A stretch of DNA of 64,000 nt from NCBI GenBank assembly GCA_934254925.1, contig CAKQMD010000004.1:18664-82663 (forward strand), given 5' to 3'. Positions 1 through 64,000 of this stretch are shown piece after piece. Both the position numbers and the translations under genes were made by a program. A model generated the notes under the pieces. The model did no database searches. It saw only the letters and a program-made list of their open reading frames with translations, and was not told where the DNA came from. Source of the DNA: an uncultured Alphaproteobacteria bacterium. Lineage in GTDB: Bacteria; Pseudomonadota; Alphaproteobacteria; RF32; CAG-239. How positions within the stretch are numbered: position 1 is the stretch's first letter; the number at the start of each line of letters is the position of its first letter.

Positions 1-441
1 ATGGGAAAACTGTTGTCCTCCCTGGGGCAGGAATTTAAAATTGTTGCAGAATGCCGCGGAATCCGTTTTCGCTTTGTCAATTGTTCCTGTCGGATTGTCA
101 GCGATCCGGTGCTGGTTGAGCGGATTTTGAGGAATTTGCTGAGTAATGCCTTCAAATATACCCGCGACCGGATTTTGCTCGGATGTCGGCGTTTGCGCGG
201 CGGTCGCATTAAGGTCATGGTCTGTGACAACGGAATCGGTATTGCCAAGCAAGATCAGGAAAAAATTTTTGAAGAATTTTTCCAAAGCGAACAAAATTCG
301 GAGCAAAAAAAGCAAGGGGCCGGTTTGGGCTTGGCGATTGTGCGAAAAATTGCCGCGCTTTTGGGGACGGAAATCCGGCTTTCTTCCGCTCCCGGGCACG
401 GCAGCTGTTTTTCTTTTGTCTTGAAAACCTTTGAAAAATAG
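1..441 (+). CDS. Sensor histidine kinase, C-terminal HATPase_c fragment; the 5' end lies outside the window
   Basis: Translation contains the G-box GAGLGLAIVRKIAALLGTEIRL typical of HATPase_c. The ORF runs to the window edge. Confidence 0.7.
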   Translation: MGKLLSSLGQEFKIVAECRGIRFRFVNCSCRIVSDPVLVERILRNLLSNAFKYTRDRILLGCRRLRGGRIKVMVCDNGIGIAKQDQEKIFEEFFQSEQNSEQKKQGAGLGLAIVRKIAALLGTEIRLSSAPGHGSCFSFVLKTFEK

Positions 442-487
442 AATTGATGACTATATTGCCGTCAAGCATTTTCAGAGGAGAAAAAAC

Positions 488-1213
488 ATGACGGAAAAAA
501 CGGAAGAAAAGAAAGAAGCCCTCTATATTGAAGTGACGGAAGGTGGGCCTTATCTTGTGTTTGGCGAGGCGGGGCTGGTTCAGCAGATTATTGTTCCCGA
601 TGCGGAAGGTGCGTCTTGGGAATATCAAACCAATCAAAACTTTAAGGCGGAAAAACCGGTGGAAGGAGAGCCTCTGGCCTTGTGTCGTTGCGGTCATTCC
701 AAACATAAGCCTTATTGTGATGGCAGTCATGAAAAAATAGCCTGGGACGGTCGCGAAACCGCCGGGTTTGAACCTATAGAAGACGGTGCCGAGGCTTTTG
801 AGGGGCCGAACCTAACCTTGTTGGACAATGAAAAATATTGTGCTTATGCCCGTTTTTGCGACGCCAAAGGTCGCGTATGGAATTTGGTTATGGAAGAGAC
901 GCCGGAAAGCGACGCTTTGGCAACGCGCGAAGCCTGCAATTGTCCTTCCGGGCGTTTGATGATCAGACGAAAAAACGGCGAAGTCGTTGAACCGGCGTTG
1001 AAAAAGGAAATCAGCCTGTTGGAAGATCCGGCCTTGGGCTGTAGCGGACCGTTGTGGGTGAAAGGCGGCATTCGCGTGCAGAGTTCAGACGGACGAAGTT
1101 ATCAGCCGCGCAATCGACAGACGTTGTGCCGTTGCGGCAAGTCTTCCAATAAGCCGTTTTGCGACGGTTCGCACGCGTCGGTGAAGTTTCAGGACGGATT
1201 GCCGTTAAAGTAA
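488..1213 (+). CDS. CDGSH-type iron-sulfur domain protein with two CDGSH motifs
   Basis: Two motifs, CRCGHSKHKPYCDGSH and CRCGKSSNKPFCDGSH. ATG at 488 follows GAGGAG at 476-481. Confidence 0.8.
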   Translation: MTEKTEEKKEALYIEVTEGGPYLVFGEAGLVQQIIVPDAEGASWEYQTNQNFKAEKPVEGEPLALCRCGHSKHKPYCDGSHEKIAWDGRETAGFEPIEDGAEAFEGPNLTLLDNEKYCAYARFCDAKGRVWNLVMEETPESDALATREACNCPSGRLMIRRKNGEVVEPALKKEISLLEDPALGCSGPLWVKGGIRVQSSDGRSYQPRNRQTLCRCGKSSNKPFCDGSHASVKFQDGLPLK

Positions 1214-2167
1214 TCCTGCTTTTTTCAGGATAAAAGTTTGCAGCTTTTCGGGATTTTCCCAGGCAATATCTATTTCCAGAACATTGAAACTTTTTTGCAG
1301 TTCTGCAGGGATTTTTACAAAATCTTTGGTTGTCGTGTAAACCGGCGCTTGTAGCTCTGTCGCTTCTTGCAAAATGGCTTCAAGTTCGGCGCGGGTGTAG
1401 AAATGATGATCGGGAAAATCATGGGTTTTGAGCGGATTTAAGCCGCATTGACGCAAAGAATCGTAAAATTTCTGCGGGCGGCCGATGCCGGCAAAGGCGA
1501 TGACTTCGGTCGGTGCTTGCTCGAGGGGCGTTGCTATGACTCGTCCGTGAAAATGCGGCAGCTCAGGAGCCAGAGCGCTCAAATTGCAGTCATCGTTGCC
1601 GATGACGATTATGCCTTGGGCCCGTTTGAGGCCGGCGGCAAGATTTTCCCTCAGAGGTCCGGCCGGAACAGGTCTGCCGTTGCCAAAGCCGAAGCTGCCG
1701 TCAAAAACCAACAGGGAAAGGTCTTTGTAAAGCCCGGGATTTTGGAAGCCGTCGTCCATGATGATGACGTCGGCTCCTTCTTTGACGGCCATTTGCGCCG
1801 CGGCATAACGATCGGGATTAACAATGACCGGTGCCAGGCGTGAAAGCAACAAAGGTTCGTCGCCGACTTCCGCAGCCGTGTGGCGGGCGGGATCGACGCG
1901 AACACCGGTCAGTTTTCCGCCATAACCGCGAGAGACGAAGAAAGGTTTTTTTCCTTTGTCAAGCAGCATGCGGGCCAAAGAAAGCGCCGTCGGCGTTTTG
2001 CCGCTGCCGCCGGCGGTCAGGTTGCCGATGCAGATGACCGGAACGGAAGCATGTTTGGGATGTCGCCATTTCAGGCGCAAGGCCGTAGCCAAAGCGTAAA
2101 GCTTTCCGAGAGGAAGAAGAATGTCAGAGGTTAAATTCTTGTCTTTCCAATATGTTGGTGTGCGCAT
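1205..2167 (-). CDS. lpxK: Tetraacyldisaccharide 4'-kinase
   Basis: P-loop VICIGNLTAGGSGKTP. Start ATG at 2167 gives the expected N-terminal length; it sits 1 nt after the waaA stop. Confidence 0.85.
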   Translation of the reverse strand: MRTPTYWKDKNLTSDILLPLGKLYALATALRLKWRHPKHASVPVICIGNLTAGGSGKTPTALSLARMLLDKGKKPFFVSRGYGGKLTGVRVDPARHTAAEVGDEPLLLSRLAPVIVNPDRYAAAQMAVKEGADVIIMDDGFQNPGLYKDLSLLVFDGSFGFGNGRPVPAGPLRENLAAGLKRAQGIIVIGNDDCNLSALAPELPHFHGRVIATPLEQAPTEVIAFAGIGRPQKFYDSLRQCGLNPLKTHDFPDHHFYTRAELEAILQEATELQAPVYTTTKDFVKIPAELQKSFNVLEIDIAWENPEKLQTFILKKAGLL

Positions 2168-2168
2168 C

Positions 2169-3428
2169 TTAAAGATAACCTTTAACTTTTTCCAAGATCC
2201 CGTCGAGTACTTTTGCTTCGCCGGTAGCCCAATTGTAAGCCAAGCTGCGTTTTGCTTCAAGCAGTTCTTTATGGCTGAGGAGCTGGGAAATCGTTTCTGC
2301 CAGATCGGTGGTTTCGTGGATTTGAATGACGGCATCGGCTTTTTTGGCACGGTTCATGGCGTCGGTAAAGTTATGCATATGCGGGCCGACGATGACGGCC
2401 GCTCGGGATCGAGAGGGCTCAATAAAATTCTGTCCGCCATGGGGAATCAGCGATCCACCGACGAAAACCAGAGGACAAAGGTCATACCAAATGCCGAGTT
2501 CGCCGATGCTGTCGGCAATATAAACGTCCGTTTGCGGTGTAATCGCTTCATTTTGTGAGCGGAGAGCCGTGTTTAGTCCCAAAGTCTTGAGGCTCTCGCC
2601 GATTTCTTTGCCGCGATGAGGGTGGCGCGGAGCGATCAGCGTCAACAGGCCGGGAAATTGTTGTTTCAGATGCGGCAGCATTTTGCCGATGCGGAGTTCT
2701 TCATCGGCATGGGTGGAACTGGCCAGCCATATGGGCCGGTTGCCGATCATGGCTTTGATCTCGTCGCGTTTGACGGGGTCGACCGGAAGCGGCATTCCTG
2801 CGAATTTCAGGTTTCCAAGACACATGGAATCTTTGGCGCCGAGGACGCGCAAGCGATAAGCATCTTCTTCCGATTGGCCGAGGCAAAATGTAAAACAGCC
2901 GAGAAGTTCTTTGCTGATGAAGTCAAATTGTTGCCAACGTTTGAAGGATTTGTTGGAGATTCTGCCATTGACTAAAACCAAGGGGACATTTTTGCGTTTA
3001 ATGCTTGAAAGCATAGCCGGCCAAAAGTCCGATTCAAACCACAAAACAAGATCCGGGTGCCAGTAGCGGATAAAACGGGTGGTGAAAAAAGGATTGTCGC
3101 TGGGCAAATATTGGTGGAAAGCTCGTTCCGGCAAACGTTTGGCCATTAAGTCGGCCGAGGTGACGGTTCCTGAGGTGACCATGACATTGAGGTCAGGATA
3201 GGTTTCCAGCAATTTGTTGATCAGCGGCAGCATGGAGACGGTTTCGCCGACGGAGGCGCCGTGCAGCCATACCAGGCGGCCATCGGGGCGTTTGCGCTGC
3301 GGCCGGCCGAGGCGTTCATTGAACCTTTTGACGTCTTCTTTGCCGTTTTCTTTGCGCTTGTTGATGTATCTTTTGATCACCAGCGGATAAAGAACGCTGA
3401 TAAGGGTGTTGTAGATGCGAATGAACAT
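2169..3428 (-). CDS. waaA: 3-deoxy-D-manno-octulosonic acid (Kdo) transferase
   Basis: WLHGASVGE motif near the N-terminus, 419 aa, in operon with lpxK. Confidence 0.9.
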   Translation of the reverse strand: MFIRIYNTLISVLYPLVIKRYINKRKENGKEDVKRFNERLGRPQRKRPDGRLVWLHGASVGETVSMLPLINKLLETYPDLNVMVTSGTVTSADLMAKRLPERAFHQYLPSDNPFFTTRFIRYWHPDLVLWFESDFWPAMLSSIKRKNVPLVLVNGRISNKSFKRWQQFDFISKELLGCFTFCLGQSEEDAYRLRVLGAKDSMCLGNLKFAGMPLPVDPVKRDEIKAMIGNRPIWLASSTHADEELRIGKMLPHLKQQFPGLLTLIAPRHPHRGKEIGESLKTLGLNTALRSQNEAITPQTDVYIADSIGELGIWYDLCPLVFVGGSLIPHGGQNFIEPSRSRAAVIVGPHMHNFTDAMNRAKKADAVIQIHETTDLAETISQLLSHKELLEAKRSLAYNWATGEAKVLDGILEKVKGYL

Positions 3429-3437
3429 GAAACCTCC

Positions 3438-4175
3438 TTATCTTTTGCGGCGACGGGAGTTGGGATCGGGCATGACCGGCGTCAGGCCGAGTTCTTTATC
3501 TGCCGCAATGGTGATGTCGTTGAGAATTTTTTCAATTCTGAGGCGCTGTTGTTCCAACTCGTCATTGTTGAGGCCGGACGGAACATAAAAAGGGCCGGAA
3601 ATGGTGAAAATACCTTTTGAAAAAGGCAGCGGAACCATCATTTTGTCCCAGGCTTTTTCGATGATTTTGCAGTTTTGGGTACTGTAGGTCATGGCAAAAA
3701 TCGGCTTGCCGGTTTTTTGTGCAAAATAGATCGGCGACATGCTCATGATCATTCTTGGTCCGCGCGGGCCGTCGGGAATGATGGCGATGGAGGTTTCATC
3801 GGCCAGAGCTCGGCGAAGGCCGAAGGCCGCGGCAGAGGCGTTTTCGTTTGTGGAACCGTTGATAATTTTCATGCCGAAGATCCGCAGCATGGTGGCGATC
3901 ATGCGGCCGTCCTGATGGCTGGAGACCAAAGCGCTCAACGGATGTTTGGCACGCCAGAACAACGGCAGCATGAGGGCGCGGCCGTGCCAACCGACCAGGA
4001 TGATGCTTTCATTTTTCTCCCAAAAACGGTAGATTTCGTCAACGCCGTTGACTTTCCATTTGGTCGTGATTCCCGTAAAACGGGCGTAAAGATAAATCAG
4101 ACAGCTGATCAGGAAAATGACCGGACGAGATTTTAGAATGAATTTGGACAGGCGTTTGAAGAAGACTTTTATCAT
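3438..4175 (-). CDS. Lysophospholipid acyltransferase-like (DUF374) protein associated with the Kdo2-lipid A operon
   Basis: 245 aa. N-terminal TM segment and an IIPDGPRGPR segment; this family commonly sits between waaA and lpxK in alphaproteobacteria. Confidence 0.55.
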   Translation of the reverse strand: MIKVFFKRLSKFILKSRPVIFLISCLIYLYARFTGITTKWKVNGVDEIYRFWEKNESIILVGWHGRALMLPLFWRAKHPLSALVSSHQDGRMIATMLRIFGMKIINGSTNENASAAAFGLRRALADETSIAIIPDGPRGPRMIMSMSPIYFAQKTGKPIFAMTYSTQNCKIIEKAWDKMMVPLPFSKGIFTISGPFYVPSGLNNDELEQQRLRIEKILNDITIAADKELGLTPVMPDPNSRRRKR

Positions 4176-4182
4176 TTTGCGT

Positions 4183-4455
4183 TTATGAACGTTTGGTTTT
4201 CGTATCGGTTATGGAGATGCCGATGGTCTCGTTTTCGGTAATGACGACTTCGCCGTGGCCGATTAGGACGTCATTGGCATAGATGTCAACGTAATCATTA
4301 ATGTCGCGATCCAGTTCGACAACGGCGCCGCGGCCGAGTTTTAAAAGTTGGTGAACCCGCAAGTCGGCCGTGCCGAGAGTGACCGAAATCTCGACTTTAA
4401 TATCTTCATTGGCAAGAATCTCTTTTTTGGAAGCAGCCATCAAAATCATCTCCAT
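4183..4455 (-). CDS. fliN: FliN-like flagellar motor switch / SpoA-domain protein, 90 aa
   Basis: Strong match to the FliN C-terminal SpoA pattern: ...LGTADLRVHQLLKLGRGAVVELDRDINDYVDIYANDVLIGHGEVVITENETIGISITDT. Lies 8 nt upstream of the acyltransferase gene. Confidence 0.7.
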   Translation of the reverse strand: MEMILMAASKKEILANEDIKVEISVTLGTADLRVHQLLKLGRGAVVELDRDINDYVDIYANDVLIGHGEVVITENETIGISITDTKTKRS

Positions 4456-4599
4456 TTTTTGTTTTAGCTTTAATATATATGATAATTTTATTTATGCAAA
4501 TTCTATTTGGCAACTTATCAAACAATAAATTTACTTTGTGGATTAAAAAATTTTAAATTGCCGAGGACGGAGAATTGTGCCAAAAAAGTGGTGGGCTCT

Positions 4600-4629
4600 C
4601 TTGCAGTTTGCAAGTTGCTTTCTTATATA
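4600..4629 (+). promoter_or_regulatory. Candidate RpoH (sigma-32) heat-shock promoter for lon
   Basis: CTTG-N18-CTTATAT fits the alphaproteobacterial RpoH consensus CTTG-N17/18-CYTATNT. Ends about 40 nt upstream of the lon ATG. Confidence 0.35.
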
Positions 4630-4670
4630 AAGAGCAGGCGTAATCATTATGAAATGGAATCAGAAAAGAC

Positions 4671-7028
4671 ATGGTTGTTAGAAAAGAAACTTATCCGGTA
4701 TTGCCGTTAAGAGACATTGTCGTTTATCCCAAAATGATCGTTCCTTTGTTTGTGGGGCGCGAAAAGTCCATCACGGCGCTGCAAAAAGTGGTTGACGAAG
4801 ACAAAAACATTGTTTTGCTGACGCAAAAAGATGCAAAGATTGAAGATCCGGGCGCGGATGACGTTTATCACATCGGAACAATCGGCACGGTTTTGCAGCT
4901 GTTGCGCCTTCCTGACGGAACGGTTAAGGTTTTGATCGAGGGGCTGGAGAGAGTTCAGATTGACAAGTTTATTAAAAACGAAGAATACATGGAAGTTAAC
5001 GCGGTTATTTTGCCAGAGGCGGAAGACTATGATCCCGAACTGACGGCTTTGGAAAGGGCGGTGTTGTCGCAGTTTGAGGAATATGTCAAACTTTCAAGAA
5101 AGACGCCGCCGGAAGCGATTATTGCGGTTAATCAGATTGCCGATCCGGGAAAACTGGCCGATACGATCGCCTCTCATCTGAATTTGAAGATTGCAGACAA
5201 ACAGGCTTTGCTGGAGGCTGTCAGCCTGAGGGAGCGTTTTGAAAAGATCCTTGGCTTTATGGAAGCCGAAATCGCTTTGATGGAGGTTGAAAATAAGATT
5301 AAAACCCGCGTTAAAAAGCAAATGGAAAAAAGCCAGAAGGAATATTATCTCAACGAGCAGATGAAGGCAATCCAAAAAGAGCTCGGAGACGGGGAGGAAG
5401 ACAGCGAAATCGCCGAATACACCCGTAAGATCGAAACGACCAAGCTTTCTAAGGAAGCCAGGGAAAAAGCCTGGGGCGAGCTTAAAAAACTTCGCTCTAT
5501 GAGCGCAATGTCTGCCGAGGCCACTGTGGTGCGCAATTATCTGGACTGGCTGTTGGACATCCCCTGGAAAAAACGCTCAAAGGTCAACAAAGACCTGGCC
5601 AAAGCCATGGCGGTTTTGGAAAAAGATCATTATGGTTTGGAAGAAGTCAAAGAACGGATTATCGAATATTTGGCGGTTCAGGCTCGTGCGGACAAGGTTA
5701 AGGGTCCGATTTTGTGTTTGGTCGGTCCTCCGGGTGTGGGTAAAACCTCACTCGGCAAATCCATCGCCCGTGCTACCGGCCGCAGCTTTGTCAGAGCCTC
5801 TCTCGGAGGAATGCGCGATGAGGCGGAAATCCGCGGTCATCGGCGGACTTATATCGGTTCCATGCCGGGAAAAATCATCAAAGGCATGAAAAAGGCGGCA
5901 ACGTCTAATCCTCTGTTTTTGTTGGATGAGATTGACAAATTGGGTAATGATTATCGCGGAGATCCGAGTTCGGCTTTGCTGGAGGTTTTGGATCCGGAGC
6001 AGAACTCTTCGTTTAATGATCATTATTTGGAAGTTGATTATGATTTGTCTGACGTGATGTTCGTGACGACGGCCAATTCTTTGGATATGCCGCGTCCTTT
6101 GTTGGACCGCATGGAAATTATCCGCTTGTCCGGCTATACGGAAGAGGAAAAAATCCAAATCGCCAAACTGCATCTGATTCCCAAGGCTTTTAAAGAAAGT
6201 GCGGTCAAGACTTCGGAGCTGAAAATTTCCGATGACGCGATCAGGGACATCATTCGCTATTATACGCGGGAGGCCGGTGTGCGCAACCTTGAGCGCGAGA
6301 TATCCAAAATTGCGCGGAAGGCGGTTAAGGAAATTTTGCTCGGTAAGGCCAAAAAAGTGACGGTGACGGCCAAAAATCTCGGAAATTATCTCGGCGTGAT
6401 CAAATATCGCTATGGTGAGGCCGAAGAAAGCGACCATATCGGCGTGACGACCGGATTGGCCTGGACGGAAGTCGGCGGTGACATTTTGTTTATCGAAGCC
6501 GTCGATATGCCCGGAAAAGGCAAGGTGACGGAAACCGGAAAACTCGGCGACGTGATGAAAGAATCCATCGAGACCGCTTATTCGGTCGTGCGAGCTAATG
6601 CCCGGAAATTGGGAATTGATCCCGAGGTTTTTGAAAAGACGGATATTCACGTTCATGTGCCGGAAGGCGCGACGCCGAAGGACGGGCCTTCAGCCGGTAT
6701 TGCCATGTATACCACCTTGGTTTCGGTTTTGACTAAAATTCCGGTGCGCAAGGACGTGGCCATGACCGGGGAAGTGACGTTGCAGGGCAGGGTGCTGCCG
6801 ATCGGCGGTTTGAAGGAAAAACTGCTTTCCGCTTTGCGCGGCGGTATTAAGACCGTGATCATTCCCAAGGACAATGAAAAAGATCTGGTCGAATTGCCCA
6901 AAAGTGTGACCAAAGGGCTGAAGATTATTCCGGTTTCGGAAGTCGGAGAAGTCATTAAGATTGCTTTGAGTCGCGAGGTCACTCCTTTGCCGGAAAATGA
7001 GTGCAAATGTGAAATTGTGAAAGAGTGA
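4671..7028 (+). CDS. lon: ATP-dependent Lon protease
   Basis: 785 aa. N-terminal LPLRDIVVYPKMIVPLFVGREKS, Walker A GPPGVGKTS, C-terminal serine protease domain. Confidence 0.95.
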   Translation: MVVRKETYPVLPLRDIVVYPKMIVPLFVGREKSITALQKVVDEDKNIVLLTQKDAKIEDPGADDVYHIGTIGTVLQLLRLPDGTVKVLIEGLERVQIDKFIKNEEYMEVNAVILPEAEDYDPELTALERAVLSQFEEYVKLSRKTPPEAIIAVNQIADPGKLADTIASHLNLKIADKQALLEAVSLRERFEKILGFMEAEIALMEVENKIKTRVKKQMEKSQKEYYLNEQMKAIQKELGDGEEDSEIAEYTRKIETTKLSKEAREKAWGELKKLRSMSAMSAEATVVRNYLDWLLDIPWKKRSKVNKDLAKAMAVLEKDHYGLEEVKERIIEYLAVQARADKVKGPILCLVGPPGVGKTSLGKSIARATGRSFVRASLGGMRDEAEIRGHRRTYIGSMPGKIIKGMKKAATSNPLFLLDEIDKLGNDYRGDPSSALLEVLDPEQNSSFNDHYLEVDYDLSDVMFVTTANSLDMPRPLLDRMEIIRLSGYTEEEKIQIAKLHLIPKAFKESAVKTSELKISDDAIRDIIRYYTREAGVRNLEREISKIARKAVKEILLGKAKKVTVTAKNLGNYLGVIKYRYGEAEESDHIGVTTGLAWTEVGGDILFIEAVDMPGKGKVTETGKLGDVMKESIETAYSVVRANARKLGIDPEVFEKTDIHVHVPEGATPKDGPSAGIAMYTTLVSVLTKIPVRKDVAMTGEVTLQGRVLPIGGLKEKLLSALRGGIKTVIIPKDNEKDLVELPKSVTKGLKIIPVSEVGEVIKIALSREVTPLPENECKCEIVKE

Positions 7029-7187
7029 CGGTAAAGTTTCCTGATTGGTACTTTGGCAGAAAAACCACCCATCGGGCGGTTTTTCTGTCTATATAGACTG
7101 ATACAATATCATTATTTTTGACAAAATGTTGTTTGATCTTGGGAATTGTGATATACTGAGTATATTAAGATCCAGGAGAGATTTGAG

Positions 7188-9269
7188 ATGAGCAACAGTA
7201 TCAGTTTAACCGCCTCGATGCGATCAAATTTGCTGAGCCTGCAGAATATTGCGGGACAGGTTGATCTTACTCAAAATCGGCTTTCGACCGGATTGAAAGT
7301 TAATTCAGCCATTGACAATCCTTCTTCTTATTATACGGCTGTCTCTTTAAACAACAGAGCTAACGACCTGTCGGCCTTGTTGGATTCCATGGCACAGGGA
7401 ATCCAGACGATTAAAGCGGCGACGGAAGGTTTGGAAGCCGGGGCCAAATTGCTGGAACAAGCCTCGGCCACGGCAACGCAGGCGTTAAGCAGTTCCCGTT
7501 CGGCGAGCAAACCGGCGGAATATTACCTTGAACAAGGTTATACAATCATAACTTCCGACATGGACAGCGCGGACATTGAAGCCTTGATGGTTGACGGCGC
7601 CAAACTGGCCTTGAGTGGGAACGTAAGCTTAGATGCCGGTTTGCTGCTGGCGGCTGACAATGTTACTTTTGACGGTAACGGTTACAGTCTAAGTTATAAC
7701 GGTACGGATGATCTTTTGACCGTTGCTGGCAGTAATGCAACCGTCACTAATATCAAATTAAATTATGAAAATGATGCCGGCGGATCGGCCGTTGAGGTAA
7801 CAGGATCGGCGGATATTTCTTTAATTGAGATCACGGGAGAAGGTGATAAGGTTTATGGTATCCATTGCGGCAAAGGTGGACAAATAAATTTAGACAATAC
7901 CTTTGGCATCTCCGTCAGTGGCCAAGGATCGCATAATCTGGTTAACGGCAATGTGGAGATTTATGACGGGAAAAGCAATACCCAAGCCATTGTCGATCAG
8001 ATCGGGACGGATGCCTTGGCGGCGTTGGCAGCTCATCAATTCTATGCCCCGGGCGTTGCCAAGAACGATGCCTATTTTGGCCAAGGAAAATGGTATCTAC
8101 CTTCCATTGGTGAATTAATGGATCTTTACGGCACGGAAAACGATGCTATGGTAGAAGGGGGTGGTACGTCAGGGGCAATTGGAAACAATGAAGAGAAAGT
8201 TAATGCAGCTTTGCAAGCTTTAAAAAACAAGAATGTTGATACTGTAGTTTTAAAAAATGAAAATTATTGGTCCTCTTCTGAGTATAGCAATAACTATTCA
8301 TGGATATTCAGTATGAGTGATGGTTTTCGGAATGGTAGCCTTAAATCCCCCATAAATCATTCCATTCGGAGTTTTTCATTTTTGGAAAATTGTTTTGATC
8401 CGAGAGAAGACAGTCCGAAAATCGGCGATGTGATGTATTCGGATCTGAGTTACGGTTCGGCCGATGATCATAACGGTAGCAAAACCGCCGTGGGGATTGT
8501 GACCTGGGTTTCGGAAGATGGAAGATCGGCTAAAATCATTAATTTAAAAGACCTGCGTTTCAGTTCTTATGATCAAGCAGAAAACTTTAATCCCGATAAG
8601 CCTTATGATACTTCGGACGGGACGGTGGGGTATACACGTTGGACGATACCTGATGTTTCAAATACTGATATTACAGACCTTCCTAACTACAATAATGTAA
8701 AATTGCTGGAAGCGGCACAATCCGGCGGCAACATTACGGTTAGCAATACTAATCTGGATCTTGATAATAATATCTATCTCTCTGTCGACAAGCAGATGGA
8801 TTCTTATAATGAAATCGTTAAGCAGTATGATTCCCTGATCAAGGACAGCTCCTATAAGGGGATCAACCTATTGCGAGAGCAGAATTTGACTGTAACTTTT
8901 AACGAAAACCATTCGGCACGGCTCTCCGTACAGGGAAAAGACGCTTCGGCCAAAGCTTTGGGTTTGGTGACGACAAGCTGGGAAACGCAAAGTGACGTGG
9001 TGAAATCGATTCAAGAACTGACAGACGCGCTTAATCAGATCCGACAGATGTCATCCGAACTCGGCAACTATTATTCCATTGTCACCACGCGGGAGAACTT
9101 TACGCAAAACCTGATCAATGTTCTCACTGAAGGGGCGGATAAGCTCACGCTTGCCGATATGAACGAGGAATCGGCCAACATGTTAGCCCTGCAAACCAGG
9201 CAGCAGTTGGCGATCAATTCTCTTTCCTTGGCCTCCCAGGCCAGCCAGTCGATCCTCAAGCTGTTTTGA
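7188..9269 (+). CDS. Giant flagellin-like protein: flagellin N- and C-terminal domains flanking a ~450-aa inserted domain
   Basis: N-term TQNRLSTGLKVNSAIDNPSSYYTAVSLNNRAN matches alphaproteobacterial flagellin (TQSRISSGLRVGSASDNAAYW...). C-term TLADMNEESANMLALQTRQQLAINSLSLASQASQSILKLF matches Rhizobium FlaA ([40 protein letters not shown]). The centre holds beta-helix-like repeats and the DUF1566-like motif KWYLPSIGELMDL. Confidence 0.8.
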   Translation: MSNSISLTASMRSNLLSLQNIAGQVDLTQNRLSTGLKVNSAIDNPSSYYTAVSLNNRANDLSALLDSMAQGIQTIKAATEGLEAGAKLLEQASATATQALSSSRSASKPAEYYLEQGYTIITSDMDSADIEALMVDGAKLALSGNVSLDAGLLLAADNVTFDGNGYSLSYNGTDDLLTVAGSNATVTNIKLNYENDAGGSAVEVTGSADISLIEITGEGDKVYGIHCGKGGQINLDNTFGISVSGQGSHNLVNGNVEIYDGKSNTQAIVDQIGTDALAALAAHQFYAPGVAKNDAYFGQGKWYLPSIGELMDLYGTENDAMVEGGGTSGAIGNNEEKVNAALQALKNKNVDTVVLKNENYWSSSEYSNNYSWIFSMSDGFRNGSLKSPINHSIRSFSFLENCFDPREDSPKIGDVMYSDLSYGSADDHNGSKTAVGIVTWVSEDGRSAKIINLKDLRFSSYDQAENFNPDKPYDTSDGTVGYTRWTIPDVSNTDITDLPNYNNVKLLEAAQSGGNITVSNTNLDLDNNIYLSVDKQMDSYNEIVKQYDSLIKDSSYKGINLLREQNLTVTFNENHSARLSVQGKDASAKALGLVTTSWETQSDVVKSIQELTDALNQIRQMSSELGNYYSIVTTRENFTQNLINVLTEGADKLTLADMNEESANMLALQTRQQLAINSLSLASQASQSILKLF

Positions 9270-9514
9270 TTATCTTCAGAATCGCCGGAAACGGATTCAC
9301 GAATCGCTTGTAACTGTGGATTCCAGGGGCTTAGCTGTGAATAAGTGCTTGAAAAAACCTTCCGAAATGAAATATTTTGGGGAAAAATGCGCTTTTTGGG
9401 CTGAAAAACGTTGATTTTATTTGACTTATAGAGAAATTGCAGCTTAAATTTTCTTGTGGAAGGGATTTATCTTTCACATTGGTTTATAACTTATCATTAG
9501 AGGGAGTCCTCACC

Positions 9515-9787
9515 GTGAATAAAAATGAATTGATTTCTAGCATTGCTAGCGAAACCGGCCTTACCAAAACTGATTCGGCAAAGGCTTTGGATGCATTTGT
9601 AAGCTCTATTACCAATGCTTTGAAGAAAGGTGACGAAGTTCGTCTGGTTGGCTTTGGTACTTTTGCCGTTTCTAAGCGTTCTGCTACGACCGGCCGCAAT
9701 CCTCGTACCGGTGCCGCTATTAAAATTCCGGCCCGCAAACAGGCTAAGTTCAAAGCTGGTAAAGCTCTGCAAGACTCTGTAAACTAA
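9515..9787 (+). CDS. hupB: HU family DNA-binding protein
   Basis: MNKNELISSIA...RNPRTGAAIKIPARKQAKFKAGKAL. GTG start at 9515 preceded by AGGGAG. Confidence 0.9.
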   Translation: MNKNELISSIASETGLTKTDSAKALDAFVSSITNALKKGDEVRLVGFGTFAVSKRSATTGRNPRTGAAIKIPARKQAKFKAGKALQDSVN

Positions 9788-9797
9788 TTATAAGTAA

Positions 9798-9875
9798 GGG
9801 ACGGTTTTCCGTCCCTTGTTTTACAGTGTTCTTATTTCTAAAAAAACGAAACTCAGAATGGGTTTCGTTTTTTTA
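9798..9875 (+). terminator. Two tandem rho-independent terminators after hupB
   Basis: Hairpin GGGACGG/CCGTCCC plus a T-run, then AACGAAAC/GTTTCGTT plus TTTTT. Both are flanked by A-runs and could act in either direction. Confidence 0.6.
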
Positions 9876-9945
9876 TGGGTAGAAAATTGAAGCAAAAAAT
9901 GTTATTCTGTTTATCAGAAACGTCTTATTATGGGAGTAGGGCAAT

Positions 9946-10590
9946 ATGGCGGAGATGAATTTGGCATCTGTTTGGCAGAAGATTGCGGCCATTGAGGCGC
10001 TGATCGACAAATGCCGTGCCGACAATTACGGATCCGTTTCGGCCGCAGACCGTGCCGAGATTAAGCCTGTCATGGATTTTCTGGTGTTGCACTATGGGGA
10101 AAATCCGGCGGCGCGGGAGCTTTGCAACAGGTTGATTTCGCGGATGAATATTGCAGACCTGCCGTTGAATCGTGAAATTGAAAAAAGTTTTGACCTTAAA
10201 ACCTCTTTGCTTGATAAGATAAATAAAAATTCTGATTTTAGCGATGAAGACAAAAAAAATTTTGCGACTTTGCTCAGAGACGAAGAGGTTTCTTATTCGC
10301 CGAACAAAAAACAGCTCTACGTTTCTTATAACTATCTTGAAAATGAAGATGAAACGGCAAAAATGCGGAAAAAAACAGAGCAGATTTTGGATCACCTGCT
10401 AAGTGCCGACGGATACGGCAATCGGCAATTGGCCGCTATGCTGCAGGATACCCCGGTGCAGCTTCGTTTTACCGACGGGAAGAGTTTTGACGGAGAAATG
10501 TCGGTTCGGTATGAGGAAGGCAAGCCTGTTCCGGTGTTGACGCTCAACCAGGGAGCTTTTCAGGCGGGGGATGACGCTTTGGCAATGTGA
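9946..10590 (+). pseudogene. N-terminal portion of a frameshifted M48-like zinc metalloprotease
   Basis: 214-aa ORF ends in an ATGTGA overlap with the next ORF. The next ORF begins exactly at an HExxH motif, which implies this is one gene split by a frameshift. Confidence 0.45.
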
Positions 10591-11690
10591 TTTCTCATGA
10601 ATTGGGGCATTTTATTGATTTGAGCGCTCACCCGCAGGGGTATCAGGGGTGTTTCCTTCAGGGAGGAGAACATTTTGCAGATTTGCAGGGATATAAGATA
10701 TGTTCCAATGCCGGTTATGATCCGCAGGATTATGTTCGTTTTCTTAAAACAAAAAAGCATCCGTTTTTGCAAAAAAGAAGCGCCGTTTTGGACAGTCTTG
10801 CCAAAGATTCGGCTGATTTGTTTTGCCGAAAGACGCTCAGGTATACCGCGGATTTGTACGATAAGGTTGAAAAAGTGTCGGCCTCGATGATGCAATTGGT
10901 TGAAAAAAGGCCTTTCCCTGTCAATTATAACGAGGCGCTGGCTTATATTGTCCAAAAAGGCAAAGCCGAAGATCAGTTGGCAGCGGCGGAATTTTTGAAT
11001 AAGACCGTCGACGATGAATTTCGGTTTGCGGTGAATGAGGGAAAAGCCGTGCAGGATGACAAGGAGGCGTTTACGCGTAGATATGTTGCTCATTTGGCCA
11101 AGGAAGCTTTGCAGCAGAAATTTATGGAGCAATATATGGATGCGGATTACAACATTCGTTTTGATCCTGCGCTTAACCGTGGTTATTGCACCGTGGCGTT
11201 GATGAAAGTTTTGGAAAAAGCTGACGATGCCGGTGTTTTGAAAAGCGTTTTGCCCAAGGATAAAGAGCTGCCCAAGGATAAAGAGCTTTCCATGCATCCT
11301 AAGTCGTTGATTGAGCATTTGCAGCATGTGTCCGGCGGCAAATACGGAAATTGCGTGCATCATACGGGCAAGGGGCAGTCGCTGGACGAGTTGATAGAAG
11401 AAAAGAACATTCGTCCCGGCGCGATTGTGGTTTTGACGATGCAAACGGAAGAAAACGAGGTTTCCGATTTGAACGGGCATAACCATGAAGTTATTTATAG
11501 CGGAAAGAATCCGGAAACCGGAAAGGCTGAATTTACCAGTTTCAACAACGAGCGGGAAAAGTGGCAGAGCGACCGTTTCCGCTTTGGTTATGTCATTGAC
11601 ACTTATCGGTTGTTTAAACAGGCTGAAGCAGAACAAAAACGCTTCAGGAGCTTCATGCAGCAGAAGACGGCAGGTGCCGAGATGTCTTAA
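10587..11690 (+). pseudogene. C-terminal portion of the frameshifted M48-like metalloprotease (HELGH + ExxxD), with a KDKELP tandem repeat
   Basis: Starts VISHELGHFIDL...GGEHFADLQGYKICSNAGYDPQDYVRFLKT, which matches the M48/HtpX active site (HExxH ... EFHAD ... g.p..l..AL.KL). LPKDKELPKDKELS repeat present. Confidence 0.5.
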
Positions 11691-12352
11691 GCGGCAGCGG
11701 CAAGCAGGTGTTTGGGAACAATCAGGTCCGCTTCAACCGTCGAGGTAACGTCTTCCAAGGAAAAGAAAGGGTTAATTTCTTCCAAAAGCAGGCCTTCCGG
11801 CGTGACTTTCAAAACACAGCGTTCGGTGACGATCAGGTCGACTTCATGGGCAGCGGTAAGAGGAAGCGTGCATTTTTTTAGGATTTTGACTTGGTTTTTG
11901 CTCAGGTGCTCCATGGCGACGATGACTTTTCGCGCGCCGACGATCAGATCCATGGCGCCGCCCATGCCCGGAACAAAAACGCCGGGAACCATCCAGTTGG
12001 CAATGTTTCCTTCCTGGTCAACCTGCAGGGCGCCCAGAACCGTGGCGTTAATATGGCCGCCGCGAATCATGGTGAACGAGGTTACCGTGTCAAAGAAAAC
12101 GGCGCCGGGTTTGGTTTTTACGGGAATGCCGCCGGCATTGGTGATTTTGGGGTTAACTTCATCGGGGGACGGTTTGCCGCCGACGCCGATTAATCCGTTT
12201 TCGGAATGAATCATCAAATGAACAGAAGGGGGAACGTAGTTGGCGACTTCCGTCGGCAGGCCGATGCCTAAGGTAACATAATCTCCTTCATGCAATTCGC
12301 GGGCGACGCGTTTGGCAATAAATTCTCTGATTTGTTCTTTGCTTAATTCCAT
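11687..12352 (-). CDS. scoB: Succinyl-CoA:3-ketoacid CoA-transferase subunit B
   Basis: 221 aa, SENGLIGVGG motif, overlaps the upstream subunit A gene arrangement. Confidence 0.85.
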   Translation of the reverse strand: MELSKEQIREFIAKRVARELHEGDYVTLGIGLPTEVANYVPPSVHLMIHSENGLIGVGGKPSPDEVNPKITNAGGIPVKTKPGAVFFDTVTSFTMIRGGHINATVLGALQVDQEGNIANWMVPGVFVPGMGGAMDLIVGARKVIVAMEHLSKNQVKILKKCTLPLTAAHEVDLIVTERCVLKVTPEGLLLEEINPFFSLEDVTSTVEADLIVPKHLLAAAA

Positions 12353-12356
12353 TTTC

Positions 12357-13001
12357 TTATCCTGCTACAATATAATCGACGAAGATGCCGGGAATGGTTA
12401 TGACGTTGGGATCCAGGCAATCTTCAACCAGCTGTTCGGTTTCGACGATAACGGTTTTTGCGGCCGTGGCCATGACGGTGTTGAAGTTTCTGGTGGTTCC
12501 TTCGAGGTAGACGTTGCCGAATTTATCGGCTTTTGTGCCATAAATAACGGCGACATCGGCGGTTAAGGGCTTTTCCAAAATGTATTTCCGACCGTCGACC
12601 TCCATGGTTTGTTTGCCCTCTTCAACAATGGTTCCGACACCGGTGGGTGTTAAAAAGCCTCCCAGACCGGCGCCGCCGGCGCGGATTCTTTCCGCCAGAG
12701 TTCCCAGGGGAACGAGTTCAACCTCCAGTTCTCCGTCATGAAATTGACGTCCGGTTTCGGGATTGGTGCCGATATGCGTGACGATTATTTTTTTTAAGCG
12801 TTTGGCGACAACCAGTTTTCCGCGATCGCTGTGTGGAAAGGAGGTGTCATTGGCAATCAGGGTTAGGTTATCCGTTCCGGCAGCCAAAATTTCTTCAATA
12901 ATTTTGGTCGGCGTGCCGCATTGCAGGAATCCTCCGATCATAATCGATGAACCACTGACAATCAGTTTCCCGGCTTCGGCAGCTGTGATGATTTTTTTCA
13001 A
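12357..13001 (-). CDS. scoA: Succinyl-CoA:3-ketoacid CoA-transferase subunit A
   Basis: GSSIMIGGF motif. Proposed TTG start at 13001 (AAGGA 7 nt upstream) gives MKKIITAAEAGKLIVSGSSIMIGGF, colinear with E. coli AtoD. The longer ORF to 13103 has an unlikely N-terminus. Confidence 0.75.
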   Translation of the reverse strand: MKKIITAAEAGKLIVSGSSIMIGGFLQCGTPTKIIEEILAAGTDNLTLIANDTSFPHSDRGKLVVAKRLKKIIVTHIGTNPETGRQFHDGELEVELVPLGTLAERIRAGGAGLGGFLTPTGVGTIVEEGKQTMEVDGRKYILEKPLTADVAVIYGTKADKFGNVYLEGTTRNFNTVMATAAKTVIVETEQLVEDCLDPNVITIPGIFVDYIVAG

Positions 13002-13150
13002 TCGTGCATCCTTTTTTGATTGTTCGGCAGCCAATGTAACAAAAAAAACTGAAAAAGTACAGCTTTTTATCTTCAAAACAGAAAATTTTGAGGAAAAATA
13101 CAAATAATTTTAAGTAAAAACAATATATTGCGTTGATTTGTAAAAAATGC

Positions 13151-13179
13151 TTGATTAATTGTTTTTATGAGTGTATAAA
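13151..13179 (+). promoter_or_regulatory. Sigma-70-like promoter for tRNA-Val
   Basis: TTGATT-N17-TATAAA, ending 16 nt before the tRNA 5' end. Confidence 0.4.
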
Positions 13180-13195
13180 CTCATTCGTGGTTGTC

Positions 13196-13272
13196 GGGCG
13201 TTTAGCTCAGCTGGTCAGAGCATCTCGTTTACACCGAGAGGGTCGGGAGTTCGAATCTCTCAACGCCCACCA
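13196..13272 (+). tRNA. tRNA-Val (anticodon TAC)
   Basis: Cloverleaf by eye: acceptor GGGCGTT/AACGCCC, anticodon loop TTTACAC, T-loop TTCGAAT, CCA encoded. Confidence 0.85.
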
Positions 13273-13300
13273 AAAAAGCACCTTTGGGTGCTTTTTTTAT
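13273..13300. terminator. Bidirectional rho-independent terminator
   Basis: AAAAAAGCACC-TTT-GGGTGCTTTTTTT: palindromic hairpin with an A-run on one side and a T-run on the other. Confidence 0.7.
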
Positions 13301-13376
13301 TGTGGAAGTAGAGATTTGAACTCCCGGGAAGGGAGTTCGACTACCAGCGAGAGGCGGGCGGGAGCACGCCGGTCAG
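13301..13376. repeat. 77-bp palindrome-containing repeat element, copy A, immediately 3' of tRNA-Val
   Basis: About 85% identical to 57194..57270. Contains a perfect 8-bp-stem hairpin, GAACTCCC-loop-GGGAGTTC. Minus-strand reading GGGAGTTCAAATCTCT resembles the T-arm of the adjacent tRNA-Val (GGGAGTTCGAATCTCT). Confidence 0.7.
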
Positions 13377-13765
13377 GACTGCTGCGGACAAGATTGAACT
13401 TGCTTTAGGACATAATGATCGGACAAAGCGCCGGTAATCGGTTGTTTCTCCATGTCCAGTCTTCTGATTTGCTTGTCTTCCAAGCGATACCAGGTGATTT
13501 CGTCCTGAGGGTCATCCGGCGTCAGTTCCAGCAATTGGCCTTCAATTCGGTATTCGCCTGATTCATCAAACCTGCCGTCGGCCTGGTCAATGTAAACGAT
13601 GGTTTGGTGGTAGGCATGATTTGTTTGGAAGCGGATGGTGGTCTCAATTCCCGGTCCGTCGGCGGCCGGGAGAATGCCTCGGTAGGTTCCGCAAAGGTCA
13701 TTATGATGGTGAAAGCAAGCCGTGAGTGCTAAAAAAGCCAATAAAGCCAAAGGTTTTGCCGACAT
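13373..13765 (-). CDS. NlpE N-terminal-domain lipoprotein
   Basis: Signal peptide with lipobox LTAC; GTYRGILPAADGPGIETTIRF matches the NlpE N-domain pattern GxYxGxLPxADxxGIxT. Confidence 0.65.
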   Translation of the reverse strand: MSAKPLALLAFLALTACFHHHNDLCGTYRGILPAADGPGIETTIRFQTNHAYHQTIVYIDQADGRFDESGEYRIEGQLLELTPDDPQDEITWYRLEDKQIRRLDMEKQPITGALSDHYVLKQVQSCPQQS

Positions 13766-13880
13766 CTTTTTTCTCCAACAGTTTTAATCTTTACTTAATA
13801 TAATTTAAAACTTGTAAAAAAATAGTTGTCGTTTATAAATAAATGATAAAATTTCATTTTATGAAAATTGAGAAAAGCTT

Positions 13881-14621
13881 ATGCAGAAAAGAAAAATTGT
13901 CGGGGTTGCAGTTGTCGTGGCTTTGTCAGCCGCTTTGGTTTATGACATGGTGTTTAATTTTGTCGATTGGCGGACGGCGGATCGCAGCAGCGCCGGGATT
14001 GCTCCGGCGGCTTCTCAAGTCAGCGAAGCCGTTGTTCAGGTTTATGCCGCACGGACATATAACTGGCGCGGTTATTTTGCCGTGCATTCCTGGATTGCGG
14101 TTAAACCGAAAGATGCCAAGGACTACACGACTTATCAGGTGATGGGATTTTATTTGCGGCGCAATGGAACGGCCGTGGTGATTCAACAGGATTTGCCGGA
14201 TCGTCGCTGGTACGGCGCTGAACCGGAATTGCTGGGCGAGTTGCGCGGCGAAGCGGCTGAAAAGGCTATTCCTAAAATTGACGCCGCAGCCAAGAGCTAT
14301 CCTTATGCGCATATGTATCAGGCTTATCCGGGGCCGAACAGCAATACTTTTATTTCTTATATCTTGCGGCAGGTGCCGGAATTGAAAACGGATTTGCCGC
14401 CTCATGCCATCGGCAAAGACTTTATCGGTTATAAGCAATTTATTGCGCCGACGGAGAGCGGAACAGGTTATCAGTTTTCCCTGTGGGGAATTTTCGGGAT
14501 CGCCTTGGGGATTGAGGAAGGCATTGAAATCAACGTTTTGGGCCTGAATTTTGGAATTGATTTTGTTAATCCGGCGTTGAAACTGCCGTTTGTCGGGCGT
14601 TTGGGAATGAATAAGCTATAG
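13881..14621 (+). CDS. Conserved hypothetical protein with N-terminal membrane anchor (possibly DUF3750-like)
   Basis: 246-aa ORF with a hydrophobic N-terminus and plausible codon usage. The family assignment is from memory only. Confidence 0.5.
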   Translation: MQKRKIVGVAVVVALSAALVYDMVFNFVDWRTADRSSAGIAPAASQVSEAVVQVYAARTYNWRGYFAVHSWIAVKPKDAKDYTTYQVMGFYLRRNGTAVVIQQDLPDRRWYGAEPELLGELRGEAAEKAIPKIDAAAKSYPYAHMYQAYPGPNSNTFISYILRQVPELKTDLPPHAIGKDFIGYKQFIAPTESGTGYQFSLWGIFGIALGIEEGIEINVLGLNFGIDFVNPALKLPFVGRLGMNKL

Positions 14622-14624
14622 TTA

Positions 14625-15344
14625 TCATCCTTTTGTGGTGGCGGCCAACAGCTTTTCAACAAACTGTGGTAGAGTTGTCCCTGCTTTGCCGTAGACGTGT
14701 TTGTCAAAATACCAGTTGTTTGATGTTTGTTCCAGATTAAATTCATAAGTGTCGGCACCGTTTAGCTTGGCTATCTGCACAAAGCCTGCGGCCGGAAAAA
14801 CGACGCCGGAGGTGCCGACGGAGAGAAAAAGGTCGCAGTTTTGCAAGAGACGCTCAACTTGAGCCATGTAGAGCAAATTTTCGCCGAAAAAGACGATGTT
14901 GGGCTTCATCATGCCCATGATTTGACAATGCGGACAGACGGTTTCCGTAGTGACGTCGCCGTAACTTTTCAGGATTTGTCCGCAATTGAGGCAGACGGCT
15001 TGGTCGATTTGTCCGTGAATATGGATGACGTTTTTGTTTCCGGCTTTTTCATGCAATGTATCGACGTTTTGAGTGACAATGCTTATTTCTGCCAGATAAT
15101 CTTTTTGTAACCGAGTCAGGCACAAATGTGCCGGATTGGGCTTAGCCTTTTGAAGGAGCGGTTTGAGTTCGTTGTAAAAGGTATGCACGTATTCGGGATT
15201 GCGCTGAAATGCCTCAATGGTTGCCACATCTTGAACCGGATGATTGTTCCACAGGCCGTTGGAGCTCCGAAATGTTGCAAGGCCGGATTCTTCGGAAATT
15301 CCGGCACCGGTTAAGACAACGATGTGTTTATAGGCTTTTGGCAT
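14625..15344 (-). CDS. cobB: NAD-dependent protein deacylase (Sir2/CobB family)
   Basis: VVLTGAGISEESGLATFR NAD-binding motif and Zn-binding cysteines CLNCG...CPHC. Confidence 0.85.
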   Translation of the reverse strand: MPKAYKHIVVLTGAGISEESGLATFRSSNGLWNNHPVQDVATIEAFQRNPEYVHTFYNELKPLLQKAKPNPAHLCLTRLQKDYLAEISIVTQNVDTLHEKAGNKNVIHIHGQIDQAVCLNCGQILKSYGDVTTETVCPHCQIMGMMKPNIVFFGENLLYMAQVERLLQNCDLFLSVGTSGVVFPAAGFVQIAKLNGADTYEFNLEQTSNNWYFDKHVYGKAGTTLPQFVEKLLAATTKG

Positions 15345-15483
15345 TTTTTCTTTCCTCAGACAGAAATTAAATCGTTTTGATTAAAAATCTCCTAAGATTC
15401 TGTGCGTATGTTTTTTATTATGTTTTATTTTGTCTGATGGTGTTTTAGACTGGTTTTGTCAATTGTTAGAGGTGGAGAAAACC

Positions 15484-15955
15484 GTGTTTGATAATTTTTT
15501 GAATTTTTGGAATTTGCGTAAAGCCTTGAAAATTGAAGGAAAAGGAAACACTTTTAAGGCGGAAGGCTTGGTGAAGCATTGCCACAATTCTCAATTTAAG
15601 ATTCGAGGTAAGGGAAATGAAGTCTTATGCGGAGAAGGGGGGGGATCTTTCCTGTTTTAGTTTGAAAATAGAAGGTAATCATAATAAAGTGATTATCGGT
15701 AAGAGATTTCGCGGCAAAAGGGTGACTCTTTTGCTGAAAGGAAGCGGTCATTTGATTGAAATCGGCGATCACGTATGGTTGGGAATGAATGTTTTTGTCG
15801 GCAAAAATTCGGAGATTGCGGACAATTCCGTTGTCGGCTGGGGCAGTGTCGTGACGCGCAAGTTTAAGGAAAAAGGCATTGTTATTGCTGGGAATCCGGC
15901 GGTTAAGGTCAAAGAAAACATCAATTGGAGTCGGCGACGGCCGACCAGAGACTAG
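15484..15955 (+). pseudogene. Hexapeptide-repeat (LbH) acetyltransferase interrupted by a frameshift at a G8 homopolymer; phase-variation candidate
   Basis: G8 tract at 15637..15644. Frame-1 ORF (GTG 15484, SD AGGTGGAG) ends at 15660; the frame-2 ORF continues to 15955. With G7 the read is a continuous 157-aa protein with regular LKIEGKGN / FKIRGKGN / LKIEGNHN repeats and a C-terminal hexapeptide-acyltransferase signature. Confidence 0.7.
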
Positions 15956-15968
15956 CGGAGGAGAGGGG

Positions 15969-16898
15969 ATGTTTTGGCAAAAATGGTTTATGCCCAAGGC
16001 TTATGACGAAGGGTATTTGCCGAAAATCGGCCTGCATGAGGTTTATTATGCGCAATACGGAAATCCTCGGGGAAAACCGGTTTTGGTTTGTCACGGCGGA
16101 CCGGGCGGTTCTTCCGGCGCGCATAAGGCCAAAAGATTTGATTTGGGACGCTACCGCGTTATTATGATTGATCAGCGCGGGGCCGGAAAATCTTTTCCGA
16201 CGGGTGAGATTCGTGAAAATACGACGCAGGATTTGTTGTTTGACATGGAAAGGCTGTCAGTACATTTGGGGCTGGAGCAAAAAATCATTTTATGCGGCGA
16301 TTCTTGGGGATCGACTTTGGCGTTGTTATTTGCGGAAAAACATCCTGAAAAGACAGAAGCCTTACTCTTATCCAAGATTTTTCTGGCGGACAAAACGGCG
16401 GTTCAATGGGCGGAAAACGAATGCGGACAACTTTTTTATCCAGATTTTTATGAAGATCTGCAACGAGATGTTCCTTCCGGGATGAGCGCTGCAGCTTATT
16501 ATGCGCGAAAACTTGACGAGGATGATGCGCAAGAACAAGCGCTTGCCGTTGGCAAGTATGGAAAATTTGAAAGAATTTTAGGCTCATTGCAGCCGCAATG
16601 GACTTTAAGCTCGGTTGTCGATCCTTATGAGGCGGCAATGGTTAAAATTTATGCGCATTATGCTCAAAACGGATATTTTCTCGAAAATGAGGAAATTATG
16701 AAAAATGTTCATACGCTTGAGAAAATACCGACGTTGCTGGTCCATAACCGTTTGGACATGCTGTGTCCGCCGATCGGTGCTTGGGAACTGCACAAAAAGT
16801 TACCGTTGTCCAAATTGGTTTTTGTCGGCGAATTGGGACATGTCGGGCCTAAAATCACCCAGATTCTGAAAAAAGAAATCGGAGCGTTTTTGAAATGA
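15969..16898 (+). CDS. pip: Proline iminopeptidase (alpha/beta hydrolase)
   Basis: VCHGGPGGSSGAH, nucleophile elbow GDSWGS. ATG at 15969 follows GGAGGAGAGGGG. Confidence 0.85.
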   Translation: MFWQKWFMPKAYDEGYLPKIGLHEVYYAQYGNPRGKPVLVCHGGPGGSSGAHKAKRFDLGRYRVIMIDQRGAGKSFPTGEIRENTTQDLLFDMERLSVHLGLEQKIILCGDSWGSTLALLFAEKHPEKTEALLLSKIFLADKTAVQWAENECGQLFYPDFYEDLQRDVPSGMSAAAYYARKLDEDDAQEQALAVGKYGKFERILGSLQPQWTLSSVVDPYEAAMVKIYAHYAQNGYFLENEEIMKNVHTLEKIPTLLVHNRLDMLCPPIGAWELHKKLPLSKLVFVGELGHVGPKITQILKKEIGAFLK

Positions 16899-17149
16899 CG
16901 GATGATGCCGATAAACGAGAGTTGGAAGAAGCGCATCGGATTTTGTTGTCCTTGTATCGGGAATACGCCAAGCTGTATATTAATGAGAAAATGCCGCCGG
17001 AAGATAAAGACTATTATAAAGGTCGGATGCAAGAAATCAAAAATGATTTGAGAAGTTTCAACGCCGCGACAATTATTTTTAAAGCCGTAACCGTTTATAA
17101 AGCCAAACTGGATGCTATGAGCAAACATGGTGATTTTGATCCTTTCTGA
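16895..17149 (+). CDS. Small hypothetical protein, 84 aa, translationally coupled to pip by an ATGA overlap
   Basis: ORF overlaps the pip stop by 4 nt. Charged helical composition, no recognised motif. Confidence 0.4.
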   Translation: MTDDADKRELEEAHRILLSLYREYAKLYINEKMPPEDKDYYKGRMQEIKNDLRSFNAATIIFKAVTVYKAKLDAMSKHGDFDPF

Positions 17150-17607
17150 ATAAAACATCATTTTGGAGCCATAATATATATTATGCGACAAAATTGATAT
17201 AGGAAAAATGGGCTTCCCTTCCATTTTAATCGTAAAATCAAGGTGGTATCCGTTTTGTCAAAGGTTAACAAAACTTGGCCGTTATCACCGCTTTATTATT
17301 CAGACGGTTTTCTTGTTGACAATAAGATTGATGTCAACGGCTTTTGCGGGCAAATAAATAGTTTCGGCTAACGCAATCGTTTCGAACTCTATTCTTCCAG
17401 CCTCCAAGTCTGGCTGGTTCTACGTTTGGTTTGGTTGCGCAGACCGTGTTGTCTTCAGGGCAAAAAACTCTTTGTCAAGGAATTGATCAGGGAAAGCTTG
17501 CTAAAACAAATTTACGGGAACGCATTTTAAGACGAGCAAAGCCCTTTGGAATTTTGCTTATTTCTTGCCGTGTCTTAATGCCCTTTTCTGCCGAGGCTTT
17601 GACGCTT

Positions 17608-17952
17608 TTATTTATTGACGAGGAGTTTGATGAAGTTTAAGACATAAACAATGCTCAAGAAAGCTAATATGCGCGACAATAAGGGCATCAGCGTTACGCT
17701 GCCGCCGTAAAGAAACATTTGCAGGAAAAGTGCCAAAATGACGGCAGCCACAATGTTGTAAAGCCAATATCTTTTGCTGCCCATGAAAATGAAGGCGCAG
17801 ACTGCCGCTCCTATTGCCAAATACATTTCGCTTAGCTTGGATAATGTTCCGTAAGTCAGGGTTTTGACAAAGGCGATGTTAAAGACAAAACCGGCGGCAA
17901 TGATTAAGGATGTGGCGATTAATATGCTGATATAGGCTGATTTTTTACTCAT
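17608..17952 (-). CDS. Hypothetical small membrane protein with 4 predicted TM helices
   Basis: ATG at 17952 preceded by GAGGAGGGA; strongly hydrophobic. Confidence 0.55.
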   Translation of the reverse strand: MSKKSAYISILIATSLIIAAGFVFNIAFVKTLTYGTLSKLSEMYLAIGAAVCAFIFMGSKRYWLYNIVAAVILALFLQMFLYGGSVTLMPLLSRILAFLSIVYVLNFIKLLVNK

Positions 17953-18036
17953 AGTCCCTCCTCTTTTTTTTAGATGTCGCAACTATAGCAAAGTTCTTGG
18001 CGCAAAGGAAGAAAGTTTCGGTTTAATCCACCGAAA

Positions 18037-19620
18037 TTACAGTGAGGCTTTGATTAATTCACGCGTATAGCTTTCATGGGGACTGTTAAAGATCTTTTCG
18101 GCTGAAGTTTGTTCGATGATCTTTCCGTCTTTCATAACAGCGATGTCGTCAGCCAAAGACTTAACCGCTTGCATATTATGCGAGATAAAAAGATAGCTTA
18201 AGCCTCTTTGCTTTTGAATTTGTTGCAAAAGTTCCAAAATTTGGGCTTGTATGGTTACGTCGAGCGCTGAGGTCGGTTCATCCAAAATAAGCAGTTCAGG
18301 TTCCAAAACCAAAGCGCGGGCGATGGCTATTCTCTGTCTTTGGCCGCCGGAGAATTCATGCGGATATTTGTTCAAACAGCTTTCGTCAAGCCCAACTTCT
18401 CGCAGGACGTCAATGACCTTTTGTTTTCGTTCTCGGCGTGAGATCTCGGGGTGATGGATCAGGAGCCCCTCCCCGACGATTTCTTCAATGTTCATCCGCG
18501 GATTCAGAGAGTTGAACGGATCTTGAAAAACTATTTGAATTTGTTTTCTTAAGCTTTTGTTTTTGCTCCTTAAATCTTTTGTTATCTCTTCGCCTTTATA
18601 AATGATGTCGCCGCTGAAAGGGAGTAATCTGGCCAAGGCCATGCCTAAAGTTGTTTTTCCTGATCCTGATTCCCCGACCAAGCCCAAAGTTTTTCCGGCT
18701 TTGATTTGAAGGGAGACGTGATCCAGGGCGTAAAAATATTCTTTTACGCGTCCCCAAAAGTTTTTCTTTTGCGGGTATCTGACCGTCAGCCCTTCTGCCG
18801 AAAGCAAAGTTTTATTCGAATTATTAGTATATAATTTCAATGGATTAGATGACAATATTAATTTTTTAGTATAAGAATTTTGCGGGTGATTGAAAATGTT
18901 GGCCGTCGTGTTGTATTCCATGACTTTGCCGTCTTTCATCACCAGAATGTTGTCGGCAATTTTCTTAATGATTTCAAGGTCATGACTGATAAAGATTATT
19001 GCCATTCCCAGTTTGCGTCGCAGATCCAGCAATAATTCCAATATTTGCGCCTGAATGGTGACGTCCAAAGCCGTGGTGGGTTCGTCGGCAATCAGAATGT
19101 CCGGGTTGTTGGCGATTGCCATGGCGATCATGACACGCTGGCGTTGGCCGCCGGAAAGTTCATAAGGGTATGAAAAATAGCGGCGCCGGGGATTTTTTAT
19201 ACCGGTCAGTCGGAGCAGTTCCATAACGCGGCCGCGAATGCGTTTGGCGGAGAGGTTGCTATGCCGATGCAGCGTTTCGGCAATTTGGTCGCCGATTTTA
19301 TGCAATGGATTCAGCGATGACAGAGGCTCCTGGAACACGAAACCGACCCGGTTGCCGCGATAGCTGCAGATTTCAGGATTGTGAAGCAGTTCCGCGCCGT
19401 TGAAACGGATAGACGAATTGGCGGCGTGGAAGGCTTTGGGATAAGGCAGCAATCCCAATACGGATAAGGCGGTGACGGATTTGCCCGATCCGGATTCGCC
19501 GACAATGCCGAGAATTTCTCCCTTGTCTAGTTTAAAGGAAACGTCCTCAGCGGCGATGGTTTTCTCGCCGTTTTGGCGAAAATAAACAGAAAGGTGATTG
19601 ACTTCCAGGATCGGGCTCAT
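18037..19620 (-). CDS. yejF: ABC transporter ATP-binding protein with duplicated ATPase domains (microcin C / oligopeptide type)
   Basis: Two Walker A motifs (GESGSGKS), two ABC signatures (LSGGQRQR), 527 aa. Confidence 0.85.
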
Positions 19621-20669
19621 TGGTTTTTCCTCGCATCAAAGGCATCACGGATTCCCTCTCCGATAAAAATAAGCAAAGTCAACAGCGTAGAAAGAACAAT
19701 GAAGATAGAGATACCGATCCAAGGAGCCTGAAGATTGTCTTTTCCCTGCCGGACCAGATCGCCGAGAGAGGGATAGTCCTGAGAAAGTCCCAAGCCCAAG
19801 AAATCCAGCGCGGTCAGCGCTACAATGGATTCTGACAGAATAAAAGGAATAAAGGTCAAAGCCGCGACGACGGCATTGGGCAGAATATGCCGATAGATGA
19901 TGCGAAAGTTGCCGACGCCCAGCGCTTTAGCAGCTTTTACAAATTCAAAATTGCGGGTACGCAAAAATTCGGCTCTGACAACAGGAATGAGGCTTGTCCA
20001 GGAAAAAAACAGCAAAATGAGGAGCAATCCCCAGAATGTCGGCACAAAAATGCTGGCGACGATAATCAAAACAAAAAGCTGCGGCAGAGATTCCCATATT
20101 TCCAGAAAGCGTTGAAAGAAAATGTCCAGGCGGCCTCCGAAGTACCCCTGAACGGCCCCAGCGACGATTCCGACGACCGATGAAAAAAGCGTCAGCAGAA
20201 AGGCAAAGACGACCGACAGACGTAATCCGTACAGCAAACGGGCAACGATGTCCCTGCCCTCATCATCGGTTCCCAACCAATGGCGGCGGTCCGGCGCAGC
20301 CGGTGTCGGCGTTTGAATACTGTAGTCTACCGTATTGAAAGAAAAAGGAATAAGCGTAAACAGCATCCAGCCTTTTTGATTGATTTTGTGTTGCAGGTAA
20401 GGATCATGATAATCTGCAGGCGTCGGAAAATCTCCGCCGAAAGTTTGGTCGGTATAAGTTTTGAAAACCGGAAAATAAAACTGTTGATCATATTTTACAA
20501 TCAGAGGCTGATCATTGGCAATGAGTTCGGAAAAAAGGCTGATCCCGAACAAAAACGAAAAGATGATCAGGGAATACCAGGCGCGGCGGTTTTGGCGGAA
20601 AGTCTGAAGACGCCGCAAAGCCAACGGGCTGAGACGACTTTTGAGCCATGTCGCGATCGGGTGTAACAC
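19617..20669 (-). CDS. yejE: ABC transporter permease
   Basis: Colinear with E. coli YejE: WLGTDDEGRDIVARLLYG...VRAEFLRTRNFEFVKAAKALGV...NLQAPW. Confidence 0.85.
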   Translation of the reverse strand: MLHPIATWLKSRLSPLALRRLQTFRQNRRAWYSLIIFSFLFGISLFSELIANDQPLIVKYDQQFYFPVFKTYTDQTFGGDFPTPADYHDPYLQHKINQKGWMLFTLIPFSFNTVDYSIQTPTPAAPDRRHWLGTDDEGRDIVARLLYGLRLSVVFAFLLTLFSSVVGIVAGAVQGYFGGRLDIFFQRFLEIWESLPQLFVLIIVASIFVPTFWGLLLILLFFSWTSLIPVVRAEFLRTRNFEFVKAAKALGVGNFRIIYRHILPNAVVAALTFIPFILSESIVALTALDFLGLGLSQDYPSLGDLVRQGKDNLQAPWIGISIFIVLSTLLTLLIFIGEGIRDAFDARKNQ

Positions 20670-20672
20670 GGG

Positions 20673-23000
20673 TTATTGTTCCTCATTATCAATGGTTTGA
20701 ATGATCTCGACATTGACTTCCGGTTGAGCGGGCTCCGCTTTGGTTTCTTCGGCGGCGGGAACTTGGGCGGTTTCTTCCTCAGGTTTTGTCTGTTCCGCTT
20801 GGGAGGCTCCCTCCTCTGTCGTTTGAGGCTCTTCCGGATTCTTCGTTTCTTGCGTTTTTGTCTGTTCTTCTGCGACGGTTTCCGCCGTATCGGGGACATC
20901 AGCGGCAGAGTCTGCTTTTTCCTGTTCCTCGGCTTTGGCGGTTTCTTCGGCAACAAGGCTCAATGATTTGGTTTCGGCTTCCGGCTCCTGAATGATGTCC
21001 GGTGTTTCAAGCGCCGGGGCGTTCAGTTGTTTTTCCGTGCCGATTTCGTTAATTTGTTCTTCCGTTACGACCTGAGGTTCCTCGCTTTGCGTCGGCAAAT
21101 TATGGTTAAAGCCGCCGTACCAGCTTTGGAAGGCCGCTTTGGCCAAGCTTATATCGGTTTCGGTAATCGGCGCTTTTTTGATTTTTTCAGTCAATTCTTT
21201 TTTGGGTGCCTCGTGCAGTTTGAGTTCTGCAAATTCGACACAAGGGGTCTTTTTATAGAGGTAACCTTTAAGGATGTTGGCTGCGGAGCATACGCGATCA
21301 TTGACGGTGAACTCTTTTTTGAGCGGGTCACGGATGGCCATATTGACGAAGTTTTCGTTTTTAAATGAAGGGATAAACTCTTTCTCTTTGATTTCATAAA
21401 GGCCGTTTAAACCGCTGATGCCTTGCATGACGATGACGGTATTTTGGTCTTTTCCGTGTTTTTTCAGACGGTTGATAAAGTCTTGCATACGGCCGAACAA
21501 GCATTTCAGCTGGTCGGCATAGGCCTCACGTTTGGCAAAGACGTCGTTGGTCTTGACCCATGGGAGATGTCGTTTTTCCCGCCATTGGGAAATAGGTTTA
21601 AGGTTACAGTATTCATCATAGACATAAAGATCGGAGGGAATGTCGATATAAGCGAAATAGGCTGTGTTTCCTTTGTCTTTGATGAGGTCTTCTTCCAGGT
21701 AGTCGAGGGTTTTGACAGCATCTACCGTGTAAAAGCTGCGGGTGGAATAGCCAATTCCGGGAATGGTGTCGGCATCGGTTATCAGGCGCAGACCGGTGTA
21801 GAGCCAGGAGAAGTCAGAAATCAGGCCGGTGCTTTCTACCCATTGGGCCAACAAAAGGCCGATTTTTTGTCCCAGGCTTAGGTTAAGATTTTCCAGCTTG
21901 ATCGGCAAATTTTGCTTTTTTATGCATTTGCTGACGGAGGGCTGATTATTGGTATAGCAGATTTCTATACCGCGGGATTCATAGGCCTTAATGTCATAAT
22001 TGGCTTTGAGGAAAGTGTCGTAGATCTTATTGTTTTTGAGGTAAAGATATTGGTTGGACAGGTCTTTGAAATTCCAGTAACTGTTCAAAACAACGCTGGA
22101 AAGCGTGTTTTCGGCGGTGTCTTCCGATCGGGTTTGCGGGTTAAACGTTCTGGTGAGGTTCAAATAAGGATCCGTTGTGTTGACGTAAGCGTTTGGATAA
22201 AAGTTGAAGTTGTTTTCAGCGTAGAAACCAAGCATGGTATCCATGGCGCTTTTGATTTTGTCGTTGTATGCCTTGCGTGCGGGTTTGTTGTCTTGCAGGT
22301 CACGGAGGTAGTTGTAGGAAGTGAAGTCAGGGAAAGCCAAAAAGACGAACTTTTTGCCGTCATAGTAACTGTCGGCAATTTTGCGGCTGTAAGTCGTGCG
22401 GAAACCGGTGTTGCGGTGAGCGTTTAAATAAGTGTCAAACCCAATGCCGGCCGTGATAATCAGCAAAATGCCGATGAAGTAGGCAATGGTGATGCGGCTG
22501 GACAGCGACAGAAAGAAAAAGAAGAACACCGAGGCTGCTACCGTGAAGATGATGTGGGAGTTTTCATTGAACATGACACCGATGTTGTCGCCGAAATAGG
22601 AGGCTATCCAGCCGGAAAACATCGATTCTTTGTCAAACAGTGCAAACTGCGAGAACATTGCCAAGATAAACAAGGCCAATATCAATGCACTCAACAAATT
22701 TTGCAGAAAAGAGGAAAATGAGACCAGATACATCAGCAGAATCGAAAACACACCCAACCCGGCGATGATGTAAATGACTTCGGGCCGCAGGATAATTTCG
22801 GATGAAAAAATGTTATAGCTGCCGGCATTGGCAAACAAGATGAAATTCATGATCAAAAGCGTGGCAACGATAATACTCTTTTCGACCCAGTCGACCATAT
22901 AGATGGGAAAGGAACGTTTTTTCTTTATGGTGGTTTTGTCCCGGTTGTTCTCGTTTTTGAGCGCTTTTTGGCGGTTGTCGTCCAGTATTATGTCATGCAT
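20673..23000 (-). CDS. Large polytopic membrane protein, 775 aa: about five N-terminal TM helices, a large extracytoplasmic domain, and an acidic low-complexity C-terminal tail
   Basis: The first ~200 aa are hydrophobic; the last ~150 aa are E/T/A/P/Q-rich low complexity. The 3' end is 3 nt from the yejE start. Architecture resembles EptA/LtaS/BcsG-type membrane-anchored phosphatase-superfamily enzymes, but no catalytic motif was confirmed. Confidence 0.5.
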   Translation of the reverse strand: MHDIILDDNRQKALKNENNRDKTTIKKKRSFPIYMVDWVEKSIIVATLLIMNFILFANAGSYNIFSSEIILRPEVIYIIAGLGVFSILLMYLVSFSSFLQNLLSALILALFILAMFSQFALFDKESMFSGWIASYFGDNIGVMFNENSHIIFTVAASVFFFFFLSLSSRITIAYFIGILLIITAGIGFDTYLNAHRNTGFRTTYSRKIADSYYDGKKFVFLAFPDFTSYNYLRDLQDNKPARKAYNDKIKSAMDTMLGFYAENNFNFYPNAYVNTTDPYLNLTRTFNPQTRSEDTAENTLSSVVLNSYWNFKDLSNQYLYLKNNKIYDTFLKANYDIKAYESRGIEICYTNNQPSVSKCIKKQNLPIKLENLNLSLGQKIGLLLAQWVESTGLISDFSWLYTGLRLITDADTIPGIGYSTRSFYTVDAVKTLDYLEEDLIKDKGNTAYFAYIDIPSDLYVYDEYCNLKPISQWREKRHLPWVKTNDVFAKREAYADQLKCLFGRMQDFINRLKKHGKDQNTVIVMQGISGLNGLYEIKEKEFIPSFKNENFVNMAIRDPLKKEFTVNDRVCSAANILKGYLYKKTPCVEFAELKLHEAPKKELTEKIKKAPITETDISLAKAAFQSWYGGFNHNLPTQSEEPQVVTEEQINEIGTEKQLNAPALETPDIIQEPEAETKSLSLVAEETAKAEEQEKADSAADVPDTAETVAEEQTKTQETKNPEEPQTTEEGASQAEQTKPEEETAQVPAAEETKAEPAQPEVNVEIIQTIDNEEQ

Positions 23001-23127
23001 CTCAGATCACCTTGTTTCGGTTCAATAAAGCGGTTGGAGGTATTGTAAGCACATTTTTTGTTATTTTAAAGCAAAAATCCTCAAGGCTGCACAGCTCTTG
23101 AGGATTTTGACAAAAGAAGATTCCCGA

Positions 23128-23745
23128 TTAACGAGAGTAGAATTCGATAACCAGATTGGGTTCCATAATGCAGGCATAAGGAACATCATCAAACTTGGGA
23201 ACGAAAGCGTATTTGGCGGTCAGCTTTTTGCTGTCAACTTCCAAATATCCCGGAACCTGACGATCCTGAGCTTCAACGGCGGCGATAACAATCGGCAACG
23301 CTTTGGATTTTTCGCGGACTTCAATCACGTCTCCGGCTTTGACCATATAAGACGGGATGTTGACCTTTTTGCCGTTAACCGTTACATGACCGTGGTTGAC
23401 GAACTGACGGGCCGCAAAGATGGTGGGAACGAATTTTGATTTATAGACCAGGTTGTCCAGGCGCGATTCCAAAATACCGATGAGATTTTCGGCGGCATCA
23501 CCGCTGCGGCGAATGGCCTCGACGTAGTATTTGTGGAACTGTTTTTCAGAAACGTTGCCGTAATAGGTTTTCAATTTCTGTTTGGCATAGAGCTGTTCAC
23601 CGTAGTCTGTCGGTTTTTTTCTTCTCTGACCGTGCTGGCCGGGAGCGTATTCTCTTTTATTGAACGGGCTGTTGGCATTGCCCCACAGGGTGGCGCCATA
23701 GCGACGGTCGGCTTTTTTCTTTGCAGAAACAATACTTTTTACCAT
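23128..23745 (-). CDS. rpsD: 30S ribosomal protein S4
   Basis: [31 protein letters not shown], 205 aa. Confidence 0.95.
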
Positions 23746-23955
23746 AAAAAATTTCCTTATTTATTTGATTTACATTATTGTCCCGGTAGTTTTGGTTCTC
23801 AAAAATCAAACGGGGCATTGCCTGCCCTCTTTCCCGGAAGTGAGGGCAATCTATAACAAAAAGATGAAAGTTTCAAGCTCTTTTTTCAAAAAAAACTAGA
23901 TTTTTGTGAGATTTAAGCTAAAATGGCAGAAATTCTAAAGGAGCTTTGAGAAATT

Positions 23956-25716
23956 ATGTCTTATGACATTTTGTTTCAACGCGCGTTGTCGCTTCATCAG
24001 GCGGGGCAATTTGACGACGCGGAGCAATTATACAGGCAGATTCTGGAGACGGCCCCCGATCAACCGGACGTTTTGAATTTGCTGGGGTTGATCGCCCAGG
24101 CCAAAGACTTGCATCTGCAGGCGGCGGAGTTGTTTTATCGGGCGGTTAGAAATGCACCGGAGCATGCCCCTTTTTATTTCAATTTGGGAATTTCTCTCAA
24201 GGCGTTAAATAAACCGCATGAAGCCATGGAGGCTTTTCAGAAGGTTTTGCAGTTGCAGCCCGACTTGAAAGAAGCCGAAAATGAACGCGGCAGCGTGCTG
24301 ATGATGTTGCATGAACCGGAAAAAGCCCGGGAGGCTTATCGGCGGGCTTTGCAGCAAGATGAAAATTATGCGTCGGCTCATCTTAATTTGGCTTTGAGCT
24401 ATTTGCCCGACAATCCGCAAAAAGTTCGCGACAGCTTGGAAAATTTGTCGCGACGGTTTCCCGACGAGGCTGCCGTTTGGTTTGAATTGGCCCGGCAATA
24501 TTATGAAGTCGGCAGAGACGGCGAAGCTTGGCAAGCGGCCGTCAAAGCCAAGGAATTGGCGCCGGCTTCCGACGAAGCAAAAGCCCTTTTGGGGCTGCTT
24601 TGCCTTAAAGAACATCAAGATGACAAGGCTGCGATTTATTTTGAAAAGGCGCTGCTTCTAAATCCCAAAAATACGCAGGCCATGGTTAATTTGGCCAATA
24701 TCCGCAGCAATGTCGGAAGCTTTGACCAGGCGGAAGCCCTGTATAAAAGGGTTTTGGAGCTTGAGCCCAGAAATTTTGACGCCTGTTTTAACTATGCGCA
24801 CATGCTCTATCGTGCCAAGAGGCTGCCCGAAGCTTTGGAAATTTACAGAAGTGCCGTCATTTTGAATCCAAAATCGGCAGAAGTCAGCAATAACTTGGGC
24901 ATTATCATGAAAGATCAGCAGGATTACGAAGAAGCGCTCGGCTTGTTCTTCAATGCCATGGCTTTGGATCCGGACTTGGAGGCGGCCATGGTGAACGCGG
25001 CGGAAACGCTGGTGCTGTATTTTGAAGGAGGACACGAAAAAGAGGCAGTGCAGATTGCTGAAAACTGGAAAAGGCAAATGCCCGACAATCCTTTTGCCTG
25101 CCATGTCTGCTGCGCATTAAAAGGAGAAAACTGTGAAGATAATCTCGAGTATAGTCAGAGGCTGTTTGACAATTTTGCTGATCATTACGAGCCTGTTATG
25201 CAAAATTTGGATTACAACTTGCCGGGAACTTTGGCAGCAATTATTGGAGATGCTGAAGCTGCCATTGTGGATCTGGGGTGCGGTTCGGGGCTTTTGGGAG
25301 AAGCGCTCAAAGAAAAAGGGAAAGAACTCGTCGGCGTAGACCTGTCGGCCAAGATGCTGGCTCTGGCCGAGAAGAAAAAAACTTATAAAAAACTGGTGCT
25401 AAGCGATGCCGTTTCTTTTATGAAAAGCCGTCCCAAAGCCGATTTGGTGGTTATGGCCGACGTTTTGGGCTATATCGGCGACCTTGGCGAACTCTTTACT
25501 CTGCTGAAGGGATATAAGGTTTTGTTTTCCGTTGAAGCTTTGCAAGACAGCGATCAAAATTTTGTATTGAATGCCGGCGGACGTTATCAACATAGTGAAA
25601 AATATATACGAAATCTCTTGGAAAATAACGGATTTCGTGACATCATAATACAAAAGGCCGTCTTTAGAAAAGAAAAAGGAAAAGATGTTCCGGGCCTTAT
25701 TGTCAGCGGAGAATAG
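23956..25716 (+). CDS. TPR-repeat protein fused to a class I SAM-dependent methyltransferase domain
   Basis: Multiple TPR-like repeats in the first ~380 aa; C-terminal VDLGCGSGLLGE motif I. Confidence 0.7.
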   Translation: MSYDILFQRALSLHQAGQFDDAEQLYRQILETAPDQPDVLNLLGLIAQAKDLHLQAAELFYRAVRNAPEHAPFYFNLGISLKALNKPHEAMEAFQKVLQLQPDLKEAENERGSVLMMLHEPEKAREAYRRALQQDENYASAHLNLALSYLPDNPQKVRDSLENLSRRFPDEAAVWFELARQYYEVGRDGEAWQAAVKAKELAPASDEAKALLGLLCLKEHQDDKAAIYFEKALLLNPKNTQAMVNLANIRSNVGSFDQAEALYKRVLELEPRNFDACFNYAHMLYRAKRLPEALEIYRSAVILNPKSAEVSNNLGIIMKDQQDYEEALGLFFNAMALDPDLEAAMVNAAETLVLYFEGGHEKEAVQIAENWKRQMPDNPFACHVCCALKGENCEDNLEYSQRLFDNFADHYEPVMQNLDYNLPGTLAAIIGDAEAAIVDLGCGSGLLGEALKEKGKELVGVDLSAKMLALAEKKKTYKKLVLSDAVSFMKSRPKADLVVMADVLGYIGDLGELFTLLKGYKVLFSVEALQDSDQNFVLNAGGRYQHSEKYIRNLLENNGFRDIIIQKAVFRKEKGKDVPGLIVSGE

Positions 25717-25718
25717 AC

Positions 25719-26354
25719 ATGTTTATCGATATTTATGACGAACAAATGCACCTTTTGGGAAAAGCCAGCCTTGAACAGGCGCATCATGAAGGATTGTGGC
25801 ACAGGGTCTTTCACTGCTGGATTGTTAAGCCGGGAAAGGACGGGAATCATAAAGTTTGGCTGCAGCTGCGCAGCAAAGAAAAGCCCAATTCCCCTAACCT
25901 GCTTGGGGTTTCGGCCGCAGGGCATCTTGAAAGCGGTGAAACGGCTCGCGACGGGATCAAAGATATTGAAAAGGAGTTGGGGCTGAGCGTTGATTTCAGC
26001 CGTTTGACAAAGTTGTTTACCGATCGCCGGGTGACTGACCGGCAGGATTACCATAACCGAGAGTTTAATCCGACTTATGTTTTGGAAACGGAAGCCAAGC
26101 TTGAAGATCTGACGCTGCTTCCCGGGGAAGTGGATGGCGTGTATGTGGCAAAGATTGACGATGTGGCAGACTTATTTAAGGGAAAATGCGACAGTATTGC
26201 GAGCATTGGGCGAATCAGACTAGATGACGGCAGTTACAAGTCGGAAATCCGCTATGTCGAGGCAAAAGACTTTGTGGCGGCGGACAAAGCCTATTATATT
26301 AAGGTTATGGACATGTTGCAGCGTTATTGCGACAATTGCGGAAAAGTGTCCTGA
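25719..26354 (+). CDS. NUDIX hydrolase
   Basis: Nudix box GHLESGETARDGIKDIEKELGL. Start is 2 nt after the TPR-methyltransferase stop. Confidence 0.75.
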   Translation: MFIDIYDEQMHLLGKASLEQAHHEGLWHRVFHCWIVKPGKDGNHKVWLQLRSKEKPNSPNLLGVSAAGHLESGETARDGIKDIEKELGLSVDFSRLTKLFTDRRVTDRQDYHNREFNPTYVLETEAKLEDLTLLPGEVDGVYVAKIDDVADLFKGKCDSIASIGRIRLDDGSYKSEIRYVEAKDFVAADKAYYIKVMDMLQRYCDNCGKVS

Positions 26355-26424
26355 GAGCACGAAAAACCGTCCTTAAAATGTTTTAAGGACGGTTTACTTT
26401 ATAAGGAATTTATCGGTTTAGAGT

Positions 26425-26970
26425 TTAGAAGGTGTATCTTACACCGGCAGTGACTTCGTTAAAGTTGTTGAGATGTGCCATGCCGACATAGTTGTAGCGG
26501 GCCATGACACGGGCGGCAAAGTGATCGGTGAAGTTGTATTGGGCACCGATACCGGCACGGTAGCCGATTTTGCCTTTTGAGGTTTTGCCGTCAATCTTTT
26601 TATGATCTGTTTCATAGTCGGCAATACCCAAAGAAGCCAACAAATCAAATTTTTGAGCAGTGTCTATCGGCATATAGCCATAGACATCAATACCATAGGC
26701 ATGGAATTTGAATTTTTCAATGCCGTCCGGCCGATGGCTTTTTCTTTCTCCGGCTTGCTGATAGAAAGCTTCCAATCCAAGATAATCACCCATTCTGGTA
26801 CCAACGTTGATAATGCCGGAGTTAAAACCGTCATCCATGTTTTTGGCATCTTTTTTGAAATCGGCTTTGTCATAGGCATAATCCAATCCGACGTACGGAC
26901 GGAATTCCTGTGCTTGAACAGCTGCCGAAAACAAGCAGGCAACGCCGGCTAAAAGTAACGTTTTTTTCAT
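26425..26970 (-). CDS. Small outer-membrane beta-barrel protein (OMP_b-brl family), paralog 1
   Basis: Signal peptide MKKTLLLAGVACLFSAAVQA, alternating amphipathic strands, C-terminal ...AGVRYTF with terminal Phe. Confidence 0.75.
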   Translation of the reverse strand: MKKTLLLAGVACLFSAAVQAQEFRPYVGLDYAYDKADFKKDAKNMDDGFNSGIINVGTRMGDYLGLEAFYQQAGERKSHRPDGIEKFKFHAYGIDVYGYMPIDTAQKFDLLASLGIADYETDHKKIDGKTSKGKIGYRAGIGAQYNFTDHFAARVMARYNYVGMAHLNNFNEVTAGVRYTF

Positions 26971-27074
26971 CTTATAAACTCCAAAATATATAGTTGTTTC
27001 TTTCGTCCCTGCTATAAAATTTTATAGCTTCAAGAGTATAGATAATCGGTTTTTGCGCATTTTAAAGGGGCGGA

Positions 27075-27116
27075 GTAAAAAAACTGCCCCGTAAAAATTT
27101 TACGGGGCAGTCCTTA
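27075..27116 (-). terminator. Rho-independent terminator after OMP paralog 2
   Basis: Minus strand: CTGCCCCGTAAAATTTTTACGGGGCAG plus a T-run. Confidence 0.6.
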
Positions 27117-27139
27117 AAGGAATTTACATTAACATGTCA

Positions 27140-27697
27140 TTAGAAGGTGTATCTTACACCGGCAGTGACTTCGTTAAAGTTGTTCAGGTGGGCTGTTCCG
27201 ACATAGTTGTAACGGCCCATGATACGAGCGGCAAAGTTTTCGGTGAAGTTGTATTGAGCACCGATACCGGCACGGTAACCAACGCGTTTTTGAGTCAATT
27301 TCGCATCCGGCCCTTTTAATTTCATGTCATAAACGGCGGCACCCAGAGAAGCCAACAAGTCAAACTTCTTTTCGCAGCCGAGCGGCAGATAGCCGTATGC
27401 ATCCAAACCGTAAGCCTGGAATTTTGCAGACAGGTTGTAGTCTTCAAATTTGGTTTTTCTTTCGTCAGAAAGCTGATAGAAAGCTTCCAAACCAAAGTAG
27501 TCGCCCATTCTGCTACCGACGTTGATGATACCGGAGTTGAAACCGTCTTTCAAATCTTTTGCGTCTTTTTTGAAATCAGCTTTATCATAGGCATAGTCCA
27601 ATCCGATATAGGGACGGACTTCAGACATATAGTCCTGTGCCTGGGCAGAAACTGAAAATAAGCAGGCTACTCCTGCAAGCAATAATGTTTTTTTCAT
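27140..27697 (-). CDS. Small outer-membrane beta-barrel protein, paralog 2
   Basis: Same signal peptide and C-terminus as 26425..26970; about 60% identical, with divergent loop regions. Confidence 0.75.
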   Translation of the reverse strand: MKKTLLLAGVACLFSVSAQAQDYMSEVRPYIGLDYAYDKADFKKDAKDLKDGFNSGIINVGSRMGDYFGLEAFYQLSDERKTKFEDYNLSAKFQAYGLDAYGYLPLGCEKKFDLLASLGAAVYDMKLKGPDAKLTQKRVGYRAGIGAQYNFTENFAARIMGRYNYVGTAHLNNFNEVTAGVRYTF

Positions 27698-27884
27698 CTT
27701 ATAAACTCCATTATAAAATTGATTCTAAATATTTTTCTAAACTCTAAACAGCTGACTTCAGCGGTTTATGTCGTCGTACATAATCCTTTAACGATAGATT
27801 TAAAGGGGTGACAACAAAAATAATATATGCTAAAGTAGTAAACAAATTATTACCAACTATTAATTTAAAACTAAGAGCTATATA

Positions 27885-28523
27885 ATGACTTTTGATTGTC
27901 CGCCTCAAAATTGCTGCAAATGCCCGAGATTGGTTGCTTTTCGGGAAGAAAACATTAAGAAGTTTCCTCATTATTATAACGGAGCCGTTCCGCCTTTCGG
28001 TGATTTGGACTCCGAAATTTTAATTGTCGGTTTGGCTCCCGGGTTGAACGGCGCCAACCAGACCGCCCGTCCCTTTACCAATGATTATGCCGGTGACGTT
28101 TTATATCCGATTCTTAAGGAGTTCGGCCTGGCCGAAGGAAACTACGCCAAAAGGAAAGACGACGGCTTTCGGCTTAAAAACGTCAGAATCACCAATTCTG
28201 TTCGTTGTGTGCCGCCGCAAAACAAAGTTACCGGCGATGAGGTGAAAACCTGCGGGAAATATCTGATTGACGAAATAAGCGACATGAAAAAACTCAAAAT
28301 TATCCTGACGCTCGGTGCCGTGGCGCATAATGCGGTTTTAGGCGTTCTGGGATACAAGAAGGCTGCTTTCAAATTTGTGCATAATGCCGTGCATCGTTTG
28401 GACAAGCATGGCCTGTATATGGTCAACTCCTATCATACGTCGCGTTATAACATCAATACCGGGGTGTTGACCGAAGACATGTTTAAGGATGTTATCAGGC
28501 ATTTGTTGACACTTTTGTCTTAA
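27885..28523 (+). CDS. Uracil-DNA glycosylase, family 4 (4Fe-4S type)
   Basis: CCKCPRLV and GLAPGLNGANQTARPF motifs. Confidence 0.85.
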   Translation: MTFDCPPQNCCKCPRLVAFREENIKKFPHYYNGAVPPFGDLDSEILIVGLAPGLNGANQTARPFTNDYAGDVLYPILKEFGLAEGNYAKRKDDGFRLKNVRITNSVRCVPPQNKVTGDEVKTCGKYLIDEISDMKKLKIILTLGAVAHNAVLGVLGYKKAAFKFVHNAVHRLDKHGLYMVNSYHTSRYNINTGVLTEDMFKDVIRHLLTLLS

Positions 28524-28534
28524 AAAACGGCTTT

Positions 28535-29110
28535 TTAATTGCCAATCCCGGCGAAGCCCATAAAAGCCAAAGACAATAGTCCGGCGCTGATCAACGCAAT
28601 CGGCGTTCCCTGCAGAGCACGGGGTAAAGAGGTCAAGGCCAAGCGTTCACGGATGCCGGCAAAAAGGACAATCGCCAGCGTAAAGCCCATTGAATTGGCT
28701 AAAGCAAAGCAGACTGCCTCCAACAGGTCGAGTTCTTTTTGCGTGGCTAAGATGGCGACTCCGAGGACGGCACAGTTGGTGGTGATCAGCGGCAAAAAAA
28801 TGCCCAAGGCCTGATACAGTGTCGGCGCCGTTTTCTTTAACACCATTTCTACCATTTGTACCATGGCGGCAATGACCAAGATGAAAACCAAGGTGGTCAT
28901 GAAGGTCAGCTGATGAGGAATCAGCAATTGGTAATAGATCAGATAGGTAACCAAGGTTGACAAGGTGATGACGAACATGACTGCCAGTCCCATGCCGAAA
29001 GATGTGGAGATTCGTTTGGAAACGCCGAGAAACGGGCAAATTCCCAAAAACTGGGACAAGACGATGTTGTTGACAAAGACGGCGGTTATGAAAATCATTA
29101 AATAAGTCAT
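28535..29110 (-). CDS. rnfA: Rnf electron transport complex subunit A
   Basis: 191-aa polytopic protein, VLSQFLGICPFLGVS motif. Confidence 0.85.
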   Translation of the reverse strand: MTYLMIFITAVFVNNIVLSQFLGICPFLGVSKRISTSFGMGLAVMFVITLSTLVTYLIYYQLLIPHQLTFMTTLVFILVIAAMVQMVEMVLKKTAPTLYQALGIFLPLITTNCAVLGVAILATQKELDLLEAVCFALANSMGFTLAIVLFAGIRERLALTSLPRALQGTPIALISAGLLSLAFMGFAGIGN

Positions 29111-29706
29111 TATCTAACTCCCCGCAAACGGTTAACCAAAACGATCAGTCCCGCCAAGGCCAGGAAGGCTCCCGGCGGCATGATGAACAAAAGCAGAGTG
29201 GCGCTGTCTTCCGGCAGAAAACGCCATCCGAACAGAGAGCCGGATCCCAGAATTTCTCGAACTATTCCAAGGGAAGTCAGGCCGATCGTGAAGCCCAACC
29301 CCATGCCGACGGCATCATAGAAAGACTGCAATAAGTCGTTTTGGGAGGCAAAAGCTTCCGCCCGACCAAGAATGATGCAATTGACGACGATTAGGGGGAT
29401 GAAAATTCCCAGAGCCGCATGCAGCACTGGCAAATATGCGGCCATAAGCAGGTCAACCACCGTGACAAAAGAAGCAATGATGACAATATATGAGGGAATC
29501 CGCACTTGAGCCGGAATCCAATTCTTGACGGAGGAAATGGCCAAATTTGACAATATAAGCACAAACAAGGTTGCCAAGCCCATTCCCAAACCGTTTGAAG
29601 CCGAAGTAGTTACGCCTAAGGTCGGACACATTCCCAACAGCATCACAAATGTGGGATTTTCTCGGAAAATGCCGCGGGTCAGATTTTGATAAGAAGTTTT
29701 ATCCAT
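29110..29706 (-). CDS. rnfE: Rnf complex subunit E
   Basis: [30 protein letters not shown]. Confidence 0.85.
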
Positions 29707-29708
29707 GG

Positions 29709-30308
29709 CTAGCGTCCTGTGTTGCTAAAGTTGTTATAGGCGTTGTTGGCTTTTTTTATGGCATCAATTACCGCGCGGGAACTGATGGTTGCTGCCGTAA
29801 CGGCATCGATCTCGCCGCCGTCCTGTCTGACCTTGAAAAATGGTCGTTGCGGATTGAGACCGTGAAACTGTTTTTTGAATTTGTCTTCGCTGATTTTGGT
29901 TCCCAAGCCCGGCGTTTCCTTTTGATCGGTGATTTCGTAGCTATTGACGCTGCCGTCAAGGAAGAGGCCGACGATCATTTCCAAACGGCCGCCAAAAGCT
30001 TTGTCGGAAAAGGTTTTTATGGCAACAGAGGTGATGACACCGTTTTTGCGCGCCGGAAAAAGCTCAAATTTTTGTGTTGGATCATGCGGTGCGCTGATCA
30101 GCATCCTTTCCTCAAAAGGATTGTTGTCAAAGTCATCATAAACCACGCGGGAGATCGCTTCCAATTCACGTTGTTTTTTGGCTTCAGCAATCGGTCCGGC
30201 GGTTATTTTATGCGTGTAGCCGAGAACAATCGCCGACAAGACGGCAATTACCGTCAAAACGGCCGTCATGTTAAACAAACTTGATTTTATCGGTTGGGAT
30301 TTTCTCAC
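29709..30308 (-). CDS. rnfG: Rnf complex subunit G (FMN-binding)
   Basis: TPGLGTKI and the FMN-attachment region [12 protein letters not shown]. Proposed GTG start at 30308 (AGAGG 7 nt upstream, 4 nt after the rnfD stop); the longer TTG-initiated ORF overlaps rnfD by 44 nt. Confidence 0.8.
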
Positions 30309-30312
30309 GGTT

Positions 30313-31293
30313 TTACCTCTTTGTTCCAAAGACCCGAGGATGACAATATTTGTCAATCAGCGGGACAAAAGCGTTCATAATCAAAATCGCAAAAGAAACG
30401 CCTTCAGGATAAGCGCTCCACAAACGAATAACCACGGTCAGGACGCCGCAGCCGACGGCAAAGATCACCTGTCCTTTTTTGCTCATCGGCGAAGTGACGT
30501 AGTCTGTTGCCATAAAAACGGCGCCGAGCATCAGACCGCCGGACAGAAGATGCGTCACCGGCTCATAGCGGAGGTCTCCGGTTTTGAGCCAGAGAATGCC
30601 GGTAATCATAAAGACGGTTGCAATATAATAAAACGGAATATGCCAGGTAATGACGCGGCGGTAGAGCATGTAGAGCAGTCCCAACAACAAAGCCAGCGCC
30701 GAGACCTCTCCTAAAGAACCGCCGGTGTAGCCTACGAACATTTGCCAGTAGTCAGGCAGGTTTCCGCTTAATGCCGTGGCGGAGGTTTGGGCATCCAGAT
30801 GTTTGATAATGCCAAGGGTGGTTGCCGACGTCTGCATGTCGACGTTCCAAAAGTCCAGCCAACGAGGCTGAGGCCAATGCGTCATGGCAACGGGAAAGGA
30901 AATGAACAAAAAGACGCGGCCGACCAATGCCGGATTGAAAATGTTTTTTCCCAAACCGCCAAAACACATTTTGGCAACGCCGATTGCCATGGCGCAGCCG
31001 CAAAGAATCATCCAAACCGGCATGGAACTCGGCAGATTGAATGCCAGCAGCAGCCCGGTAATGATTGCAGAGTTGTCGCCGACGGTTGGCGGGATTTTGA
31101 GCAGATAACGGGTAATCAGGTATTCGCACAAGACGCAGCCGGCGACTGAAGTCAAAATGACCTTGAGCGCACCGACGCCGAAAAAGGCAACGGCGACAAC
31201 GGCAGCGGGCATCAGAGCAATAATAACGTCACGCATCAAGTCCGACGTTTTGACCGGCGAACTCATGTGGGGAGCAGATGAAACTTTAAGCAT
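30313..31293 (-). CDS. rnfD: Rnf complex subunit D
   Basis: N-terminal SSAPHMSSPVKTSDLMRDVIIALMPA, 326 aa, polytopic. Confidence 0.85.
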   Translation of the reverse strand: MLKVSSAPHMSSPVKTSDLMRDVIIALMPAAVVAVAFFGVGALKVILTSVAGCVLCEYLITRYLLKIPPTVGDNSAIITGLLLAFNLPSSMPVWMILCGCAMAIGVAKMCFGGLGKNIFNPALVGRVFLFISFPVAMTHWPQPRWLDFWNVDMQTSATTLGIIKHLDAQTSATALSGNLPDYWQMFVGYTGGSLGEVSALALLLGLLYMLYRRVITWHIPFYYIATVFMITGILWLKTGDLRYEPVTHLLSGGLMLGAVFMATDYVTSPMSKKGQVIFAVGCGVLTVVIRLWSAYPEGVSFAILIMNAFVPLIDKYCHPRVFGTKR

Positions 31294-31296
31294 CGT

Positions 31297-32625
31297 TTAG
31301 TTCTTCCTCGTCTTTTTTAGTTCCATTTTCGAGAGTTTGCAATAATCCAGCAGCGGAATCCTTCCGGGGCAAGTGTAAGCACAGGAACCGCATTCTATAC
31401 AATCCAAGACATGAAGGCCTTTGACCTCTTCAAACATGTTTTCCCGAGCATAGCGGGCAATGGCAAAAGGTTCCAGTCCAACGGGGCAGACTTCGACGCA
31501 TTTGCCGCAGCGAATGCAGCTTTGCTCGTTTTCCTTATGAGATATGTAATCGGAAAGCAGCAAAATTCCCGAGGTCAGCTTGGTGATCGGTGCCTTGAGG
31601 TTGACAGCGGAAGTTCCCATCATCGGGCCGCCGAAGACGACCTGAGCGACGTCGGGCGACAGCCCTCCGGCCTTTTCAATCAGATAAGAGGCCGGTGTCC
31701 CTACCCGCACCCTGAAGTTTCCGGGATTGGTGCACAAATCTCCGCTGACGGTTACAATGCGCTCGTAGAGCGGCTTGTTTTTCATGACCATTTCGTAAAC
31801 GGCGTGAACGGTGCCGACGTTTTGGACAATGCAGCCGACGTCTATCGGCAAGCGGCCTGAGGGTACTTCGCGGCCGGTTATGGTCTTAATCAGTTGTTTT
31901 TCGGCGCCTTGAGGATATTTGGTCTTACAGACCGCGACATTGACGCCGACATAGCGTTTGGTGACTTTAGTCATTGTTTGAATAGCTTCGGGCTTGTTTT
32001 CGTCGATGGCGACCACGGCGTTTTGGATCCCCAAAGCCTTGTTAATGATTTTGGCACCGATGACGATTTGTTCCGCTTTTTCGATCATCAGTCGGTCATC
32101 TGCCGTCAGCCAAGGTTCACATTCTATTCCGTTGAGGATGAGATATTCGGCTTTTTTGCCCTCCGGCAGCGTGGTTTTGATCGGGGTCGGATAACCGGCG
32201 CCGCCCATTCCGACAATACCGCCTTCGCGAATTTTTGCGACAATTTCCATCGCTGTGTAGGGAATCTCGTTGATAATGTCGGGACTTCGGTCAATCGAGG
32301 GTTCGTATTCGTCGCCTTCGACACGAATCGTGATCATGTTTTCTTCGTATCCGAACTCTCCTTCTATCGGTTCCACTTTCAGTACTTCTCCGGAAACCGA
32401 AGAATGAACGTCAGAGGAGACGACGCCGTCCGAATCTGCCAGCAAGGTGCCGACCTTGACTTTGTCGCCTTTGGCAACTAAAATTTTGGCCGGGGTGCCG
32501 ATGTGTTGCTTAACCGGGATGTAGACGGTTTCCGGTAAACCGGCATCAACAATGGGACTGTTTGAGGTTATTTTATGTTTTTCCGGGTGAATACCGCCTA
32601 GCGGGAAGGTCTTGTTGCTGGTCAT
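31297..32625 (-). CDS. rnfC: Rnf complex subunit C (NADH-binding, 2x[4Fe-4S])
   Basis: CIRCGKCVEVCP and CIECGSCAYTCP ferredoxin motifs; GAGGAGYPT. Confidence 0.9.
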   Translation of the reverse strand: MTSNKTFPLGGIHPEKHKITSNSPIVDAGLPETVYIPVKQHIGTPAKILVAKGDKVKVGTLLADSDGVVSSDVHSSVSGEVLKVEPIEGEFGYEENMITIRVEGDEYEPSIDRSPDIINEIPYTAMEIVAKIREGGIVGMGGAGYPTPIKTTLPEGKKAEYLILNGIECEPWLTADDRLMIEKAEQIVIGAKIINKALGIQNAVVAIDENKPEAIQTMTKVTKRYVGVNVAVCKTKYPQGAEKQLIKTITGREVPSGRLPIDVGCIVQNVGTVHAVYEMVMKNKPLYERIVTVSGDLCTNPGNFRVRVGTPASYLIEKAGGLSPDVAQVVFGGPMMGTSAVNLKAPITKLTSGILLLSDYISHKENEQSCIRCGKCVEVCPVGLEPFAIARYARENMFEEVKGLHVLDCIECGSCAYTCPGRIPLLDYCKLSKMELKKTRKN

Positions 32626-33461
32626 AGGGATTTTTCCTCAGAACATTTGGTGCAGACAATTGCTCCGGTCGGACAGGCTTTGACCAAAGCGGCGCCGTAT
32701 TCGTCTGCCGAAACTGTCGTCGGGATGTAGGACAGATTGTTTTCGATTTTGATTTCAGGGTTAATTTTGGCGCATTTCATACAGCCGATGCAGGCAACTG
32801 CGCAGTTCTTTTTGGCAATGGCGCCTTTTTGCGTATTGCGGCAAGCGACATAAACCCGATTGCCGTTAGCTCCTTTGGGGCGGATTTCAAACAATTCGCG
32901 CGGGCAGACTTTGACGCAGGCGCCGCAAGCGGTGCACTTTTCTTCGTCAACGACGGGAATACCGGTGATGGCATCAACGGAGAGTGCTCCGAACTTGCAG
33001 ACTTTGACGCAGTCGCCCAAGCGTAGGCAACCTGTCGGGCAGCCGCTTTGGCCACTGGAAACCCGGGCGGCAATCCGACAATTTTTCAATCCTTCGTAAG
33101 CAACTTTCGCCGGGGCATTTTGACAAGTGCCGTTGCAACGCAGAACGGCAACTCCGGGATCTTTGACGGAGGCTTCGTATCCCAAAAGAGAGGCTATCTT
33201 TCCCATAACCGCCGCGCCGCCGACGGGGCAATAGAGTTCGGAAAAACCAGCTTCGTCGACGCCGGCGCAGGCCGTGGCAAAATCCTTGCAGCCGGCTTTG
33301 CCGCAGGCGCCGCAGTTGGCCTGAGGCAAAAGGTTGCTTATCTGATCGATTTTGGGGTTTTCTTCAACGGCAAATTTTCTTGAAACCAGATATAAAACCA
33401 AAGCCGCCGCCAAAGCAATGCCACCTAAGAGAACTACGTTAAACAAGATTGTGTTATCCAT
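32622..33461 (-). CDS. rnfB: Rnf complex subunit B (polyferredoxin)
   Basis: N-terminal TM segment, then multiple CxxCxxCxxxCP clusters. Confidence 0.85.
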   Translation of the reverse strand: MDNTILFNVVLLGGIALAAALVLYLVSRKFAVEENPKIDQISNLLPQANCGACGKAGCKDFATACAGVDEAGFSELYCPVGGAAVMGKIASLLGYEASVKDPGVAVLRCNGTCQNAPAKVAYEGLKNCRIAARVSSGQSGCPTGCLRLGDCVKVCKFGALSVDAITGIPVVDEEKCTACGACVKVCPRELFEIRPKGANGNRVYVACRNTQKGAIAKKNCAVACIGCMKCAKINPEIKIENNLSYIPTTVSADEYGAALVKACPTGAIVCTKCSEEKSL

Positions 33462-33880
33462 CAGTTATCGTCAGCCTTTATCGTAAAATGAATTTTTGCA
33501 GCAAAATATTTGCGACTCAAGAATAAAATAAAATAATAAGGAATCAAGACAATTATGCTCAAAATCCCCGCCTTAATTTCACTCATGCCGGCATAAACGC
33601 CGCCAAAGAGGACGCCCAGCAACAGCAGCAAGGGAATAAGATAGGCAAAAACGACGGCGCGAAAGCCGTTTTCTTCGCTCATGACGACGTTGATTTTTTG
33701 GTCCAGGCTGTAAGGTTCGGCGTTATAGACCGGGATTTCGACTTGTTTTTCCCGGCATTGGGCGTTATTGCAGATATTTTTGGCGCTGCAGCCGGCGCAG
33801 GCTTCGGCATTTTCAATTTCAACCGTGATTTTTGCCGGTTCTATCTTGACAATCCGGGCTTCGTGTTCAATTTCAGTCAT
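33461..33880 (-). CDS. RseC/MucC-family protein (SoxR-reducing system component)
   Basis: 139 aa, N-terminal Cys cluster (CAGCSAKNICNNAQC) then two TM helices; sits in an rnf operon as RseC does in other bacteria. Confidence 0.55.
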   Translation of the reverse strand: MTEIEHEARIVKIEPAKITVEIENAEACAGCSAKNICNNAQCREKQVEIPVYNAEPYSLDQKINVVMSEENGFRAVVFAYLIPLLLLLGVLFGGVYAGMSEIKAGILSIIVLIPYYFILFLSRKYFAAKIHFTIKADDN

Positions 33881-34902
33881 TGTTGTTCTCCCATATAAGA
33901 TGCTGCGGCCGAGGAATAAACGCTTTTAATGCTGTCGTCGGCCTCTCTGACAAACAAAATTACCGGCAGATTAAGCTTTTCGGCCAAGGCCAGTCCCCTG
34001 TCTTCTCCCAGAGCCATGATGGCTGTGGCATAAGCGTCCGCCGTCATACAATCGGGAGCCAGGACCGTTGCCGAAGCCAGGTTATGTTCAATCGGACGGC
34101 CGTCAAACGGCGAAATGGTATGTGCGTAGCGTTTGCCGTTCCAGTTGAAGAAATTATGATAGTCTCCCGAGGTGGCAACAGCCATGTCTTTTAACTGCAA
34201 AGCCAAAATATTACCTGAGACGTCTGCCGAGGGAAAAGCGACGCCGACCGTCCAGCTTTTTCCCGGGGACTTTTCTCCCGCGGCCTTTATTTCTCCGCCG
34301 ATTTCGACAATATAATTGCGGATACCGTCGTTTTCCAGTAAGGACGCGATCTTATCAACGGCGTATCCTTTGGCTATTGCCGAAAGATTCAGTGACGTTT
34401 GCTGATTTTTTTTGACGACGCTGCGAAAATCCGGAGCAAAATGCAGCTGATGAAAGCCGACGGTCGACAAGACGGCGTCAATTTGTTTCGGGTCAGGAAT
34501 TTTTTCCACTTTTCCGCGCGGGCCGAATCCCCATAAATTGACCAGGGGGGCGACGGTGGGGTCAAAATATCCGTCACTTTGGCGGTTGATTTCGGCAGAC
34601 GTTTTTAACAAAAGCGCTAAGTCCGGCGACAGGTTGAACTTTTCGCCGATGGCAGCCCGGTTCAGGCGGTTGATCTCCGATTCCGGGGTGAAAACTGACA
34701 AATGCCGGTTAACATCGTCAAAAACTTGTTCTATACGCTTTTCCAAATCCGGCGATGGCGCCTGCCCCGCTATTTTGACATGATAATAGGTCCCAAAAAC
34801 TTTTCCAGACAGCAGATGGGGGGCGGCTATGCGGCGGGAGTCCAGAACAAAAGCCAATGCAAGAAGCAGTGCTGCCGTTGAAATATATTTAAAAAGTCGC
34901 AT
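33877..34902 (-). CDS. apbE: FAD:protein FMN transferase (ApbE)
   Basis: TSGDYHNFFNWNGKRYAHTISPFDGRP matches the ApbE signature; N-terminal signal peptide. Confidence 0.85.
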   Translation of the reverse strand: MRLFKYISTAALLLALAFVLDSRRIAAPHLLSGKVFGTYYHVKIAGQAPSPDLEKRIEQVFDDVNRHLSVFTPESEINRLNRAAIGEKFNLSPDLALLLKTSAEINRQSDGYFDPTVAPLVNLWGFGPRGKVEKIPDPKQIDAVLSTVGFHQLHFAPDFRSVVKKNQQTSLNLSAIAKGYAVDKIASLLENDGIRNYIVEIGGEIKAAGEKSPGKSWTVGVAFPSADVSGNILALQLKDMAVATSGDYHNFFNWNGKRYAHTISPFDGRPIEHNLASATVLAPDCMTADAYATAIMALGEDRGLALAEKLNLPVILFVREADDSIKSVYSSAAASYMGEQQ

Positions 34903-34989
34903 ATCTTTTTAACCTGTTTTACTTTAAATAAAAATTGTTTTAGGATGAAGCGTGATCGGATGTTCCGGATTTTGTGAAAGGATTATAGT

Positions 34990-35706
34990 ATGTCTGAACA
35001 ATTTAAAGCAATAAAAAATAAATTGATGGAAAATAAAATTATTCGCGGCAGCGTTAAAATGTCGCAGCAGACCGGTCAGGGTGTCAGAACTGTCTGGGGA
35101 TGGCTGAATCGGGAGATCGATCGCTTGGGAAAAGGAATCGTCCATACCGGGATTTCGGCGAATCTGGTTTCCATCTTCGGTTTTGTGATCGGAATTTTCG
35201 CTATCAACTTTTTGGCTATGCAGCTTTATTTTTCAGCCTTGATTTGTATTCTTATCAATCGCTTTTGCGACGCTTTGGACGGTGCCATCGCCCGGCATTC
35301 GGAAACGACGGGTTTCGGCGTTTTTCTGGATGCAACGTTGGACTATACTTTCTATGCCGGTGTCATTTTCGGTTTTGCTTTGGCGAATCCTTTGCAAAAT
35401 GCCGTTCCGGCAGCCTTTTTGCTCTTTGGTTTTGCCGCCGCGGCTTGTGCCATGCTGGCTTATGCCGTCATTGCCTATAAATATGACAATCGGCCGCAAG
35501 TGAAGTTGGAACAGTCGCCTTTTTACCTTGGCGGTATCGCTCAGGGGTTTGAAACGACCGTTGCACTGATCATTCTGTGCATTATGCCGGGTTGGTTCCT
35601 GCAGATTGCAATCGTTCTCGGCGTACTCAGCTTGGTCAAAGCTTTCAGCGTGATGGCAACCGCCTATTACAATTTTGTGATTGCCGTTAAAAGAAGCAAA
35701 GAATAA
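34990..35706 (+). CDS. CDP-alcohol phosphatidyltransferase family protein; start may be an internal Met
   Basis: DALDGAIARHSETTGFGVFLDATLD fits D-x2-DG-x2-AR-x8-G-x3-G-x3-D. The motif sits unusually far from the annotated start. Confidence 0.6.
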   Translation: MSEQFKAIKNKLMENKIIRGSVKMSQQTGQGVRTVWGWLNREIDRLGKGIVHTGISANLVSIFGFVIGIFAINFLAMQLYFSALICILINRFCDALDGAIARHSETTGFGVFLDATLDYTFYAGVIFGFALANPLQNAVPAAFLLFGFAAAACAMLAYAVIAYKYDNRPQVKLEQSPFYLGGIAQGFETTVALIILCIMPGWFLQIAIVLGVLSLVKAFSVMATAYYNFVIAVKRSKE

Positions 35707-35709
35707 GTC

Positions 35710-37314
35710 TTGATGAAGCTCTTACGCCTCTTATTGCCGCTTATATGCCTGATGTCGATGACGCCGTCTTCGGCACAGGCTTTGTTTTTGTCCGACGAGG
35801 GCGACAAGGTCAGCGTAGAACTATTGACCTGTTATGACGAGATCAACCCGCGGCAGAAGCTGGAGGTTTTGATCAAGTTTCGTCTGCATGACGGCTGGCA
35901 TATCTATGCGCAAAATCCCGGAGATCTCGGTCTGCCGACGGAAGTCGAATGGCAGCTGCCCGCCGGAGCACAGGCTGCGGAAGCGCAATGGAGCCCGGAA
36001 GAAGAATTTGTCAACGAAGGAATTGTGCAGTACGGCTACGGAGACGTCGCCTATTATAAGACGCAGATTACTTTTCCGGAAACCGTTCAAGGACTTCAAA
36101 AATTTAAGGTCAAGATTTCCTGGCTAGGTTGCAGGGATGAGTGCATTCCCGGAAAAACGGAGTTTTATTTTGAGTTGCCGGTGTCTGAGCAGATGCAAAA
36201 GCACAATGCGACGTGGAATCGGGAATTTAAATTGGCCAAGCTTCGTTTTGACGCCGACGGCGGTAAAAGTTTTCTCCTTATTTTGTTGGCGGCTTTTGCC
36301 GGAGGGGTTATTTTGAACTTTATGCCTTGTATTTTTCCGATTTTGACGATCAAGGCCATTTCCATGGTGCAGGGGCGTTACAATCGGCGCAACAAGAGAA
36401 TCGAGGCATTGTTGTATTTGGCAGGCGTGGTGCTTTCTTTTATTGTCGTGGCTACGGTTTTAGTGTTGCTGAGGGCTTCCGGTGAACAAATCGGCTGGGG
36501 GTTCCAACTGCAGTCTCCGGCTTTCGTGGCGGTGATGATCGCCATCTTTGCCGTTATTTTTCTGATGTTGCTTGACTTGATTAAAGTGACTAATCCTTTT
36601 GCCAACAGACTCGGACGGATGTCTTTGCAAAAAGCCAGGTTGAACGCGTTTGTCACCGGTTTTTTCGCCGTATTGATAGCCAGTCCCTGCACGGCACCGT
36701 TTATGGGAATCGCTATCGGTTATACGCTTACTCAGCCTTTGTATGTCTATTATCCGGTTTTTCTTGCGCTCAGTCTTGGTTATGCCCTGCCCTTTACAAT
36801 GATCGGGTTTTATCCCAAAGTTGTTTATCGCATGCTGCCTCGTCCGGGAAAATGGATGGAGGTTTTGAAAAAGATCTTTGCCGTGCCGATCTTTTTTACT
36901 TGCGTTTGGCTGATTTGGGTCCTATATAACCAGACGGACAGCCGCTCCCGCGTGATTGACACGATGGCTTGGGAAAATTATAACGCCTATCGTATCGAAA
37001 ATCTCAAGGAGCAAGGGGAAGCCGTGTTTATCGACTTTACGGCCAAGTGGTGCATCACCTGCCTGATGAACGAAAAAGTGGCGTTGAGTTCTCATCAGTT
37101 CGGCAATTTGGTCAAAGAATACAAAATCCACCTGTTTAAGGCAGATTGGACGAACGAAGACAGCGCCATCTCCGAGGCTTTGGAAGAATATGGCCGGAAT
37201 TCCATTCCTCTGTATGTTTTTTGTCCCGGAAAAATGCAGGCATGTCAAATTTTGCCGCAAATTTTGACGCCGGGAATTTTGGAAGATTATATTAAAGGAA
37301 AAACAAATGATTAA
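35710..37314 (+). CDS. dsbD: Thiol:disulfide interchange protein DsbD
   Basis: N-terminal DsbD-alpha domain, central TM domain with FMPCIFPIL, C-terminal thioredoxin fold with WCITC. Confidence 0.85.
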   Translation: MMKLLRLLLPLICLMSMTPSSAQALFLSDEGDKVSVELLTCYDEINPRQKLEVLIKFRLHDGWHIYAQNPGDLGLPTEVEWQLPAGAQAAEAQWSPEEEFVNEGIVQYGYGDVAYYKTQITFPETVQGLQKFKVKISWLGCRDECIPGKTEFYFELPVSEQMQKHNATWNREFKLAKLRFDADGGKSFLLILLAAFAGGVILNFMPCIFPILTIKAISMVQGRYNRRNKRIEALLYLAGVVLSFIVVATVLVLLRASGEQIGWGFQLQSPAFVAVMIAIFAVIFLMLLDLIKVTNPFANRLGRMSLQKARLNAFVTGFFAVLIASPCTAPFMGIAIGYTLTQPLYVYYPVFLALSLGYALPFTMIGFYPKVVYRMLPRPGKWMEVLKKIFAVPIFFTCVWLIWVLYNQTDSRSRVIDTMAWENYNAYRIENLKEQGEAVFIDFTAKWCITCLMNEKVALSSHQFGNLVKEYKIHLFKADWTNEDSAISEALEEYGRNSIPLYVFCPGKMQACQILPQILTPGILEDYIKGKTND

Positions 37315-37759
37315 CCATAAAGAAATGATGATTAAAGCAATCGAATTAAGTCGTCAGTCCGTCGAGAACGGCAGTTCTCCTTTTGGGGCGGTCATTGTCG
37401 ATCAAAACGGAAAAATTATCGGCAGCGGCCACAACCGAGTGGTTTTGGACAATGATCCGACGGCTCACGGCGAGGTTATGGCCATTCGTGACGCTTGTCG
37501 AAATATCGGCAGTTTTGATTTGAGCGGCTGCATCTTATATACTTCCTGCGAGCCCTGCCCGATGTGTCTTAACGCCGCAAAATGGGCCAATATCGGAGAA
37601 ATCTATTATGCTGCCGACCGTTATGACGCGGAAAACATCGGTTTTCGCGATCGCGTCTTTTATGAAGACGATCCGGTAGAATTGAAAAAAATCGAGATTT
37701 CCCGCGCTGTTGAGGTGATGCAAGACTGGAAAAACAAGATTGATCGCGTGGAATATTAA
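37307..37759 (+). CDS. Nucleoside (cytidine/guanine/tRNA-adenosine) deaminase family protein
   Basis: HGEVMAI ... SCEPCPMC zinc-binding motifs. Overlaps the dsbD end by 8 nt. Confidence 0.75.
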   Translation: MINHKEMMIKAIELSRQSVENGSSPFGAVIVDQNGKIIGSGHNRVVLDNDPTAHGEVMAIRDACRNIGSFDLSGCILYTSCEPCPMCLNAAKWANIGEIYYAADRYDAENIGFRDRVFYEDDPVELKKIEISRAVEVMQDWKNKIDRVEY

Positions 37760-37836
37760 AAATATAAAAAAAAGACTTGCCAAAAGAAATCCGGCGAGGT
37801 ATATATTTCAACGTCGTTAGGAACGATAATTATTTT

Positions 37837-37912
37837 GGGTGCGTAGCTCAGTTGGTAGAGCAACTGACTCTTAATCAGTGGGTCTGGGGTTCGAACCCCC
37901 ACGCGCCTACCA
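37837..37912 (+). tRNA. tRNA-Lys (anticodon CTT)
   Basis: Cloverleaf by eye: anticodon stem ACTGA/TCAGT, loop CTCTTAA, T-loop TTCGAAC, CCA encoded. Confidence 0.8.
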
Positions 37913-37920
37913 ATAAGAAA

Positions 37921-37956
37921 GACCGGGTGGAAGTTTTGTCCCCGGTCTTTTTTTTA
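37921..37956 (+). terminator. Rho-independent terminator after tRNA-Lys
   Basis: GACCGGG-loop-CCCGGTC followed by T9. Confidence 0.65.
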
Positions 37957-38133
37957 TTCGGGGGTTCTCACCCTGCGGGTTCGTCTGGCTCGTAAGTTTT
38001 TGCGTTGCAAAAAATAACTCGCTGCGGTCACTCGTCTTGTAACGCTTGTTTGGCACGCTTTGCGGCGGCACAAGCTAACAAGACTTCGCCTGTCGTCAGA
38101 AAAGCTTTCACCGGAAGCTTTTCTTTCCTCCAG

Positions 38134-38178
38134 CCCCACGCGCCTACCAATAAGAAAGACCGGGTGGAAGTTTTGTCC
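38134..38178 (+). repeat. 45-bp direct duplicate of the tRNA-Lys 3' end plus the first half of its terminator (copy 2; copy 1 is 37897..37941)
   Basis: CCCCACGCGCCTACCAATAAGAAAGACCGGGTGGAAGTTTTGTCC occurs twice, 192 bp apart. Copy 2 lacks the terminator's 3' half. Confidence 0.8.
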
Positions 38179-38308
38179 AAACGGAAGGGTAAGGAAATTA
38201 TTTCTTAAATTTCTTGATTATCAATTGTATGTTGACTGAACAATCGGCCTTTGATACCCTACTACCGTCATTTTGTCTAAATAATGAGCAACTTACGGAG
38301 AACGGAAC

Positions 38309-40729
38309 ATGAGACTATCAAGAACAGCCATCAGGGTTTTATCGGCACAGTATCGCTCTGTGTTGAAAAAGTGCCTTTTAATCAACCTGGGGGTATTTTT
38401 CTTTGCCGGCGTGGCCGGAGCAAAAGACTTTACGACCGGCGAGACGTTGGACGGTTTTAAGGGGGCGGAAACGTTGAACGTGTCCAACGTTGAGAATGTG
38501 ACCATCAAAAACGTTGACAGTACAGGAGCTGGAATCGAGTTTGTTTTTGACAATGCGCAAAACGTTAAAATCGAAAATTCCGATTTGGAGACGGACGGCG
38601 GAAATGTCAGCATTACCAATACCAAAGATTTTTCATACAGCTGCGTCGGCTGTTATGACGATACGGGTGACAATCCCGAGGAATATTACAGCAAATATAT
38701 GTTGGGCGAGGACGTCAATATTTCTGGAAGTACAATTACCTTGGGCACGGATGACAAGATGGACGATTATGCGCGCATCAGCGCCAATCGGGAATTGAAC
38801 ATTACCAATAAAAGCGAAATTACCATGTATGGAAGTTCGGCCTTGGTGTATGAAGGAACGGAAGCCGACGACGGAACCGGCGTCGTCAGTATTTCGGACA
38901 GCAAGCTGTCCTTATATGATAAGTCAGCCTTATGGGTCGGTGAGCCCGGCTGGTGGCTTGGGCAGGACGAAAACAATGATGCGACGGCGCCACTGTTGGT
39001 TTCTAATTCCGAAATCAGCTTAAATGACGACGCTTCAGTCAATTTTGCCGGCAACGGAGCGGAAACCATCATTCAGAATAATTCCAGTATCACAATGAAC
39101 GATCGTTCTTCCATGAAGCTAAACGACTTGGTATTGAAAGATTCGACAATTACTATCAGCGGTGATGCTGCGACCTCCGACGGAAAAGCAAGACTTGAAG
39201 TCAACAATGTTACTTTGGACAACTCGTCTATTTTGGGTGACAATAACATCGTCGATTTCAGCGGAGAGGTCGATTTTACCGGGCTCTTTGATCCGGCGAC
39301 GGCGAACGTTAAGGGAAATTTGACCCGCGGCGGCTATGACGACGACATTACTTATAATATTACCGGTACACTGACATATACCAATGACAAGTTTTTATAT
39401 GATGCAGAAAAACATGGCAGCGAATATGCGCTTAACAGTCTCAATTTTAAAGGCGGGCAACTGAACATTGTCAATGACGAGGCTTCGGAAATCAAATTAA
39501 CCAAGCTTTCTTTGAACGAAACCTCGACCATTGCCCTGGATGCAGATTTGGAAAACAAGAAGATGGACCGTTTTTCCGCCGATACGGTCGTTGACGGCAG
39601 CGGGAAACTTAATATTTCCAAAATCAACCTCATCTCTGACGCCAAAGACGCAGAGACGGTGATTAACTTTACCCAAAATCAGACCTTGTTGGAGGCGACC
39701 GATTATACCGGCGACACTAACGGTTTAAAAGCCCTCTCCCCGGTTTATACTTATGACGTGGCCTATGACAAAACAAACGGCGATTTTACTTTTACCCGCG
39801 GATCAGGAGCTTCCGTTTCCGACTATAACCCTGCGGTTTATGCCGCGTCGGTGGTCGGACATACGGTCGATTTCCTGCAAACCAATGTTGCCAATGTCGC
39901 TTTTGACAACCTGGCGCAAAATCTCGACGATGGAAAACAAGGATTGGCAAGCGGCGATCTGCCGAAAGCCAATAACGCCTGGGTTTCGGTTATCGGTTTT
40001 GACGACAGCGTCGACTTTGACAAGTTTCAATCGGTTGATTCTGATATGACATCGGTGATCGGCGGTGTATCATCGGACGTTCAGCTCACAGACTTGGGAG
40101 ACGTGACTTATGGCGTCTATGCCGGTTATATGCACGGCGAGATTGAATATGACGGCAACAAGATCAACCAAGACGGTGGGTATATCGGCCTGGGAACGAG
40201 AATCGAAAAAGGCAATGCTGTGGTTCAAGGCGCTGTTAACGGCGGTTTTATCGGTAATGAGGAGAAAAATTCTTTCGGAAAAGATAAATTCGATACCTAT
40301 TGGGCCGGTCTTGCGGTGAAAGGTGGTTATGATTACAAGCTTGACAACGGGGTTACGATTCAGCCGAACGTTTATGCCGGATATACTTTTGTGAACAATG
40401 AAGACTATACCTTAAGGTCCGGCACAAAAATTGAAAACGACAATCTGCATTTGTTTGAAGTTGCGCCGGGGATCAAGCTCAGCAAAGACTTCCAAAACGG
40501 TTGGAACGGCTTTGCCCAAGTTAAATATGCTTTTGTCATGGACAATGGCGGAGACTTGAATGTTGGCGATGCTGTTTTGCCTAACATTAGTGCCGACGAT
40601 TATGTTGAGTACGGCGTCGGCCTTGAGAAAACCCTCAATGACGAATGGGATCTTTCCGCCAGCGTCAACCGCAGAGACGGAGGACGCGAAGGTTGGAACG
40701 GTAGCGTCAATTTCCGGTATAACTTTTAA
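38309..40729 (+). CDS. Autotransporter outer membrane protein, 806 aa
   Basis: Extended signal peptide (MRLSRTAIRVLSAQYRSVLKKCLLINLGVFFFAGVAGA), beta-helix-like passenger, C-terminal beta-barrel ending ...GSVNFRYNF. Confidence 0.8.
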   Translation: MRLSRTAIRVLSAQYRSVLKKCLLINLGVFFFAGVAGAKDFTTGETLDGFKGAETLNVSNVENVTIKNVDSTGAGIEFVFDNAQNVKIENSDLETDGGNVSITNTKDFSYSCVGCYDDTGDNPEEYYSKYMLGEDVNISGSTITLGTDDKMDDYARISANRELNITNKSEITMYGSSALVYEGTEADDGTGVVSISDSKLSLYDKSALWVGEPGWWLGQDENNDATAPLLVSNSEISLNDDASVNFAGNGAETIIQNNSSITMNDRSSMKLNDLVLKDSTITISGDAATSDGKARLEVNNVTLDNSSILGDNNIVDFSGEVDFTGLFDPATANVKGNLTRGGYDDDITYNITGTLTYTNDKFLYDAEKHGSEYALNSLNFKGGQLNIVNDEASEIKLTKLSLNETSTIALDADLENKKMDRFSADTVVDGSGKLNISKINLISDAKDAETVINFTQNQTLLEATDYTGDTNGLKALSPVYTYDVAYDKTNGDFTFTRGSGASVSDYNPAVYAASVVGHTVDFLQTNVANVAFDNLAQNLDDGKQGLASGDLPKANNAWVSVIGFDDSVDFDKFQSVDSDMTSVIGGVSSDVQLTDLGDVTYGVYAGYMHGEIEYDGNKINQDGGYIGLGTRIEKGNAVVQGAVNGGFIGNEEKNSFGKDKFDTYWAGLAVKGGYDYKLDNGVTIQPNVYAGYTFVNNEDYTLRSGTKIENDNLHLFEVAPGIKLSKDFQNGWNGFAQVKYAFVMDNGGDLNVGDAVLPNISADDYVEYGVGLEKTLNDEWDLSASVNRRDGGREGWNGSVNFRYNF

Positions 40730-40896
40730 CTTCTGAGTTGAGCCTGAAGGACTTCGTGCCCAAGCATGGAGTCCTTTTTTGTGCTAAGACTTTAAAAATC
40801 GGCGATCAAGGCGATAATTTTAAGACAATATTAAGGCCTTAGTCCTTATAATTTGATAAAAAAATAATTTCAGGATTTCAGTAAGGACGACAAGAA

Positions 40897-41667
40897 ATGG
40901 AAAAAAGTACTTTGATCGGTGTGGTCGGCGGCGTGGCAGCCGTCGGTATCGGTATGGCCTTAAAGGGAGCTGACCCGCATGCTTTGATTAATCCGGCGGC
41001 GTTTTTGATTATTATTGCCGGAACGGCCGCCGCTATTTTTAATGCTTTTCCAATGGTAGAACTTAAAAAGTTTCCCAAGCTTTGCGGTATTCTTTTCGGC
41101 GGACAGAAGCTTATGTCAAAACAAGAAGTTTTGGAATTGTTTGTTGCCGTGGCCAAGTCTTCCAAACAAGAAGGTGTGATGGCCATCGAACGTAAGGCCA
41201 ACGAGATTGAAGATCCTTTTACCAAAACCAGTTTGACGCTGGTGGCCGACGGATTCAGCGCCGATTTTATCTCCGAAGTTTTGGAGGGCGAAATCAAGCA
41301 GCTGGAAGGTCGGCATCAGAGCGGCGCGTTGATTTTCTCTCAATGCGGCATGTATGCGCCGACGCTTGGCGTTCTCGGCGCGGTGATCGGACTGATTGCG
41401 GCTTTGGGCAATCTTTCGGACATTAATATGCTGGGACACTCGATTGCTGCTGCTTTCGTAGCAACGCTTTTGGGTATTTTTACCGGATATGTCATCTGGC
41501 ACCCTTTTGCCAACAAGTTGAAGCAATATTCCAAGCAGGAAGTCGAACTGAAAAAAATGATCATGGAAGGTGCTTTGGCTCTGCAAAGCGGCGCCTCCTC
41601 CATTGCCATGGAGGCCAGACTGCAATCTTTTATTCCGATTTCGCAACGTAAATCTTTGAGAGACTAA
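40897..41667 (+). CDS. motA: Flagellar stator protein MotA/PomA family
   Basis: Colinear with B. subtilis MotA: ...YAPTLGVLGAVIGLIAAL...HSIAAAFVATLLGIFTGYVIWHPFANKLK. Confidence 0.85.
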   Translation: MEKSTLIGVVGGVAAVGIGMALKGADPHALINPAAFLIIIAGTAAAIFNAFPMVELKKFPKLCGILFGGQKLMSKQEVLELFVAVAKSSKQEGVMAIERKANEIEDPFTKTSLTLVADGFSADFISEVLEGEIKQLEGRHQSGALIFSQCGMYAPTLGVLGAVIGLIAALGNLSDINMLGHSIAAAFVATLLGIFTGYVIWHPFANKLKQYSKQEVELKKMIMEGALALQSGASSIAMEARLQSFIPISQRKSLRD

Positions 41668-41669
41668 GC

Positions 41670-42329
41670 ATGGCACGCAAGAAAAATCATGAGGAACTGC
41701 ACGAAGAGCATGCCGACGAGACTTGGCTTATTCCCTATTCCGATCTGCTAACCCTGCTGTTGGCCTTGTTTATTGTGTTGTTTGCCTCTTCCAGTTTGGA
41801 CAAGGCTAAGCAGGCTGCCATGGAACAGGCTTTTATGGAAGCTTTTAACGGTCTGCCTCCGGATCAGATGGGGGGAACGTTAATCAGTTTTATGAAGGAT
41901 GCCAAAGGTTTGGATTTGTCGGATCAGATCGGGCTTGGAAGCGACAGCCAAGGTGCGGTTTTTGATTTGGCAGACGCCGCTTTGTTCGACCCGGGAAGCG
42001 ACAAGCTTTCTGCTAAGGCTGTTCCTGCATTGCGCAGTATTGCCGGTTTGTTGAAAAGCGATCGTTATGCGCGGTTCCGTGTCGAAGTGGAAGGTCATAC
42101 CGACGATAACGAGACGTCGCCGCAATATGCGTCGCGACGTGCCTTGTCAGCCGCCAGAGCTTCTACTGTAACGGATGTTCTGGTACGGGCTGGTGTTGAC
42201 GAAGCAAGGATCAAAACCGTCGGCATGGCGGATATTTCTCCGGCTTACGCCAATCTGAACGCTTATGGCGAGCCGATCCCCGAAAATCGTCGCCGCAATC
42301 GCCGGGTGATAATCCGCGTCGTGCCTTAA
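41670..42329 (+). CDS. motB: Flagellar stator protein MotB (OmpA-like peptidoglycan-binding)
   Basis: N-terminal TM with WLIPYSDLLTLLLALFIVLFA; C-terminal OmpA-like EGHTDDNETSPQYASRRALSAARA...NRRVII. Confidence 0.85.
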   Translation: MARKKNHEELHEEHADETWLIPYSDLLTLLLALFIVLFASSSLDKAKQAAMEQAFMEAFNGLPPDQMGGTLISFMKDAKGLDLSDQIGLGSDSQGAVFDLADAALFDPGSDKLSAKAVPALRSIAGLLKSDRYARFRVEVEGHTDDNETSPQYASRRALSAARASTVTDVLVRAGVDEARIKTVGMADISPAYANLNAYGEPIPENRRRNRRVIIRVVP

Positions 42330-42348
42330 CAACAGAGAAGATATTGAG

Positions 42349-43185
42349 ATGTTATTGCAAAGAGATCGGGAATTCTTGCACGCGGCGTTTCAAAAATGTT
42401 ATGATTTGGTCAAAGACAGCGATTTTCATCGTCGCTTTGCCGAAGAAAAAATCAGACACTCTCTGCAGGTTTTCGGTGCCGGGAATTACATCATTAAAAA
42501 CGAGCCTTCGTTAAACCATCGTGACGAAGGCTTTTTGAAAAAAGCACGGCAGGCCGTTTTGTTGCACGATGTCGGGCGTTTTGCCGAGATTTTGAATTTG
42601 TATCGGCACCCGGAAAAAAGACAAAGCGATCCCCTGCTCTTTGATCATGGTTTGCTCGGAGCGGAAATCTTAGAGAAAAATCGTTTTTATCAAAGTCCCA
42701 GCATCGTTTTAAGCGTCAGACATCATGGGCATTTGGCGGAAGAATTTTATCATGATCCGGATTATCGGGCGATAATCGATTCGCAAGAGAGACAAGAAAC
42801 GGAAGAGATTTGGAAACTGGTGCGCGATGCCGATAAAATTGCCAATTTGTATCTGATCGTTCGAGAATACCGTTTTTTGCACGACCTGTTTTTCAGCGGT
42901 CTCAGTTCGGAGGAAAAGTCTGCGCCGATTTCTCCCGAAATTTGGCAGGACTTTATGGACTGCCGCATCATCGATTGGAAAAAGATCCGCTCCTTAAAAG
43001 ATCGGATTTTACAGATCATCGCTTTTAATTTTGAGTTGTATTTTCCAGCTTCTGATCGTTTTATGGAACGGTTGCAAATCAATCGGAGACTGTTGCAGAT
43101 TTTTTCAGGATATGAAAAAGATAAAAAAATACTGGAAAAAGTCAGTCAGTGTTTATATGATTACATTGAGTCAAAACATCAATAA
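42349..43185 (+). CDS. HD-domain phosphohydrolase
   Basis: H...HD...H...H...D metal-binding residues (RHSLQV, LLHDVGR, FDHG, VRHHG, RDADK). Confidence 0.7.
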   Translation: MLLQRDREFLHAAFQKCYDLVKDSDFHRRFAEEKIRHSLQVFGAGNYIIKNEPSLNHRDEGFLKKARQAVLLHDVGRFAEILNLYRHPEKRQSDPLLFDHGLLGAEILEKNRFYQSPSIVLSVRHHGHLAEEFYHDPDYRAIIDSQERQETEEIWKLVRDADKIANLYLIVREYRFLHDLFFSGLSSEEKSAPISPEIWQDFMDCRIIDWKKIRSLKDRILQIIAFNFELYFPASDRFMERLQINRRLLQIFSGYEKDKKILEKVSQCLYDYIESKHQ

Positions 43186-43201
43186 ACGGAAGGATATGAA
43201 A

Positions 43202-43972
43202 ATGAAAAAATATATATTTCTGGGCATTTTGCTGATTATTGCCGGCGGTGTCTATTACTTCATGAACTCCTATGAAGCGATTGTGAAGAATCTGGTTCAC
43301 AAATACGGCAGCGAAGTTACAGGAACGGATGTCAGTCTGCAGGGATTCAAGTTGTCTTTGACTAACGGAGAAGGCACGATCAAAGGCATCAGCGTCGGAA
43401 ATCCCAAGGGATATAAGTCTCCCAACCTGTTTGAACTCGGAGAAATCTCGGTCAAAGTTAACCTCAAAAGCCTGACCAGTGACACGATCGTCATTGATCA
43501 TGTTATCATCAAAAAACCGGTTATCACTTATGAAATGTTGTCTTTGACTCAAAACAACATTAAAGAAATCCAAAACAACATCAACAACTACATGGCAAAA
43601 TCCGCCAAAGACAGCAAAACTGAAAAAGCCGCGGAAGCCAAAGAAGTTAAAGAAGAAGGCGGCAAGAAAGTGGTGATTAAGAAGCTGCATGTCGAAGGCG
43701 GCGAACTGGCGGCCATTACTGCGGTGACCGAAGTGAAAGTTCCTCTGCCGGCCATGGACATCAACGGCATCGGCGAAAACAAGGGCAAGGCCGAGGGAAC
43801 GACAGTTGCCGGTGCAATTTCCAAAATTTTCAGCACGATTTTGACAACTGCGCAGAAGACCGTGGTAAAGAACAATCTTTCCGATCTTAAAAACGTAGCC
43901 AAAGAAAATCTTGACAATGTTGTCGGCGGCGTTAAGGACCGGGTTAAGTCGATCGGCATTTTCGGAAAATAA
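43202..43972 (+). CDS. Hypothetical membrane-anchored protein, Lys/Glu-rich
   Basis: ATG 43202 (AGGA 7 nt upstream), N-terminal TM IFLGILLIIAGGVYYF, 256 aa. Confidence 0.5.
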   Translation: MKKYIFLGILLIIAGGVYYFMNSYEAIVKNLVHKYGSEVTGTDVSLQGFKLSLTNGEGTIKGISVGNPKGYKSPNLFELGEISVKVNLKSLTSDTIVIDHVIIKKPVITYEMLSLTQNNIKEIQNNINNYMAKSAKDSKTEKAAEAKEVKEEGGKKVVIKKLHVEGGELAAITAVTEVKVPLPAMDINGIGENKGKAEGTTVAGAISKIFSTILTTAQKTVVKNNLSDLKNVAKENLDNVVGGVKDRVKSIGIFGK

Positions 43973-43980
43973 GCCATATA

Positions 43981-44010
43981 AAAAACCGCCTCAAAACGAG
44001 GCGGTTTTTT
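43981..44010. terminator. Bidirectional rho-independent terminator
   Basis: AAAACCGCCTC-AAAAC-GAGGCGGTTTTTTT between convergent genes. Confidence 0.7.
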
Positions 44011-44026
44011 TATCTTTCGGCGTTGT

Positions 44027-44950
44027 TTATTCGTCCCAAATATTGGCCAGTGTGTAGCCGCTGTCCTGAATGGCAAACGTTTCGCCGGTGACGGTGCGGT
44101 GATGTTGGTCCAGTTTGGCGATTGCAGCCATGTCGGCTTCATCCAACTCAATGTTTTGAGCGGCGAAATTTTCTTTTATGCGATCGGTGTGTACGGATTT
44201 GGGAATTACGATCACGCCACGCTGCATTAACCAAGCCAAAATGACCTGTGCCGGGGTTGCCTTAATCCGTTCGGCAATTTCTTTGACGACGGGATTTTCG
44301 GTCATGGTAGCACCGTTTGATCCCAATGGAGAATAAGCCGTGACAGCAACCATGTTTTTCTGACAGAAAGAGATCAAATCGTTTTGTTGGAGAAGCGGAT
44401 TGACTTCAACTTGATTGACCATCGGCGCAATCTCTGCCGCGTCGATCAGATCTTGCAGCTTTTTGGTACTGAAATTGGAAACGCCGAGGGCTTTGACCAA
44501 TCCCTGATTATAGGCTTTTTCCATCTCGGCCCAGGTCAAGTCTATGGGCATCTGTTCCAGAGGAATCAAATCCTCCTTTTTCTCGGGAAAAGTTGACCCT
44601 TTCTTTTGGGCAACCGGCCAATGAACGAGATAGAGGTCCAGATAGTCCAGCTGAAGGTCTTTCAATGTTTTGCGCAAGGCAGGAAGGACGTCTTCCGGAG
44701 CATGGGAATCGTTCCACAATTTTGACGTAACAAAAATTTCTTCCCGACGGACGTCTCCTTCTTTTATGGCGTCGGCTATGGCCTGCCCGATTTCGGCTTC
44801 GTTGCCGTATATCGAAGCGCAGTCGATATGTTTATATCCGATCTTGAAAGCCCAGCGTACGGCCTGATATACTTCTCCGGGAGAAGAACGCCAGGTTCCC
44901 AATCCCATAATCGGCATCTTTTTATCGTTATTTAGCACAATTTCCTTCAT
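44027..44950 (-). CDS. Aldo/keto reductase
   Basis: MPIMGLGTWRSSPGEVYQAVRWAFKIGYKHIDCASIYGNE and other AKR signatures. Confidence 0.85.
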   Translation of the reverse strand: MKEIVLNNDKKMPIMGLGTWRSSPGEVYQAVRWAFKIGYKHIDCASIYGNEAEIGQAIADAIKEGDVRREEIFVTSKLWNDSHAPEDVLPALRKTLKDLQLDYLDLYLVHWPVAQKKGSTFPEKKEDLIPLEQMPIDLTWAEMEKAYNQGLVKALGVSNFSTKKLQDLIDAAEIAPMVNQVEVNPLLQQNDLISFCQKNMVAVTAYSPLGSNGATMTENPVVKEIAERIKATPAQVILAWLMQRGVIVIPKSVHTDRIKENFAAQNIELDEADMAAIAKLDQHHRTVTGETFAIQDSGYTLANIWDE

Positions 44951-45095
44951 ATTTTTTCTCCGTTGGATGATGAAACTGCTTTATATATAGTTGTTGAATC
45001 GAAAGCTTAAAGATGTGAACAAAAAGTAATTATTCCTTAAAAAAGCTATTGACTAGAGGCTAATCTTACGTTAAATATTACCCGGTAACCACAAT

Positions 45096-45183
45096 GGAGA
45101 GTTGGCAGAGTGGTAATGCAGCGGATTGCTAATCCGTCATCGTGAATAACGATGCACAGGTTCGAGTCCTGTACTCTCCGCCA
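45096..45183 (+). tRNA. tRNA-Ser (anticodon GCT)
   Basis: Class II tRNA with a long variable arm, acceptor GGAGAGT/ACTCTCC, anticodon loop TTGCTAA, CCA encoded. Confidence 0.8.
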
Positions 45184-45197
45184 GTTATGGTTGCAAG

Positions 45198-45222
45198 AGC
45201 CCCTGAACGGGGCTTTTTTTTA
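45198..45222 (+). terminator. Rho-independent terminator after tRNA-Ser(GCT)
   Basis: AGCCCC-TGAAC-GGGGCT followed by T8. Confidence 0.65.
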
Positions 45223-45317
45223 TTTCCGCACAATATTTCTTTCTTGACAATAAAAATAAATTGCATAGATTGATCCGGCTTATGATTTTTATGTTTTATT
45301 TTTTAATATTATTATAT

Positions 45318-45821
45318 ATGAACACTGAAATTGCAAAGAAAACAAAAGCTTTGAAAAAACGCTTTGTCGAAGAACTCGGAAAACATTGGAGGATTAAATT
45401 CGACAAGAAAGCGGAGGAAATGTCTTTTGACGAGATTTTTAGGAAGATTCCCCTCTCCGAGGCGGCCATTACTTATTTATTGCAATGCTCCTTTATTTCT
45501 CCCGGAGAATTTACGCTTCAGGAAAAGGAAGAGCTCAGAAAGACAAAGTATCCTCTTGCTCTGAAAGCCGCTTATCGTCTGGAGACGACCAATTTGGCGG
45601 CGGCAACCGAGATTCCCACCGTTAAATATTTGGAAGACGGATCAACCATCGGCTATGTCTTGCATCGTAACGTGTTGCAGGTTCCTTTCCTGGATCTTTT
45701 TATCATTGATCCCGAAGGAGCGGAACAATACCCTGACGACATCTTGTTTTGTGACGCTTCCAATGCAATTTTTGCCGACATTCATCTGGTCAAGAAATTG
45801 CCGGAATATTTTAAAAGTTAA
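45318..45821 (+). CDS. Hypothetical protein (ORFan-like) in an AT-rich segment downstream of tRNA-Ser(GCT)
   Basis: ORF MNTEIAKKTKALKK..., no recognisable motif; upstream region is very AT-rich. Confidence 0.45.
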   Translation: MNTEIAKKTKALKKRFVEELGKHWRIKFDKKAEEMSFDEIFRKIPLSEAAITYLLQCSFISPGEFTLQEKEELRKTKYPLALKAAYRLETTNLAAATEIPTVKYLEDGSTIGYVLHRNVLQVPFLDLFIIDPEGAEQYPDDILFCDASNAIFADIHLVKKLPEYFKS

Positions 45822-45856
45822 AAAAAGGCCCCTTTTAGGGGCTTTTGCTTTAGGTG

Positions 45857-46636
45857 TTACCCACCCATGACCAAATCAATATAGGTCATGAAGATGAACC
45901 CCAGAAAAACGGCAAAAGCCGCAACTTGGGTTTTCTTCGTGCCATAGGTTTCCGGTAAAATTTCATTAATGACGACAAAAAGCAGTGTACCGCCGGCCAT
46001 GGCCATCCCGAGGGGAACGATTTTGTCGCTGAGTTCCATAGTCAGCAGCCCGATGACCGCGCCGACCGGCTGCATCATGCCGATAGCCAAAGCCGTTAAT
46101 GCCGCTTTGATTTTGGATGTGCGGGCCGCTACCAAAGAAATGGCAATGGTTAATCCTTCCGGGATATTGTGGACGGCAATACCGATCACCAGACTATCGG
46201 GATTCATGAAGTCCTCGGCACTGTATGCCACGCCGATGGCCAGGCCTTCCGGCAGTTTGTGCAAGGTAATGGCAATGATGAAAAGCCAAGCGGTCCTTAA
46301 GCTGAAACGCAGGCCGTGGTGTCCCATGTTGTTGTGTTCATGCGGTAGGAGGTCGTTTAGGAGCCAAATCAGGGCAACACCGGCAAAAACTGCGCCGACA
46401 TACCAAAATCCGGCTACGTGGATGTCAGGATCAAAGGTCGAAATTTTGGCCATGGCCGGGCACAACAGCGAGAAAAACGAGGCTGCCAGCATGACGCCCG
46501 CCGCCAAGTTAAGCATAAAATTGATATTTTTCTGCGTGTAGTGCTTTTTCAAAAAAATCATGAATCCGCCGACGCCGGTGATCAGTCCGGCAATCAACGA
46601 GGCCAGCAGCCCCTGCATAAAAACGTCCGTCATCAT
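45857..46636 (-). CDS. zupT: ZIP-family zinc transporter
   Basis: HNIPEGLAIGVAY and HNIPEGLTIAISL ZIP signature repeats. Confidence 0.85.
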   Translation of the reverse strand: MMTDVFMQGLLASLIAGLITGVGGFMIFLKKHYTQKNINFMLNLAAGVMLAASFFSLLCPAMAKISTFDPDIHVAGFWYVGAVFAGVALIWLLNDLLPHEHNNMGHHGLRFSLRTAWLFIIAITLHKLPEGLAIGVAYSAEDFMNPDSLVIGIAVHNIPEGLTIAISLVAARTSKIKAALTALAIGMMQPVGAVIGLLTMELSDKIVPLGMAMAGGTLLFVVINEILPETYGTKKTQVAAFAVFLGFIFMTYIDLVMGG

Positions 46637-46700
46637 CTACCCTTTGTTATTGACATTGGCTGCACTCTAGCGCGGATTTTTTCAGATGGCAACAGTAATC

Positions 46701-47861
46701 TTACATGATGGCGTCGCGGATAACGCAGGCGGCATCTTCCCTGGTCAATGATACGGGATCAAGTTTGTATAAGAAACCCATGGCTTCAAAGGAATTTGCG
46801 GCCAGTTTTTCGGCCTCGTCCTTAGCAATACCCCAGTCTGAAAGCTTTAAGCCGCCAAGGCCGATTGCGTTTATCAGTTTTTGCAACGCTTGTACAAACA
46901 GATGCGGATCATTGCCCGTCTCGCCCATGGCATGGGCCATGTCCAGATAGCGGACGGAAACCTGCTCGGGAGACTTTTTGAGCAGATAGCTGAAATAAGG
47001 CACCGACAAAGCCACCAGACCGGCACCGTGCGGCAGATCAGGGTAAAAGGCGGACAAGGCATGCTCCATGGAATGTTCGGAAATGCAGCTGGAAATGCTT
47101 TCGACCATTCCGGCCTGCGTGCTGGCCCAGGACAATTCTTCACGGGCTTGCAGATTGCTTCCGTCGGCAACGGCCAGCGGCAGAAAACGGCTAATGCGCC
47201 GAATCGAGTTCAAGGCATAGAGGTCGCTGATCGGCTGAGCAATATTGGCCAGGTAGCCTTCCGCAGAGTGGAAAAAGGCGTCCATTCCCTGATAGGCTGT
47301 CAGACGAGCGGGAACGGAGAGTGTCAGTTCAGGGTCGACAATGGCTATTTTGGGAAAGGTTTGCGGCAAGCCAAAACCGATTTTTTCATTGCTGTCGGGA
47401 TTGGTGATAACTGTCCAGGGATCAGCTTCGGTACCGGTTCCCGCCGTGGTGGGAATGGCAACAATCGGCAGCACGTCTTCGCTGACGCGGCGTTTCCCTT
47501 TGACATAGTCCCAATAAGTTCCGGCATTGCGGACCATGACGGCGATTGATTTGGCCGAATCTATTGCACTGCCGCCGCCGAGACCGATGACGCAATCGCA
47601 ATTTTCGTTACGAGCCAGTTCCGCCGCTTCCATGACATGATAAGAAACGGGATTAGGCATGACCTTGTCAAATACGACGAATTCGATACCCTTTTCTTTC
47701 AGCAAGGCGGTAACCCGATCCAGATAACCGAGATGACGCATGGATTTGCCGTTGGTAATAACGATCAAAGCCTTTTTGGATGAAAAATCCAGCTTGGAGA
47801 GTTCCTGAAGACAGCCGCGGCCAAAAATGACGCGGGTGGGCATAAAATATTCAAAATGCAT
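46701..47861 (-). CDS. Iron-containing alcohol dehydrogenase
   Basis: Fe-ADH signatures (GGGSAIDSAK, metal-binding His cluster). ATG 47861 preceded by AAGGA. Confidence 0.85.
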   Translation of the reverse strand: MHFEYFMPTRVIFGRGCLQELSKLDFSSKKALIVITNGKSMRHLGYLDRVTALLKEKGIEFVVFDKVMPNPVSYHVMEAAELARNENCDCVIGLGGGSAIDSAKSIAVMVRNAGTYWDYVKGKRRVSEDVLPIVAIPTTAGTGTEADPWTVITNPDSNEKIGFGLPQTFPKIAIVDPELTLSVPARLTAYQGMDAFFHSAEGYLANIAQPISDLYALNSIRRISRFLPLAVADGSNLQAREELSWASTQAGMVESISSCISEHSMEHALSAFYPDLPHGAGLVALSVPYFSYLLKKSPEQVSVRYLDMAHAMGETGNDPHLFVQALQKLINAIGLGGLKLSDWGIAKDEAEKLAANSFEAMGFLYKLDPVSLTREDAACVIRDAIM

Positions 47862-47926
47862 GGCTTTATCCTTTATTGTGAGAACCTGCCCTTTATATAA
47901 ACCTTTCCGCTGCGGCTTCAAGCCTT

Positions 47927-48778
47927 TTACGGGTGACGCAGGAACTCGGGCAATTCCGGCAGGGCCGACGCTCCCGCCGCCTTTTGATGCCCGCCGCCGC
48001 CGAAACTTTTGGCAATTTCCGAAACGTTAACGTTGTCTTTGTCGGTATAAAAAGACAAATTCCAGCGGTTGTTCTTGTTCATATAAAAATTAACCATAAA
48101 ATCATAGTCCTTAATGTCGGGCAGAGAATCAAAAAATTCGGAATAGCCCTGCGGCATATTGGCACAAATGCATTTCAGCCCCTGATAACTGCTGGCAAAA
48201 GCCAGGCTGCGTACCAGACGATAATTGCGGATTTTAATCCAAGATAAAATGGAGCGTCCTTTTTCAACCAAAGCCGGAATGTCCAGCCGCTCATTCAGCA
48301 ATTGCGTCCAGATTTCGTCTTCGGGACGATTGACGCCCAAGGACTGAAAGGCATATTCGAAAGGACGAACACGGTCGTCGCGGAGATCAAAAATGTCATT
48401 CAGCCCCAAAAGGCGTAATCCTTCAGGTACCGGTTTGTCCGGATAAAAATATTCCCAGGTCAAAATTGCGGCGGCGGTCCCTACCCGGCGCAGGCCTTTT
48501 AACGTCGGGCGGCCGGCGGCAACGGCTTTTTCATATTCCTTAATGACGGACAAATGATGGTCAATCCACACAAAATCTCCGGCGACAGAGAGTTCATACA
48601 TGAAATCCAGCGGCAAGGAAATGTCGCAGACAACAATTTGCTTATGACGGCGGATTTCTTCATAGGGAATTTCCATATCATGGTTAAGGCCCAAAAATTC
48701 CGTTTCGGGATAACGGCTTTTTACAACAGCGGCGGATCCTTTGCCGTCGTGGTCCGCAATATGGTATATACAAAGCAT
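47927..48778 (-). CDS. DHH-family phosphoesterase (NrnA-like)
   Basis: DHDG and DHH motifs; C-terminal DHHA1 GGGH. Confidence 0.7.
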   Translation of the reverse strand: MLCIYHIADHDGKGSAAVVKSRYPETEFLGLNHDMEIPYEEIRRHKQIVVCDISLPLDFMYELSVAGDFVWIDHHLSVIKEYEKAVAAGRPTLKGLRRVGTAAAILTWEYFYPDKPVPEGLRLLGLNDIFDLRDDRVRPFEYAFQSLGVNRPEDEIWTQLLNERLDIPALVEKGRSILSWIKIRNYRLVRSLAFASSYQGLKCICANMPQGYSEFFDSLPDIKDYDFMVNFYMNKNNRWNLSFYTDKDNVNVSEIAKSFGGGGHQKAAGASALPELPEFLRHP

Positions 48779-48789
48779 TTTTATTTCCT

Positions 48790-49578
48790 TTATTCTATAT
48801 TCAATGTTAGTCCGTCATAAGCCGGTGCGACGAAGTTCGGCGTGCGGCGGTTGATCTCGTCATAATCGCATTCCGTGGCCATATGGTTGATGATTGCTCT
48901 CTCGGGATTGATCTTTTCAATGCAATGCAAAACTTCTTCCAAACTGGCATGTGCCGGTTGACCGAAAGGTGTGGTCAGCGGGATGATCAGTAATTTCGGC
49001 CGTTGCAAAATCTGCGCATAAACCGAGGAAGCCAAGCGTTTAAAATCGGCAATATGCACAATCTCGCCATCATTAAAGGCATAGCCGATACTTGGCACCA
49101 AATGTCCAAGAAGCTTCAGCGGTGTTATTTTTAGTTCTTTTACGTAAAAAGGATGATTGGCTTTGACCTGATTGCACAGCAGACTGGGCATATAGACGAC
49201 ATTTTTGGTCCGGCGGCGAGAAGCCACCAGATAGTGAAAGCCTTTTTTTATGGCTTTGACGGTATCCTGATTGCCAAAGATGTCCAAACTGCGGCAGGAA
49301 ATGCGGTTGATTTCGCGCAAGTCGTCAATTCCGTATAAATGATCTGCATGCCGGTGGGTATATAAGACGGCGTCCAGGGTGCGAATATCATGTCGAATCA
49401 TTTGCGCGCGGATGTCCGGCGAGGTGTCGATGAGGATTTTGACACCGTCGTAATCCAGATAAGTGCCGGTACGGGTTCTTAAATTATAGGGATTGTCCGG
49501 ATTGCAAGCGCCCCAGCCCATGCTCAAAGAAGGTACACCCGGTGCGGCGCCGCTGCCGAGAATAATAACTTTTTTCAT
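48790..49578 (-). CDS. MBL-fold metallo-hydrolase
   Basis: HRHADH motif. Confidence 0.7.
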   Translation of the reverse strand: MKKVIILGSGAAPGVPSLSMGWGACNPDNPYNLRTRTGTYLDYDGVKILIDTSPDIRAQMIRHDIRTLDAVLYTHRHADHLYGIDDLREINRISCRSLDIFGNQDTVKAIKKGFHYLVASRRRTKNVVYMPSLLCNQVKANHPFYVKELKITPLKLLGHLVPSIGYAFNDGEIVHIADFKRLASSVYAQILQRPKLLIIPLTTPFGQPAHASLEEVLHCIEKINPERAIINHMATECDYDEINRRTPNFVAPAYDGLTLNIE

Positions 49579-50372
49579 CAGTAGTCGTACCTCCCCTTGT
49601 CACTGGCTTTGCGAAAGAGGTTGCAAAAATTGTCGGAAGTGATTTGGGCGAGTTCTTCATAAGGAATACCCTTTATTTGTGCCAGACGTTCTGCCGTATA
49701 GCGCACAAACGACGGTTCGTTGCGGCGGCCGCGTTTGGGAACCGGTGCCAAAAACGGCGCATCGGTCTCGACCAACAAGCGATCAAGAGGAATATCGGCA
49801 AAAATTTCGCGCAGTTCCTGGGACTTGTTAAAGGTGATAATGCCCGAAGCCGAGATGTAAAAACCGATGGACAGAGCAAATTCGGCCAGTCGGCGGGAAG
49901 AAGAAAAACAATGGATCTCGCCGGTAAAAGGTTTGATCTTATATTGCTCTCCCAAAACGGCAATCGTATCGTCATCAGCGTCCCGCGTATGAATGATCAG
50001 CGGCAATCCGGTTTCCTGCGCGGCCTTGATCTGTTCGATGAAGATCTTTTTCTGCAGATCTCGCGGCGCGTAGTCATAATAGTAGTCCAAGCCGGTCTCA
50101 CCGATACCTACGACTTTTTTGTGCCGTGTGGCGGCTATAAAATCCTCGGCTTTAATGTCGGGATATTCGGCAGCATTATGCGGATGAACTCCGACTGCCG
50201 TATAAATAAAGGGATATTTTTCCGACAGGCGAAGCTGGTTTTCCAGTTCGTTGATATTGTTTCCGGCGTTTAGAATCGTGGTGACACCGTTTTCCTTGGC
50301 CCGGGTAATCAGTTCGTCCAGATCGTCTTCAAAATCATTAAAATCCAGGTGACAGTGACTGTCGATGAGCAT
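49578..50372 (-). CDS. tatD: TatD-family deoxyribonuclease
   Basis: MLIDSHCHLD start and the conserved TatD His/Glu/Asp residues. Confidence 0.85.
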   Translation of the reverse strand: MLIDSHCHLDFNDFEDDLDELITRAKENGVTTILNAGNNINELENQLRLSEKYPFIYTAVGVHPHNAAEYPDIKAEDFIAATRHKKVVGIGETGLDYYYDYAPRDLQKKIFIEQIKAAQETGLPLIIHTRDADDDTIAVLGEQYKIKPFTGEIHCFSSSRRLAEFALSIGFYISASGIITFNKSQELREIFADIPLDRLLVETDAPFLAPVPKRGRRNEPSFVRYTAERLAQIKGIPYEELAQITSDNFCNLFRKASDKGRYDY

Positions 50373-50373
50373 T

Positions 50374-51429
50374 TTACATCCTTTGGCTTAAATTATAAAT
50401 AATGTTCATTAAAGCTTGTTTCTTATCCAAGTTCAAGGCAGACGTTTCGTTAAAGACCTTAAGCGCATTACTCCAAGCGGTGCTGAGGGCTTCAACATCT
50501 CCGATCGCGGCGGTCGAAGCGATAAATTTGAGCAAAAGTTCTTTAGACAAGGCATAAAGCTCCTCATTGCCGGCCGCGCGGGTGCAGAAATCCAGAAGCT
50601 TTCCGAGGTCCGGTCGGTTGCTTGACACCAACGACAAGAGTTCCTCATTGAGGAAAACGGCATCGAGATCGGCATAGCGCAGGGCTTTGCCGATACTTCC
50701 CGAGCTTAGGGAGGTCAGTCGTTTGACTGCCGCTTCCGTCAATTCGGGGCGATAACGGCGCAGCAGACTGGCAACATTGACATCGCTTAAGGGTTTTAGC
50801 GGCAGCTTGGCACAACGCGATCGGATCGTCGGCAGCAGGCGGTCAGGGTTATGGCTGATCAGCAGCATAACGGTTTGTGCCGGCGGTTCTTCCAAAACCT
50901 TTAACACGGCATTGGCGCTATTGACGTTCATGTCGTCCACGGCATCGATGATGACCACGCGCCAGCCGTCGTTTCCCGAACGCTTGGACAAGAATTCGTT
51001 GATTGTGCGCACGTCGTCCACCCTGATGAAAGCCGATTTCTTGAGCTCTTTCAATTCTCCTTCGTCCAAAGCTTCGCCGTCTTTAATGGCTTTGAGGACC
51101 TTTTTCTTATCCGTATCGGTAAAATCTCGCTCAATGATTTTTAAATCCGGATGTGCCTTATTGGCAACCAATTTGTAAACCGGATGCTGGTCGCTGACAT
51201 TCAGATTTTGGTAAGCGGAAGGGTCCGCATTGCCGGCCGCCAACAGAAAACGGGCAAATTTGTAAGCCAGCGTGGCTTTGCCAATGCCCTCAATTCCCGA
51301 TATTATCCAGGAATTATGAAGACTGCGGGAGGCCCAAGCGTCAAACAGCAACTTTTCCTCAGCCTCATGACCCAAAAGGCAGGTGTTACAGCGGGGATTG
51401 AAATTACTGCCGTCGTTTATTTCTGACAT
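50374..51429 (-). CDS. holB: DNA polymerase III subunit delta'
   Basis: AAA+-like GIEGIGKATLA and the position between tmk and tatD typical of holB. Confidence 0.8.
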   Translation of the reverse strand: MSEINDGSNFNPRCNTCLLGHEAEEKLLFDAWASRSLHNSWIISGIEGIGKATLAYKFARFLLAAGNADPSAYQNLNVSDQHPVYKLVANKAHPDLKIIERDFTDTDKKKVLKAIKDGEALDEGELKELKKSAFIRVDDVRTINEFLSKRSGNDGWRVVIIDAVDDMNVNSANAVLKVLEEPPAQTVMLLISHNPDRLLPTIRSRCAKLPLKPLSDVNVASLLRRYRPELTEAAVKRLTSLSSGSIGKALRYADLDAVFLNEELLSLVSSNRPDLGKLLDFCTRAAGNEELYALSKELLLKFIASTAAIGDVEALSTAWSNALKVFNETSALNLDKKQALMNIIYNLSQRM

Positions 51430-52076
51430 AAGCCTAAATTAAACCTTTCACAAACAACGTTGAGAATGTCCTGATGCAGTTCGGCAATGCTTTTGTCAGC
51501 ATTTAAAACCACGCAGCGTTCCGGTTCGACGGCGGCAATTTCCTTAAATCCGCGGCGCAGATTTTGGTGAAAGACAAGCTCCCTGCTCTCGTGTCTGGTT
51601 TCTTTGACCGTCATATGGCCGGATTTTTGATAAGAACGCTCTAAGCCAATGACCGGATCCAGATCCAGAATAATCGTCAAGTCGGGCTTGAAGTCTCCGA
51701 CCGCCAGATCATACAAGTTATTGATCGTCTCTTTGGAAAGGCGGCAGCCGTAGCCATAATATTGATAAGCCATCGTCGAATCGGCAAAACGGTCGTTTAA
51801 GACCCAGACGTCTTTTTCAAGCGCCGGCCAAACTTTTTCCATCAGGTTTATGCGTCGATCGGCAAAATACAGCAAAGCTTCGGTGACGGCGTCAATTTTG
51901 TCTTTGTCACCGGTGACCAGAATTTTGCGCAGTTCCTGCCCTATTTCCGTTCCGCCGGGATCTTTGGAGGTAATGTTTTGAATGCCGCACCGGGTTAAAA
52001 ACTCTGACAATAAGCGTATTTGAGTCGATTTTCCGGTTCCCTCGCCGCCTTCAAAGGTGATGAAACGGCCGCTCAT
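51417..52076 (-). CDS. tmk: Thymidylate kinase
   Basis: FITFEGGEGTGKST P-loop. Confidence 0.9.
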   Translation of the reverse strand: MSGRFITFEGGEGTGKSTQIRLLSEFLTRCGIQNITSKDPGGTEIGQELRKILVTGDKDKIDAVTEALLYFADRRINLMEKVWPALEKDVWVLNDRFADSTMAYQYYGYGCRLSKETINNLYDLAVGDFKPDLTIILDLDPVIGLERSYQKSGHMTVKETRHESRELVFHQNLRRGFKEIAAVEPERCVVLNADKSIAELHQDILNVVCERFNLGLCQK

Positions 52077-53234
52077 CTAATTTTCCCCGAACAGCAGATA
52101 TTGCAAATTGGTTTTGATCCGGCCGAAGAAACCGAGCTTTTCAACACTTTTGGCAGCCAGAAGCGGAATTTCAACCGTCTCGGAGCCCGGTACTTCAACC
52201 CGGACTTTGCCGACAACGTCGCCTTGTTGAACCGGGGCCTTGAGCGGCGTATTATAAATGGCCCTCAGCTTCAGATCTTCGGTCTTGTTGCGCTTGATGG
52301 TGCGGAGCAGATCTTCAGACACAACCATGTTCACGTTTTTTTCTTCGCCCATCCAAACCGGGATCTCGCCGACAATTTGCCCCTTGTTCAAAATTTTATA
52401 GTTATCAAACTCTCTAAAGCCGTAATTCATCAGTTTTTCGGCCTCTTCCGAACGCTCCTTGTTAGAACTCATTCCGGTCATAACCTCAATCAGTCGGCGG
52501 CCGTCTTTATGTGCCGAGGCCGTCAGACTGAAGCCGGCTTCTTCGGTATGGCCGGTTTTCAAGCCGTCGGCATTGGACATGCTGTATAACAGCGGATTGC
52601 GGTTGCCTTGGCGAATGTTGTTATAGGTAAAGTTTTTCTCAGAAAAGAGATGATAAAATTCGGGAAATTCGGAAATGATGATCCGGGACAGTTTGGCCAG
52701 GTCTTCCACCGACATGCGGTGATCAGGATGCGGCCAACCGGTCGCATTGGCGAAAGTGCTGTTGTTTAGCCCCAGTTTGCGAGCTTTTTTTTGCATCTCT
52801 ACGGCGAAATCCTCTTCTGAACCGGAAAGGTTTTCCGCCACGACAATGCAAGCGTCATTTCCGGATTGAATCAAGATGCCCTTAATCAGGTCTTCTACCC
52901 GGACTTTTTGGCCGATATTCAAAAACATCGTCGAACTGCCGCTGGCTGCGCCGCCTTTCCGCCAGGCATTTTCGCTGACGGTAAACGTGTCGTCAAGAGA
53001 CAATGTGCCGTTGCGAAGCTTGTCAAAGACCATATAAATCGTCATTAATTTGCTCATTGAAGCCGGGGCGACCTTTTTGTCGTGTTCTTTGGTATAAAGA
53101 TATTGTCCGGTGTCAAAATCCATCAGAATCGCGTTGCGGGCTTTGGTCTCGATTGCTCGGGCCGAGGCGGCGTTCCAACAAAAAGTGACAGCCAAGGCCA
53201 GAGCGGAAACAGAAAATTTAGATGACGACAACAT
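52077..53234 (-). CDS. dacC: D-alanyl-D-alanine carboxypeptidase (PBP5/6 type)
   Basis: SMSK (SxxK), SGN and KTG motifs; signal peptide. Confidence 0.85.
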   Translation of the reverse strand: MLSSSKFSVSALALAVTFCWNAASARAIETKARNAILMDFDTGQYLYTKEHDKKVAPASMSKLMTIYMVFDKLRNGTLSLDDTFTVSENAWRKGGAASGSSTMFLNIGQKVRVEDLIKGILIQSGNDACIVVAENLSGSEEDFAVEMQKKARKLGLNNSTFANATGWPHPDHRMSVEDLAKLSRIIISEFPEFYHLFSEKNFTYNNIRQGNRNPLLYSMSNADGLKTGHTEEAGFSLTASAHKDGRRLIEVMTGMSSNKERSEEAEKLMNYGFREFDNYKILNKGQIVGEIPVWMGEEKNVNMVVSEDLLRTIKRNKTEDLKLRAIYNTPLKAPVQQGDVVGKVRVEVPGSETVEIPLLAAKSVEKLGFFGRIKTNLQYLLFGEN

Positions 53235-53254
53235 ATTGACTTATCCTACATAAA

Positions 53255-54094
53255 TTAATCTTGTACCACACGGGCGTCATAGACCCCGTAATTTTGAAGC
53301 TTGTCCAAAACGGCGTTTGCCGCCTTCTTATCGGCATAAGGCCCTAAACGAACGCGGTAAAAGCTTTGGCGGTTGATGTCAACCTTATAAACATTCGTCG
53401 TTCCGAACTGATCAAGCTTTGAGCCGAGTTTAACGGCAGAATCGCGATTGGCATAAGCGCCGGCCTGAACAAAATAACTGCCTTTCTTGTAGACCTGTAC
53501 CGGAGCGGCTGATTCCGCCGTGGTTATATTGTTGTTTTCCTGAACGATCACCGGTTGTTTGTAGCCGGTCAACAAAGCCTGCTTCAAAGCTTTGCTCTCT
53601 TCAGGCAACAGTTCGACACGGACTTTGGCAACCCCTTGGTTTTTGAAGCCAAGAAGGGTGGCGCTGCGTTTGGAAACGTCGATAATACGATTTTTGGCAA
53701 AAGGACCGCGGTCATTGACGCGCAACACCAGCGAACGCCCGTTTTCCAAATTGGTAACCCGAACGATGGAGGGCAAAGGCAAAGTCCGATGAGCCGCCGT
53801 TAAGGTGTTCATGTCATAGATTTCGCCGTTGGCGGTATATTTGGCGTGAAAGTCCTCGCCGTACCATGAGGCCGTTCCCACCTCGGAATAAGAATAGTCT
53901 TCCTTGGGGTAATACCATTTTCCCATAATTTTATAGGGTTTTCCGACCTTATATGTTCCCTGGGTCCCGGAGATGGCGCTGGCTTGCGAATATTGATCGC
54001 CGACTTTAATGCGTCCCGTCGTACAGGCATTCAGCGACAAAACGGCGATACTCAGCGCGAGGGAAAGAATTATCTTATGCTTTGCCATTATCAA
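53255..54094 (-). CDS. rlpA: Septal ring lytic transglycosylase RlpA (DPBB + SPOR domains)
   Basis: Lipoprotein signal (LNAC); GTASWYGEDFHAKYTANGEIYDMNTLTAAHRTLPLPS; C-terminal SPOR-like. Confidence 0.8.
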   Translation of the reverse strand: MIMAKHKIILSLALSIAVLSLNACTTGRIKVGDQYSQASAISGTQGTYKVGKPYKIMGKWYYPKEDYSYSEVGTASWYGEDFHAKYTANGEIYDMNTLTAAHRTLPLPSIVRVTNLENGRSLVLRVNDRGPFAKNRIIDVSKRSATLLGFKNQGVAKVRVELLPEESKALKQALLTGYKQPVIVQENNNITTAESAAPVQVYKKGSYFVQAGAYANRDSAVKLGSKLDQFGTTNVYKVDINRQSFYRVRLGPYADKKAANAVLDKLQNYGVYDARVVQD

Positions 54095-54129
54095 GTTCCA
54101 TTCTTTTATTTACCGAATCAATCTATACT

Positions 54130-55431
54130 TTATTTGCGGCTTCGTAAAGCCTCTTTTCCGCCGTTGTGTAATTTTCGTTCCGGGACAGGAACGGAGAAGC
54201 CGATTTCAGGGTTATACGCGCGGATTTTCTGCAGCAGACGATAGTCGGGATAACCGTCGGCCGGAAGGTTGGCACGGGTTTGAACATCGCGCACGGCCTC
54301 CCGGGTAGCGGTTCCCAGCTTGCCGTCTTCCTGCAGTTGAAACCATCCCAGGCGATTAATCAGGGTTTGAAAAGCCATGACATCATCCGTTTTCAGTCGT
54401 AGGGAAGGATCCGCCTTTAGCGGCTGCCAAGGAGCTTCCGAAGCGATGTAGTCTGCCAAGATACCGATGGCCAGTGCATAATTTTCCGAGCGATTCCAAA
54501 CCATAATTCGGCGGAAATTGTCCAAAATCAGGTAAGCCTTGCCTTTGCGGCCTTCAGGCACGATCAGAGACGCCAGGGCTTGGGGATCAGCCTTTATCTG
54601 CGCAAGATTGTTCAACGGTTTGACGCCCATGTCCAGCCATTCTTTTATCGGTTTGCGCGTCTGGCGGCCGGACAAAGAAAAATCAAAGTTCCAAGGCAGC
54701 GTTGCCTCGCTTCCCCAAGGTTGATTTTCCTGCCACCCCAAAGAAGACAAATAATTGGCCGCCGAGGCCGCCGCGTCTTCAAAAGAATGCCAGATGTCGA
54801 TTTGTCCGTCCCGGTTATAGTCGACGGCATAAGCGTTGAACGTCGAGGGCATGAATTGGAAATGCCCCATAGCGCCGGCCCAGGAGCCTTGGATTTTGGT
54901 ATAGTCTATCTGCCAGGTATCAATAATCTTCAGGGTTTCATAAAGCTCTTTTTTGAAAAAAGCGGAGCGCCGGCGATCATAGCTGAGCTGAGTCAGGACT
55001 TCCACCGTCAGATATGATCCGAAATTTTTGCCGTAATTGGTTTCCAGTCCCCAAAAGGCGATGATATATTCTGCCGGAATGCCGTATTGTCGGCTGATCG
55101 GCTGCAAAAGCGGCGCCAGCTCTTTGGCTAGTTTCCGACCTTCTTCCACTTTTTTGCGGTTAATAATTCGGTTAACATAGTCTGTCGAGCTCAGAATAAA
55201 CTCGGTCTGACGACGGTCGATTTTGACGGCTTCGGGTTGCGAGTGATAGTAGTCCTGAACGTAGACCTGATCCAACGTTTTTTGAGAAATCCCCTTCTCC
55301 CGCATTTCTTGTTTGAGCCCTTTGAGCCATGAAATGTATTCTCGGGGCGCGTCGGTCGTCAGATTGGCATTGGCGCAACCGGCCAAAAGGCATCCCAATC
55401 CCAAACAAATCCACAAGGCGCCGGTTTTCAT
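54130..55431 (-). CDS. Lytic murein transglycosylase (MltB family) with C-terminal peptidoglycan-binding domain
   Basis: MltB-type catalytic region (GAMGHFQFMPSTF) and PG_binding_1-like C-terminus. Confidence 0.75.
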   Translation of the reverse strand: MKTGALWICLGLGCLLAGCANANLTTDAPREYISWLKGLKQEMREKGISQKTLDQVYVQDYYHSQPEAVKIDRRQTEFILSSTDYVNRIINRKKVEEGRKLAKELAPLLQPISRQYGIPAEYIIAFWGLETNYGKNFGSYLTVEVLTQLSYDRRRSAFFKKELYETLKIIDTWQIDYTKIQGSWAGAMGHFQFMPSTFNAYAVDYNRDGQIDIWHSFEDAAASAANYLSSLGWQENQPWGSEATLPWNFDFSLSGRQTRKPIKEWLDMGVKPLNNLAQIKADPQALASLIVPEGRKGKAYLILDNFRRIMVWNRSENYALAIGILADYIASEAPWQPLKADPSLRLKTDDVMAFQTLINRLGWFQLQEDGKLGTATREAVRDVQTRANLPADGYPDYRLLQKIRAYNPEIGFSVPVPERKLHNGGKEALRSRK

Positions 55432-55829
55432 TCCTGTTCGACCTCTGACCAGCTGATTCCGTTAATCAACATGTTCTGCAGACGGGGCTCGCCTTTTTTG
55501 GGCAAGCGAAAAACCAATTCAACTTTCGTGTCGGGACGGCTGACGATTTTTTCCAGACGTGCCGCTTCAAGCTCGGGAAGATGATAACGATAGCTGCTTT
55601 TAAAGCGTTCCGTCGGACAGCGATTGTCGGGGAACTGTGTGCAATCGGTCTTCTCCCAGGTCAATCGTAAATTAAGATAACATCCGGTTAGGAGGTTGCG
55701 CGGATCATATCCCGTTCCGGTAATCCGAACTTCCGGCTCGGACAGAACGGAAATTTCCAGAAAAGCAATCCATCCTGCAAAAAAAACAACCTGGATTCCC
55801 AAAACAAACAAATATAACTTTTTTTTCAT
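55428..55829 (-). CDS. GDYXXLXY-domain small membrane protein (variant motif)
   Basis: ATG 55829 (GAGGAG 6 nt upstream); N-terminal TM; DPRNLLTGCYLNLRL parallels the family motif DPRDLLRGDYxxLxY, recalled from memory. Confidence 0.5.
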   Translation of the reverse strand: MKKKLYLFVLGIQVVFFAGWIAFLEISVLSEPEVRITGTGYDPRNLLTGCYLNLRLTWEKTDCTQFPDNRCPTERFKSSYRYHLPELEAARLEKIVSRPDTKVELVFRLPKKGEPRLQNMLINGISWSEVEQE

Positions 55830-55843
55830 AGCATTCTCCTCTT

Positions 55844-56887
55844 TTATTTTGCTTGTCGGATGTTGCGGATAATCCAGATAAGAGACAAGGTTAGAATACC
55901 GGAGATGATCAATCCGATACCGGTCATCAGCAAGGAACCGAAAACCTGAATAAAGCCGATAAAAATACGCAGAGCCAACAAGATCGAAAGATTGCGCACC
56001 GTTGCGTAATTGTTCTTTCTCCATGCATAGGCGCCCCAAAGGCAAAGGAACAACACGGTAGAGGCAAAGCCGGCGAATTCGTTATCAGTGACAATCCCGT
56101 AACTCAGCAAAAGGGCATAAAACATCATATATGCGAACACAGAGCTGAAAATTGTCGATTGCTTAAAAGCCAGGTTTAGAGCATATAGCACCGCGGCAAT
56201 TAACAGATAACCTCCTGGTAATAAATAAAAGACAAGGCTCTTGTCGGCAAAAGTGATGCTCATATTTTCAATGGAAGAAATGTCCAGCAAAGAGATTCCG
56301 TAGACAAGCCCGAGGATTAACCACAATTTATAAGACCATAGGAGCTCCGGCAAGACCTCTTTCAAAAGGCTATCTGCAAAAATATAAAAGACAAGGATCA
56401 ACGACAGCCATAACATACAAACATTGACGAAGCCAAGTTGATTGTCCATGAACTTCGACAAAGGGCTGAACTCATAGTACTGGAACAGCGCGTACCAAAA
56501 TATCGGAATCCAGAAAAAAGGCAGGATTTTCTTTCGGCTTATCAGCAACAAAGGCATGTTAAGAAGCGCCCAAATCAACAGCACACCACCGGAATGTGGC
56601 GCCTGCAACTGGTAAATCTGCGCAACCAGACCGATCGAAGCCATGATCAATATGGAATAAAACAAGATCAAGCTTTCTTTCAGGCCTTGTTTGCCACGTT
56701 CGGCGGCAAACCAAATGTACCAGGCCGTCGCCGACAGTAAGAGCAAATCGGCAGTTAGTTTGATGCCGTCGCTGATCAACTGCCAATTGCTTGAAATGAC
56801 GGAAATGATGCCCAAGCCGATGCAAAAAAAAGCAAGATAATTCAAAATTTGATATAAAAGCGATTTATCTGAAGCAGGGTTTGCCAT
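55844..56887 (-). CDS. Polytopic membrane protein, ~10 TM helices (DUF2157-like?)
   Basis: 347 aa, highly hydrophobic, 14 nt upstream of the GDYXXLXY-like gene. Confidence 0.5.
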   Translation of the reverse strand: MANPASDKSLLYQILNYLAFFCIGLGIISVISSNWQLISDGIKLTADLLLLSATAWYIWFAAERGKQGLKESLILFYSILIMASIGLVAQIYQLQAPHSGGVLLIWALLNMPLLLISRKKILPFFWIPIFWYALFQYYEFSPLSKFMDNQLGFVNVCMLWLSLILVFYIFADSLLKEVLPELLWSYKLWLILGLVYGISLLDISSIENMSITFADKSLVFYLLPGGYLLIAAVLYALNLAFKQSTIFSSVFAYMMFYALLLSYGIVTDNEFAGFASTVLFLCLWGAYAWRKNNYATVRNLSILLALRIFIGFIQVFGSLLMTGIGLIISGILTLSLIWIIRNIRQAK

Positions 56888-57013
56888 GACAGAATCTCCC
56901 GATTAGCGTCGTAAATAATTTTAAAGCCAAAGCTTTTCAATGTAAACAAGTAAGCTCCGGTATGTGGATATAACCGGATTGAGGCGGAAATTTTGCGTTT
57001 ATGCAAAAAAGGC

Positions 57014-57040
57014 TTGACCTTTTGCACGGTTTTTTATAAA
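57014..57040 (+). promoter_or_regulatory. Sigma-70-like promoter for tRNA-Ser(TGA)
   Basis: TTGACC-N15-TATAAA about 20 nt upstream of the tRNA. Confidence 0.35.
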
Positions 57041-57061
57041 ACAACGCCATGAGCTGCTGCC

Positions 57062-57151
57062 GGAGAGGTGGCAGAGCGGTTTAATGCAGCGGTCTTGAAA
57101 ACCGTCGAGGGAGCGATCCCTCCGGGAGTTCGAATCTCCCCCTCTCCGCCA
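57062..57151 (+). tRNA. tRNA-Ser (anticodon TGA)
   Basis: Class II tRNA, acceptor GGAGAGG/CCTCTCC, anticodon loop CTTGAAA, long variable arm, T-loop TTCGAAT, CCA encoded. Confidence 0.8.
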
Positions 57152-57159
57152 TAACAAAA

Positions 57160-57191
57160 ACGGCCTGCCTTGTGCGGGCTGTTTTTGTTAT
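57160..57191 (+). terminator. Rho-independent terminator after tRNA-Ser(TGA)
   Basis: GCCTGC-CTTGT-GCGGGC plus TGTTTTTGTTAT. Confidence 0.55.
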
Positions 57192-57193
57192 GA

Positions 57194-57270
57194 TGTGGAA
57201 GGGAGGAATTTGAACTCCCCAAAAGGGAGTTCGACTACCAGTGAGAGGCGGACGTGAGGACGCCGGTCAG
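57194..57270. repeat. 77-bp palindrome-containing repeat element, copy B, 3' of tRNA-Ser(TGA)
   Basis: Aligns with 13301..13376 over the TGTGGAAG...ACGCCGGTCAG core; identical 8-bp hairpin stem with a different loop (CAAAA vs GGGAA). Confidence 0.7.
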
Positions 57271-57313
57271 CAACGCTGACGAACGCCTGTGCAACTCGAG
57301 CAACGCGAAGAGT

Positions 57314-57372
57314 AATCTCCCCCTCTCCGCCATAACAAAAACGGCCTGCCTTGTGCGGGCTGTTTTTGTTAT
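57314..57372 (+). repeat. 59-bp direct duplicate of the tRNA-Ser(TGA) 3' end plus terminator (copy 2; copy 1 is 57133..57191)
   Basis: AATCTCCCCCTCTCCGCCATAACAAAAACGGCCTGCCTTGTGCGGGCTGTTTTTGTTAT is present twice, 181 bp apart, bracketing repeat element B. Confidence 0.85.
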
Positions 57373-57463
57373 TGTCAGAGGACTTTTCTTTTGCCTTTCT
57401 CTAAAAAAAGAGCACCGGACTTCTGTCCGATGCTCCGAGATGAAAAAAACTAAGGTACAAATT

Positions 57464-59818
57464 TTAGAATTTGTACTTTGCGTTCAGCAAACCGGTATGA
57501 TCCTGATAATCTTCGCGGAATTTTCCTTCATATCCGAGGGAAAGTTCAACATCGTCATTCACATCTGCCGTAATACCGGCACCGGCTTCAAAGCCGAGAC
57601 GCTTCAGAGCGCGGCCTTCGACATTGTAAACCGAGCCGTTGGCCAAGCTGACCACAGAGCTGCCGGCATCGTTCTTCATATCATAGGTCATTGCCACTCT
57701 GATTTCCGGACGCAGATTCATACCGTTTTCCAGAGCAAAGTCTTTGGTTGCCTTGGCTCCGATAATACCGGTCAGGAGATCGGCATTATTCTGGGAAACG
57801 GTCTGGCCGAGAGAATCCGTGTAACCGTCCTGTTTGGCATGGATGTAACGCAATCCTGCTTCAGGCGTTAAGATATAACCGTTGACATTAAAGTCATAAC
57901 CGGTCATCGCCTGCAATGCAAAGGAATCAACGTTGTATTTGGCATGATTGCCGTCATATTTGTTTTCTTTGTAATCTCCCCAGCTGTAAGAGGCAATACC
58001 GTTAACAAACCAAGCAGAGGGCTTATATTCACCATAGACGAAAGCCGTATTGGTATCAACGTCGGTTTTGCGCATCAGGCCTTTGATATCGCCGCTGGTG
58101 TAGGCATAACCGGCACCAACTTTGACGTCATCAGCGGCATAGGTTTCGCCGCCGAGGGCAATACCGGCGGAATTGCTCTTGAAACCGGCTCCTTTCGAGG
58201 TGTCGTCAAGTTTGGCCTTGTTAATCAAACCCTGGACCCAAACGGCGCCGCGTTCAAACATGCTATCACCAGAGGCAGCCCCTTCGGCCGAACCGGAGAT
58301 TGCACCGCCGCTCAGACGCGTGCTGACGGCATTGAAAATTTGATTGGTGTGTTCTGTTACCTGAGCCTGAGTCATCGGTGCGGCTTCCGGCGCAACGGCA
58401 GAAGCGATGTCAGCTGCAGCCTTAACGTTATCTGTTTGCAGCAAACCGGACATAGTCGTTGCCACATTGTCAGCCGCCTGATTGTTCAGGTTTCCGGCCG
58501 TGAAAGCCGCCAGCGTTCCGGCCTGAGAAGCCGTCGCCTGACCGGTGGCCGCAACGTCAGCCGCAACGGCGTCGGCTGCTTTTTTGACAACTTCCAATTC
58601 GCCGCCGCTGTAGGCTTTGGTTTCAGCGTCATAGGCGTCGCCGCCGTAGGTGTACAGCAGGTTGTCGGCCAAAATCAGCTTACCGTTGGTATCCGTTACG
58701 GAATCGGCCGCGGTAATTTTTGAATCTTCTCCAACGACAACGTCATCGGAAAGGACGATTTTCAAAGTGGCGTCACCGGTGGCTTCGGCCGAACCGACCG
58801 TTACGCTTCCGAGATTGCCGGAAACAAAGTCTTTGTCCACGTGAACATTGGCAGAAGTTCCCGCCGCCAGAGTGGTCGAGCCGATCGTTGCGCCGCTCAT
58901 AACGTCAAGGCTGCCGCCTTTATGAGTCAAAGAAGTGATTGTACCGTTGTTGACCAAGCTACCGCTGTTGATTACGGTTGTTCCGAGCGTTATGTCTTTG
59001 GCAATGTTAACGGTGCCGGTGTTGGTCAGGTCAGCGCTGCCGTCAACATTGGCGTTGACGTTCAGTGTTCCATTATTGGCAACTGCTTTGTTGTTAAACG
59101 TGGTTTCGTTTTCAATGCTCAAATTACCATTGGCAACGACGTCTCCATCTCCGGAAATCGTCAGCTTCGAACCTTCCAAACCGCTGATTCGGCCGGTGCC
59201 GTTAAAAGTGACGGTTTTGTCCTCCGACGTTTGCAACTCACTTGTAGCGTTCCAAATGCTGATCCGGCCGTCGTCAAAAGTCAGGTTTCCCACGGTCAAA
59301 GGTTTGTTGCCAAGGACCAAAGCACCGTCGGAAGCTCCTTCATTGGCGGTATTGTTCTTGTTGGAAATGGTCAAGTCCAATTTGCTCAAATCATATTGCG
59401 CATCAGGAGAAACTGTCAAATATCCGTTAACACGAAGAGAGGCACCTTCTTCGGCGTCGATGGTCGGCGCATTGTTGGCTTCAAGGGTCAATTGATCGTT
59501 AATGGTATTGCTGCCTTTGAAAGTAATGGTACCGACTTCGGTAAACAAGCCGCCGATCGCTACGCGGGAAGCCGTTTCTTCCGGGCCGACGCGCGGCAGA
59601 GAAATGTTAGCATTTTCAATAGTCATGCCGGTATCACCGGGGTTAAGCACGATGTGGGAATTGCTTCCGCCATCTTTAGTCACTGTTCCGCTCAAAACAC
59701 CGCCGGTATAGACAGTCATATTCCCCTCTTGGGTGACGACGGGCGCTTCGGCCATAGCCGGAGCCGCCGTCAGCAAAACGGCAAAGGAGCTGGAGATTAA
59801 CAAAGTATTTTTCATCAA
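57464..59818 (-). CDS. Autotransporter outer membrane protein, 784 aa
   Basis: Signal peptide MMKNTLLISSSFAVLLTAAPAMA, G/T/N-rich passenger, C-terminal barrel ending ...LLNAKYKF. Confidence 0.8.
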   Translation of the reverse strand: MMKNTLLISSSFAVLLTAAPAMAEAPVVTQEGNMTVYTGGVLSGTVTKDGGSNSHIVLNPGDTGMTIENANISLPRVGPEETASRVAIGGLFTEVGTITFKGSNTINDQLTLEANNAPTIDAEEGASLRVNGYLTVSPDAQYDLSKLDLTISNKNNTANEGASDGALVLGNKPLTVGNLTFDDGRISIWNATSELQTSEDKTVTFNGTGRISGLEGSKLTISGDGDVVANGNLSIENETTFNNKAVANNGTLNVNANVDGSADLTNTGTVNIAKDITLGTTVINSGSLVNNGTITSLTHKGGSLDVMSGATIGSTTLAAGTSANVHVDKDFVSGNLGSVTVGSAEATGDATLKIVLSDDVVVGEDSKITAADSVTDTNGKLILADNLLYTYGGDAYDAETKAYSGGELEVVKKAADAVAADVAATGQATASQAGTLAAFTAGNLNNQAADNVATTMSGLLQTDNVKAAADIASAVAPEAAPMTQAQVTEHTNQIFNAVSTRLSGGAISGSAEGAASGDSMFERGAVWVQGLINKAKLDDTSKGAGFKSNSAGIALGGETYAADDVKVGAGYAYTSGDIKGLMRKTDVDTNTAFVYGEYKPSAWFVNGIASYSWGDYKENKYDGNHAKYNVDSFALQAMTGYDFNVNGYILTPEAGLRYIHAKQDGYTDSLGQTVSQNNADLLTGIIGAKATKDFALENGMNLRPEIRVAMTYDMKNDAGSSVVSLANGSVYNVEGRALKRLGFEAGAGITADVNDDVELSLGYEGKFREDYQDHTGLLNAKYKF

Positions 59819-60084
59819 TATTTATCCCATATAGTTATTGTTAGCGTATCTGATAATTCCCTGTAAAAACAGAAAACATCATTGTAAAATAGTATTGTCC
59901 TACCATTTCAATCAAGAAGTTTAGAAAGGAAAAATTTATAATCAATTAAAAAAGGCGATTTTGCCAAAAAATATTATTTTTATAATACGTCGTATTGACA
60001 CGATATGGAAATTTTTGTCATACAAGTTCTTATGACTTTGCGAGTCATTCCTTGCTTACCATAGTTATGAGGCTTGACAAAATT

Positions 60085-60687
60085 CTAGCTCTGTCTTTTG
60101 CTGACAAAGGGATTGTTTTTAAGGGTAAAACGCCAAAGATTTTTTGAATCGGGGCCGGCATAGTCGATGCCGATGCGCTTGGACGCCTGAGTTTCATAAT
60201 TCTTTTGCCGCGGCGAAAGCCAGATTTCCGGCCCACTCAAATCAATTCCGTCATGACGCTGCCGGGTAATTCCCAGAGCCTGGCAGAGTTTTCCCGGTCC
60301 GGTCGTCAGGTTTTTGAGATTATCCGTCACGCGTCTTTCCTGCATGACGGGAATCCCGGCTACGGGTTCCAGCGCCCGAATCAAAATCGCATTCGGCGTC
60401 CCCTCCTCGCTGACGACGACATTAAATTGATGATACATACCGTATACAAAGAAGACATACGCGCAACCGCCGGCTTTAAACATGGTTGAAGTTCTTGGCG
60501 TTAATTTGTTGGGATAAGCATGACAGGCGCGGTCGCAGGCACCGAGGTAAACCTCCAACTCGGTGATCATTCCCGCGGTAAAATTCTCGTCTACCATGGA
60601 GCAAAGATAAGCGCCGAGCAGATGTTCGCGGGCAATTTCAAAAGGATCCAGCAGATAAGTTTGCTTGGGGAGTCTGGTTTCAAACAT
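60085..60687 (-). CDS. mpg: DNA-3-methyladenine glycosylase (Mpg/AAG family)
   Basis: AAG-family fold motifs (LLGAYLC, GRIVETEAY-like ITELEVYLGACDRACHAY). ATG 60687 with AGGA 8 nt upstream. Confidence 0.75.
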   Translation of the reverse strand: MFETRLPKQTYLLDPFEIAREHLLGAYLCSMVDENFTAGMITELEVYLGACDRACHAYPNKLTPRTSTMFKAGGCAYVFFVYGMYHQFNVVVSEEGTPNAILIRALEPVAGIPVMQERRVTDNLKNLTTGPGKLCQALGITRQRHDGIDLSGPEIWLSPRQKNYETQASKRIGIDYAGPDSKNLWRFTLKNNPFVSKRQS

Positions 60688-60826
60688 CAATTTTGTCCTA
60701 AAAAGCTTTTCAGCATTTTTAGGCAATAATCACATCGGTGTCAATTTATTTAATTTCAAGGCTTGTCAAAGGCGGTAAAATGCGTTAGTTTTAGTTGGAT
60801 TTAAGCGTTTAAGTTGAGAAAAAACA

Positions 60827-61486
60827 ATGAACATGACCGGACAAAGCCTCAGATCCTATACGCCGCAGGAAGAGATTTGGAACTGCACCATTCACGGAAT
60901 CGGCATTGCGTTGAGTATTGCGGCATTGATTGTTCTGGTGACTTTTTCCGTCGCTCACGGCAACGCCTGGACGGTGGTTTCGACGGCAATTTTCGGAATT
61001 TCCATGATTTTGCTTTATTCGGCGTCCACGTTATATCATGCGGTGCCGGCTCAAGAGCTGAAGAAAAAGCTCAAAAAATTTGACCATATCTCCATTTATT
61101 ATCTGATTGCCGGAAGTTACACGCCCTTTTTGCTGGTTTCTCTGCGCGGCCCCACAGGTTGGGTAATTTTCGGCATTGTTTGGGGATTGGCGTTGATCGG
61201 CACTTGTCTTAAACTTTTTCTGCAAAGCAGCGGCACAAAGCTTTGGTCCATCGGCCTTTATCTGACCATGGGCTGGATGATTGTTTTCGCCTCAAAGCAA
61301 CTGGTTAAGGAATTGCCGCAGATCGGCCTTACCTTTCTTATCCTCGGCGGTTTGTTCTATACGCTGGGTATTTTCTTTTATGTTTGGAAAAGCAGGCAAT
61401 ATACCCACGCCATTTGGCACTTTTTTGTTTTGATGGGCACGATCATGCATTTTTTTGCGGTTCTTTATTCCTGCGTGTTGATTTGA
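60827..61486 (+). CDS. Hemolysin III family (PAQR) membrane protein
   Basis: 219 aa, 7 TM, conserved His in TM2/TM7 (NCTIHGIG...HAIWHFFV). Confidence 0.8.
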   Translation: MNMTGQSLRSYTPQEEIWNCTIHGIGIALSIAALIVLVTFSVAHGNAWTVVSTAIFGISMILLYSASTLYHAVPAQELKKKLKKFDHISIYYLIAGSYTPFLLVSLRGPTGWVIFGIVWGLALIGTCLKLFLQSSGTKLWSIGLYLTMGWMIVFASKQLVKELPQIGLTFLILGGLFYTLGIFFYVWKSRQYTHAIWHFFVLMGTIMHFFAVLYSCVLI

Positions 61487-61562
61487 GTGGCACAAAAGCA
61501 TACAACAAGCCGCCGATCACGACCATAACCTTAACAAATCCCATGGCTTTCTCCTTTGCGGT

Positions 61563-61931
61563 TTAGACGCAGTCGTCGCCGTTAAACGAAACGTCGGTGA
61601 TTGTTCCGTCGCTGACGGTAAACAAGGTTTTGCAATAATATAAACTACTGTAGGGATTGGCATCCGACGGCAGGTAATCCGGCGTGGCAATGGCCGGATA
61701 GTAAACCTCGGTGTCGGCATAAGGTTGCGTATTGCCGCCGACGGGCTTGTCTCCTACCTTAATGTAAGTATAGACTTCCTGTCCGGGAGCAATTTCAAAG
61801 ACATTATCCGGCTCGCCCCAGCTTTCTAGCAACAGGCTTTCGGGTTGCCCCACCCAATTTTGCACGCCTTGCGAATAAGTATTGGTAGAACTGCAGGCGG
61901 CAAGAAACAACAAAAAAGCCAAGCGGCGCAT
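61563..61931 (-). CDS. Hypothetical lipoprotein
   Basis: Signal peptide with lipobox LAACS; 122 aa. Confidence 0.5.
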   Translation of the reverse strand: MRRLAFLLFLAACSSTNTYSQGVQNWVGQPESLLLESWGEPDNVFEIAPGQEVYTYIKVGDKPVGGNTQPYADTEVYYPAIATPDYLPSDANPYSSLYYCKTLFTVSDGTITDVSFNGDDCV

Positions 61932-61985
61932 GAGGTTTTCTCCTTTAACATCTTGTGTTTAAAGAGATAATCCCTGATTGGAAAG

Positions 61986-63311
61986 TTACAAGTCGGCCAG
62001 GTGTTTCTTTAAACGAGAAAAATTTTCGGGAGAAATTTTGAGGCTTAAGAACAAGGTTTCACCTTGGAGCTTTTGTTGCAAAACTTCGGCATTTGCATGA
62101 ATCCAAGCGGCTAAACGGCCGTCAGAAGCAGGAATTTTCACTTTTTCCAGCAGAAAGGACGCCGCCAGGCAATCATCCAGTTTTTGCAAAAACTCGGCAC
62201 GCCCTTCTCCGCTGACTGCCGAGACCGGCAATAAACGCGGAAAACGCGCCGCCTGTTCCTCCCAATGGCGTCGCTGATCCGGCGGCAGCAAGTCAATTTT
62301 GTTAATCAGCTCCAGATAGTCGTCCCGGTCTTCCAGCCTTTCCAAACCGAGGCTGTTTAAGACGTTGATGACATCTCGGCGCTGGCTTTTGTTGTCAGGA
62401 TTGGAAATATCGCGCACATGAACAATAACGTTGGCGGCAAGAACCTCCTCCAAAGTGGCACGAAAGGCCATTACCAATTCATGCGGCAGATCCGAAATGA
62501 AGCCGACGGTATCCGACAAGATGACCTCCCTGCCCGACGGCAGACGGATTTTGCGCATGGAGGGATCCAAGGTGGCAAAAAGCATGTCTTCCGCCAAAAC
62601 GCCAGCCTGTGTCAAAAGGTTAAACCAAGTGGACTTTCCGGCATTGGTATAACCGACCAACGCTACGACCGGATAAGGGATCCTTTCGCGGGCATGACGC
62701 TGCAGACTGCGGGTTTTGCGGACTTTTTCCAATTCCTTTTTGATTTTGACGATCTTGTCGTCAATAATGCGGCGGTCCAATTCGATTTGGGTTTCGCCGG
62801 GGCCTCCCAAAAACCCGGCGCCGCCGCGTTGACGCTCCAAATGCGTCCAACTGCGCACCAAACGGCTGCGCTGATAAGTCAAATGCGCCAATTCGACCTG
62901 CAGCTTTCCTTCGCGGGTTTGAGCCCTTTCGCCAAAAATTTCCAGGATCAGCGCTGTGCGGTCAATGACCTTCAGGCCGAGTTTGTTCTCCAAAGTGCGT
63001 TGTTGAACTGACGTCAGAGCTGAATCGACAATTAACAGGTCGATCTCCCGTTCCGCGGCAACCGCCGCCAGTTTGTCGATAATTCCCTGTCCAAGAAAGG
63101 AAGCCGGGCGAACGGTCCGCAGTTTGACGATTTCTTGATGGACAACGTCAAGATCTATCGCCATGGCCAACCCGACGGCCTCCTCCAGGCGCGCAACGGG
63201 TGACAACTCAAGATTGCGGCCAGCCACCTCAGGAAAAACAACGGCCGCCTTGGCCCGACGTTTCTTATTAATCTCTATTGCCGTCACCTTGATCTTCTTC
63301 AATGGCGACAT
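61986..63311 (-). CDS. hflX: GTPase HflX; the start may lie downstream of 63311
   Basis: [13 protein letters not shown]1 motif, DTVGF, NKID. The ORF as drawn overlaps hfq by 44 nt, so the real start is probably internal. Confidence 0.85.
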
Positions 63312-63513
63312 CTACCGCCGATCCGGGCATAATGGTCGAAACCGCGTGTTTATAAATCAGCTGGGTGTGGCCGTCGCGCCGCAACAAAAGCGAAAAATTG
63401 TCAAACCAAGTGATGATGCCCTGAAGCTTGACCCCGTTTACCAGAAAGACCGTTACCGAAATTTTGTTTTGTTTGATGTTATTAAGAAAATCTTCCTGAA
63501 CATTTTGTGACAT
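63268..63513 (-). CDS. hfq: RNA chaperone Hfq
   Basis: Sm motifs: [25 protein letters not shown] and [10 protein letters not shown]. Confidence 0.95.
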
Positions 63514-63622
63514 GATTTTATCCTTTATAAGAGATTAAGTATTTAGAATTTAATACTATTTTTATATATTAGTAAAGTATTGATTGCAATAAGGGGATAA
63601 AATCCTGCAAAAGATCCGATTT

Positions 63623-64000
63623 TTAGGCGAAGATCCGTTCAATGCGTTTTACGGCTTTGGAATCAAGGTAAAGCACAATAACGTCGCCGGGAACAAGCCG
63701 TTGTTTTTCATCAGGAAAAGATATTTCTTCATCCCGCAAGCAGGCGCAGATTCGACAGCCTTCGGGGAGTTTGAGCTCGGCGGGAGACATGCCCTCGCCG
63801 ACGGTGTCTTCATCCAAACGGATCTCCCAAATCTCGGCAAGGCCGCGATTCAAAGAATAGGCCCGGATCATTGAGGTTTTGCGAATTTCCTTCAAAATTC
63901 CCGAAACTGTTACCGACGAGCGGTCAACCAAAATGCTGTCGCCAACATTGTCTACCAGATTGTTGTAAGACGGCGTATTGACTAAAGAAATGTTGGTTTT
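63623..64000 (-). CDS. trkA: TrkA-C domain C-terminal part of K+ transport protein TrkA; the 5' end lies outside the window
   Basis: TrkA_C-like ...LPEGCRICACLRDEEISFPDEKQRLVPGDVIVLY...; the trkA-hfq-hflX order is typical of alphaproteobacteria. Confidence 0.55.
   Translation of the reverse strand, partial: KTNISLVNTPSYNNLVDNVGDSILVDRSSVTVSGILKEIRKTSMIRAYSLNRGLAEIWEIRLDEDTVGEGMSPAELKLPEGCRICACLRDEEISFPDEKQRLVPGDVIVLYLDSKAVKRIERIFA

Follow-up and report, generated by a model that had tools for sequence, protein, structure and literature searches.

What is the short, hairpin-containing sequence that follows two different tRNA genes in a single 64-kb window (the whole stretch of DNA analysed here), and by what route did it reach both? 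A preliminary description had placed two copies of a 77-bp element in the window, each directly after a tRNA terminator, and this placement holds. Copy A (13301-13376, plus strand) follows tRNA-Val(tac) (13196-13272) and its terminator, and copy B, as first delimited (57194-57270, plus strand), follows tRNA-Ser(tga) (57062-57151) and its terminator. Global alignment matches 66 of 77 positions (85.7%), in agreement with the earlier estimate of about 85%, and BLAST aligns copy A with copy B over 63 nt at 88.9%. As described, the copies share their ends (TGTGGAAG at the start, ACGCCGGTCAG at the end) and an 8-bp stem, GAACTCCC/GGGAGTTC, whose loops differ (GGGAA vs CAAAA). A 29-base core pattern is matched twice in the window, against 0.00 matches expected from shuffles, and with its filters off a covariance model detects these two copies and no other in the 64 kb. 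Neisseria DUS and Pasteurellaceae USS motifs were looked for as well and are absent. The 77 bp are the left two-thirds of a non-coding module of about 122 nt, which in turn sits in a unit of about 181 bp. That they might prove to be part of a longer annotated element had been foreseen; the longer element exists, without annotation or description in the sources searched.

A truncated copy at tRNA-Val and a complete unit at tRNA-Ser

The features of copy A and its host gene are as follows.

13196..13272, plus strand: tRNA-Val(tac), the host of copy A (ARAGORN; Rfam tRNA, 70.2 bits)
13273..13300, plus strand: terminator palindrome of tRNA-Val, AAAAAAGCACC-TTT-GGGTGCTTTTTTT (sequence reading)
13301..13317, plus strand: left segment EL, a degenerate inverted tRNA-Val 3′ end (TGTGGAAGTAGAGATTT; duplex and alignment)
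13318..13338, plus strand: hairpin H (GAACTCCC-GGGAA-GGGAGTTC), with a stem that is invariant in all homologues
13339..13376, plus strand: 5′ strand of P2 (TACCAGCG), hp2 (13353-13370) and GGTCAG, the truncation point

The module breaks off after GGTCAG, which leaves copy A without hp3, hp4, the tRNA repeat or the second (3′) strand of P2; the covariance-model score is 51.8 bits, vs 84.8 bits for copy B. The same truncation is found in 8 conspecific contigs or strains, and copy A is a truncated relic that is fixed among these 8 strains. One strain (L024 1572-1646, corresponding to window 13353-13370) carries three substitutions in hp2 of copy A, which there reads GGCAGGT GGGA GCCCGCC; one G.A opposition becomes G-C, one pair is broken and one U.G wobble is made.

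The likeness to a tRNA T-arm noticed earlier on the minus strand of copy A is real (GGGAGTTCAAATCTCT vs GGGAGTTCGAATCTCTC in tRNA-Val), and the accompanying idea of a degenerate tRNA 3′ half fits the left part of the element, which is a degenerate tRNA 3′ end in inverted orientation. A duplex between EL of copy A and the tRNA-Val 3′ end is calculated at -13.8 kcal/mol (z = -2.9 vs shuffled EL). Other tRNAs with the T-arm sequence GGGAGTTCGAATC would be candidate targets. The interior was also considered as a degenerate tRNA copy or captured filler; this was rejected, since beyond the T-arm 10-mer the interior does not significantly resemble tRNA-Val, tRNA-Ser or tRNA-Lys. The idea that copy A marks a larger island was rejected as well, as the window holds no second tRNA-Val 3′ end and the loci hold no extra tRNA fragments. 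Copy A does overlap the neighbouring NlpE-like gene, but by the stop codon only (13373-13375) and not by several codons as first thought. This NlpE-domain ORF occupies 13373-13765 on the minus strand, and its stop codon falls inside GGTCAG of copy A.

At tRNA-Ser the initial delimitation was too short. The stretch 57194..57270 is indeed homologous to copy A, but the homology runs on to 57313, and a 59-nt direct repeat at 57314-57372 had been missed.

57062..57151, plus strand: tRNA-Ser(tga), the host of copy B (ARAGORN; Rfam)
57133..57191, plus strand: direct repeat 1, the tRNA-Ser 3′ end from the T-loop (AATCTCCCCCTCTCCGCCA) plus terminator (repeat search, 59 nt, 100% identity)
57192..57211, plus strand: left segment EL (GATGTGGAAGGGAGGAATTT), predicted 5′ strand of the closing helix P1 (folding and alignment)
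57212..57232, plus strand: hairpin H (covariation alignment; covariance model)
57236..57291, plus strand: three-way-junction core (RNAalifold; covariation counts; covariance model, 84.8 bits, E = 6e-17)
57236-57243 paired with 57284-57291, plus strand: P2, enclosing hp2 and hp3
57247-57264, plus strand: hp2 (GTGA loop), inside P2
57266-57280, plus strand: hp3, inside P2
57294..57313, plus strand: hp4 (ACTC...GAGT), whose last base abuts the repeated tRNA 3′ end
57314..57372, plus strand: direct repeat 2, a pseudo tRNA-Ser 3′ end plus terminator copy, a perfect 59-nt repeat of 57133-57191
57314-57332, plus strand: pseudo tRNA-Ser 3′ end within direct repeat 2 (predicted 3′ strand of P1, ends GCCA)
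57333-57372, plus strand: terminator copy within direct repeat 2

The object at tRNA-Ser is made of a 122-nt insert and the 59-nt repeat, 181 bp altogether. Folded in full with its terminator, the 181-nt unit reaches a minimum free energy of -78.8 kcal/mol (z = -5.7). Copy B is a complete unit, and it is polymorphic between strains.

Empty sites, relatives and tandem arrays

A comparison of contigs that encode an identical DUF2157 protein beside tRNA-Ser yields three haplotypes, set apart by the unit and by a 5′-side insertion described below. The allele filled by the 181-bp unit is found in the window, L016 and L018. The empty allele, in L015 and L017 (GCA_964311575.1), is exactly 181 bp shorter and reads ...GTTTTTGTTAT|TGTCAGAGG (...GTTAT at the junction), with flanks otherwise near-identical to those of the filled contigs. 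Related genomes differ by the presence or absence of the unit with precise boundaries, as is characteristic of integrative elements, and the unit is gained or lost on a within-species time scale. Loss alone, through recombination between the repeats, could produce this polymorphism.

A separate 159-nt insertion is present on the 5′ side of tRNA-Ser(tga) in L015, L017 and L018 (reverse strand), at window 57062-57099. It comprises a second copy of the tRNA-Ser 5′ half, 38 nt long with one C/T difference and reaching to the anticodon loop, and a 121-nt interior; its promoter-proximal pseudo-half keeps the allele of the insertion-free strains. The alignment of this interior with the module core is colinear and weak (score 35, vs 21 +/- 4 and a maximum of 37 in shuffles), and the covariance model gives no match in the 5′-side insertion.

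Counting the copies in relatives and seeing what they flank had been proposed as a check, and copies were found, at tRNA 3′ flanks. An exact hairpin pattern was used to scan 185,579 species genomes, and metagenomes were likewise scanned by exact pattern. The genome scan returned 9 loci from the MAGs of 8 uncultured Alphaproteobacteria (8 species) from roe-deer, other ruminal or gut samples; every match lies directly 3′ of tRNA-Val(tac), and two matches stand 162-184 nt apart in 5 of the 9 loci. The metagenome scan added 3 contigs, from rumen, with the module after tRNA-Ser(cga). Across 129 kb of related loci, all 24 covariance-model matches of at least 31 bits fall in units that directly follow tRNA-Val(tac), tRNA-Ser(tga) or tRNA-Ser(cga), and all 24 share the orientation of the adjoining tRNA.

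The units form tandem arrays of 1-3 at a spacing of 162-184 nt. Their order is constant: tRNA 3′ end plus terminator, EL, H, GAC, P2 (enclosing hp2 and hp3), hp4 and the next tRNA 3′ end, which begins at AATC or AACC in the T-loop. An intact, full tRNA stands upstream of every unit (ARAGORN, Rfam), and the insertion point falls in the tRNA-Val or tRNA-Ser 3′ end, between the T-loop and just beyond CCA. Direct repeats of the tRNA 3′ end flank the units. They measure 59 nt in the window; at L014 and L009, which have single units, they are short, 20 nt (AATCTCCCTCTCTCCGCCAG) and about 15 nt, respectively, and arrays have longer ones than these two loci. At both loci it is the unit that supplies the terminator behind the intact tRNA, and unrelated flank follows the distal tRNA fragment; at L006 and L012 the distal fragment is decayed. 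Short repeats, a unit-borne terminator and an unrelated distal flank are what an attL/attR arrangement predicts. The options of a repeat targeting tRNA 3′ flanks and of a part of a tRNA-targeting integrative element, both listed in the preliminary description, come closest to what is seen, on the evidence of the direct repeats, the empty site and the tandem arrays in relatives. A classical MITE or REP is not supported, for want of dispersed copies, of a short fixed target duplication and of clean terminal inverted repeats.

Complete units are built alike at more than 10 loci and with three tRNA species. Their interior measures about 95-132 nt and changes in length only within hp3 and hp4. This uniformity across three tRNA species indicates that complete units are not random deletion scars. 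Arrays end at varied internal points: the last part retained is EL in L005 and L007, H in L003, hp2 in copy A and hp3 in L008. Pure site-specific integration does not predict such variety, and secondary deletions are needed to account for it. In the MAG RGIG5112, L001 ends and L008 begins within one array, the tandem units having broken the assembly. The tRNA-Val arrays of L004 and L006 contain two unit variants that differ just after the terminator (GTTGGTTT... vs GTTGGCCT...), and the order of the GTTGGTTT and GTTGGCCT variants is reversed between the two species, which points to turnover or shuffling of units. A gene for an HU-family DNA-binding protein (window 9425-9784; also L003, L005, L006 and L009; 82-92% amino-acid identity) keeps near tRNA-Val from species to species. 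Its place is upstream in L005 and L009; in L003 and L006 the gene stands downstream of the array and is inverted, and the array thus sits at a local rearrangement point.

The window contains a further small insert, at tRNA-Lys(ctt) (37837-37912). Here a perfect 45-nt direct repeat (37897-37941 and 38134-38178) recurs at a distance of 237 nt, with a 192-nt interval (37942-38133), and takes in the 3′ strands of the T-stem and of the acceptor, then CCA and the terminator's first half. Past the terminator, the interior of the insert (37959-38133) starts with a T-arm-like hairpin, CGGGGGTTCTCACCCTG. Fixed in 5 strains, this insert has no relation to the Val/Ser module. Small inserts between tRNA fragments are present or possible at 3 of the 4 tRNA genes of the 64-kb region, and short tRNA-flanked insertions seem to be a general feature of this genome. 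Two autotransporter genes (window 38309-40729 and 57464-59818) each adjoin an insert-bearing tRNA gene, that of tRNA-Lys and that of tRNA-Ser, respectively.

Fold and strand of the interior

The 89 columns of the structure alignment, which takes in 13 units, extend from hairpin H as far as the P2 3′ strand; the 13-14 units available come from few clades. In H and in P2 with its enclosed hp2 and hp3, 95.6% of cells are paired, vs 26-44% when the partners are slid by 1-3 columns. Both sides change at 7 pairs (24 cells); among 500 shuffles, none attained the covariation score or as many doubly changed cells. Within the 89 columns, covariation is confined to hp2 and hp3, while H and P2 are invariant and carry no covariation signal. 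The hp2 stem has recurrent G.A/A.G oppositions, and 7 of the 13 aligned copies close it with a GNRA tetraloop (GGAA, GGGA, GTGA). In hp4 the closing stem, which stops right where the tRNA fragment begins, takes five forms in different clades and always pairs (ACUC/GAGU, ACUCU/AGAGU, GAC/GUC, GGC/GCC, GAGC/GCUC, GCG/CGC). As judged from these comparisons, the interior is a conserved base-paired structure of the tRNA-sense strand. The preliminary description had suspected a conserved structure tied to tRNA 3′ flanks, and the covariation bears this out. Folded single-stranded DNA would fit the same covariation data.

The preliminary description had also proposed that each copy could encode a small RNA of about 80-100 nt on the minus strand, with a tRNA-like 3′ half and ending at the bidirectional tRNA terminator. 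The minus strand does read GGGAGTTCAAATC..CTTCCACA followed by the palindromic terminator, and it folds better than shuffles (z = -4.65). However, two invariant pairs that are U.G and G.U on the plus strand become A.C mismatches on the minus strand, and the hairpin loops are mostly G- and A-rich on the plus strand, with GNRA in most copies of hp2. The consensus fold is weaker as well, at -27.6 kcal/mol (SCI 0.81) vs -33.7 kcal/mol (SCI 0.90) on the plus, tRNA-sense strand. No minus-strand promoter was found, and the minus strand of copy A is the end of a protein-coding gene. The invariant G.U/U.G pairs, the loops and the consensus energy all favour the tRNA-sense strand, and a minus-strand small RNA is very improbable.

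In the minimum-energy folds of most complete units, EL is paired to the downstream pseudo-tRNA 3′ end. The predicted outcome is a four-way junction, made up of P1, H, the P2 domain and hp4 and terminating in NCCA. The EL of L007 and L009 opens with GGGCGUU, which pairs 7/7 with AGCGCCC-A-CCA. In copy B and most Val units, pairing of EL with the local tRNA 3′ end is marginally stronger than that of shuffled EL (z about -2 to -3), but not in L012 and L014; in the clade of L003, L006 and L007 the real tRNA end is a better partner for EL than the fragment within the unit. Modelled in this way, a closing helix P1 formed by EL and the tRNA 3′ end is plausible, though weakly supported. Another arrangement, in which an insertion splits a T-arm formed by the right arm of H and the pseudo 3′ end, was rejected since the pseudo T-stem CCGGT of the L003 clade cannot pair with GGGAG.

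Origin of the units and likeness to known systems

The explanation that we tentatively prefer is that of a miniature element, non-autonomous and integrating at tRNA genes, with a structured RNA on the tRNA-sense strand as its interior. The unit would recombine with the tRNA gene within their shared 3′-end sequence, presumably through an integrase encoded elsewhere in the genome. The tRNA gene would then be completed by the unit's own tRNA 3′ end and terminator, and the original 3′ end, displaced, would stay downstream as a direct repeat. Integration in a shared tRNA 3′ end would account for the presence of repeats, for a tRNA left intact, for a terminator borne by the unit and for distal fragments in decay. 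Tandem arrays may arise by repeated integration or by unequal crossing-over, and recombination between repeats would excise a unit and restore a clean empty site.

A consensus scan, which also misses the tRNAs' own promoters and terminators, found no promoter within the unit. The module is placed behind a strong terminator; lacking a detected promoter of its own, it would need read-through to be transcribed. Its RNA, if made, would most likely be the trailer of the tRNA transcript. The 5′ end of this RNA (EL, antisense-like) may pair with the tRNA 3′ end and so form a cloverleaf-like four-way junction with an NCCA end. Processing by the tRNA maturation machinery is a guess from this acceptor-like end, and any function of the RNA would likewise be conjectural.

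The unit holds no conserved ORF, and no integrase or recombinase was found in or adjoining any unit at the loci examined; the genes next to the units are housekeeping genes (e.g. TrkA, Dus, ThrRS, MurG, CoA transferase) and autotransporters. An ORF with a phage antirepressor KilAC domain (L014 9233-9739), some 350 nt past the distal tRNA-Ser fragment, is the sole phage-like gene near any unit. BLAST of the 181-nt unit against phage and plasmid sequences returned nothing. In IMG/VR, a 17-mer matched only L010 and L011, chance matches in coding regions of high-GC contigs, and the hairpin pattern had 0 matches. An autonomous relative of the element was found in none of the IMG/VR, phage and plasmid collections.

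The structured interior would also suit a resident, non-mobile gene for a tRNA-derived non-coding RNA, that is, a remodelled tRNA paralogue that retains the tRNA's CCA, terminator and 3′ strand, shares its expression and processing, is copied by unequal crossing-over and is kept tRNA-like by gene conversion. Conservation at tRNA-Val in 8 species, in several with the HU gene nearby, speaks for such a gene, and the covariation and the plus-strand preference fit an RNA gene. The 3′ end is tRNA-like, with the 7-bp match of EL to the acceptor strand in L007 and L009, each unit has its own terminator, and no recombinase was found. However, the same core stands at three tRNA genes, each time with the matching 3′ end, which implies two moves or more. 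The units of L014, L009 and L006 bring the terminator with them, and unrelated flank follows the distal fragment there, which resembles insertion and not local duplication. The clean empty site in sister strains and the failure to find a promoter also weigh against a resident gene, which we regard as unlikely, though worth keeping in view. Mobility is granted by another alternative, in which the units are decayed scars of larger integrated elements (prophages, islands or CIME-like elements), att-proximal arms that once bound integrase or accessory proteins and whose structure is incidental. Partial-tRNA repeats are a known signature of past integrations (bioRxiv 10.1101/2020.12.28.424599; PMC5704250), and signs compatible with such a history are the unrelated 237-nt unit with its perfect 45-nt 3′-end repeat at the window's tRNA-Lys, the 159-nt insertion with a duplicated tRNA-Ser 5′ half in some strains and the KilAC-domain ORF beyond the L014 unit. 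Yet independent deletions would leave differing end points, whereas the interior is uniform in all complete units, and compensatory changes in hp2, hp3 and hp4 are unexpected for the protein-binding sites of an arm. No longer version of the element and no integrase fragments were found at any locus examined, and decayed scars appear improbable.

A bolder proposal extends the miniature element to a new class of selfish elements of less than 200 bp that carry no genes. Their sole cargo would be a tRNA-like structured RNA with a 5′ segment complementary to the 3′ end of the target tRNA; they would home by RNA-guided or RNA-templated integration or through a folded att site, ride on tRNA transcription and leave the tRNA intact, and might include the unrelated inserts at tRNA-Lys and in the 5′ half of tRNA-Ser. 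Such a class is speculative, and we consider it improbable in this full form. If the preferred reading of a miniature integrating element is true, tRNA genes of this poorly known gut and rumen lineage host mobile units about a hundredfold smaller than the usual islands and prophages, with nothing in them but a conserved folded module, a terminator and a replacement end for the tRNA. Integrative elements would then range in size down to little more than an att site and an RNA, an undescribed structured RNA motif with a tRNA-like end would be added, and filled and empty alleles in one species would offer a natural system for tRNA-gene recognition. In practical terms, the units break assemblies and can be mistaken for tRNA pseudogenes.

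Several known systems share parts of this arrangement. With tRNA-like RNAs (the tRNA-like domain of tmRNA, Y RNA/YrlA, viral 3′ structures) and functional tRNA 3′ trailers, the units would have in common a predicted acceptor-like helix ending in NCCA, a four-way junction and a place in a tRNA transcription unit. Unlike these RNAs, they have no match in Rfam or ARAGORN, and the lengths of their arms and junctions differ from those of tRNA. Only true tRNAs pass the Rfam gathering thresholds in the window, and at E up to 10 (L005-L007) the units have only sub-threshold chance matches, to no tRNA, tmRNA, tRNA-like, ribozyme or alphaproteobacterial sRNA family; ARAGORN makes no call within units. 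A likeness to the hammerhead ribozyme lies in the three-helix junction and in GAAA-like and GAUGAG-like joining strands in L012 and L013 (...CUGAUGAG...). A hammerhead was rejected, as C3, U4 and G5, all of them catalytic, are not constant among the copies (CCGAUGA, CUUAUGA, CCUAUGC), the A15.1-U16.1 pair is without counterpart and no Rfam hammerhead model matches.

Like MITEs and REP/BIME sequences, the units are short, non-coding, hairpin-containing, repeated and non-autonomous. They differ from MITEs and REP sequences in that copies occur only at tRNA 3′ ends (two in 64 kb) and that the flanking repeat is 15-59 nt of tRNA sequence. The 'inverted repeat' formed by EL and the tRNA 3′ end is also imperfect, unlike that of MITEs, and tracks the local tRNA.

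The closest likeness is to tRNA-targeting integrative elements, CIMEs (att-flanked elements without an integrase; PMC5704250) and tycheposon remnants, for which partial-tRNA remnants and tandem junctions are known (bioRxiv 10.1101/2020.12.28.424599). As in these systems, insertion is in the 3′ part of a tRNA gene, a replacement 3′ end is supplied and the tRNA is left intact. Repeats resembling attL and attR, tandem arrays, decayed distal fragments and variation between strains are shared with tRNA-targeting integrative elements (PMC5704250; bioRxiv 10.1101/2020.12.28.424599). In contrast to integrative elements and CIMEs, the unit measures only 162-184 bp and is without genes, and no cognate integrase-bearing element was found. 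CIMEs are defined by decay from an ICE or IME with attL and attR retained. Att-like repeats are present here; the interior, uniform and structured across three tRNA species, argues against decay products of an ICE or IME. Unlike the interior of CIMEs and tycheposon remnants, it is kept as a base-paired structure and not as decaying coding DNA, and the same interior is joined to three different tRNA 3′ ends.

Follow-up and report, generated by a model that had tools for sequence, protein, structure and literature searches.

YejABEF is an ABC importer of the PepT/Opp family that acts on microcin C, antimicrobial peptides and muropeptides. In the E. coli yejABEF operon, yejB lies directly before yejE, a position probably typical of the family, and a split permease pair would be unusual. 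Elsewhere, as in LptB2FG-LptC and FtsEX-EnvC, the ABC motor is co-encoded with a dedicated periplasmic or membrane partner that is neither transported nor a classical soluble binding protein. As a sensor of the cell envelope, PbgA/YejM/LapC is both central and a matter of continuing debate; to our knowledge it has been characterised mainly in Enterobacteria, and we know of no reported example of an ABC transporter with an alkaline-phosphatase-superfamily partner, or of a PbgA-like protein paired with YejEF. The interfacial domain of PbgA/YejM/LapC binds LPS/lipid A, and the protein controls LpxC as an anti-adaptor on LapB-FtsH (PMC12444477). According to the same review, PbgA lacks the metal ligands of LtaS/EptA, and a Mg-dependent phosphatase activity has been reported for YejM (PMC12444477).

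Here we describe a tight three-gene operon, composed of a gene for a PbgA-like protein followed by yejE and yejF, that is kept in a large clade of uncultured gut Alphaproteobacteria. We analysed a stretch of 64,000 nucleotides (64 kb; hereafter the window), and the features of the locus are collected in Table 1. Coordinates, homologues and profile matches confirmed that the three genes named in a preliminary description of this DNA exist and run in one direction. As also noted there, the large gene lies 3 nt from yejE on the same strand; the two share one frame, and the large gene contains a GAGGA at its 3' end. Between yejE and yejF there is an overlap of 4 nt. The word "fused", which had been used for the association of the large protein with yejEF, is apt for the operon linkage but not for the proteins, which are encoded by separate ORFs. 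Upstream, the rpsD terminator sets rpsD apart from the operon; its predicted fold has an energy of -20.6 kcal/mol (z = -4.75), and none of 200 shuffled sequences folded as well.

Table 1. Features of the operon and its surroundings; positions are those of the window and residue numbers those of the 775-aa protein.
Feature	Position	Strand	Basis or remark
Terminator-like hairpin straight after the yejF stop codon	18016..18036	-	Consensus scan, pattern match only
yejF, ATPase with two fused ABC domains	18037-19620	-	Pfam, NCBIfam
yejE, OppC/DppC-like ABC importer permease	19617-20669	-	Pfam BPD_transp_1, NCBIfam PRK15021
775-aa ORF (large gene, "big")	20673-23000	-	Encodes 775 aa
Disordered low-complexity tail, residues 637-775 and stop codon	20673..21092	-	pLDDT below 50, composition, motif alignment
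Periplasmic alkaline-phosphatase/sulfatase-fold domain, residues 195-636	21093..22418	-	Domain model, Foldseek, conservation
Five-helix TM domain, residues 31-192	22425..22910	-	AlphaFold2, Foldseek
Cytoplasmic N-terminus, residues 1-30	22911..23000	-	Alignments, N-termini compared; low pLDDT
Promoter-like site upstream of the large gene (TTTAAA, 17-nt spacer, TACAAT)	23042..23070	-	Consensus scan 9/12, pattern match only
rpsD intrinsic terminator, hairpin followed by U-run	23071..23111	-	Sequence read directly, RNA fold
rpsD (ribosomal protein S4), conserved upstream neighbour of the large gene	23128..23745	-	
TPR and class-I SAM methyltransferase gene, divergently transcribed	23956..25716	+	

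The identification of the permease YejE held up against profiles and reference proteins, and that of the double-ATPase YejF fits its domain content and best match. The yejE product scored 450.3 bits against NCBIfam PRK15021, the model named 'microcin C ABC transporter permease', for which the cutoff is 439, and it shares 55% identity with E. coli YejE and 48-50% with canonical alphaproteobacterial YejE. Two ABC_tran domains and a weak, sub-threshold oligo_HPY match were found by Pfam in the yejF product, which aligns with E. coli YejF from end to end at 47% identity. Among NCBIfam models the YejF equivalog matched it best, but its 634.6 bits fall below the cutoff of 834. Within the clade, identity is about 70% for YejE and about 60% for YejF.

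The other two components, YejA and YejB, had been described as missing, and their absence was borne out locally, for the 64-kb window and for 10 kb on either side in 43 related loci. Using the window YejE and YejF and E. coli YejA and YejB as queries, phmmer (--max) detected neither a binding protein nor a further permease (BPD_transp_1) or ATPase in any window ORF of at least 80 aa. The long ORFs of the window that were scanned with Pfam contained no SBP_bac_5 domain. In tblastn searches of the 43 loci (10 kb each side), E. coli YejA gave no match and E. coli YejB matched solely the yejE paralogue, in 17 of the 43.

The 775-aa ORF is a real gene under selection and no chance ORF, since an identical protein (P0001) is present on 7 public contigs, 17 more homologue clusters share 30-44% identity with it, and its family comprises at least 155 representatives at E<=1e-30. 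Where family members have names, these are 'hypothetical' or 'membrane protein'. No Pfam or NCBIfam model matched the protein at E<=0.01, the family profile, searched against every PDB sequence, returned nothing but noise from the low-complexity tail, and a literature search on RF32 gut Alphaproteobacteria yielded nothing relevant. The protein is a member of a family in Alphaproteobacteria, so far without annotation, that has the body plan of PbgA/YejM/LapC.

An AlphaFold2 model of the complete chain (pTM 0.73, with pLDDT ~90 over residues 30-635) agreed with the architecture suggested in the preliminary description, namely about five N-terminal TM helices, a large extracytoplasmic domain and a tail, the helices numbering five and the tail measuring 139 aa. 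At the N-terminus, the start motif M-x-D-(I/V)-(I/V)-(I/L)-D is conserved, and a stretch rich in K/R is also present. The TM helices span residues 31-59, 73-92, 97-119, 148-166 and 169-192 (pLDDT ~90), and two short helices are predicted on the periplasmic face between TM3 and TM4. The alpha/beta periplasmic domain, from about residue 195 to 636, was modelled with a pLDDT of ~90 and, when modelled alone, a pTM of 0.88. In Foldseek searches the full-length model matched sulfatases (2.8e-7) and PbgA 6xlp (6.5e-7, over 643 columns that include the TM part), as well as 6v8q, LtaS and MCR-1; alignments with full-length PbgA (6xlp_A and 6v8q) covered 615-644 columns at E about 1e-6. The periplasmic domain alone gave 184 PDB matches at E<=1e-3, the best being sulfatases, LtaS and EptC (TM 0.40-0.47). 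Matches of the transferase type (LtaS/EptA/MCR-1/EptC) include 2w5r, 4uoo, 9nww and 4tn0.

These models bear directly on whether the large protein could be a replacement by descent, that is, a fusion in which the TM part derives from YejB and the periplasmic part from YejA, both diverged very far, on the pattern of importers with permease-fused binding domains. The large gene does sit directly upstream of yejE, where yejB would normally be found, and its product does begin with a TM domain and continue into a periplasmic domain on the C-terminal side. However, the signals of BPD_transp_1 and SBP_bac_5 are both absent, the five modelled TM helices are compact, with cytoplasmic loops so short that they leave no space for an EAA coupling helix, the periplasmic fold is that of the alkaline-phosphatase superfamily and not of a binding protein, and homologues without yejEF occupy the same rpsD context. 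We regard such an origin as highly improbable, and the fold result effectively refutes it.

The resemblance to EptA/LtaS that had been proposed from the layout was upheld by AlphaFold2 and Foldseek at the level of the fold, but not as an indication of an active transferase; the best comparison is with the non-catalytic PbgA/YejM/LapC type. Among 119 representatives, the positions conserved at >=90% are six cysteines, aromatic residues, N287, Q497 and G527, the six cysteines being invariant in the periplasmic domain of the family. Of the residues Asp, Glu, His, Thr, Lys and Arg, none reached >=90% conservation among these representatives, and the sole Ser above 90%, S390 (92%), is not near any mapped catalytic position. 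When mapped from secondary-structure register together with a local hhalign match, as opposed to residue-level superposition, the beta1 acid falls at P224/N225, the nucleophile at D/N/S277 and the Asp-His pair at G527-L528. By this register, the Thr/Ser nucleophile, the acidic beta1 metal ligand and the Asp-His pair of LtaS/EptA-type enzymes are not conserved among the 119 representatives, which bears out the earlier statement that no catalytic motif could be confirmed. When the family profile was aligned with E. coli LapC by hhalign, E was 3e-4 with a probability of 16-38%, the match being strongest on the helix and strand leading up to the Asp-His site; phmmer with E. coli LapC against the window ORF gave E = 0.32, and hhalign against E. 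coli EptA was not significant (probability 0.4%). The 775-aa protein is probably a non-catalytic PbgA-like protein.

We also considered that the periplasmic domain might be an EptA/LtaS/OpgB-like transferase, or a phosphatase or sulfatase, with a non-canonical active site, which would modify an envelope molecule while YejEF supplied or removed the substrate. This possibility is consistent with the fold and five-TM anchor shared with LtaS, EptA and MCR-1, with the reported phosphatase activity of YejM, and with weak Pfam Sulfatase matches in the distant relatives P0124, P0127 and P0138 (20-24 bits, under the cutoff of 25). Nevertheless, Pfam Sulfatase (PF00884) did not match the window protein, which lacks any Pfam or NCBIfam match, the mapped positions read P/N, a D/N/S mixture and G-L, and the conservation profile offers no candidate catalytic residue of the kinds listed above beyond the misplaced S390. 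We therefore consider an active enzyme improbable.

The tail of the window protein is rich in E/A/T/Q/P, contains 34 Glu and has a net charge of -31, so that its description as acidic is correct for this protein. Acidity is not a trait of the family, with net charges ranging from +11 to -44 among 42 orthologues, and because of this variation we dropped the idea that an acidic tail serves as a sponge for cationic peptides as a general feature. The tail holds one semi-conserved short motif, ..EPEAETKSL.., and the disordered tails of the family are 47-290 aa in length, and more in distant relatives. Pfam scans of long distant relatives found no additional domains, and their extensions consist of TolA-like low-complexity sequence.

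The coupling of the large gene to yejEF, as the first description had it, is strongly conserved. The order big, yejE, yejF was present in 39/39 loci complete enough to score, with a median gap between big and yejE of -1 nt (range -26 to +35). The same trio occurs, with varying flanks, in P0100 (which has rpoA upstream and not rpsD), P0079, P0305, P0198 and P0292, and three further YejE clusters (72-77% identity), all three of which were examined, each lie in a trio. Around the operon, rpsD is found upstream of the large gene in 40/43 loci and also in outgroups without yejEF, while the TPR-methyltransferase gene is present in 31/43 loci and neighbours the family even where yejEF is missing. Thus P0124 and P0129 directly adjoin the TPR-methyltransferase gene, and P0136 lies near it with rpsD between. 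As these distant homologues keep the rpsD or TPR-methyltransferase neighbourhood with yejEF absent alongside, yejEF was added downstream of a pre-existing gene, and the 775-aa protein has a function of its own that is independent of YejEF. The suggestion that the large protein stands "in place of" YejA and YejB must accordingly be abandoned in its evolutionary sense. Among conserved positions, 5/8 in the TM domain versus 10/46 in the periplasmic domain are specific to the yejEF-linked group (Fisher p = 0.03), which is weak evidence for coupling.

Membership of the 775-aa gene in an operon with yejEF is no proof of physical partnership, and the products could instead be neighbours that do not act together. 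The large protein would then be an independent PbgA-like envelope-homeostasis factor whose more deeply rooted companions in the genome are rpsD and the gene for the TPR-methyltransferase, YejEF would be an ordinary importer core with YejB and the binding protein or proteins encoded elsewhere in the genome, and the operon would merely co-express envelope-related genes. The distant homologues that retain the TPR-methyltransferase or rpsD context without yejEF agree with this account. So does the high conservation of YejE and YejF within the clade, which suggests unchanged constraints; the window YejE stands at least as close to that of E. coli as to its canonical alphaproteobacterial counterparts, which fits a YejE that is still constrained by a normal YejB encoded elsewhere. 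In addition, the binding proteins of this transporter can be encoded away from the permease genes, as is reportedly the case for Agrobacterium YejBEF-YepA. In contrast, the tight, mostly overlapping junction between big and yejE is kept in about 100 representative clusters at 50% identity despite rearrangements of the flanks, the splitting of yejB from yejE would depart from the E. coli arrangement, and neither the window nor the 10-kb flanks of the 43 loci hold a yejB. We judge an arrangement of mere neighbours to be a substantial possibility, though not the leading one.

The reading we favour, to which we assign a probability of about 0.5, is that of a self-contained operon, running from the promoter through the 775-aa gene, yejE and yejF to the terminator, in which a YejE/YejF transporter without the usual YejA and YejB would have a non-catalytic PbgA-like protein, anchored in the membrane, as its receptor or regulator on the periplasmic side. 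The 775-aa product has a cytoplasmic N-terminus and five TM helices, followed by an alkaline-phosphatase/sulfatase-fold domain without the metal-binding and nucleophile residues, probably stabilised by three disulfides between the six invariant cysteines, and by a long disordered tail in the periplasm. We infer that it binds rather than catalyses, and by analogy with PbgA its likeliest ligand would be a lipid, a glycolipid or some other molecule of the envelope on the periplasmic side of the inner membrane. A genuine YejE and double-ATPase YejF were recruited directly downstream and are translationally coupled to the large gene, and the three proteins are most likely made together and work together, with YejE presumably a homodimer. 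A more specific version, which we put forward tentatively and consider rather unlikely as it stands, is a PepT/Opp-family transporter without soluble binding protein and second permease, in which a YejE homodimer and YejF join a catalytically dead PbgA-like partner that either captures the substrate or is mechanically driven by the ATPase. Candidate substrates, captured at the outer face of the inner membrane, would be envelope lipids, muropeptides or host peptides, for example.

These results define an unannotated family in Alphaproteobacteria with the PbgA body plan (at least 155 representative clusters). If the partnership is true, the need of PepT-family transporters for a B/C permease pair and a soluble binding protein would no longer be a rule, and the operon would offer a tractable handle on the ligands of non-catalytic alkaline-phosphatase-fold membrane proteins. 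A dead-enzyme partner would establish a novel class of accessory subunits for ABC transporters, and the PbgA body plan would gain a role not seen for it before. Should the partnership not be real, there would still be a gain in annotation and a candidate envelope-homeostasis factor in poorly known gut bacteria.

Compared with known systems, the 775-aa protein is closest to PbgA/YejM/LapC of Enterobacteria (6xlp, 6v8q), with which it shares a five-TM N-terminal domain joined to a periplasmic alkaline-phosphatase/sulfatase-fold domain and the lack of conserved LtaS/EptA metal ligands. In the hhalign alignment, 'NTVVIITAGRG' of LapC corresponds to 'NTVIVMQGISG' of the 775-aa family, in the helix and strand just ahead of the place where the Asp-His pair has been lost. 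Unlike PbgA/YejM/LapC, the 775-aa protein has no sequence-family membership detectable by Pfam, NCBIfam or profile searches, its family belongs to Alphaproteobacteria and, in this clade, to an operon with yejEF, and it combines six invariant periplasmic cysteines with a disordered tail that the 586 aa of E. coli LapC could not accommodate. LtaS, EptA, MCR-1 and EptC likewise pair a five-TM anchor with an extracytoplasmic sulfatase-fold domain, but their catalytic Thr, beta1 acid and Asp-His pair are not conserved in the family. With YejABEF the locus has in common the order yejE-yejF, the 4-nt overlap, the fused double ATPase and the identities to E. coli YejE and YejF given above, whereas the gene upstream of yejE encodes a PbgA-like protein, and YejA and YejB are missing from the operon, the 64-kb window and the 10-kb flanks of 43 loci. 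The OpuA/GlnPQ type, in which a binding domain is fused to the permease, differs in that the TM part of the 775-aa protein is PbgA-like and its periplasmic part has an alkaline-phosphatase-superfamily fold. Finally, LptB2FG-LptC and FtsEX-EnvC are alike in concept only, each linking an ABC motor to a membrane-anchored periplasmic protein, with permeases of the LptF/G and FtsX/MacB folds there and a type-I importer permease (BPD_transp_1) here.

In the window, the large gene, which encodes a PbgA-like membrane protein of 775 aa, is followed head to tail by yejE and yejF on the minus strand. The yejE product, which shares 55% identity with E. coli YejE, scored 450 bits against PRK15021 (cutoff 439), while the yejF product, 47% identical to E. 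coli YejF, scored 634.6 against the YejF equivalog, under its cutoff of 834. The large gene stops only 3 nt before the GTG of yejE, the two being in frame with each other; GAGGA lies inside the 3' end of the large gene before yejE, and yejF overlaps yejE by 4 nt. The rpsD gene, which lies upstream of the trio, terminates in a strong hairpin and U-run (-20.6 kcal/mol, z = -4.75). Since a promoter-like site lies between this hairpin and the large gene, and a terminator-like hairpin is found 3' of yejF, the three genes look like a separate operon. A 124-aa ORF just 3' of yejF gave no Pfam or NCBIfam match; because its relatives, found in 25 of 43 related loci that carry a gene of the large protein's family (10 kb on each side), vary in position and strand, we place it outside the operon.

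Features of the window and of related loci, with catalytic positions mapped on the 775-aa protein (coordinates are those of the window unless a locus or residue is named)
Feature	Position	Strand	Size	Basis or remark
Large gene	20673-23000	-	775 codons	ORF
N-terminal cytoplasmic motif	22977-23000	-	aa 1-8	M-(H/E/D/Q)-D-(I/V)-(I/V)-(I/L)-D
Tail motif	~20949-21008	-	aa ~665-684	..EPEAETKSL..
yejE	19617-20669	-	350 codons, GTG start	Pfam BPD_transp_1 and NCBIfam PRK15021
yejF	18037-19620	-	527 codons	two fused ABC domains; NCBIfam YejF equivalog as best match
ORF 3' of yejF	17608-17982	-	124 aa
TPR-methyltransferase gene	23956-25716	+	~590 aa	TPR repeats and class-I SAM methyltransferase domain
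TPR-methyltransferase gene	L045 5335-7146
TPR-methyltransferase gene	L046 274-2091
TPR-methyltransferase gene	L051 4979-6781
P0124, distant homologue	L045 7244-10819		1,191 aa
P0129, distant homologue	L046 2183-6646		1,487 aa
Tandem paralogous ORF	26425-26970	-	181 aa
Tandem paralogous ORF	27140-27697	-	185 aa
Autotransporter gene	38309-40729	+		C-terminal beta-domain
Autotransporter gene	57464-59818	-		C-terminal beta-domain
Flagellin-like gene	7188-9269	+	693 aa	flagellin N-terminal domain only
Rnf genes (RnfC-like, RnfD-like), ApbE and DsbD homologue	30313-32625, 33877-34902, 35710-37314	-, -, +
Fe-alcohol dehydrogenase gene	46701-47921
Acid at end of strand beta1	residues 224/225			Pro, then Asn; secondary-structure register
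Nucleophile, N-terminus of helix after beta2	residue 277			Asp/Asn/Ser mix; secondary-structure register
Asp-His pair after late strand	residues 527-528			Gly, then Leu/Ile/Val; secondary-structure register

The close spacing to yejE on one strand, already remarked on in the preliminary description, is borne out well beyond this contig. The order large gene, yejE, yejF was seen in every one of the 39 loci that were sufficiently complete for scoring, with a median gap of -1 nt between the first two (range -26 to +35) and a yejE/yejF overlap of 1-4 nt in nearly all. The trio is kept in homologue cluster P0100 although rpoA replaces rpsD upstream, in loci L052, L055 and L060 with different downstream genes, and with a 932-aa family member (P0079). 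Starting from the transporter side, all 120 listed relatives of the window YejE were 71-100% identical to it, and the three further YejE clusters examined were all in the trio.

Full-sensitivity phmmer searches of all window ORFs of at least 80 aa, using the window YejE and YejF and E. coli YejA and YejB (NC_000913) as queries, revealed no further permease or ATPase and no binding protein. Pfam scans of the long window ORFs returned Lon, a flagellin-like protein, DsbD, autotransporters, Rnf subunits and others, with no SBP_bac_5 domain among them. Across the 43 loci (10 kb each side), E. coli YejA had no match and the only gene hit by E. coli YejB was yejE, a cross-match between paralogues, which confirms locally that yejA and yejB are missing beside yejEF.

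An AlphaFold2 model of the 775-aa protein, built on an 18-sequence alignment, reached a pLDDT of ~90 over residues 30-635 (pTM 0.73). It contains five TM helices, with two short periplasmic-face helices between TM3 and TM4, an alpha/beta domain at residues ~200-635 and a low-confidence tail (637-775), and thus bears out the proposed five N-terminal helices and large extracytoplasmic domain. We place this domain in the periplasm because the N-terminus is K/R-rich and the helix count is odd; six invariant cysteines in the family agree with this placement, and a DsbD homologue is encoded in the same window. Among the top 50 Foldseek matches listed for the full model against the PDB, only alkaline-phosphatase-superfamily proteins were found, carbohydrate sulfatases and arylsulfatases giving the best E value (2.8e-7). 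Full-length PbgA/YejM (6xlp and 6v8q) matched over 615-644 columns, membrane part included, and LtaS and MCR-1 were also matched. The periplasmic domain modelled alone (pTM 0.88) gave 184 matches at E<=1e-3 (TM-scores 0.40-0.47), led by sulfatases, LtaS, EptC and phosphonate monoester hydrolases, in keeping with the EptA/LtaS-like layout suggested earlier. Sub-threshold matches of distant long family members to Pfam Sulfatase (20-24 bits, cutoff 25) tie the family to the superfamily by sequence too.

The catalytic site of this superfamily appears to have been lost. Over 119 family representatives, the positions conserved at >=90% were F53, F259, F265, N287, Y340, C348, C359, L383, W387, S390, P455, Y461, C465, W473, Y494, Q497, C500, G527, A555, C571 and C587; no Asp, Glu, His, Thr, Lys or Arg reached this threshold. 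Mapped by secondary-structure register rather than residue-level superposition, the catalytic positions hold the residues listed in the table, in line with the earlier failure to confirm a motif. Independently of this register, hhalign aligned the late strand (NTVIVMQGISG) with NTVVIITAGRG of LapC, another name for PbgA. The 775-aa protein is probably not an enzyme, and we consider it very unlikely that it acts as one, a poorly supported reading despite its sulfatase-like fold.

The 775-aa protein matched no Pfam or NCBIfam model, and its family profile matched no PDB sequence. An identical protein (P0001) is encoded by 7 public contigs. A word-indexed search added 17 homologue clusters of 30-44% identity, and an exhaustive profile search returned 155 representatives at E<=1e-30 (584 at E<=1e-10), named, where at all, 'hypothetical protein' or 'membrane protein' of uncultured Alphaproteobacteria. 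Within the membrane-anchored alkaline-phosphatase-superfamily proteins of the PbgA/LtaS/EptA type, the family stands as a new variant that had no annotation. The 43 loci come from gut MAG collections, under labels including 'uncultured Alphaproteobacteria', 'Azospirillum sp. 51_20' and 'Proteobacteria bacterium CAG:495', and their source genomes presumably belong to GTDB order RF32. The trio is available from roughly 100 loci, and near-complete MAGs that contain it include GCA_963654485.1, the CAG:495 assembly (scaffold HF995323.1), MGYG-HGUT-04400 (CABUUO01) and UMGS63 (UQAB01). Two contigs are probably mis-binned: L017, with the full trio, in a MAG labelled Lactobacillaceae, and L036, truncated before yejE, in one labelled Bacteroidaceae.

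The acidic low-complexity tail holds for the window protein (139 aa, rich in E/A/T/Q/P, net charge -31) but not for the family, as the tails of 42 orthologues span 47 to 290 aa and net charges of +11 to -44; disorder is conserved, acidity is not. Within otherwise unalignable sequence, the semi-conserved tail motif (Glu674 in 39/42) is a possible short linear interaction motif. The N-terminal cytoplasmic motif is kept in most yejEF-linked members and missing from unlinked distant members and from the linked P0100 group. The tails of distant relatives, proteins of 1,100-1,500 aa, are very long, TolA-like and rich in A/E/K/P. In P0124 and P0129 these are A/E/K repeats, and the two proteins have a C-terminal motif in common, ET(F/Y)IFIER..NP.RFKK; each gene is followed by a glutaredoxin gene, with an AnmK (anhydro-MurNAc kinase) gene three genes further on in L045.

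Several distant members have no adjoining yejEF: P0115 and P0136 follow rpsD, P0124 and P0129 are transcribed away from a TPR-methyltransferase gene, and P0133 and P0143 lie in other contexts. The TPR-methyltransferase gene stands divergently beside rpsD and the large gene in 31/43 loci and directly adjoins distant members without yejEF, and its product may be a deeper functional partner of the family. Most simply, the PbgA-like gene has long been present in Alphaproteobacteria, in the rpsD/TPR-methyltransferase neighbourhood, and yejE-yejF was appended to it in the forebear of a large clade associated with the gut (approximately the first 110 representatives of the profile search). On this history, its product neither evolved from yejA/yejB nor was inserted into a yej operon; it does not stand in their place by descent, and a diverged YejB-YejA fusion, likewise poorly supported, is scarcely credible.

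Elsewhere in the window, the tandem 181- and 185-aa ORFs both match one and the same stretch in related loci; their apparent counterparts in L055, by neighbourhood, are annotated as OMP_b-brl outer-membrane beta-barrels beside a NUDIX gene, which the window has also. Two autotransporter genes and a flagellin-like gene are present, and the Rnf, ApbE, DsbD and Fe-alcohol dehydrogenase genes are consistent with an anaerobe of the gut that has a disulfide system in its periplasm.

Taken together, we propose, with a probability of about one half, that the three gene products are made at the same time and work jointly. A YejE/YejF transporter operating without YejA and YejB would have the non-catalytic PbgA-like protein as its membrane-anchored receptor or regulator in the periplasm, and the lack of YejB would imply a YejE homodimer. 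Of 8 TM-domain positions conserved among yejEF-linked members, five (G60, F65, Q118, F119 and S148) are different in the unlinked ones, compared to 10/46 in the periplasmic domain (Fisher p = 0.03), a weak hint of a clade-specific membrane partner that lineage divergence alone could also produce. In the main rival reading, which we hold somewhat less likely, nothing but the operon would connect the genes, with YejB and a binding protein being encoded elsewhere and the PbgA-like protein acting independently. The family clearly works without YejEF in other lineages, and this rival is also favoured by the window YejE, which lies no further from that of E. coli (55% identity) than from canonical rhizobial/Paracoccus YejE (48-50%). 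In a plasmid/chromid collection, the window YejE was closer to gammaproteobacterial YejE (Vibrio, Enterobacteria; 55-57%) than to that of Sinorhizobium, Rhizobium or Paracoccus (48-50%), and the yejEF pair might be of horizontal origin.

General literature searches, not aimed at this pairing, found no description of such an operon, and our coupled reading would extend, tentatively and with rather low probability, to a new type of ABC accessory subunit. The 775-aa protein is best compared with YejM (PbgA), which is homologous to LtaS and EptA without conserving their metal ligands, binds LPS via its interfacial domain and is an anti-adaptor of LapB (PMC12444477). Although not a detectable sequence member of the PbgA family (hhalign probability 38% at best), it has the same body plan and, as mapped by register, a PbgA-like loss of the catalytic site.

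Follow-up and report, generated by a model that had tools for sequence, protein, structure and literature searches.

Miniature hairpin-rich inserts behind tRNA genes of uncultured gut Alphaproteobacteria: a candidate family of tRNA-associated mobile elements

Described elements at tRNA genes and small hairpin repeats

tRNA genes are the classic landing pads of large integrase-bearing islands. Among the systems described, those closest to the inserts reported here, named E1 and E2, are such tRNA-site islands and the CIMEs, the att-flanked, integrase-less, cis-mobilizable elements of streptococcal ICEs. The likeness lies in direct repeats of the tRNA 3' end, an intact tRNA that is kept, tandem accretion and the lack of a recombinase, together with a proximal terminator of the unit's own in three E1/E2 loci. 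E1 is, however, 10-100 times smaller and gene-less, occurs in both orientations and in different loops, is also found without flanking repeats, and has covarying hairpins. A parent ICE or island with matching ends was not found.

A second group of relatives by resemblance consists of MITEs and interspersed hairpin repeats (REP/BIME, ERIC, Correia, RUP and the Rickettsia palindromic elements), which are likewise about 80-150 bp long, non-coding, multi-copy and hairpin-rich, vary by presence and absence, and are presumed to be mobilised in trans. E1 shares with MITEs the small size, the non-coding nature and the copy number, but not the fixed short target duplication; further differences from this group are the terminal inverted repeats of E1, only 4 nt long, a near-exclusive association with tRNA genes, and a partial target duplicate with a palindromic linker. 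The PATEs derived from IS200/IS605, for which IS608 and ISDra2 serve as the models of comparison, are similar in geometry only: subterminal hairpins about 10-13 nt from the ends, no real terminal inverted repeats, a one-sided motif (GGG, on the complementary strand), a case without duplication (at tRNA-Arg) and head-to-tail tandems. The tRNA-derived direct repeats of most E1 copies and the linker are foreign to insertion of that type. Finally, snap-back tandem inversion duplications, formed at quasi-palindromes and remodelled by deletion, have been described in Salmonella. As in these, a short inverted segment is joined here to the sense sequence through a turn of 2-5 nt, centred on the T-arm, or on the anticodon arm at tRNA-Pro; such duplications are a general route rather than an element and would explain only the linker.

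E1 and E2 appear to be of a known kind, the small hairpin-rich non-autonomous repeats. What appears to be new is their near-exclusive tRNA association, the placing of the insert in a loop of a partly duplicated target, with a palindromic linker cognate to that tRNA, and the fact that two unrelated bodies share this architecture. A full-text literature search found nothing describing such elements.

The tRNA-Lys(CTT) locus and the anatomy of E1

The window, that is, the whole stretch of 64,000 nucleotides that was analysed, carries an intact tRNA-Lys(CTT) gene at 37837-37912 on the + strand (ARAGORN; Rfam tRNA, 69.2 bits). The gene directly upstream encodes a 150-aa deaminase, and the neighbours of the locus are the deaminase, DsbD, an autotransporter and MotAB. 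A 45-bp direct repeat, CCCCACGCGCCTACCAATAAGAAAGACCGGGTGGAAGTTTTGTCC, which an earlier note on this DNA had pointed out, is indeed present on the + strand at 37897-37941 and 38134-38178; the two copies are 100% identical and lie 237 bp apart from start to start, with a chance expectation for an exact 45-mer pair within 64 kb of about 1.7e-18. Given the span of the tRNA gene, the repeat consists of its final 16 nt (T-stem 3' strand, acceptor 3' strand and CCA) and 29 nt of trailer with the terminator 5' half. Copy 1 runs on into the terminator 3' half (CCGGTC followed by T8) and is thus part of a complete intrinsic terminator of tRNA-Lys at 37915-37957 (+), recognised as an inverted repeat with the stem GACCGGG/CCCGGTC followed by T8. 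Since an A-rich run lies upstream of the stem, this terminator could act in both directions. Copy 2, as had also been claimed, lacks the 3' half: it continues as the unrelated sequence AAACGG, which leaves its terminator truncated.

The interior between the repeats, 192 bp at 37942-38133, is composed of a short linker and a body of 150 bp. The linker (P1, 37960-37983, +) reads as a degenerate T-arm-like GGGGGTTCTCACCC, TGC and the sense GGGTTCG, the last being the T-stem 5' strand with TTCG of the T-loop; in other family members the first half of the linker is plainly a cognate T-arm in antisense. The body, E1, occupies 37984-38133 (+) and is supported by the covariance model R1 and by covariation; it has no Rfam match. 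Its 3' end abuts repeat copy 2 at the junction CCAG/CCCC, following a junction rule seen across the family. The interior, which had been described as free of ORFs, is overlapped by mechanical, non-conserved ORFs of 50-67 aa with GTG or TTG starts; that homologous copies differ by indels of 1-4 nt and vary in a base-pair-preserving manner argues against coding.

The 549-bp spacer from the deaminase to the autotransporter is base-for-base identical in four assemblies (L001-L004; two NCBI MAGs and two ENA metagenome assemblies), which were retrieved by the exact sequence of the deaminase protein as long, independently assembled contigs.

Within the window, E1 begins with TCTGGCTCGTAAG, followed by hairpin P2 (37996-38014), the junction TAACTCGCTGCGGTCAC (38015-38031), the long hairpin P3 (38032-38088), CCTGTCGTC, hairpin P4 (38099-38123) and TTTCCTCCAG. 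The layout across copies, about 150 bp in length, is TCTGGCTCRTAAG - P2 - (C)TAACTCGCTGCGGTCAC - P3 - TTCGCCTGTCGT - P4 - TTTCCTCCAG, and the ends, TCTGGCTCRTAAG and CCTCCAG, are constant in every context. Like a terminator, P4 has an A-run before and a T-run after its stem. The subterminal hairpins are separated from the body ends by 12 nt at P2 and by 10 nt at P4, and the terminal inverted repeats measure only 4 nt (CTGG...CCAG).

Seven Lys-type inserts could be aligned, with conserved blocks between hairpins that differ in sequence yet still pair, and R1 was built from these seven. In the window the model matches 37952-38160 at full length (model positions 1-213; 195.3 bits, E=5e-51), and further full-length copies are found in L009, L011, L013, L017, L019 (twice), L029 and L016. 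A search of metagenome contigs for one conserved block of 19 nt, with the matches scored by R1, gave about 55 further copies at 60-128 bits; more than 60 copies of E1 are contained in about 1.2 Mb of related contigs. Over 35 distinct copies, 87.1% of the pair cells are standard pairs, a share that falls to 35-52% once the 3' partners are shifted by 1-3 columns, and in 42 of the 48 pairs both partners have changed in a compensatory way. The shifted controls have a covariation score of at most 0.135, against 0.418 for the true pairing, and none of 500 shuffles comes up to the observed values. At the level of sequence comparison, the E1 hairpins are thus maintained by compensatory changes. On the + strand, G-U pairs exceed A-C mismatches by 80 to 55; this excess is modest and decides neither which strand folds nor whether the fold is one of RNA or of single-stranded DNA. 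In Rfam 15, searched with the window at gathering thresholds and with both loci at permissive E-values, only tRNA passes, and the other best matches fall far below threshold.

E1 and E2 at the tRNA genes of related bacteria

A scan of species-representative genomes with the deaminase recovered about 35 MAGs of uncultured gut Alphaproteobacteria at 57-81% protein identity, in 22 of which tRNA-Lys(CTT) directly follows the deaminase gene. The insert is absent from six (L012, L014, L015, L021, L028 and L031). In L009, L011, L013, L017 and L029 a homologous insert, about 190 nt long, is present and has a second tRNA 3' end behind it, at a spacing of 237-259 bp; arrays in L009, L013 and L017 end with a truncated extra copy. 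Two complete units stand in tandem in L019, the unit of L016 carries an additional insertion of about 110 nt, and in L007, L008, L018, L024, L027 and L033 only the 5' part of the insert is present and is followed by other sequence. The copies of relatives are homologous but diverged, with empty, truncated and tandem states among them. Identical conservation across distant relatives, which the earlier note had named as evidence against its proposal, is not what is seen. In the empty-site comparison that the note had suggested, L028 (empty) and L029 (filled) share their flanks, and the clean difference between them is a single unit together with the duplicated tRNA end, the terminator and 12 further nucleotides. 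Downstream, the same syntenic chromosomal (housekeeping) genes are found with or without the insert. An integrase or island downstream of the tRNA had been considered for the loci carrying only the E1 5' part, and syntenic chromosomal genes were found there instead. Such presence/absence patterns could also be obtained by deletion between direct repeats, and therefore no insertion event is proven by them.

In related gut metagenome contigs E1 is present at tRNA genes for Lys, Thr, Val, Gly, His, Phe, Pro, Ala and Arg, and E1 and E2 together are associated with at least 10 tRNA species across relatives. The right end of E1 nearly always adjoins CC(C) of tRNA-derived sequence, which corresponds on the opposite strand to a position 3' of GGG. 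The junction is CCAG/CCCCACGCG at Lys (right flank CCCCACGCGCCTACCA), CAG/CCCGCTCCA at Gly(GCC) (right flank CCCGCTCCA), CCAG/CCCGTCC at Phe (right flank CCCGTCCCCGAGCACCA) and CCAG/CCTCTC at Val(TAC) (right flank CCTCTCAACTCCCACCA). With E1 inverted, it is CCAG/CCCAAAGCAAG in the anticodon loop of Pro and GAG/CCCAACTGAGC in the D-loop of Ala. Behind the Arg terminator it is CCAG/CCCTCCGCAAGGGAGGG, and a duplication is not evident in about 110 nt of left flank. Thr(CGT), with the junction CCGG/CGCATTCG and a right flank (CGCATTCGTAATGCG...) from the anticodon stem, is an exception to the CC(C) rule.

E1 lies in sense orientation at T-loop positions (Lys, Phe, Val, His) and in antisense orientation in the Pro anticodon loop, in the Ala D-loop and behind the Arg terminator. 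In the sense cases the left flank holds the linker, composed of an antisense cognate T-arm, 2-5 nt, and the sense T-stem 5' strand with TTCG. The antisense T-arm matching the cognate tRNA was seen for E1 at Phe (ACGGGATCGAACC), Val (AGGTTCGAACTCCCGA), Gly (GGGCAAAGGGATT) and His (GGGCTCGAACC), and for E2 at Ser and Ala. Because the flanks on either side are tRNA-derived, E1 occupies the T-loop position of a partial second tRNA copy, and this copy opens with a palindromic turn.

At tRNA-Pro(TGG), where E1 is inverted inside the anticodon loop of the partial second copy, the proximal junction carries the palindrome CCAAAGCAAG/CTTGCTTTGG, and near-identical flanks enclose one (L171/L144/L150), two (L089/L158/L164) or three (L112) head-to-tail bodies of 153 bp. 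At tRNA-Ala(CGC), in L143 and L126, E1 lies upstream in inverted orientation, followed by a repeat of the tRNA 5' 19 nt that ends in the D-loop. At tRNA-Arg(ACG), in L131, L139, L145 and L166, E1 stands directly behind the terminator stem, and a flanking repeat is not evident in the sequence shown. The length of the flanking repeat accordingly ranges from none (Arg terminator) through 9 nt of tRNA (Gly) up to about 130 nt (Thr, L025), with no target duplication of fixed length.

Two modes of behaviour can be distinguished in these loci. The E1 body behaves much as a discrete insertion would, with constant ends, a one-sided junction motif, either orientation, placement in loops or at hairpin feet, one context that lacks any duplication, and bare tandems. 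The whole unit resembles a Campbell-type insert in its behaviour, with differing proximal and distal terminators and tandem arrays: whole-unit arrays are seen in L019, L130, L123 and L115, and the two terminators are unrelated to each other in L009, L111 and L135, though the tRNA-derived 16-27 nt are identical.

The companion repeat that had been reported at tRNA-Ser(TGA) is also real. It is 59 bp long (57133-57191 and 57314-57372) and encloses an insert of 122 bp at 57192-57313 (+), which comprises a linker (57192-57234; an antisense-like T-arm and the sense GGGAGTTCGA) and a body (57235-57313) with homologues in L135, L094 and L143. The inserts at the Lys and Ser loci do not align mutually, so their interiors are unrelated, as had been observed from the sequence; the proposal of independent events holds insofar as the two loci carry different families. 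Behind the terminator of tRNA-Val(TAC), on the + strand at 13302-13384, lies a truncated copy of the Ser-type insert, to which it aligns by blastn with 89% identity over 63 bp. It begins with a linker (13302-13340; an antisense T-arm and the sense GGGAGTTCGA), continues with the first 44 nt of the body, and has no distal tRNA fragment; its antisense T-arm, read by eye, matches tRNA-Val at 15 of 16 positions. Elsewhere the same body is found at tRNA-Ser(CGA) in L135 and L094 and, as 2.5 tandem units, at tRNA-Ala(CGC) in L143. The tRNA comes first, then a terminator, the antisense cognate T-arm and the sense T-stem with TTCGA; the body, about 80 nt long, follows, and after it the tRNA resumes in the T-loop 3' part and runs to CCA, with a terminator behind it. 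Judged from sequence, this is a second family, E2, with an E1-like architecture and an unrelated body. Of the four tRNA genes that the window contains, three (Val, Lys and Ser-TGA) carry an E1 or E2 element, and Ser(GCT) is without one.

Explanations of the inserts and their meaning

The best reading of E1 is a non-autonomous miniature mobile element that specialises in tRNA genes. As part of this joint explanation, we give about an even chance to the insert in the window being a copy of E1, a miniature, non-coding, hairpin-rich mobile element, placed at the T-loop of an incomplete tRNA-Lys duplicate that directly follows the intact gene with its terminator. What appears as a 45-bp direct repeat would then be the stretch that the intact tRNA end with its trailer shares with this duplicate. 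The earlier note had offered, as its fallback, a family of small tRNA-targeting elements; the data support this and extend it to two families, E1 at Lys and E2 at Ser and Val.

The E1 body may be moved in trans, by a transposase or recombinase with specificity for a short motif located in or beside hairpin-forming DNA. Since the disruption of a tRNA gene present in one copy would presumably kill the cell, only those insertions would be seen that came with a partial duplication and so left one gene intact. At the proximal junction, the palindrome of antisense and sense T-arm resembles what a snap-back event of the inverted-duplication type would leave behind at the T-arm quasi-palindrome. Recombination in the tRNA-derived repeat might afterwards expand, remove or exchange whole units, each made of tRNA 3' end, terminator, linker and body.

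Several observations weigh against this preferred reading. A plain transposon gives no account of the tRNA-derived direct repeats or the linker, whose coupling to a duplication we infer. The terminators of L009, L111 and L135 fit entry of the whole unit by recombination in the tRNA segment better than transposition of the body only. The terminal inverted repeats are 4 nt, a fixed-length target duplication is lacking, the Thr(CGT) junction is an exception, and an autonomous partner is absent from the roughly 1.2 Mb of related DNA. The strong structural covariation fits a functional RNA equally well.

The surroundings of the inserts were inspected for recombinases and cargo. There is no integrase or cargo between or beside the repeats, either in the window or at any of about 20 orthologous loci; the downstream ORFs of 14 orthologous loci include none that resembles an integrase, and two integrases of the clade had no significant tblastn match in the window. 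The integrases that do lie near E1, in L131 and L151, belong to ordinary islands in neighbouring tRNA genes and are not part of E1. No transposase or autonomous partner with E1 ends was found in about 1.2 Mb of related DNA, and no TnpA or TnpB was seen among the ORFs inspected. The database search of the interior that had been suggested returned related copies in gut metagenome contigs, and no phage, plasmid or Rfam family match. The scan of viral contigs for the E1 motif gave no match, two E2-motif matches in viral contigs are chance occurrences inside high-GC coding sequence, and the plasmid database gave no match to the element. One entry of the phage database, MT837050.1 ("UNVERIFIED Bacteriophage sp."), is the tRNA-Pro locus of the same bacteria, with no phage feature near the match.

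The strongest rival, which we consider rather unlikely, is a mini integrative element. Here the whole 237-bp unit (tRNA 3' end, terminator, linker and E1) would be a gene-less attP that a tyrosine integrase encoded elsewhere inserts in Campbell fashion at the tRNA 3' end, so that the tRNA is regenerated and the old end displaced. Such an origin would fit a direct repeat that starts in the T-arm and runs through the tRNA end with an intact tRNA preserved, as well as the unlike terminators beside identical tRNA-derived 16-27 nt in L009, L111 and L135, as if the unit brought its own end. Whole-unit tandems (L019, L130, L123, L143) and the empty L028 against the filled L029 point the same way, tyrosine integrases do adjoin tRNA genes in these organisms (L131, L151), and a unit of about 240 bp is of the size of a classical attP such as that of lambda. 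However, no copy has a linked integrase, and the same body is found in both orientations relative to the tRNA and in three different loops (T, anticodon and D); it also forms bare head-to-tail runs of 153 bp per copy that include no tRNA segment, and at tRNA-Arg it follows the terminator without a flanking repeat. Compensatory variation of hairpins is unexpected for double-stranded arm-type binding sites, and the terminator identity in most genomes would need each element to match the trailer of its host. A body-level transposase and a unit-level integrase may both have operated.

Because of the strong covariation, a resident functional non-coding RNA is a serious and non-exclusive rival, although we regard it as doubtful. 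In that case the tRNA trailer, or a promoter of their own, would give rise to E1 and E2 as structured RNAs, which might for example act as a 3'-trailer-derived sRNA or pair with the tRNA T-arm through the antisense linker; gene conversion would keep the repeats identical, and duplication and loss would account for the differences between loci. Conserved junctions with covarying stems are the classical signature of a structured RNA, P4 resembles an intrinsic terminator (A-run, stem, T-run), a place directly behind tRNA genes would permit co-transcription, and the linker is complementary to the 3' half of the cognate tRNA. G-U pairs do outnumber A-C mismatches on the + strand (80 to 55), but this bias is weak, and no Rfam family corresponds. 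An upstream promoter is not conserved; in the window a complete terminator precedes E1, and the sole promoter-like match is on the opposite strand and outside the element. Orientation obeys the CCC/GGG junction rule rather than the direction of transcription, truncated copies occur at many loci, and the copy number varies from 0 to 3 among close relatives. A functional RNA is compatible with mobility.

Three further RNA-related origins were considered and set aside. A retro-origin (tRNA cDNA joined to E1) was rejected because the repeats include trailer and terminator and, in Thr, run through the anticodon loop. Against a tmRNA or a permuted tRNA-like gene stand the lack of any such ARAGORN prediction and an acceptor-like pairing that does not covary. 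A guide RNA with a scaffold and a tRNA-matching 3' guide is left as a distant possibility, with the terminator-like P4 lying upstream of the tRNA fragment and no consistent adjacent motif.

The original proposal, a displaced tRNA end as the scar of site-specific integration in its usual sense, in which a large integrated element (prophage, ICE or genomic island) was deleted down to 192 bp, is very improbable. Duplication of the tRNA 3' end is a classical att-site signature, but the interior is a full-length conserved and structured family member with defined ends, found at 10 or more different tRNAs, and independent deletions would not converge on one structured body of 150 bp. Orthologous loci hold no island or integrase, phage and plasmid searches gave no genuine match, and neither the orientation nor the crossover position relative to the tRNA is fixed. 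As the scar fails every test but the repeat, it is replaced by a new family of miniature tRNA-associated elements. An assembly artefact, that is, a collapsed or mis-joined repeat, has nothing in its favour beyond the general risk of MAGs and is excluded to a near-negligible chance by the four independent assemblies (different samples and assemblers) that carry the identical region, in addition to homologous structures in dozens of other contigs.

Beyond the preferred reading, we put forward, as an unlikely speculation, that E1 and E2 might be a new kind of mobile element that homes to the T-, anticodon- and D-loops of tRNA genes through hairpin-forming DNA or RNA and not through a long sequence. 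Each insertion would be linked in its mechanism to a partial duplication of the snap-back type, by which an intact tRNA gene is restored, a self-contained "safe landing" by a gene-less element of 150 or even 80 bp, with its own structured transcript or single-stranded form possibly serving as the recognition module.

In these bacteria, landing pads of the kind used by large islands are held by gene-less elements of 80-150 bp, and a working tRNA is always left. If E1 and E2 are mobile, they would represent an undescribed way to colonise essential single-copy genes safely and would point to a hairpin- or loop-specific recombinase or transposase in poorly known bacteria of the human gut. If they are functional RNAs, they would form a new and widespread tRNA-linked RNA class. 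For annotation, such short repeats of tRNA ends should not be taken for island boundaries.

E1 and E2 around tRNA genes

At locus L143 of a related gut bacterium (4975-5445 and flanks), a lone tRNA-Ala(CGC) gene carries on its 5' side an inverted copy of E1, the gene-less, hairpin-rich element of about 150 bp, accompanied by a repeat of the first 19 nt of the tRNA, and on its 3' side 2.5 tandem units of E2, the second family, whose body is unrelated. Both families are therefore present at one gene. Of the four tRNA genes in the window, only tRNA-Ser(GCT) (45096-45240) has no element following its terminator; the 3' strand of its T-stem reads CCTGT and does not have the CCC run found at most E1 junctions.

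Tyrosine integrase genes (PF00589) adjoin E1 copies in contigs L131 (3341-4531, minus strand) and L151 (7919-9049, minus strand). These genes also adjoin truncated tRNA-Arg(ACG) and tRNA-Thr-like fragments, and the integrase regions look like ordinary islands at the same tRNA genes. MT837050.1 (L171) is a 7864-bp record from human faeces labeled "UNVERIFIED: Bacteriophage sp." in GenBank. Around the match, its sequence is that of the tRNA-Pro(TGG) locus of the bacteria, carrying a single copy of E1 (compare L112 and L144), and the record is therefore probably a misclassified bacterial contig.

Sequences near the tRNA-Lys element

Immediately to the right of the second repeat copy (38134-38178), which abuts E1, a sigma-70-like promoter match (TTGATA-16-AATAAT, 10/12) is located at 38197-38224 on the minus strand, directed leftward. 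A transcript from this promoter would have at its 5' end sequence complementary to the trailer and 3' end of tRNA-Lys, and would then run antisense across E1 before reaching the two-way tRNA-Lys terminator. Close to the 3' end of the DsbD-like gene, at 37246-37269, a 12-nt unit is repeated in tandem (CAAATTTTGCCG / CAAATTTTGACG), which is probably trivial.

Small modules in and around E1

An extra module of about 110 nt (CAATTCCGACTAAGCAATTGTATCG...GCAACATTAGTTGCTTTTTG), with its own terminator-like hairpin, lies within E1 after CTAACTC in L016 (4730-4840) and L018 (4680-4790), and after a truncated second E1 in L013 (about 4990-5100). E1 elements are in turn targeted by other small modules. 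Another repeated intergenic module (...CCCGCGATGCTATGGCGGGG..GTGCTTTGAAG..) was observed downstream of truncated E1 copies in several species (L017, about 4940-5040; L018, about 4870-4980; L027, about 4750-4850). Small repeats seem to be abundant in the intergenic regions of this clade.

Follow-up and report, generated by a model that had tools for sequence, protein, structure and literature searches.

A probable unit of the tRNA-linked repeat (TLR) type behind tRNA-Ser(TGA) of an uncultured alphaproteobacterium, from a sequence family separate from that of E. coli

The 59-nt direct repeat found at tRNA-Ser(TGA) in the stretch of DNA studied here (64,000 nt in all, and called the window in what follows) is probably part of one unit of a tRNA-linked repeat (TLR), i.e., of a structured non-coding module of about 120 nt that would be transcribed together with the tRNA by read-through, and whose number would be changed by recombination between the repeats. 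By its defining features the unit is a TLR, whereas by sequence it belongs to a separate family; the kind of element was already known, and what is new is the family, referred to below as type 1. The preliminary description of this DNA had taken the repeat for the attL/attR-like scar of an integrase-mediated insertion at a tRNA gene. The duplicated tRNA 3′ end around a small element and the variability of the site were borne out, but the integrase mechanism was not.

The tRNA-Ser(TGA) gene (57062–57151, plus strand) is intact, with an encoded CCA (ARAGORN; Rfam tRNA 57.6 bits), and at the gathering threshold four tRNAs were the only Rfam matches in the whole window. A repeat search of the window recovered the perfect repeat that had been described, with one copy at 57133–57191 and the other at 57314–57372 (both plus strand), 100% identical to each other, at a spacing of 181 nt and enclosing 122 nt. 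The repeat starts at the T-loop residue A58 of tRNA-Ser, so that it takes in the final 19 nt of the tRNA (nt 58–76) and no more of it, at 57133–57151 in the gene itself and at 57314–57332 in the second, copied tail, and it ends at the base of a 19-bp hairpin. This terminator-like hairpin (hairpin 1, 57150–57192, plus strand) has a perfect stem, CAUAACAAAAACGGCCUGC/GCGGGCUGUUUUUGUUAUG, with an A-run on its 5′ side and a T-run on its 3′ side, and folds in RNAfold with −29.2 kcal/mol (z = −8.1); a simple terminator scan did not flag it. The same terminator-like hairpin (hairpin 2) follows the copied tail in the second copy of the repeat. The genes next to the locus are those of a DUF2157 protein, an SLT protein and, beyond the second repeat as had been noted before, an autotransporter (PF03797, 57464–59818, minus strand).

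[quoted passage not shown] Next come the hairpin P1 (GAACTCCC/GGGAGTTC, 57212–57232, plus strand), which, in the family as a whole, covaries with the linked tRNA's T-stem, and then a core three-way junction (57236–57291, plus strand) that was delineated with a covariance model built from 20 units (model R1) and by covariation. The junction is made of stem J (57236–57243 with 57284–57291), P2 (57247–57264) and P3 (57266–57280), the last of which is the GTCAGC-AAC-GCTGAC hairpin that the preliminary description had correctly pointed out. A further hairpin, P4 (ACTC...GAGT, 57294–57313, plus strand), adjoins the start of the copied tRNA tail. The score of the tRNA-Ser unit with R1 is 80.4 bits (57225–57317).

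Much of the periphery of the unit can be read as pieces of the tRNA. The 3′ strand of P1 and the TTCGA behind it (57225–57234) repeat nt 49–57/58 of tRNA-Ser, and in every type-1 unit these positions equal the 5′ strand of the T-stem of the linked tRNA together with the first bases of its T-loop. The stretch just before it looks like a reverse-complemented T-arm and, to a lesser degree, acceptor strand, and after the core the tRNA sequence restarts at A58. The order of a type-1 unit can be written as the reverse complement of tRNA nt 49–76, a loop, nt 49–57, the core (J, P2, P3, P4) and nt 58–76. In the RNAfold structure of the window unit, the 5′ arm pairs with the copied tail (57314–57330) and the 3′-terminal CA stays unpaired, and the unit RNA is predicted to close as an acceptor/T-like helix with a free CCA. 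An alternative predicted pairing joins the 5′ arm to the real tRNA-Ser end across hairpin 1; the calculated duplex energy of the arm is −14.6 kcal/mol with its own tRNA end versus −10.0 kcal/mol with other tRNA ends.

That the fold is conserved was seen from compensatory changes in the helices P1–P4 of the type-1 family. Among 63 distinct type-1 sequences, which were aligned by fitting to the model (a MAFFT alignment gave the same picture), 95.8% of the cells are paired, and double changes were counted in 9 pairs (3.5 ± 0.7 in shuffles) and in 76 cells (25.4 ± 4.3 in shuffles); slid controls of the helices were 14–47% paired. P1 occurs with 12 different 3′ strands; in 10 of 26 units its two strands pair completely, as against 1% when partners are swapped, the corresponding values for the P4 stem being 15 of 26 units and 15%. 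A duplex-energy test showed that the 5′ arms bind their own tail better than other tRNA tails (−11.4 versus −9.4 kcal/mol, p = 4e-4), also when one unit per tRNA type was used (p = 0.013); an alignment-based test of whether the arm reverse-complements its own tRNA tail fell short of significance (p = 0.10). The preliminary description had itself named a conserved structured RNA as the finding that would speak against a variable insertion site, and the compensatory changes point to just such an RNA, though the site is variable as well. A hammerhead-like reading of the three-way junction was also considered and rejected: CUGAUGAG is present in few copies only, the strands of the junction do not fit the hammerhead core, and there was no match to an Rfam ribozyme.

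Further copies of the internal sequence, for which the preliminary description had suggested a search, proved to be numerous, with 79 copies found by model R1 in 65 loci of gut and rumen bacteria. A scan of GTDB with an exact pattern, using one genome per species, gave nine loci, all of them in Alphaproteobacteria MAGs from gut or rumen, and eight of the nine matches lie just behind tRNA-Val(tac); synteny around this tRNA-Val copy holds in many species. These loci contain up to 2–3 tandem units of tRNA tail, terminator and module, the last of which is broken off at a variable point. In metagenomes, a scan with the core motif gave 72 loci, about 19 of which were discarded as chance matches within high-GC coding regions. 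In most of the remainder, the motif begins 69–90 nt past the end of a tRNA, and 12 tRNA species are represented, namely Lys(ttt, ctt), Ser(cga, gga, tga), Met, Arg(acg), Pro(tgg, ggg), Val and Gly(ccc, gcc). Where exact tail copies were found, they match the adjacent tRNA, and in many single units the 19 nt alone are repeated, with two terminators that are unlike. The remaining dozen or so loci have no intact upstream tRNA or are interrupted by the end of the contig. A viral collection of 2.9 million contigs yielded a single match, which was dismissed as a coincidence in coding sequence (FDYQREA).

Several loci depart from this regular pattern. Orphan type-1 units, flanked by copies of tRNA tails and with no intact tRNA upstream, were seen among L029, L070, L080 and L054; the tail is Gln-like in L070 and of the Ser(cga) kind in L080, and one unit of L054, behind tRNA-Ser(cga), has a tail of the Pro type. 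The orphans and the mismatch in L054 suggest rearrangement or movement between loci, and no other stable-RNA genes were found upstream of the orphan units. Near-identical cassettes of terminator plus module occur at tRNA-Ser(gga) and tRNA-Ser(cga) (L044/L090 versus L059/L074/L082/L098/L100), where the 19-nt tails alone differ, each matching its own tRNA; the cassettes may have arisen by gene conversion among tRNA loci that are alike or by copying templated on the target. The arrays also appear to break assemblies, with the contigs L005, L006 and L023 ending inside them.

In the window, similar features are present at three of the four tRNA genes, with nothing of the kind at tRNA-Ser(gct). Directly 3′ of tRNA-Val(TAC) (13196–13272) plus terminator lies a truncated type-1 unit (13296–13384, plus strand; R1 38–47 bits), and over 71 nt the Ser unit (57208–57278) is 86% identical to it (13314–13384), which is the sequence that had earlier been named repeat element B and which is confirmed as a real repeat. 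The Ser and Val copies are the only ones that R1 detects in the window. The tRNA-Val unit breaks off after P2 and adjoins the stop codon of an NlpE-like gene, and one further locus (L018, GCA_944392195.1) has an identical NlpE protein and the same gene order as the window. A genomic island at tRNA-Val was rejected: the downstream genes are those of NlpE, DUF3750, Sir2 and a hydrolase, and there is no second tRNA-Val tail. At tRNA-Lys(CTT) (locus 37837–38178), a second family ("type 2") was encountered, in which a 45-nt perfect repeat (37897–37941 and 38134–38178) surrounds a 192-nt unit (37897–38178 in all, plus strand). Here the repeat consists of 16 nt of the tRNA tail and half a terminator, and the unit ends ...TTCCTCCAG|tRNA tail. 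Relatives of type 2 were seen in L033, in tandem downstream of tRNA-Gly(gcc), and in L045 and L087, where they come after a type-1 unit downstream of tRNA-Met. Three same-species contigs have equal gene spacing at the tRNA-Lys locus and an identical 238-nt unit. Both tRNA loci with full units, Lys and Ser, adjoin autotransporter genes (PF03797), the one next to tRNA-Lys at 38309–40729 (plus strand), which may be a coincidence or mark a common variable region.

The comparison of occupied and empty sites that the preliminary description had proposed could be made within the species. Contigs of the same species at tRNA-Ser were picked by their identical DUF2157 neighbour. Two independent assemblies (L003 and L004) have the filled allele as in the window, and since they show the same structure, the repeat is not an assembly artefact. 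In two others (L001 and L002) the site is exactly empty and reads ...GTTTTTGTTAT|TGTCAGAGG, with one copy of the repeat and no insert. The filled and empty alleles differ by exactly 181 bp, i.e., by the module and one repeat copy, and the empty allele shows that the terminator duplicated in the window is the locus's own. Such a pair of alleles is what an integrase insertion would leave, but it is explained equally well by recombination between the identical 59-nt repeats. Homologues of the DUF2157 protein that were looked up for the polarity of the change at tRNA-Ser were at most 39% identical and non-syntenic, with one exception, a protein of 95% identity whose 1.4-kb contig stops short of the tRNA-Ser site; the unit at tRNA-Ser(tga) of another organism (L055) is not syntenic with the window locus. 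At tRNA-Val, seven contigs match the window in having the truncated unit only, and L023 carries one extra full unit (L023:2827–3100) that ends in the tRNA-Val tail. L023 belongs to the same MAG as L002, the contig with the empty tRNA-Ser site.

A separate 121-nt insertion is present in L001, L002 and L004 at the anticodon loop of tRNA-Ser(tga) (L001:5668–5788, minus strand, corresponding to 57099/57100 of the window). It comes with a duplicated 5′ half of tRNA-Ser (nt 1–38, with one C/T difference), contains a degenerate copy of the anticodon arm and has no relatives among the fetched loci. Three of the four possible combinations of this insertion and the 3′ unit were found.

In E. coli K-12, the TLRs amount to 22 units at ten loci; they were first seen in 1978, have no known function, and are recognized by a 3′ end that repeats, without a difference, the final 18–19 bp of the tRNA or 5S/rRNA gene upstream (PMC8144298). 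They include the 178-bp repeats of tyrT/tyrV with the RtT RNA (Rfam RF00391), described by Egan & Landy 1978 and Rudd 1999 (summarised in PMC8144298). The window unit (57192–57332) likewise lies behind a tRNA, tRNA-Ser with its hairpin, and in the same orientation; its last 19 nt (57314–57332) are identical to the tRNA end at 57133–57151, as is the case in the family at large; and it is a member of a repeated family, with two type-1 copies in the window, 79 in 65 loci, and arrays of 2–3 units. The E. coli TLRs, too, follow tRNA genes in the same orientation, are found at numerous tRNA loci and form tandem arrays, and the tyr/arg units among them share with the window family the junction GAGT|AATCC with a tail that starts at A58, an arm with complementarity to the tRNA tail, and GC-rich internal hairpins. 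RtT folds, like the window unit, with a closing helix of arm and tail, leaving CCA unpaired where the window unit leaves CA. The two families differ in their cores, which read GTTGC-N3-GCAAC-GGCCCGAAGGG in E. coli and CUACCAGCGAAAGGC-P2-GGU-P3-AUGAGCGCCUGUGC in the window family. They also differ in that each unit here is preceded by an intrinsic-type hairpin, which the 59-nt repeat of the window spans, and in their hosts, which are uncultured Alphaproteobacteria of gut and rumen for the one and enterobacteria for the other.

The two families were also compared by sequence searches. The Rfam model of RtT (RF00391) reached 13.8 bits on the window (E = 6.6, at 57187–57332), below its gathering score of 45, and this was set aside as noise together with a permuted tmRNA match (13 bits) that came up when Rfam was run over the window in E-value mode. 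Weak as it was, the RtT match pointed to the E. coli tyrT locus. In eight relatives, the RtT model had no match at E ≤ 1, as compared with 133–137 bits on the E. coli units, and nhmmer core profiles had no match in the E. coli tyrT locus. Model R1 aligned to the unit in the tyrT–tyrV spacer at full length and in register with 18.5 bits (a rough E of 0.0002–0.0025, depending on search size) and scored 6.5–9.9 bits on the other E. coli tyrT units, scores that come in part from the T-loop-derived ends common to both families. In pairwise alignments with E. coli units, one pair had z = 4.9 and the others z ≤ 2.4. Sequence homology of the window family to the E. coli TLRs is weak, and common descent is possible.

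Three of the E. coli TLRs lie behind 5S rRNA, between the terminators T1 and T2, and are made by read-through of T1 and subsequent processing (PMC8144298). The sRNAs RrA, RrB and RrF are such TLRs, between T1 and T2 of the rrnA, rrnB and rrnD operons, and bind Hfq and CsrA via GGA motifs (PMC8144298). The order at rrnB (5S, T1, TLR, T2) parallels that in the window (stable RNA, terminator, unit, terminator). The tail copied in RrA/RrB/RrF is, however, 18 nt long and linked to 5S rRNA, whereas the unit in the window is linked to a tRNA, and the two terminators, unlike each other in the rRNA operons, are identical copies in the window. A further comparison is with the RNAs of tRNA 3′ external transcribed spacers such as 3′ETS-leuZ, which are trailers of tRNA transcripts set free during tRNA processing (cited in PMC8144298); 3′ETS-leuZ differs from the window unit in being a plain trailer, without a copied tRNA tail and without a repeated family.

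By analogy with these systems, the tRNA promoter would drive the unit via read-through of hairpin 1, and hairpin 2 would terminate the transcript. In the modelled fold, the 5′ arm and the copied tRNA tail would pair into an acceptor/T-stem-like helix with a free NCCA, a structure on which tRNA-processing enzymes could act to set free a stable RNA some 140 nt long. The number of units would shift by recombination or slippage between the identical repeats, which is the proposed source of both the 181-bp filled and empty alleles and the tandem arrays. Repeat recombination covers the loss of units and the growth of arrays, but not the first unit with its Ser-specific tail and duplicated Ser terminator. 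For that step a structure-guided template switch is a candidate, judging from the sequence, and fits the boundaries at A58 and at the hairpin base as well as the duplication of the locus's own terminator.

The TLR reading has to be weighed against others, the most obvious of which is the integrase scar or, in a variant, a miniature integrative element mobilised in trans; a small circle carrying a tRNA 3′ end would have entered the T-loop, its cargo having been deleted or never present. The locus does look the part. As at att sites in tRNA genes, a direct repeat of the tRNA 3′ end runs from the T-loop around extra DNA, with exact filled and empty alleles, and the T-loop is reportedly the classic crossover location of tRNA-targeting integrases (Williams 2002). 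Repeated integration could moreover yield tandem arrays, and the many single units that have the 19-nt repeat alone and differing terminators are what an attP-borne terminator would give. This reading is nevertheless very unlikely. The search for integrase genes came up empty, both among 19 ORFs scanned in the window and in L013 (Pfam) and, as integrase Pfam domains, in the genes called at the same-species loci; the genes adjoining the locus are ordinary ones, and no true match was obtained in the 2.9 million viral contigs. The same module sits at no fewer than 12 tRNA species, at least, each time with that tRNA's own tail and behind an intact tRNA, whereas one system with a single attachment specificity would make chimeric tRNAs; one module with twelve correct tails cannot have originated from one site-specific system. 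The interior, which had been thought to be what is left of an almost fully deleted genomic island, is instead a conserved module of about 120 nt with RNA-like structure and compensatory changes, and the terminator duplicated in the window belongs, according to the empty allele, to the locus itself. A MITE or IS-derived element was rejected as well: the 122-nt module has no terminal inverted repeats, and the duplication, 19 to 59 nt or more in length, is tRNA-derived.

Another possibility, unlikely on balance, is a true non-autonomous mobile element that uses the T-loop as anchor to place copies of itself behind tRNA genes, by a template switch at the terminator base that returns at the T-loop or by target-primed reverse transcription of a CCA-ended RNA. 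With either mechanism the target would be duplicated over a variable length (19 to 59 nt or more) starting at A58, and the boundaries of the repeat in the window are exactly A58 and the base of the 19-bp hairpin. The tRNA-specific tails around a common core, the near-identical cassettes with matching tails at tRNA-Ser(gga) and tRNA-Ser(cga), the orphan units with tail copies away from intact tRNA genes (L070, L080) and the filled and empty alleles would all follow, and the forward–reverse–forward layout of tRNA nt 49–76 seems to be of the kind that fold-back template switching leaves. The units are, however, not accompanied by any reverse transcriptase or transposase, and copies at different tRNAs within a genome are diverged (Ser and Val, 86% over 71 nt; L052 and L055, visibly different on one contig), so that a burst has not occurred recently; the synteny of the tRNA-Val copy across many species suggests vertical inheritance, and tails could also adapt through gene conversion between similar tRNA loci. 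The units might, finally, be a functionless by-product of replication errors at hairpin-rich tRNA/terminator DNA, where fold-back and tandem duplications are tolerated. Inverted and direct partial copies of the tRNA, a varying number of units and the independent duplication of the 5′ half of the same tRNA-Ser gene in other strains would be expected from such errors; a core of about 80 nt conserved with compensatory changes in 79 copies, at many loci and in many species, would not, nor would the register at A58 that is constant throughout, and this explanation is most unlikely.

If the unit is the TLR that it appears to be, the duplicated tRNA 3′ end, a widely used signature of genomic islands, has a common look-alike, which pipelines and readers will mis-call. 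The TLRs of E. coli have been known since 1978 with no accepted origin or function, and a second and a third sequence family of the same architecture are now seen in distant, uncultured bacteria of gut and rumen. The 79 copies, the compensatory changes and the tRNA-specific arms of type 1 argue that the architecture is selected and is no oddity of E. coli, and the filled and empty alleles and the variation in unit number within a species make the movement of units testable. More speculatively, TLR-type units, the window family among them, could be a hitherto unrecognised class of non-autonomous mobile RNA genes that ride tRNA promoters and tRNA processing by mimicking the acceptor/T-arm and CCA, and that spread via T-loop-anchored copying (template switching or CCA-primed reverse transcription). 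Should this tentative idea hold, the filled and empty alleles at tRNA-Ser(TGA) would be a recent insertion caught in a natural population.

Two other parts of the window were looked at in passing. A conserved block of about 310 bp (9476–9806) was rejected as an RNA, being the gene of the DNA-binding protein HU (9497–9787), with about 90% nucleotide and 93% amino-acid identity to loci of Alphaproteobacteria MAGs from gut and rumen, among which it places the window. Between 26425 and 27715, a sequence is duplicated in tandem (period about 715 bp, 72–90% identity over four segments), which looks like two paralogous small genes on the minus strand with signal-peptide-like starts.
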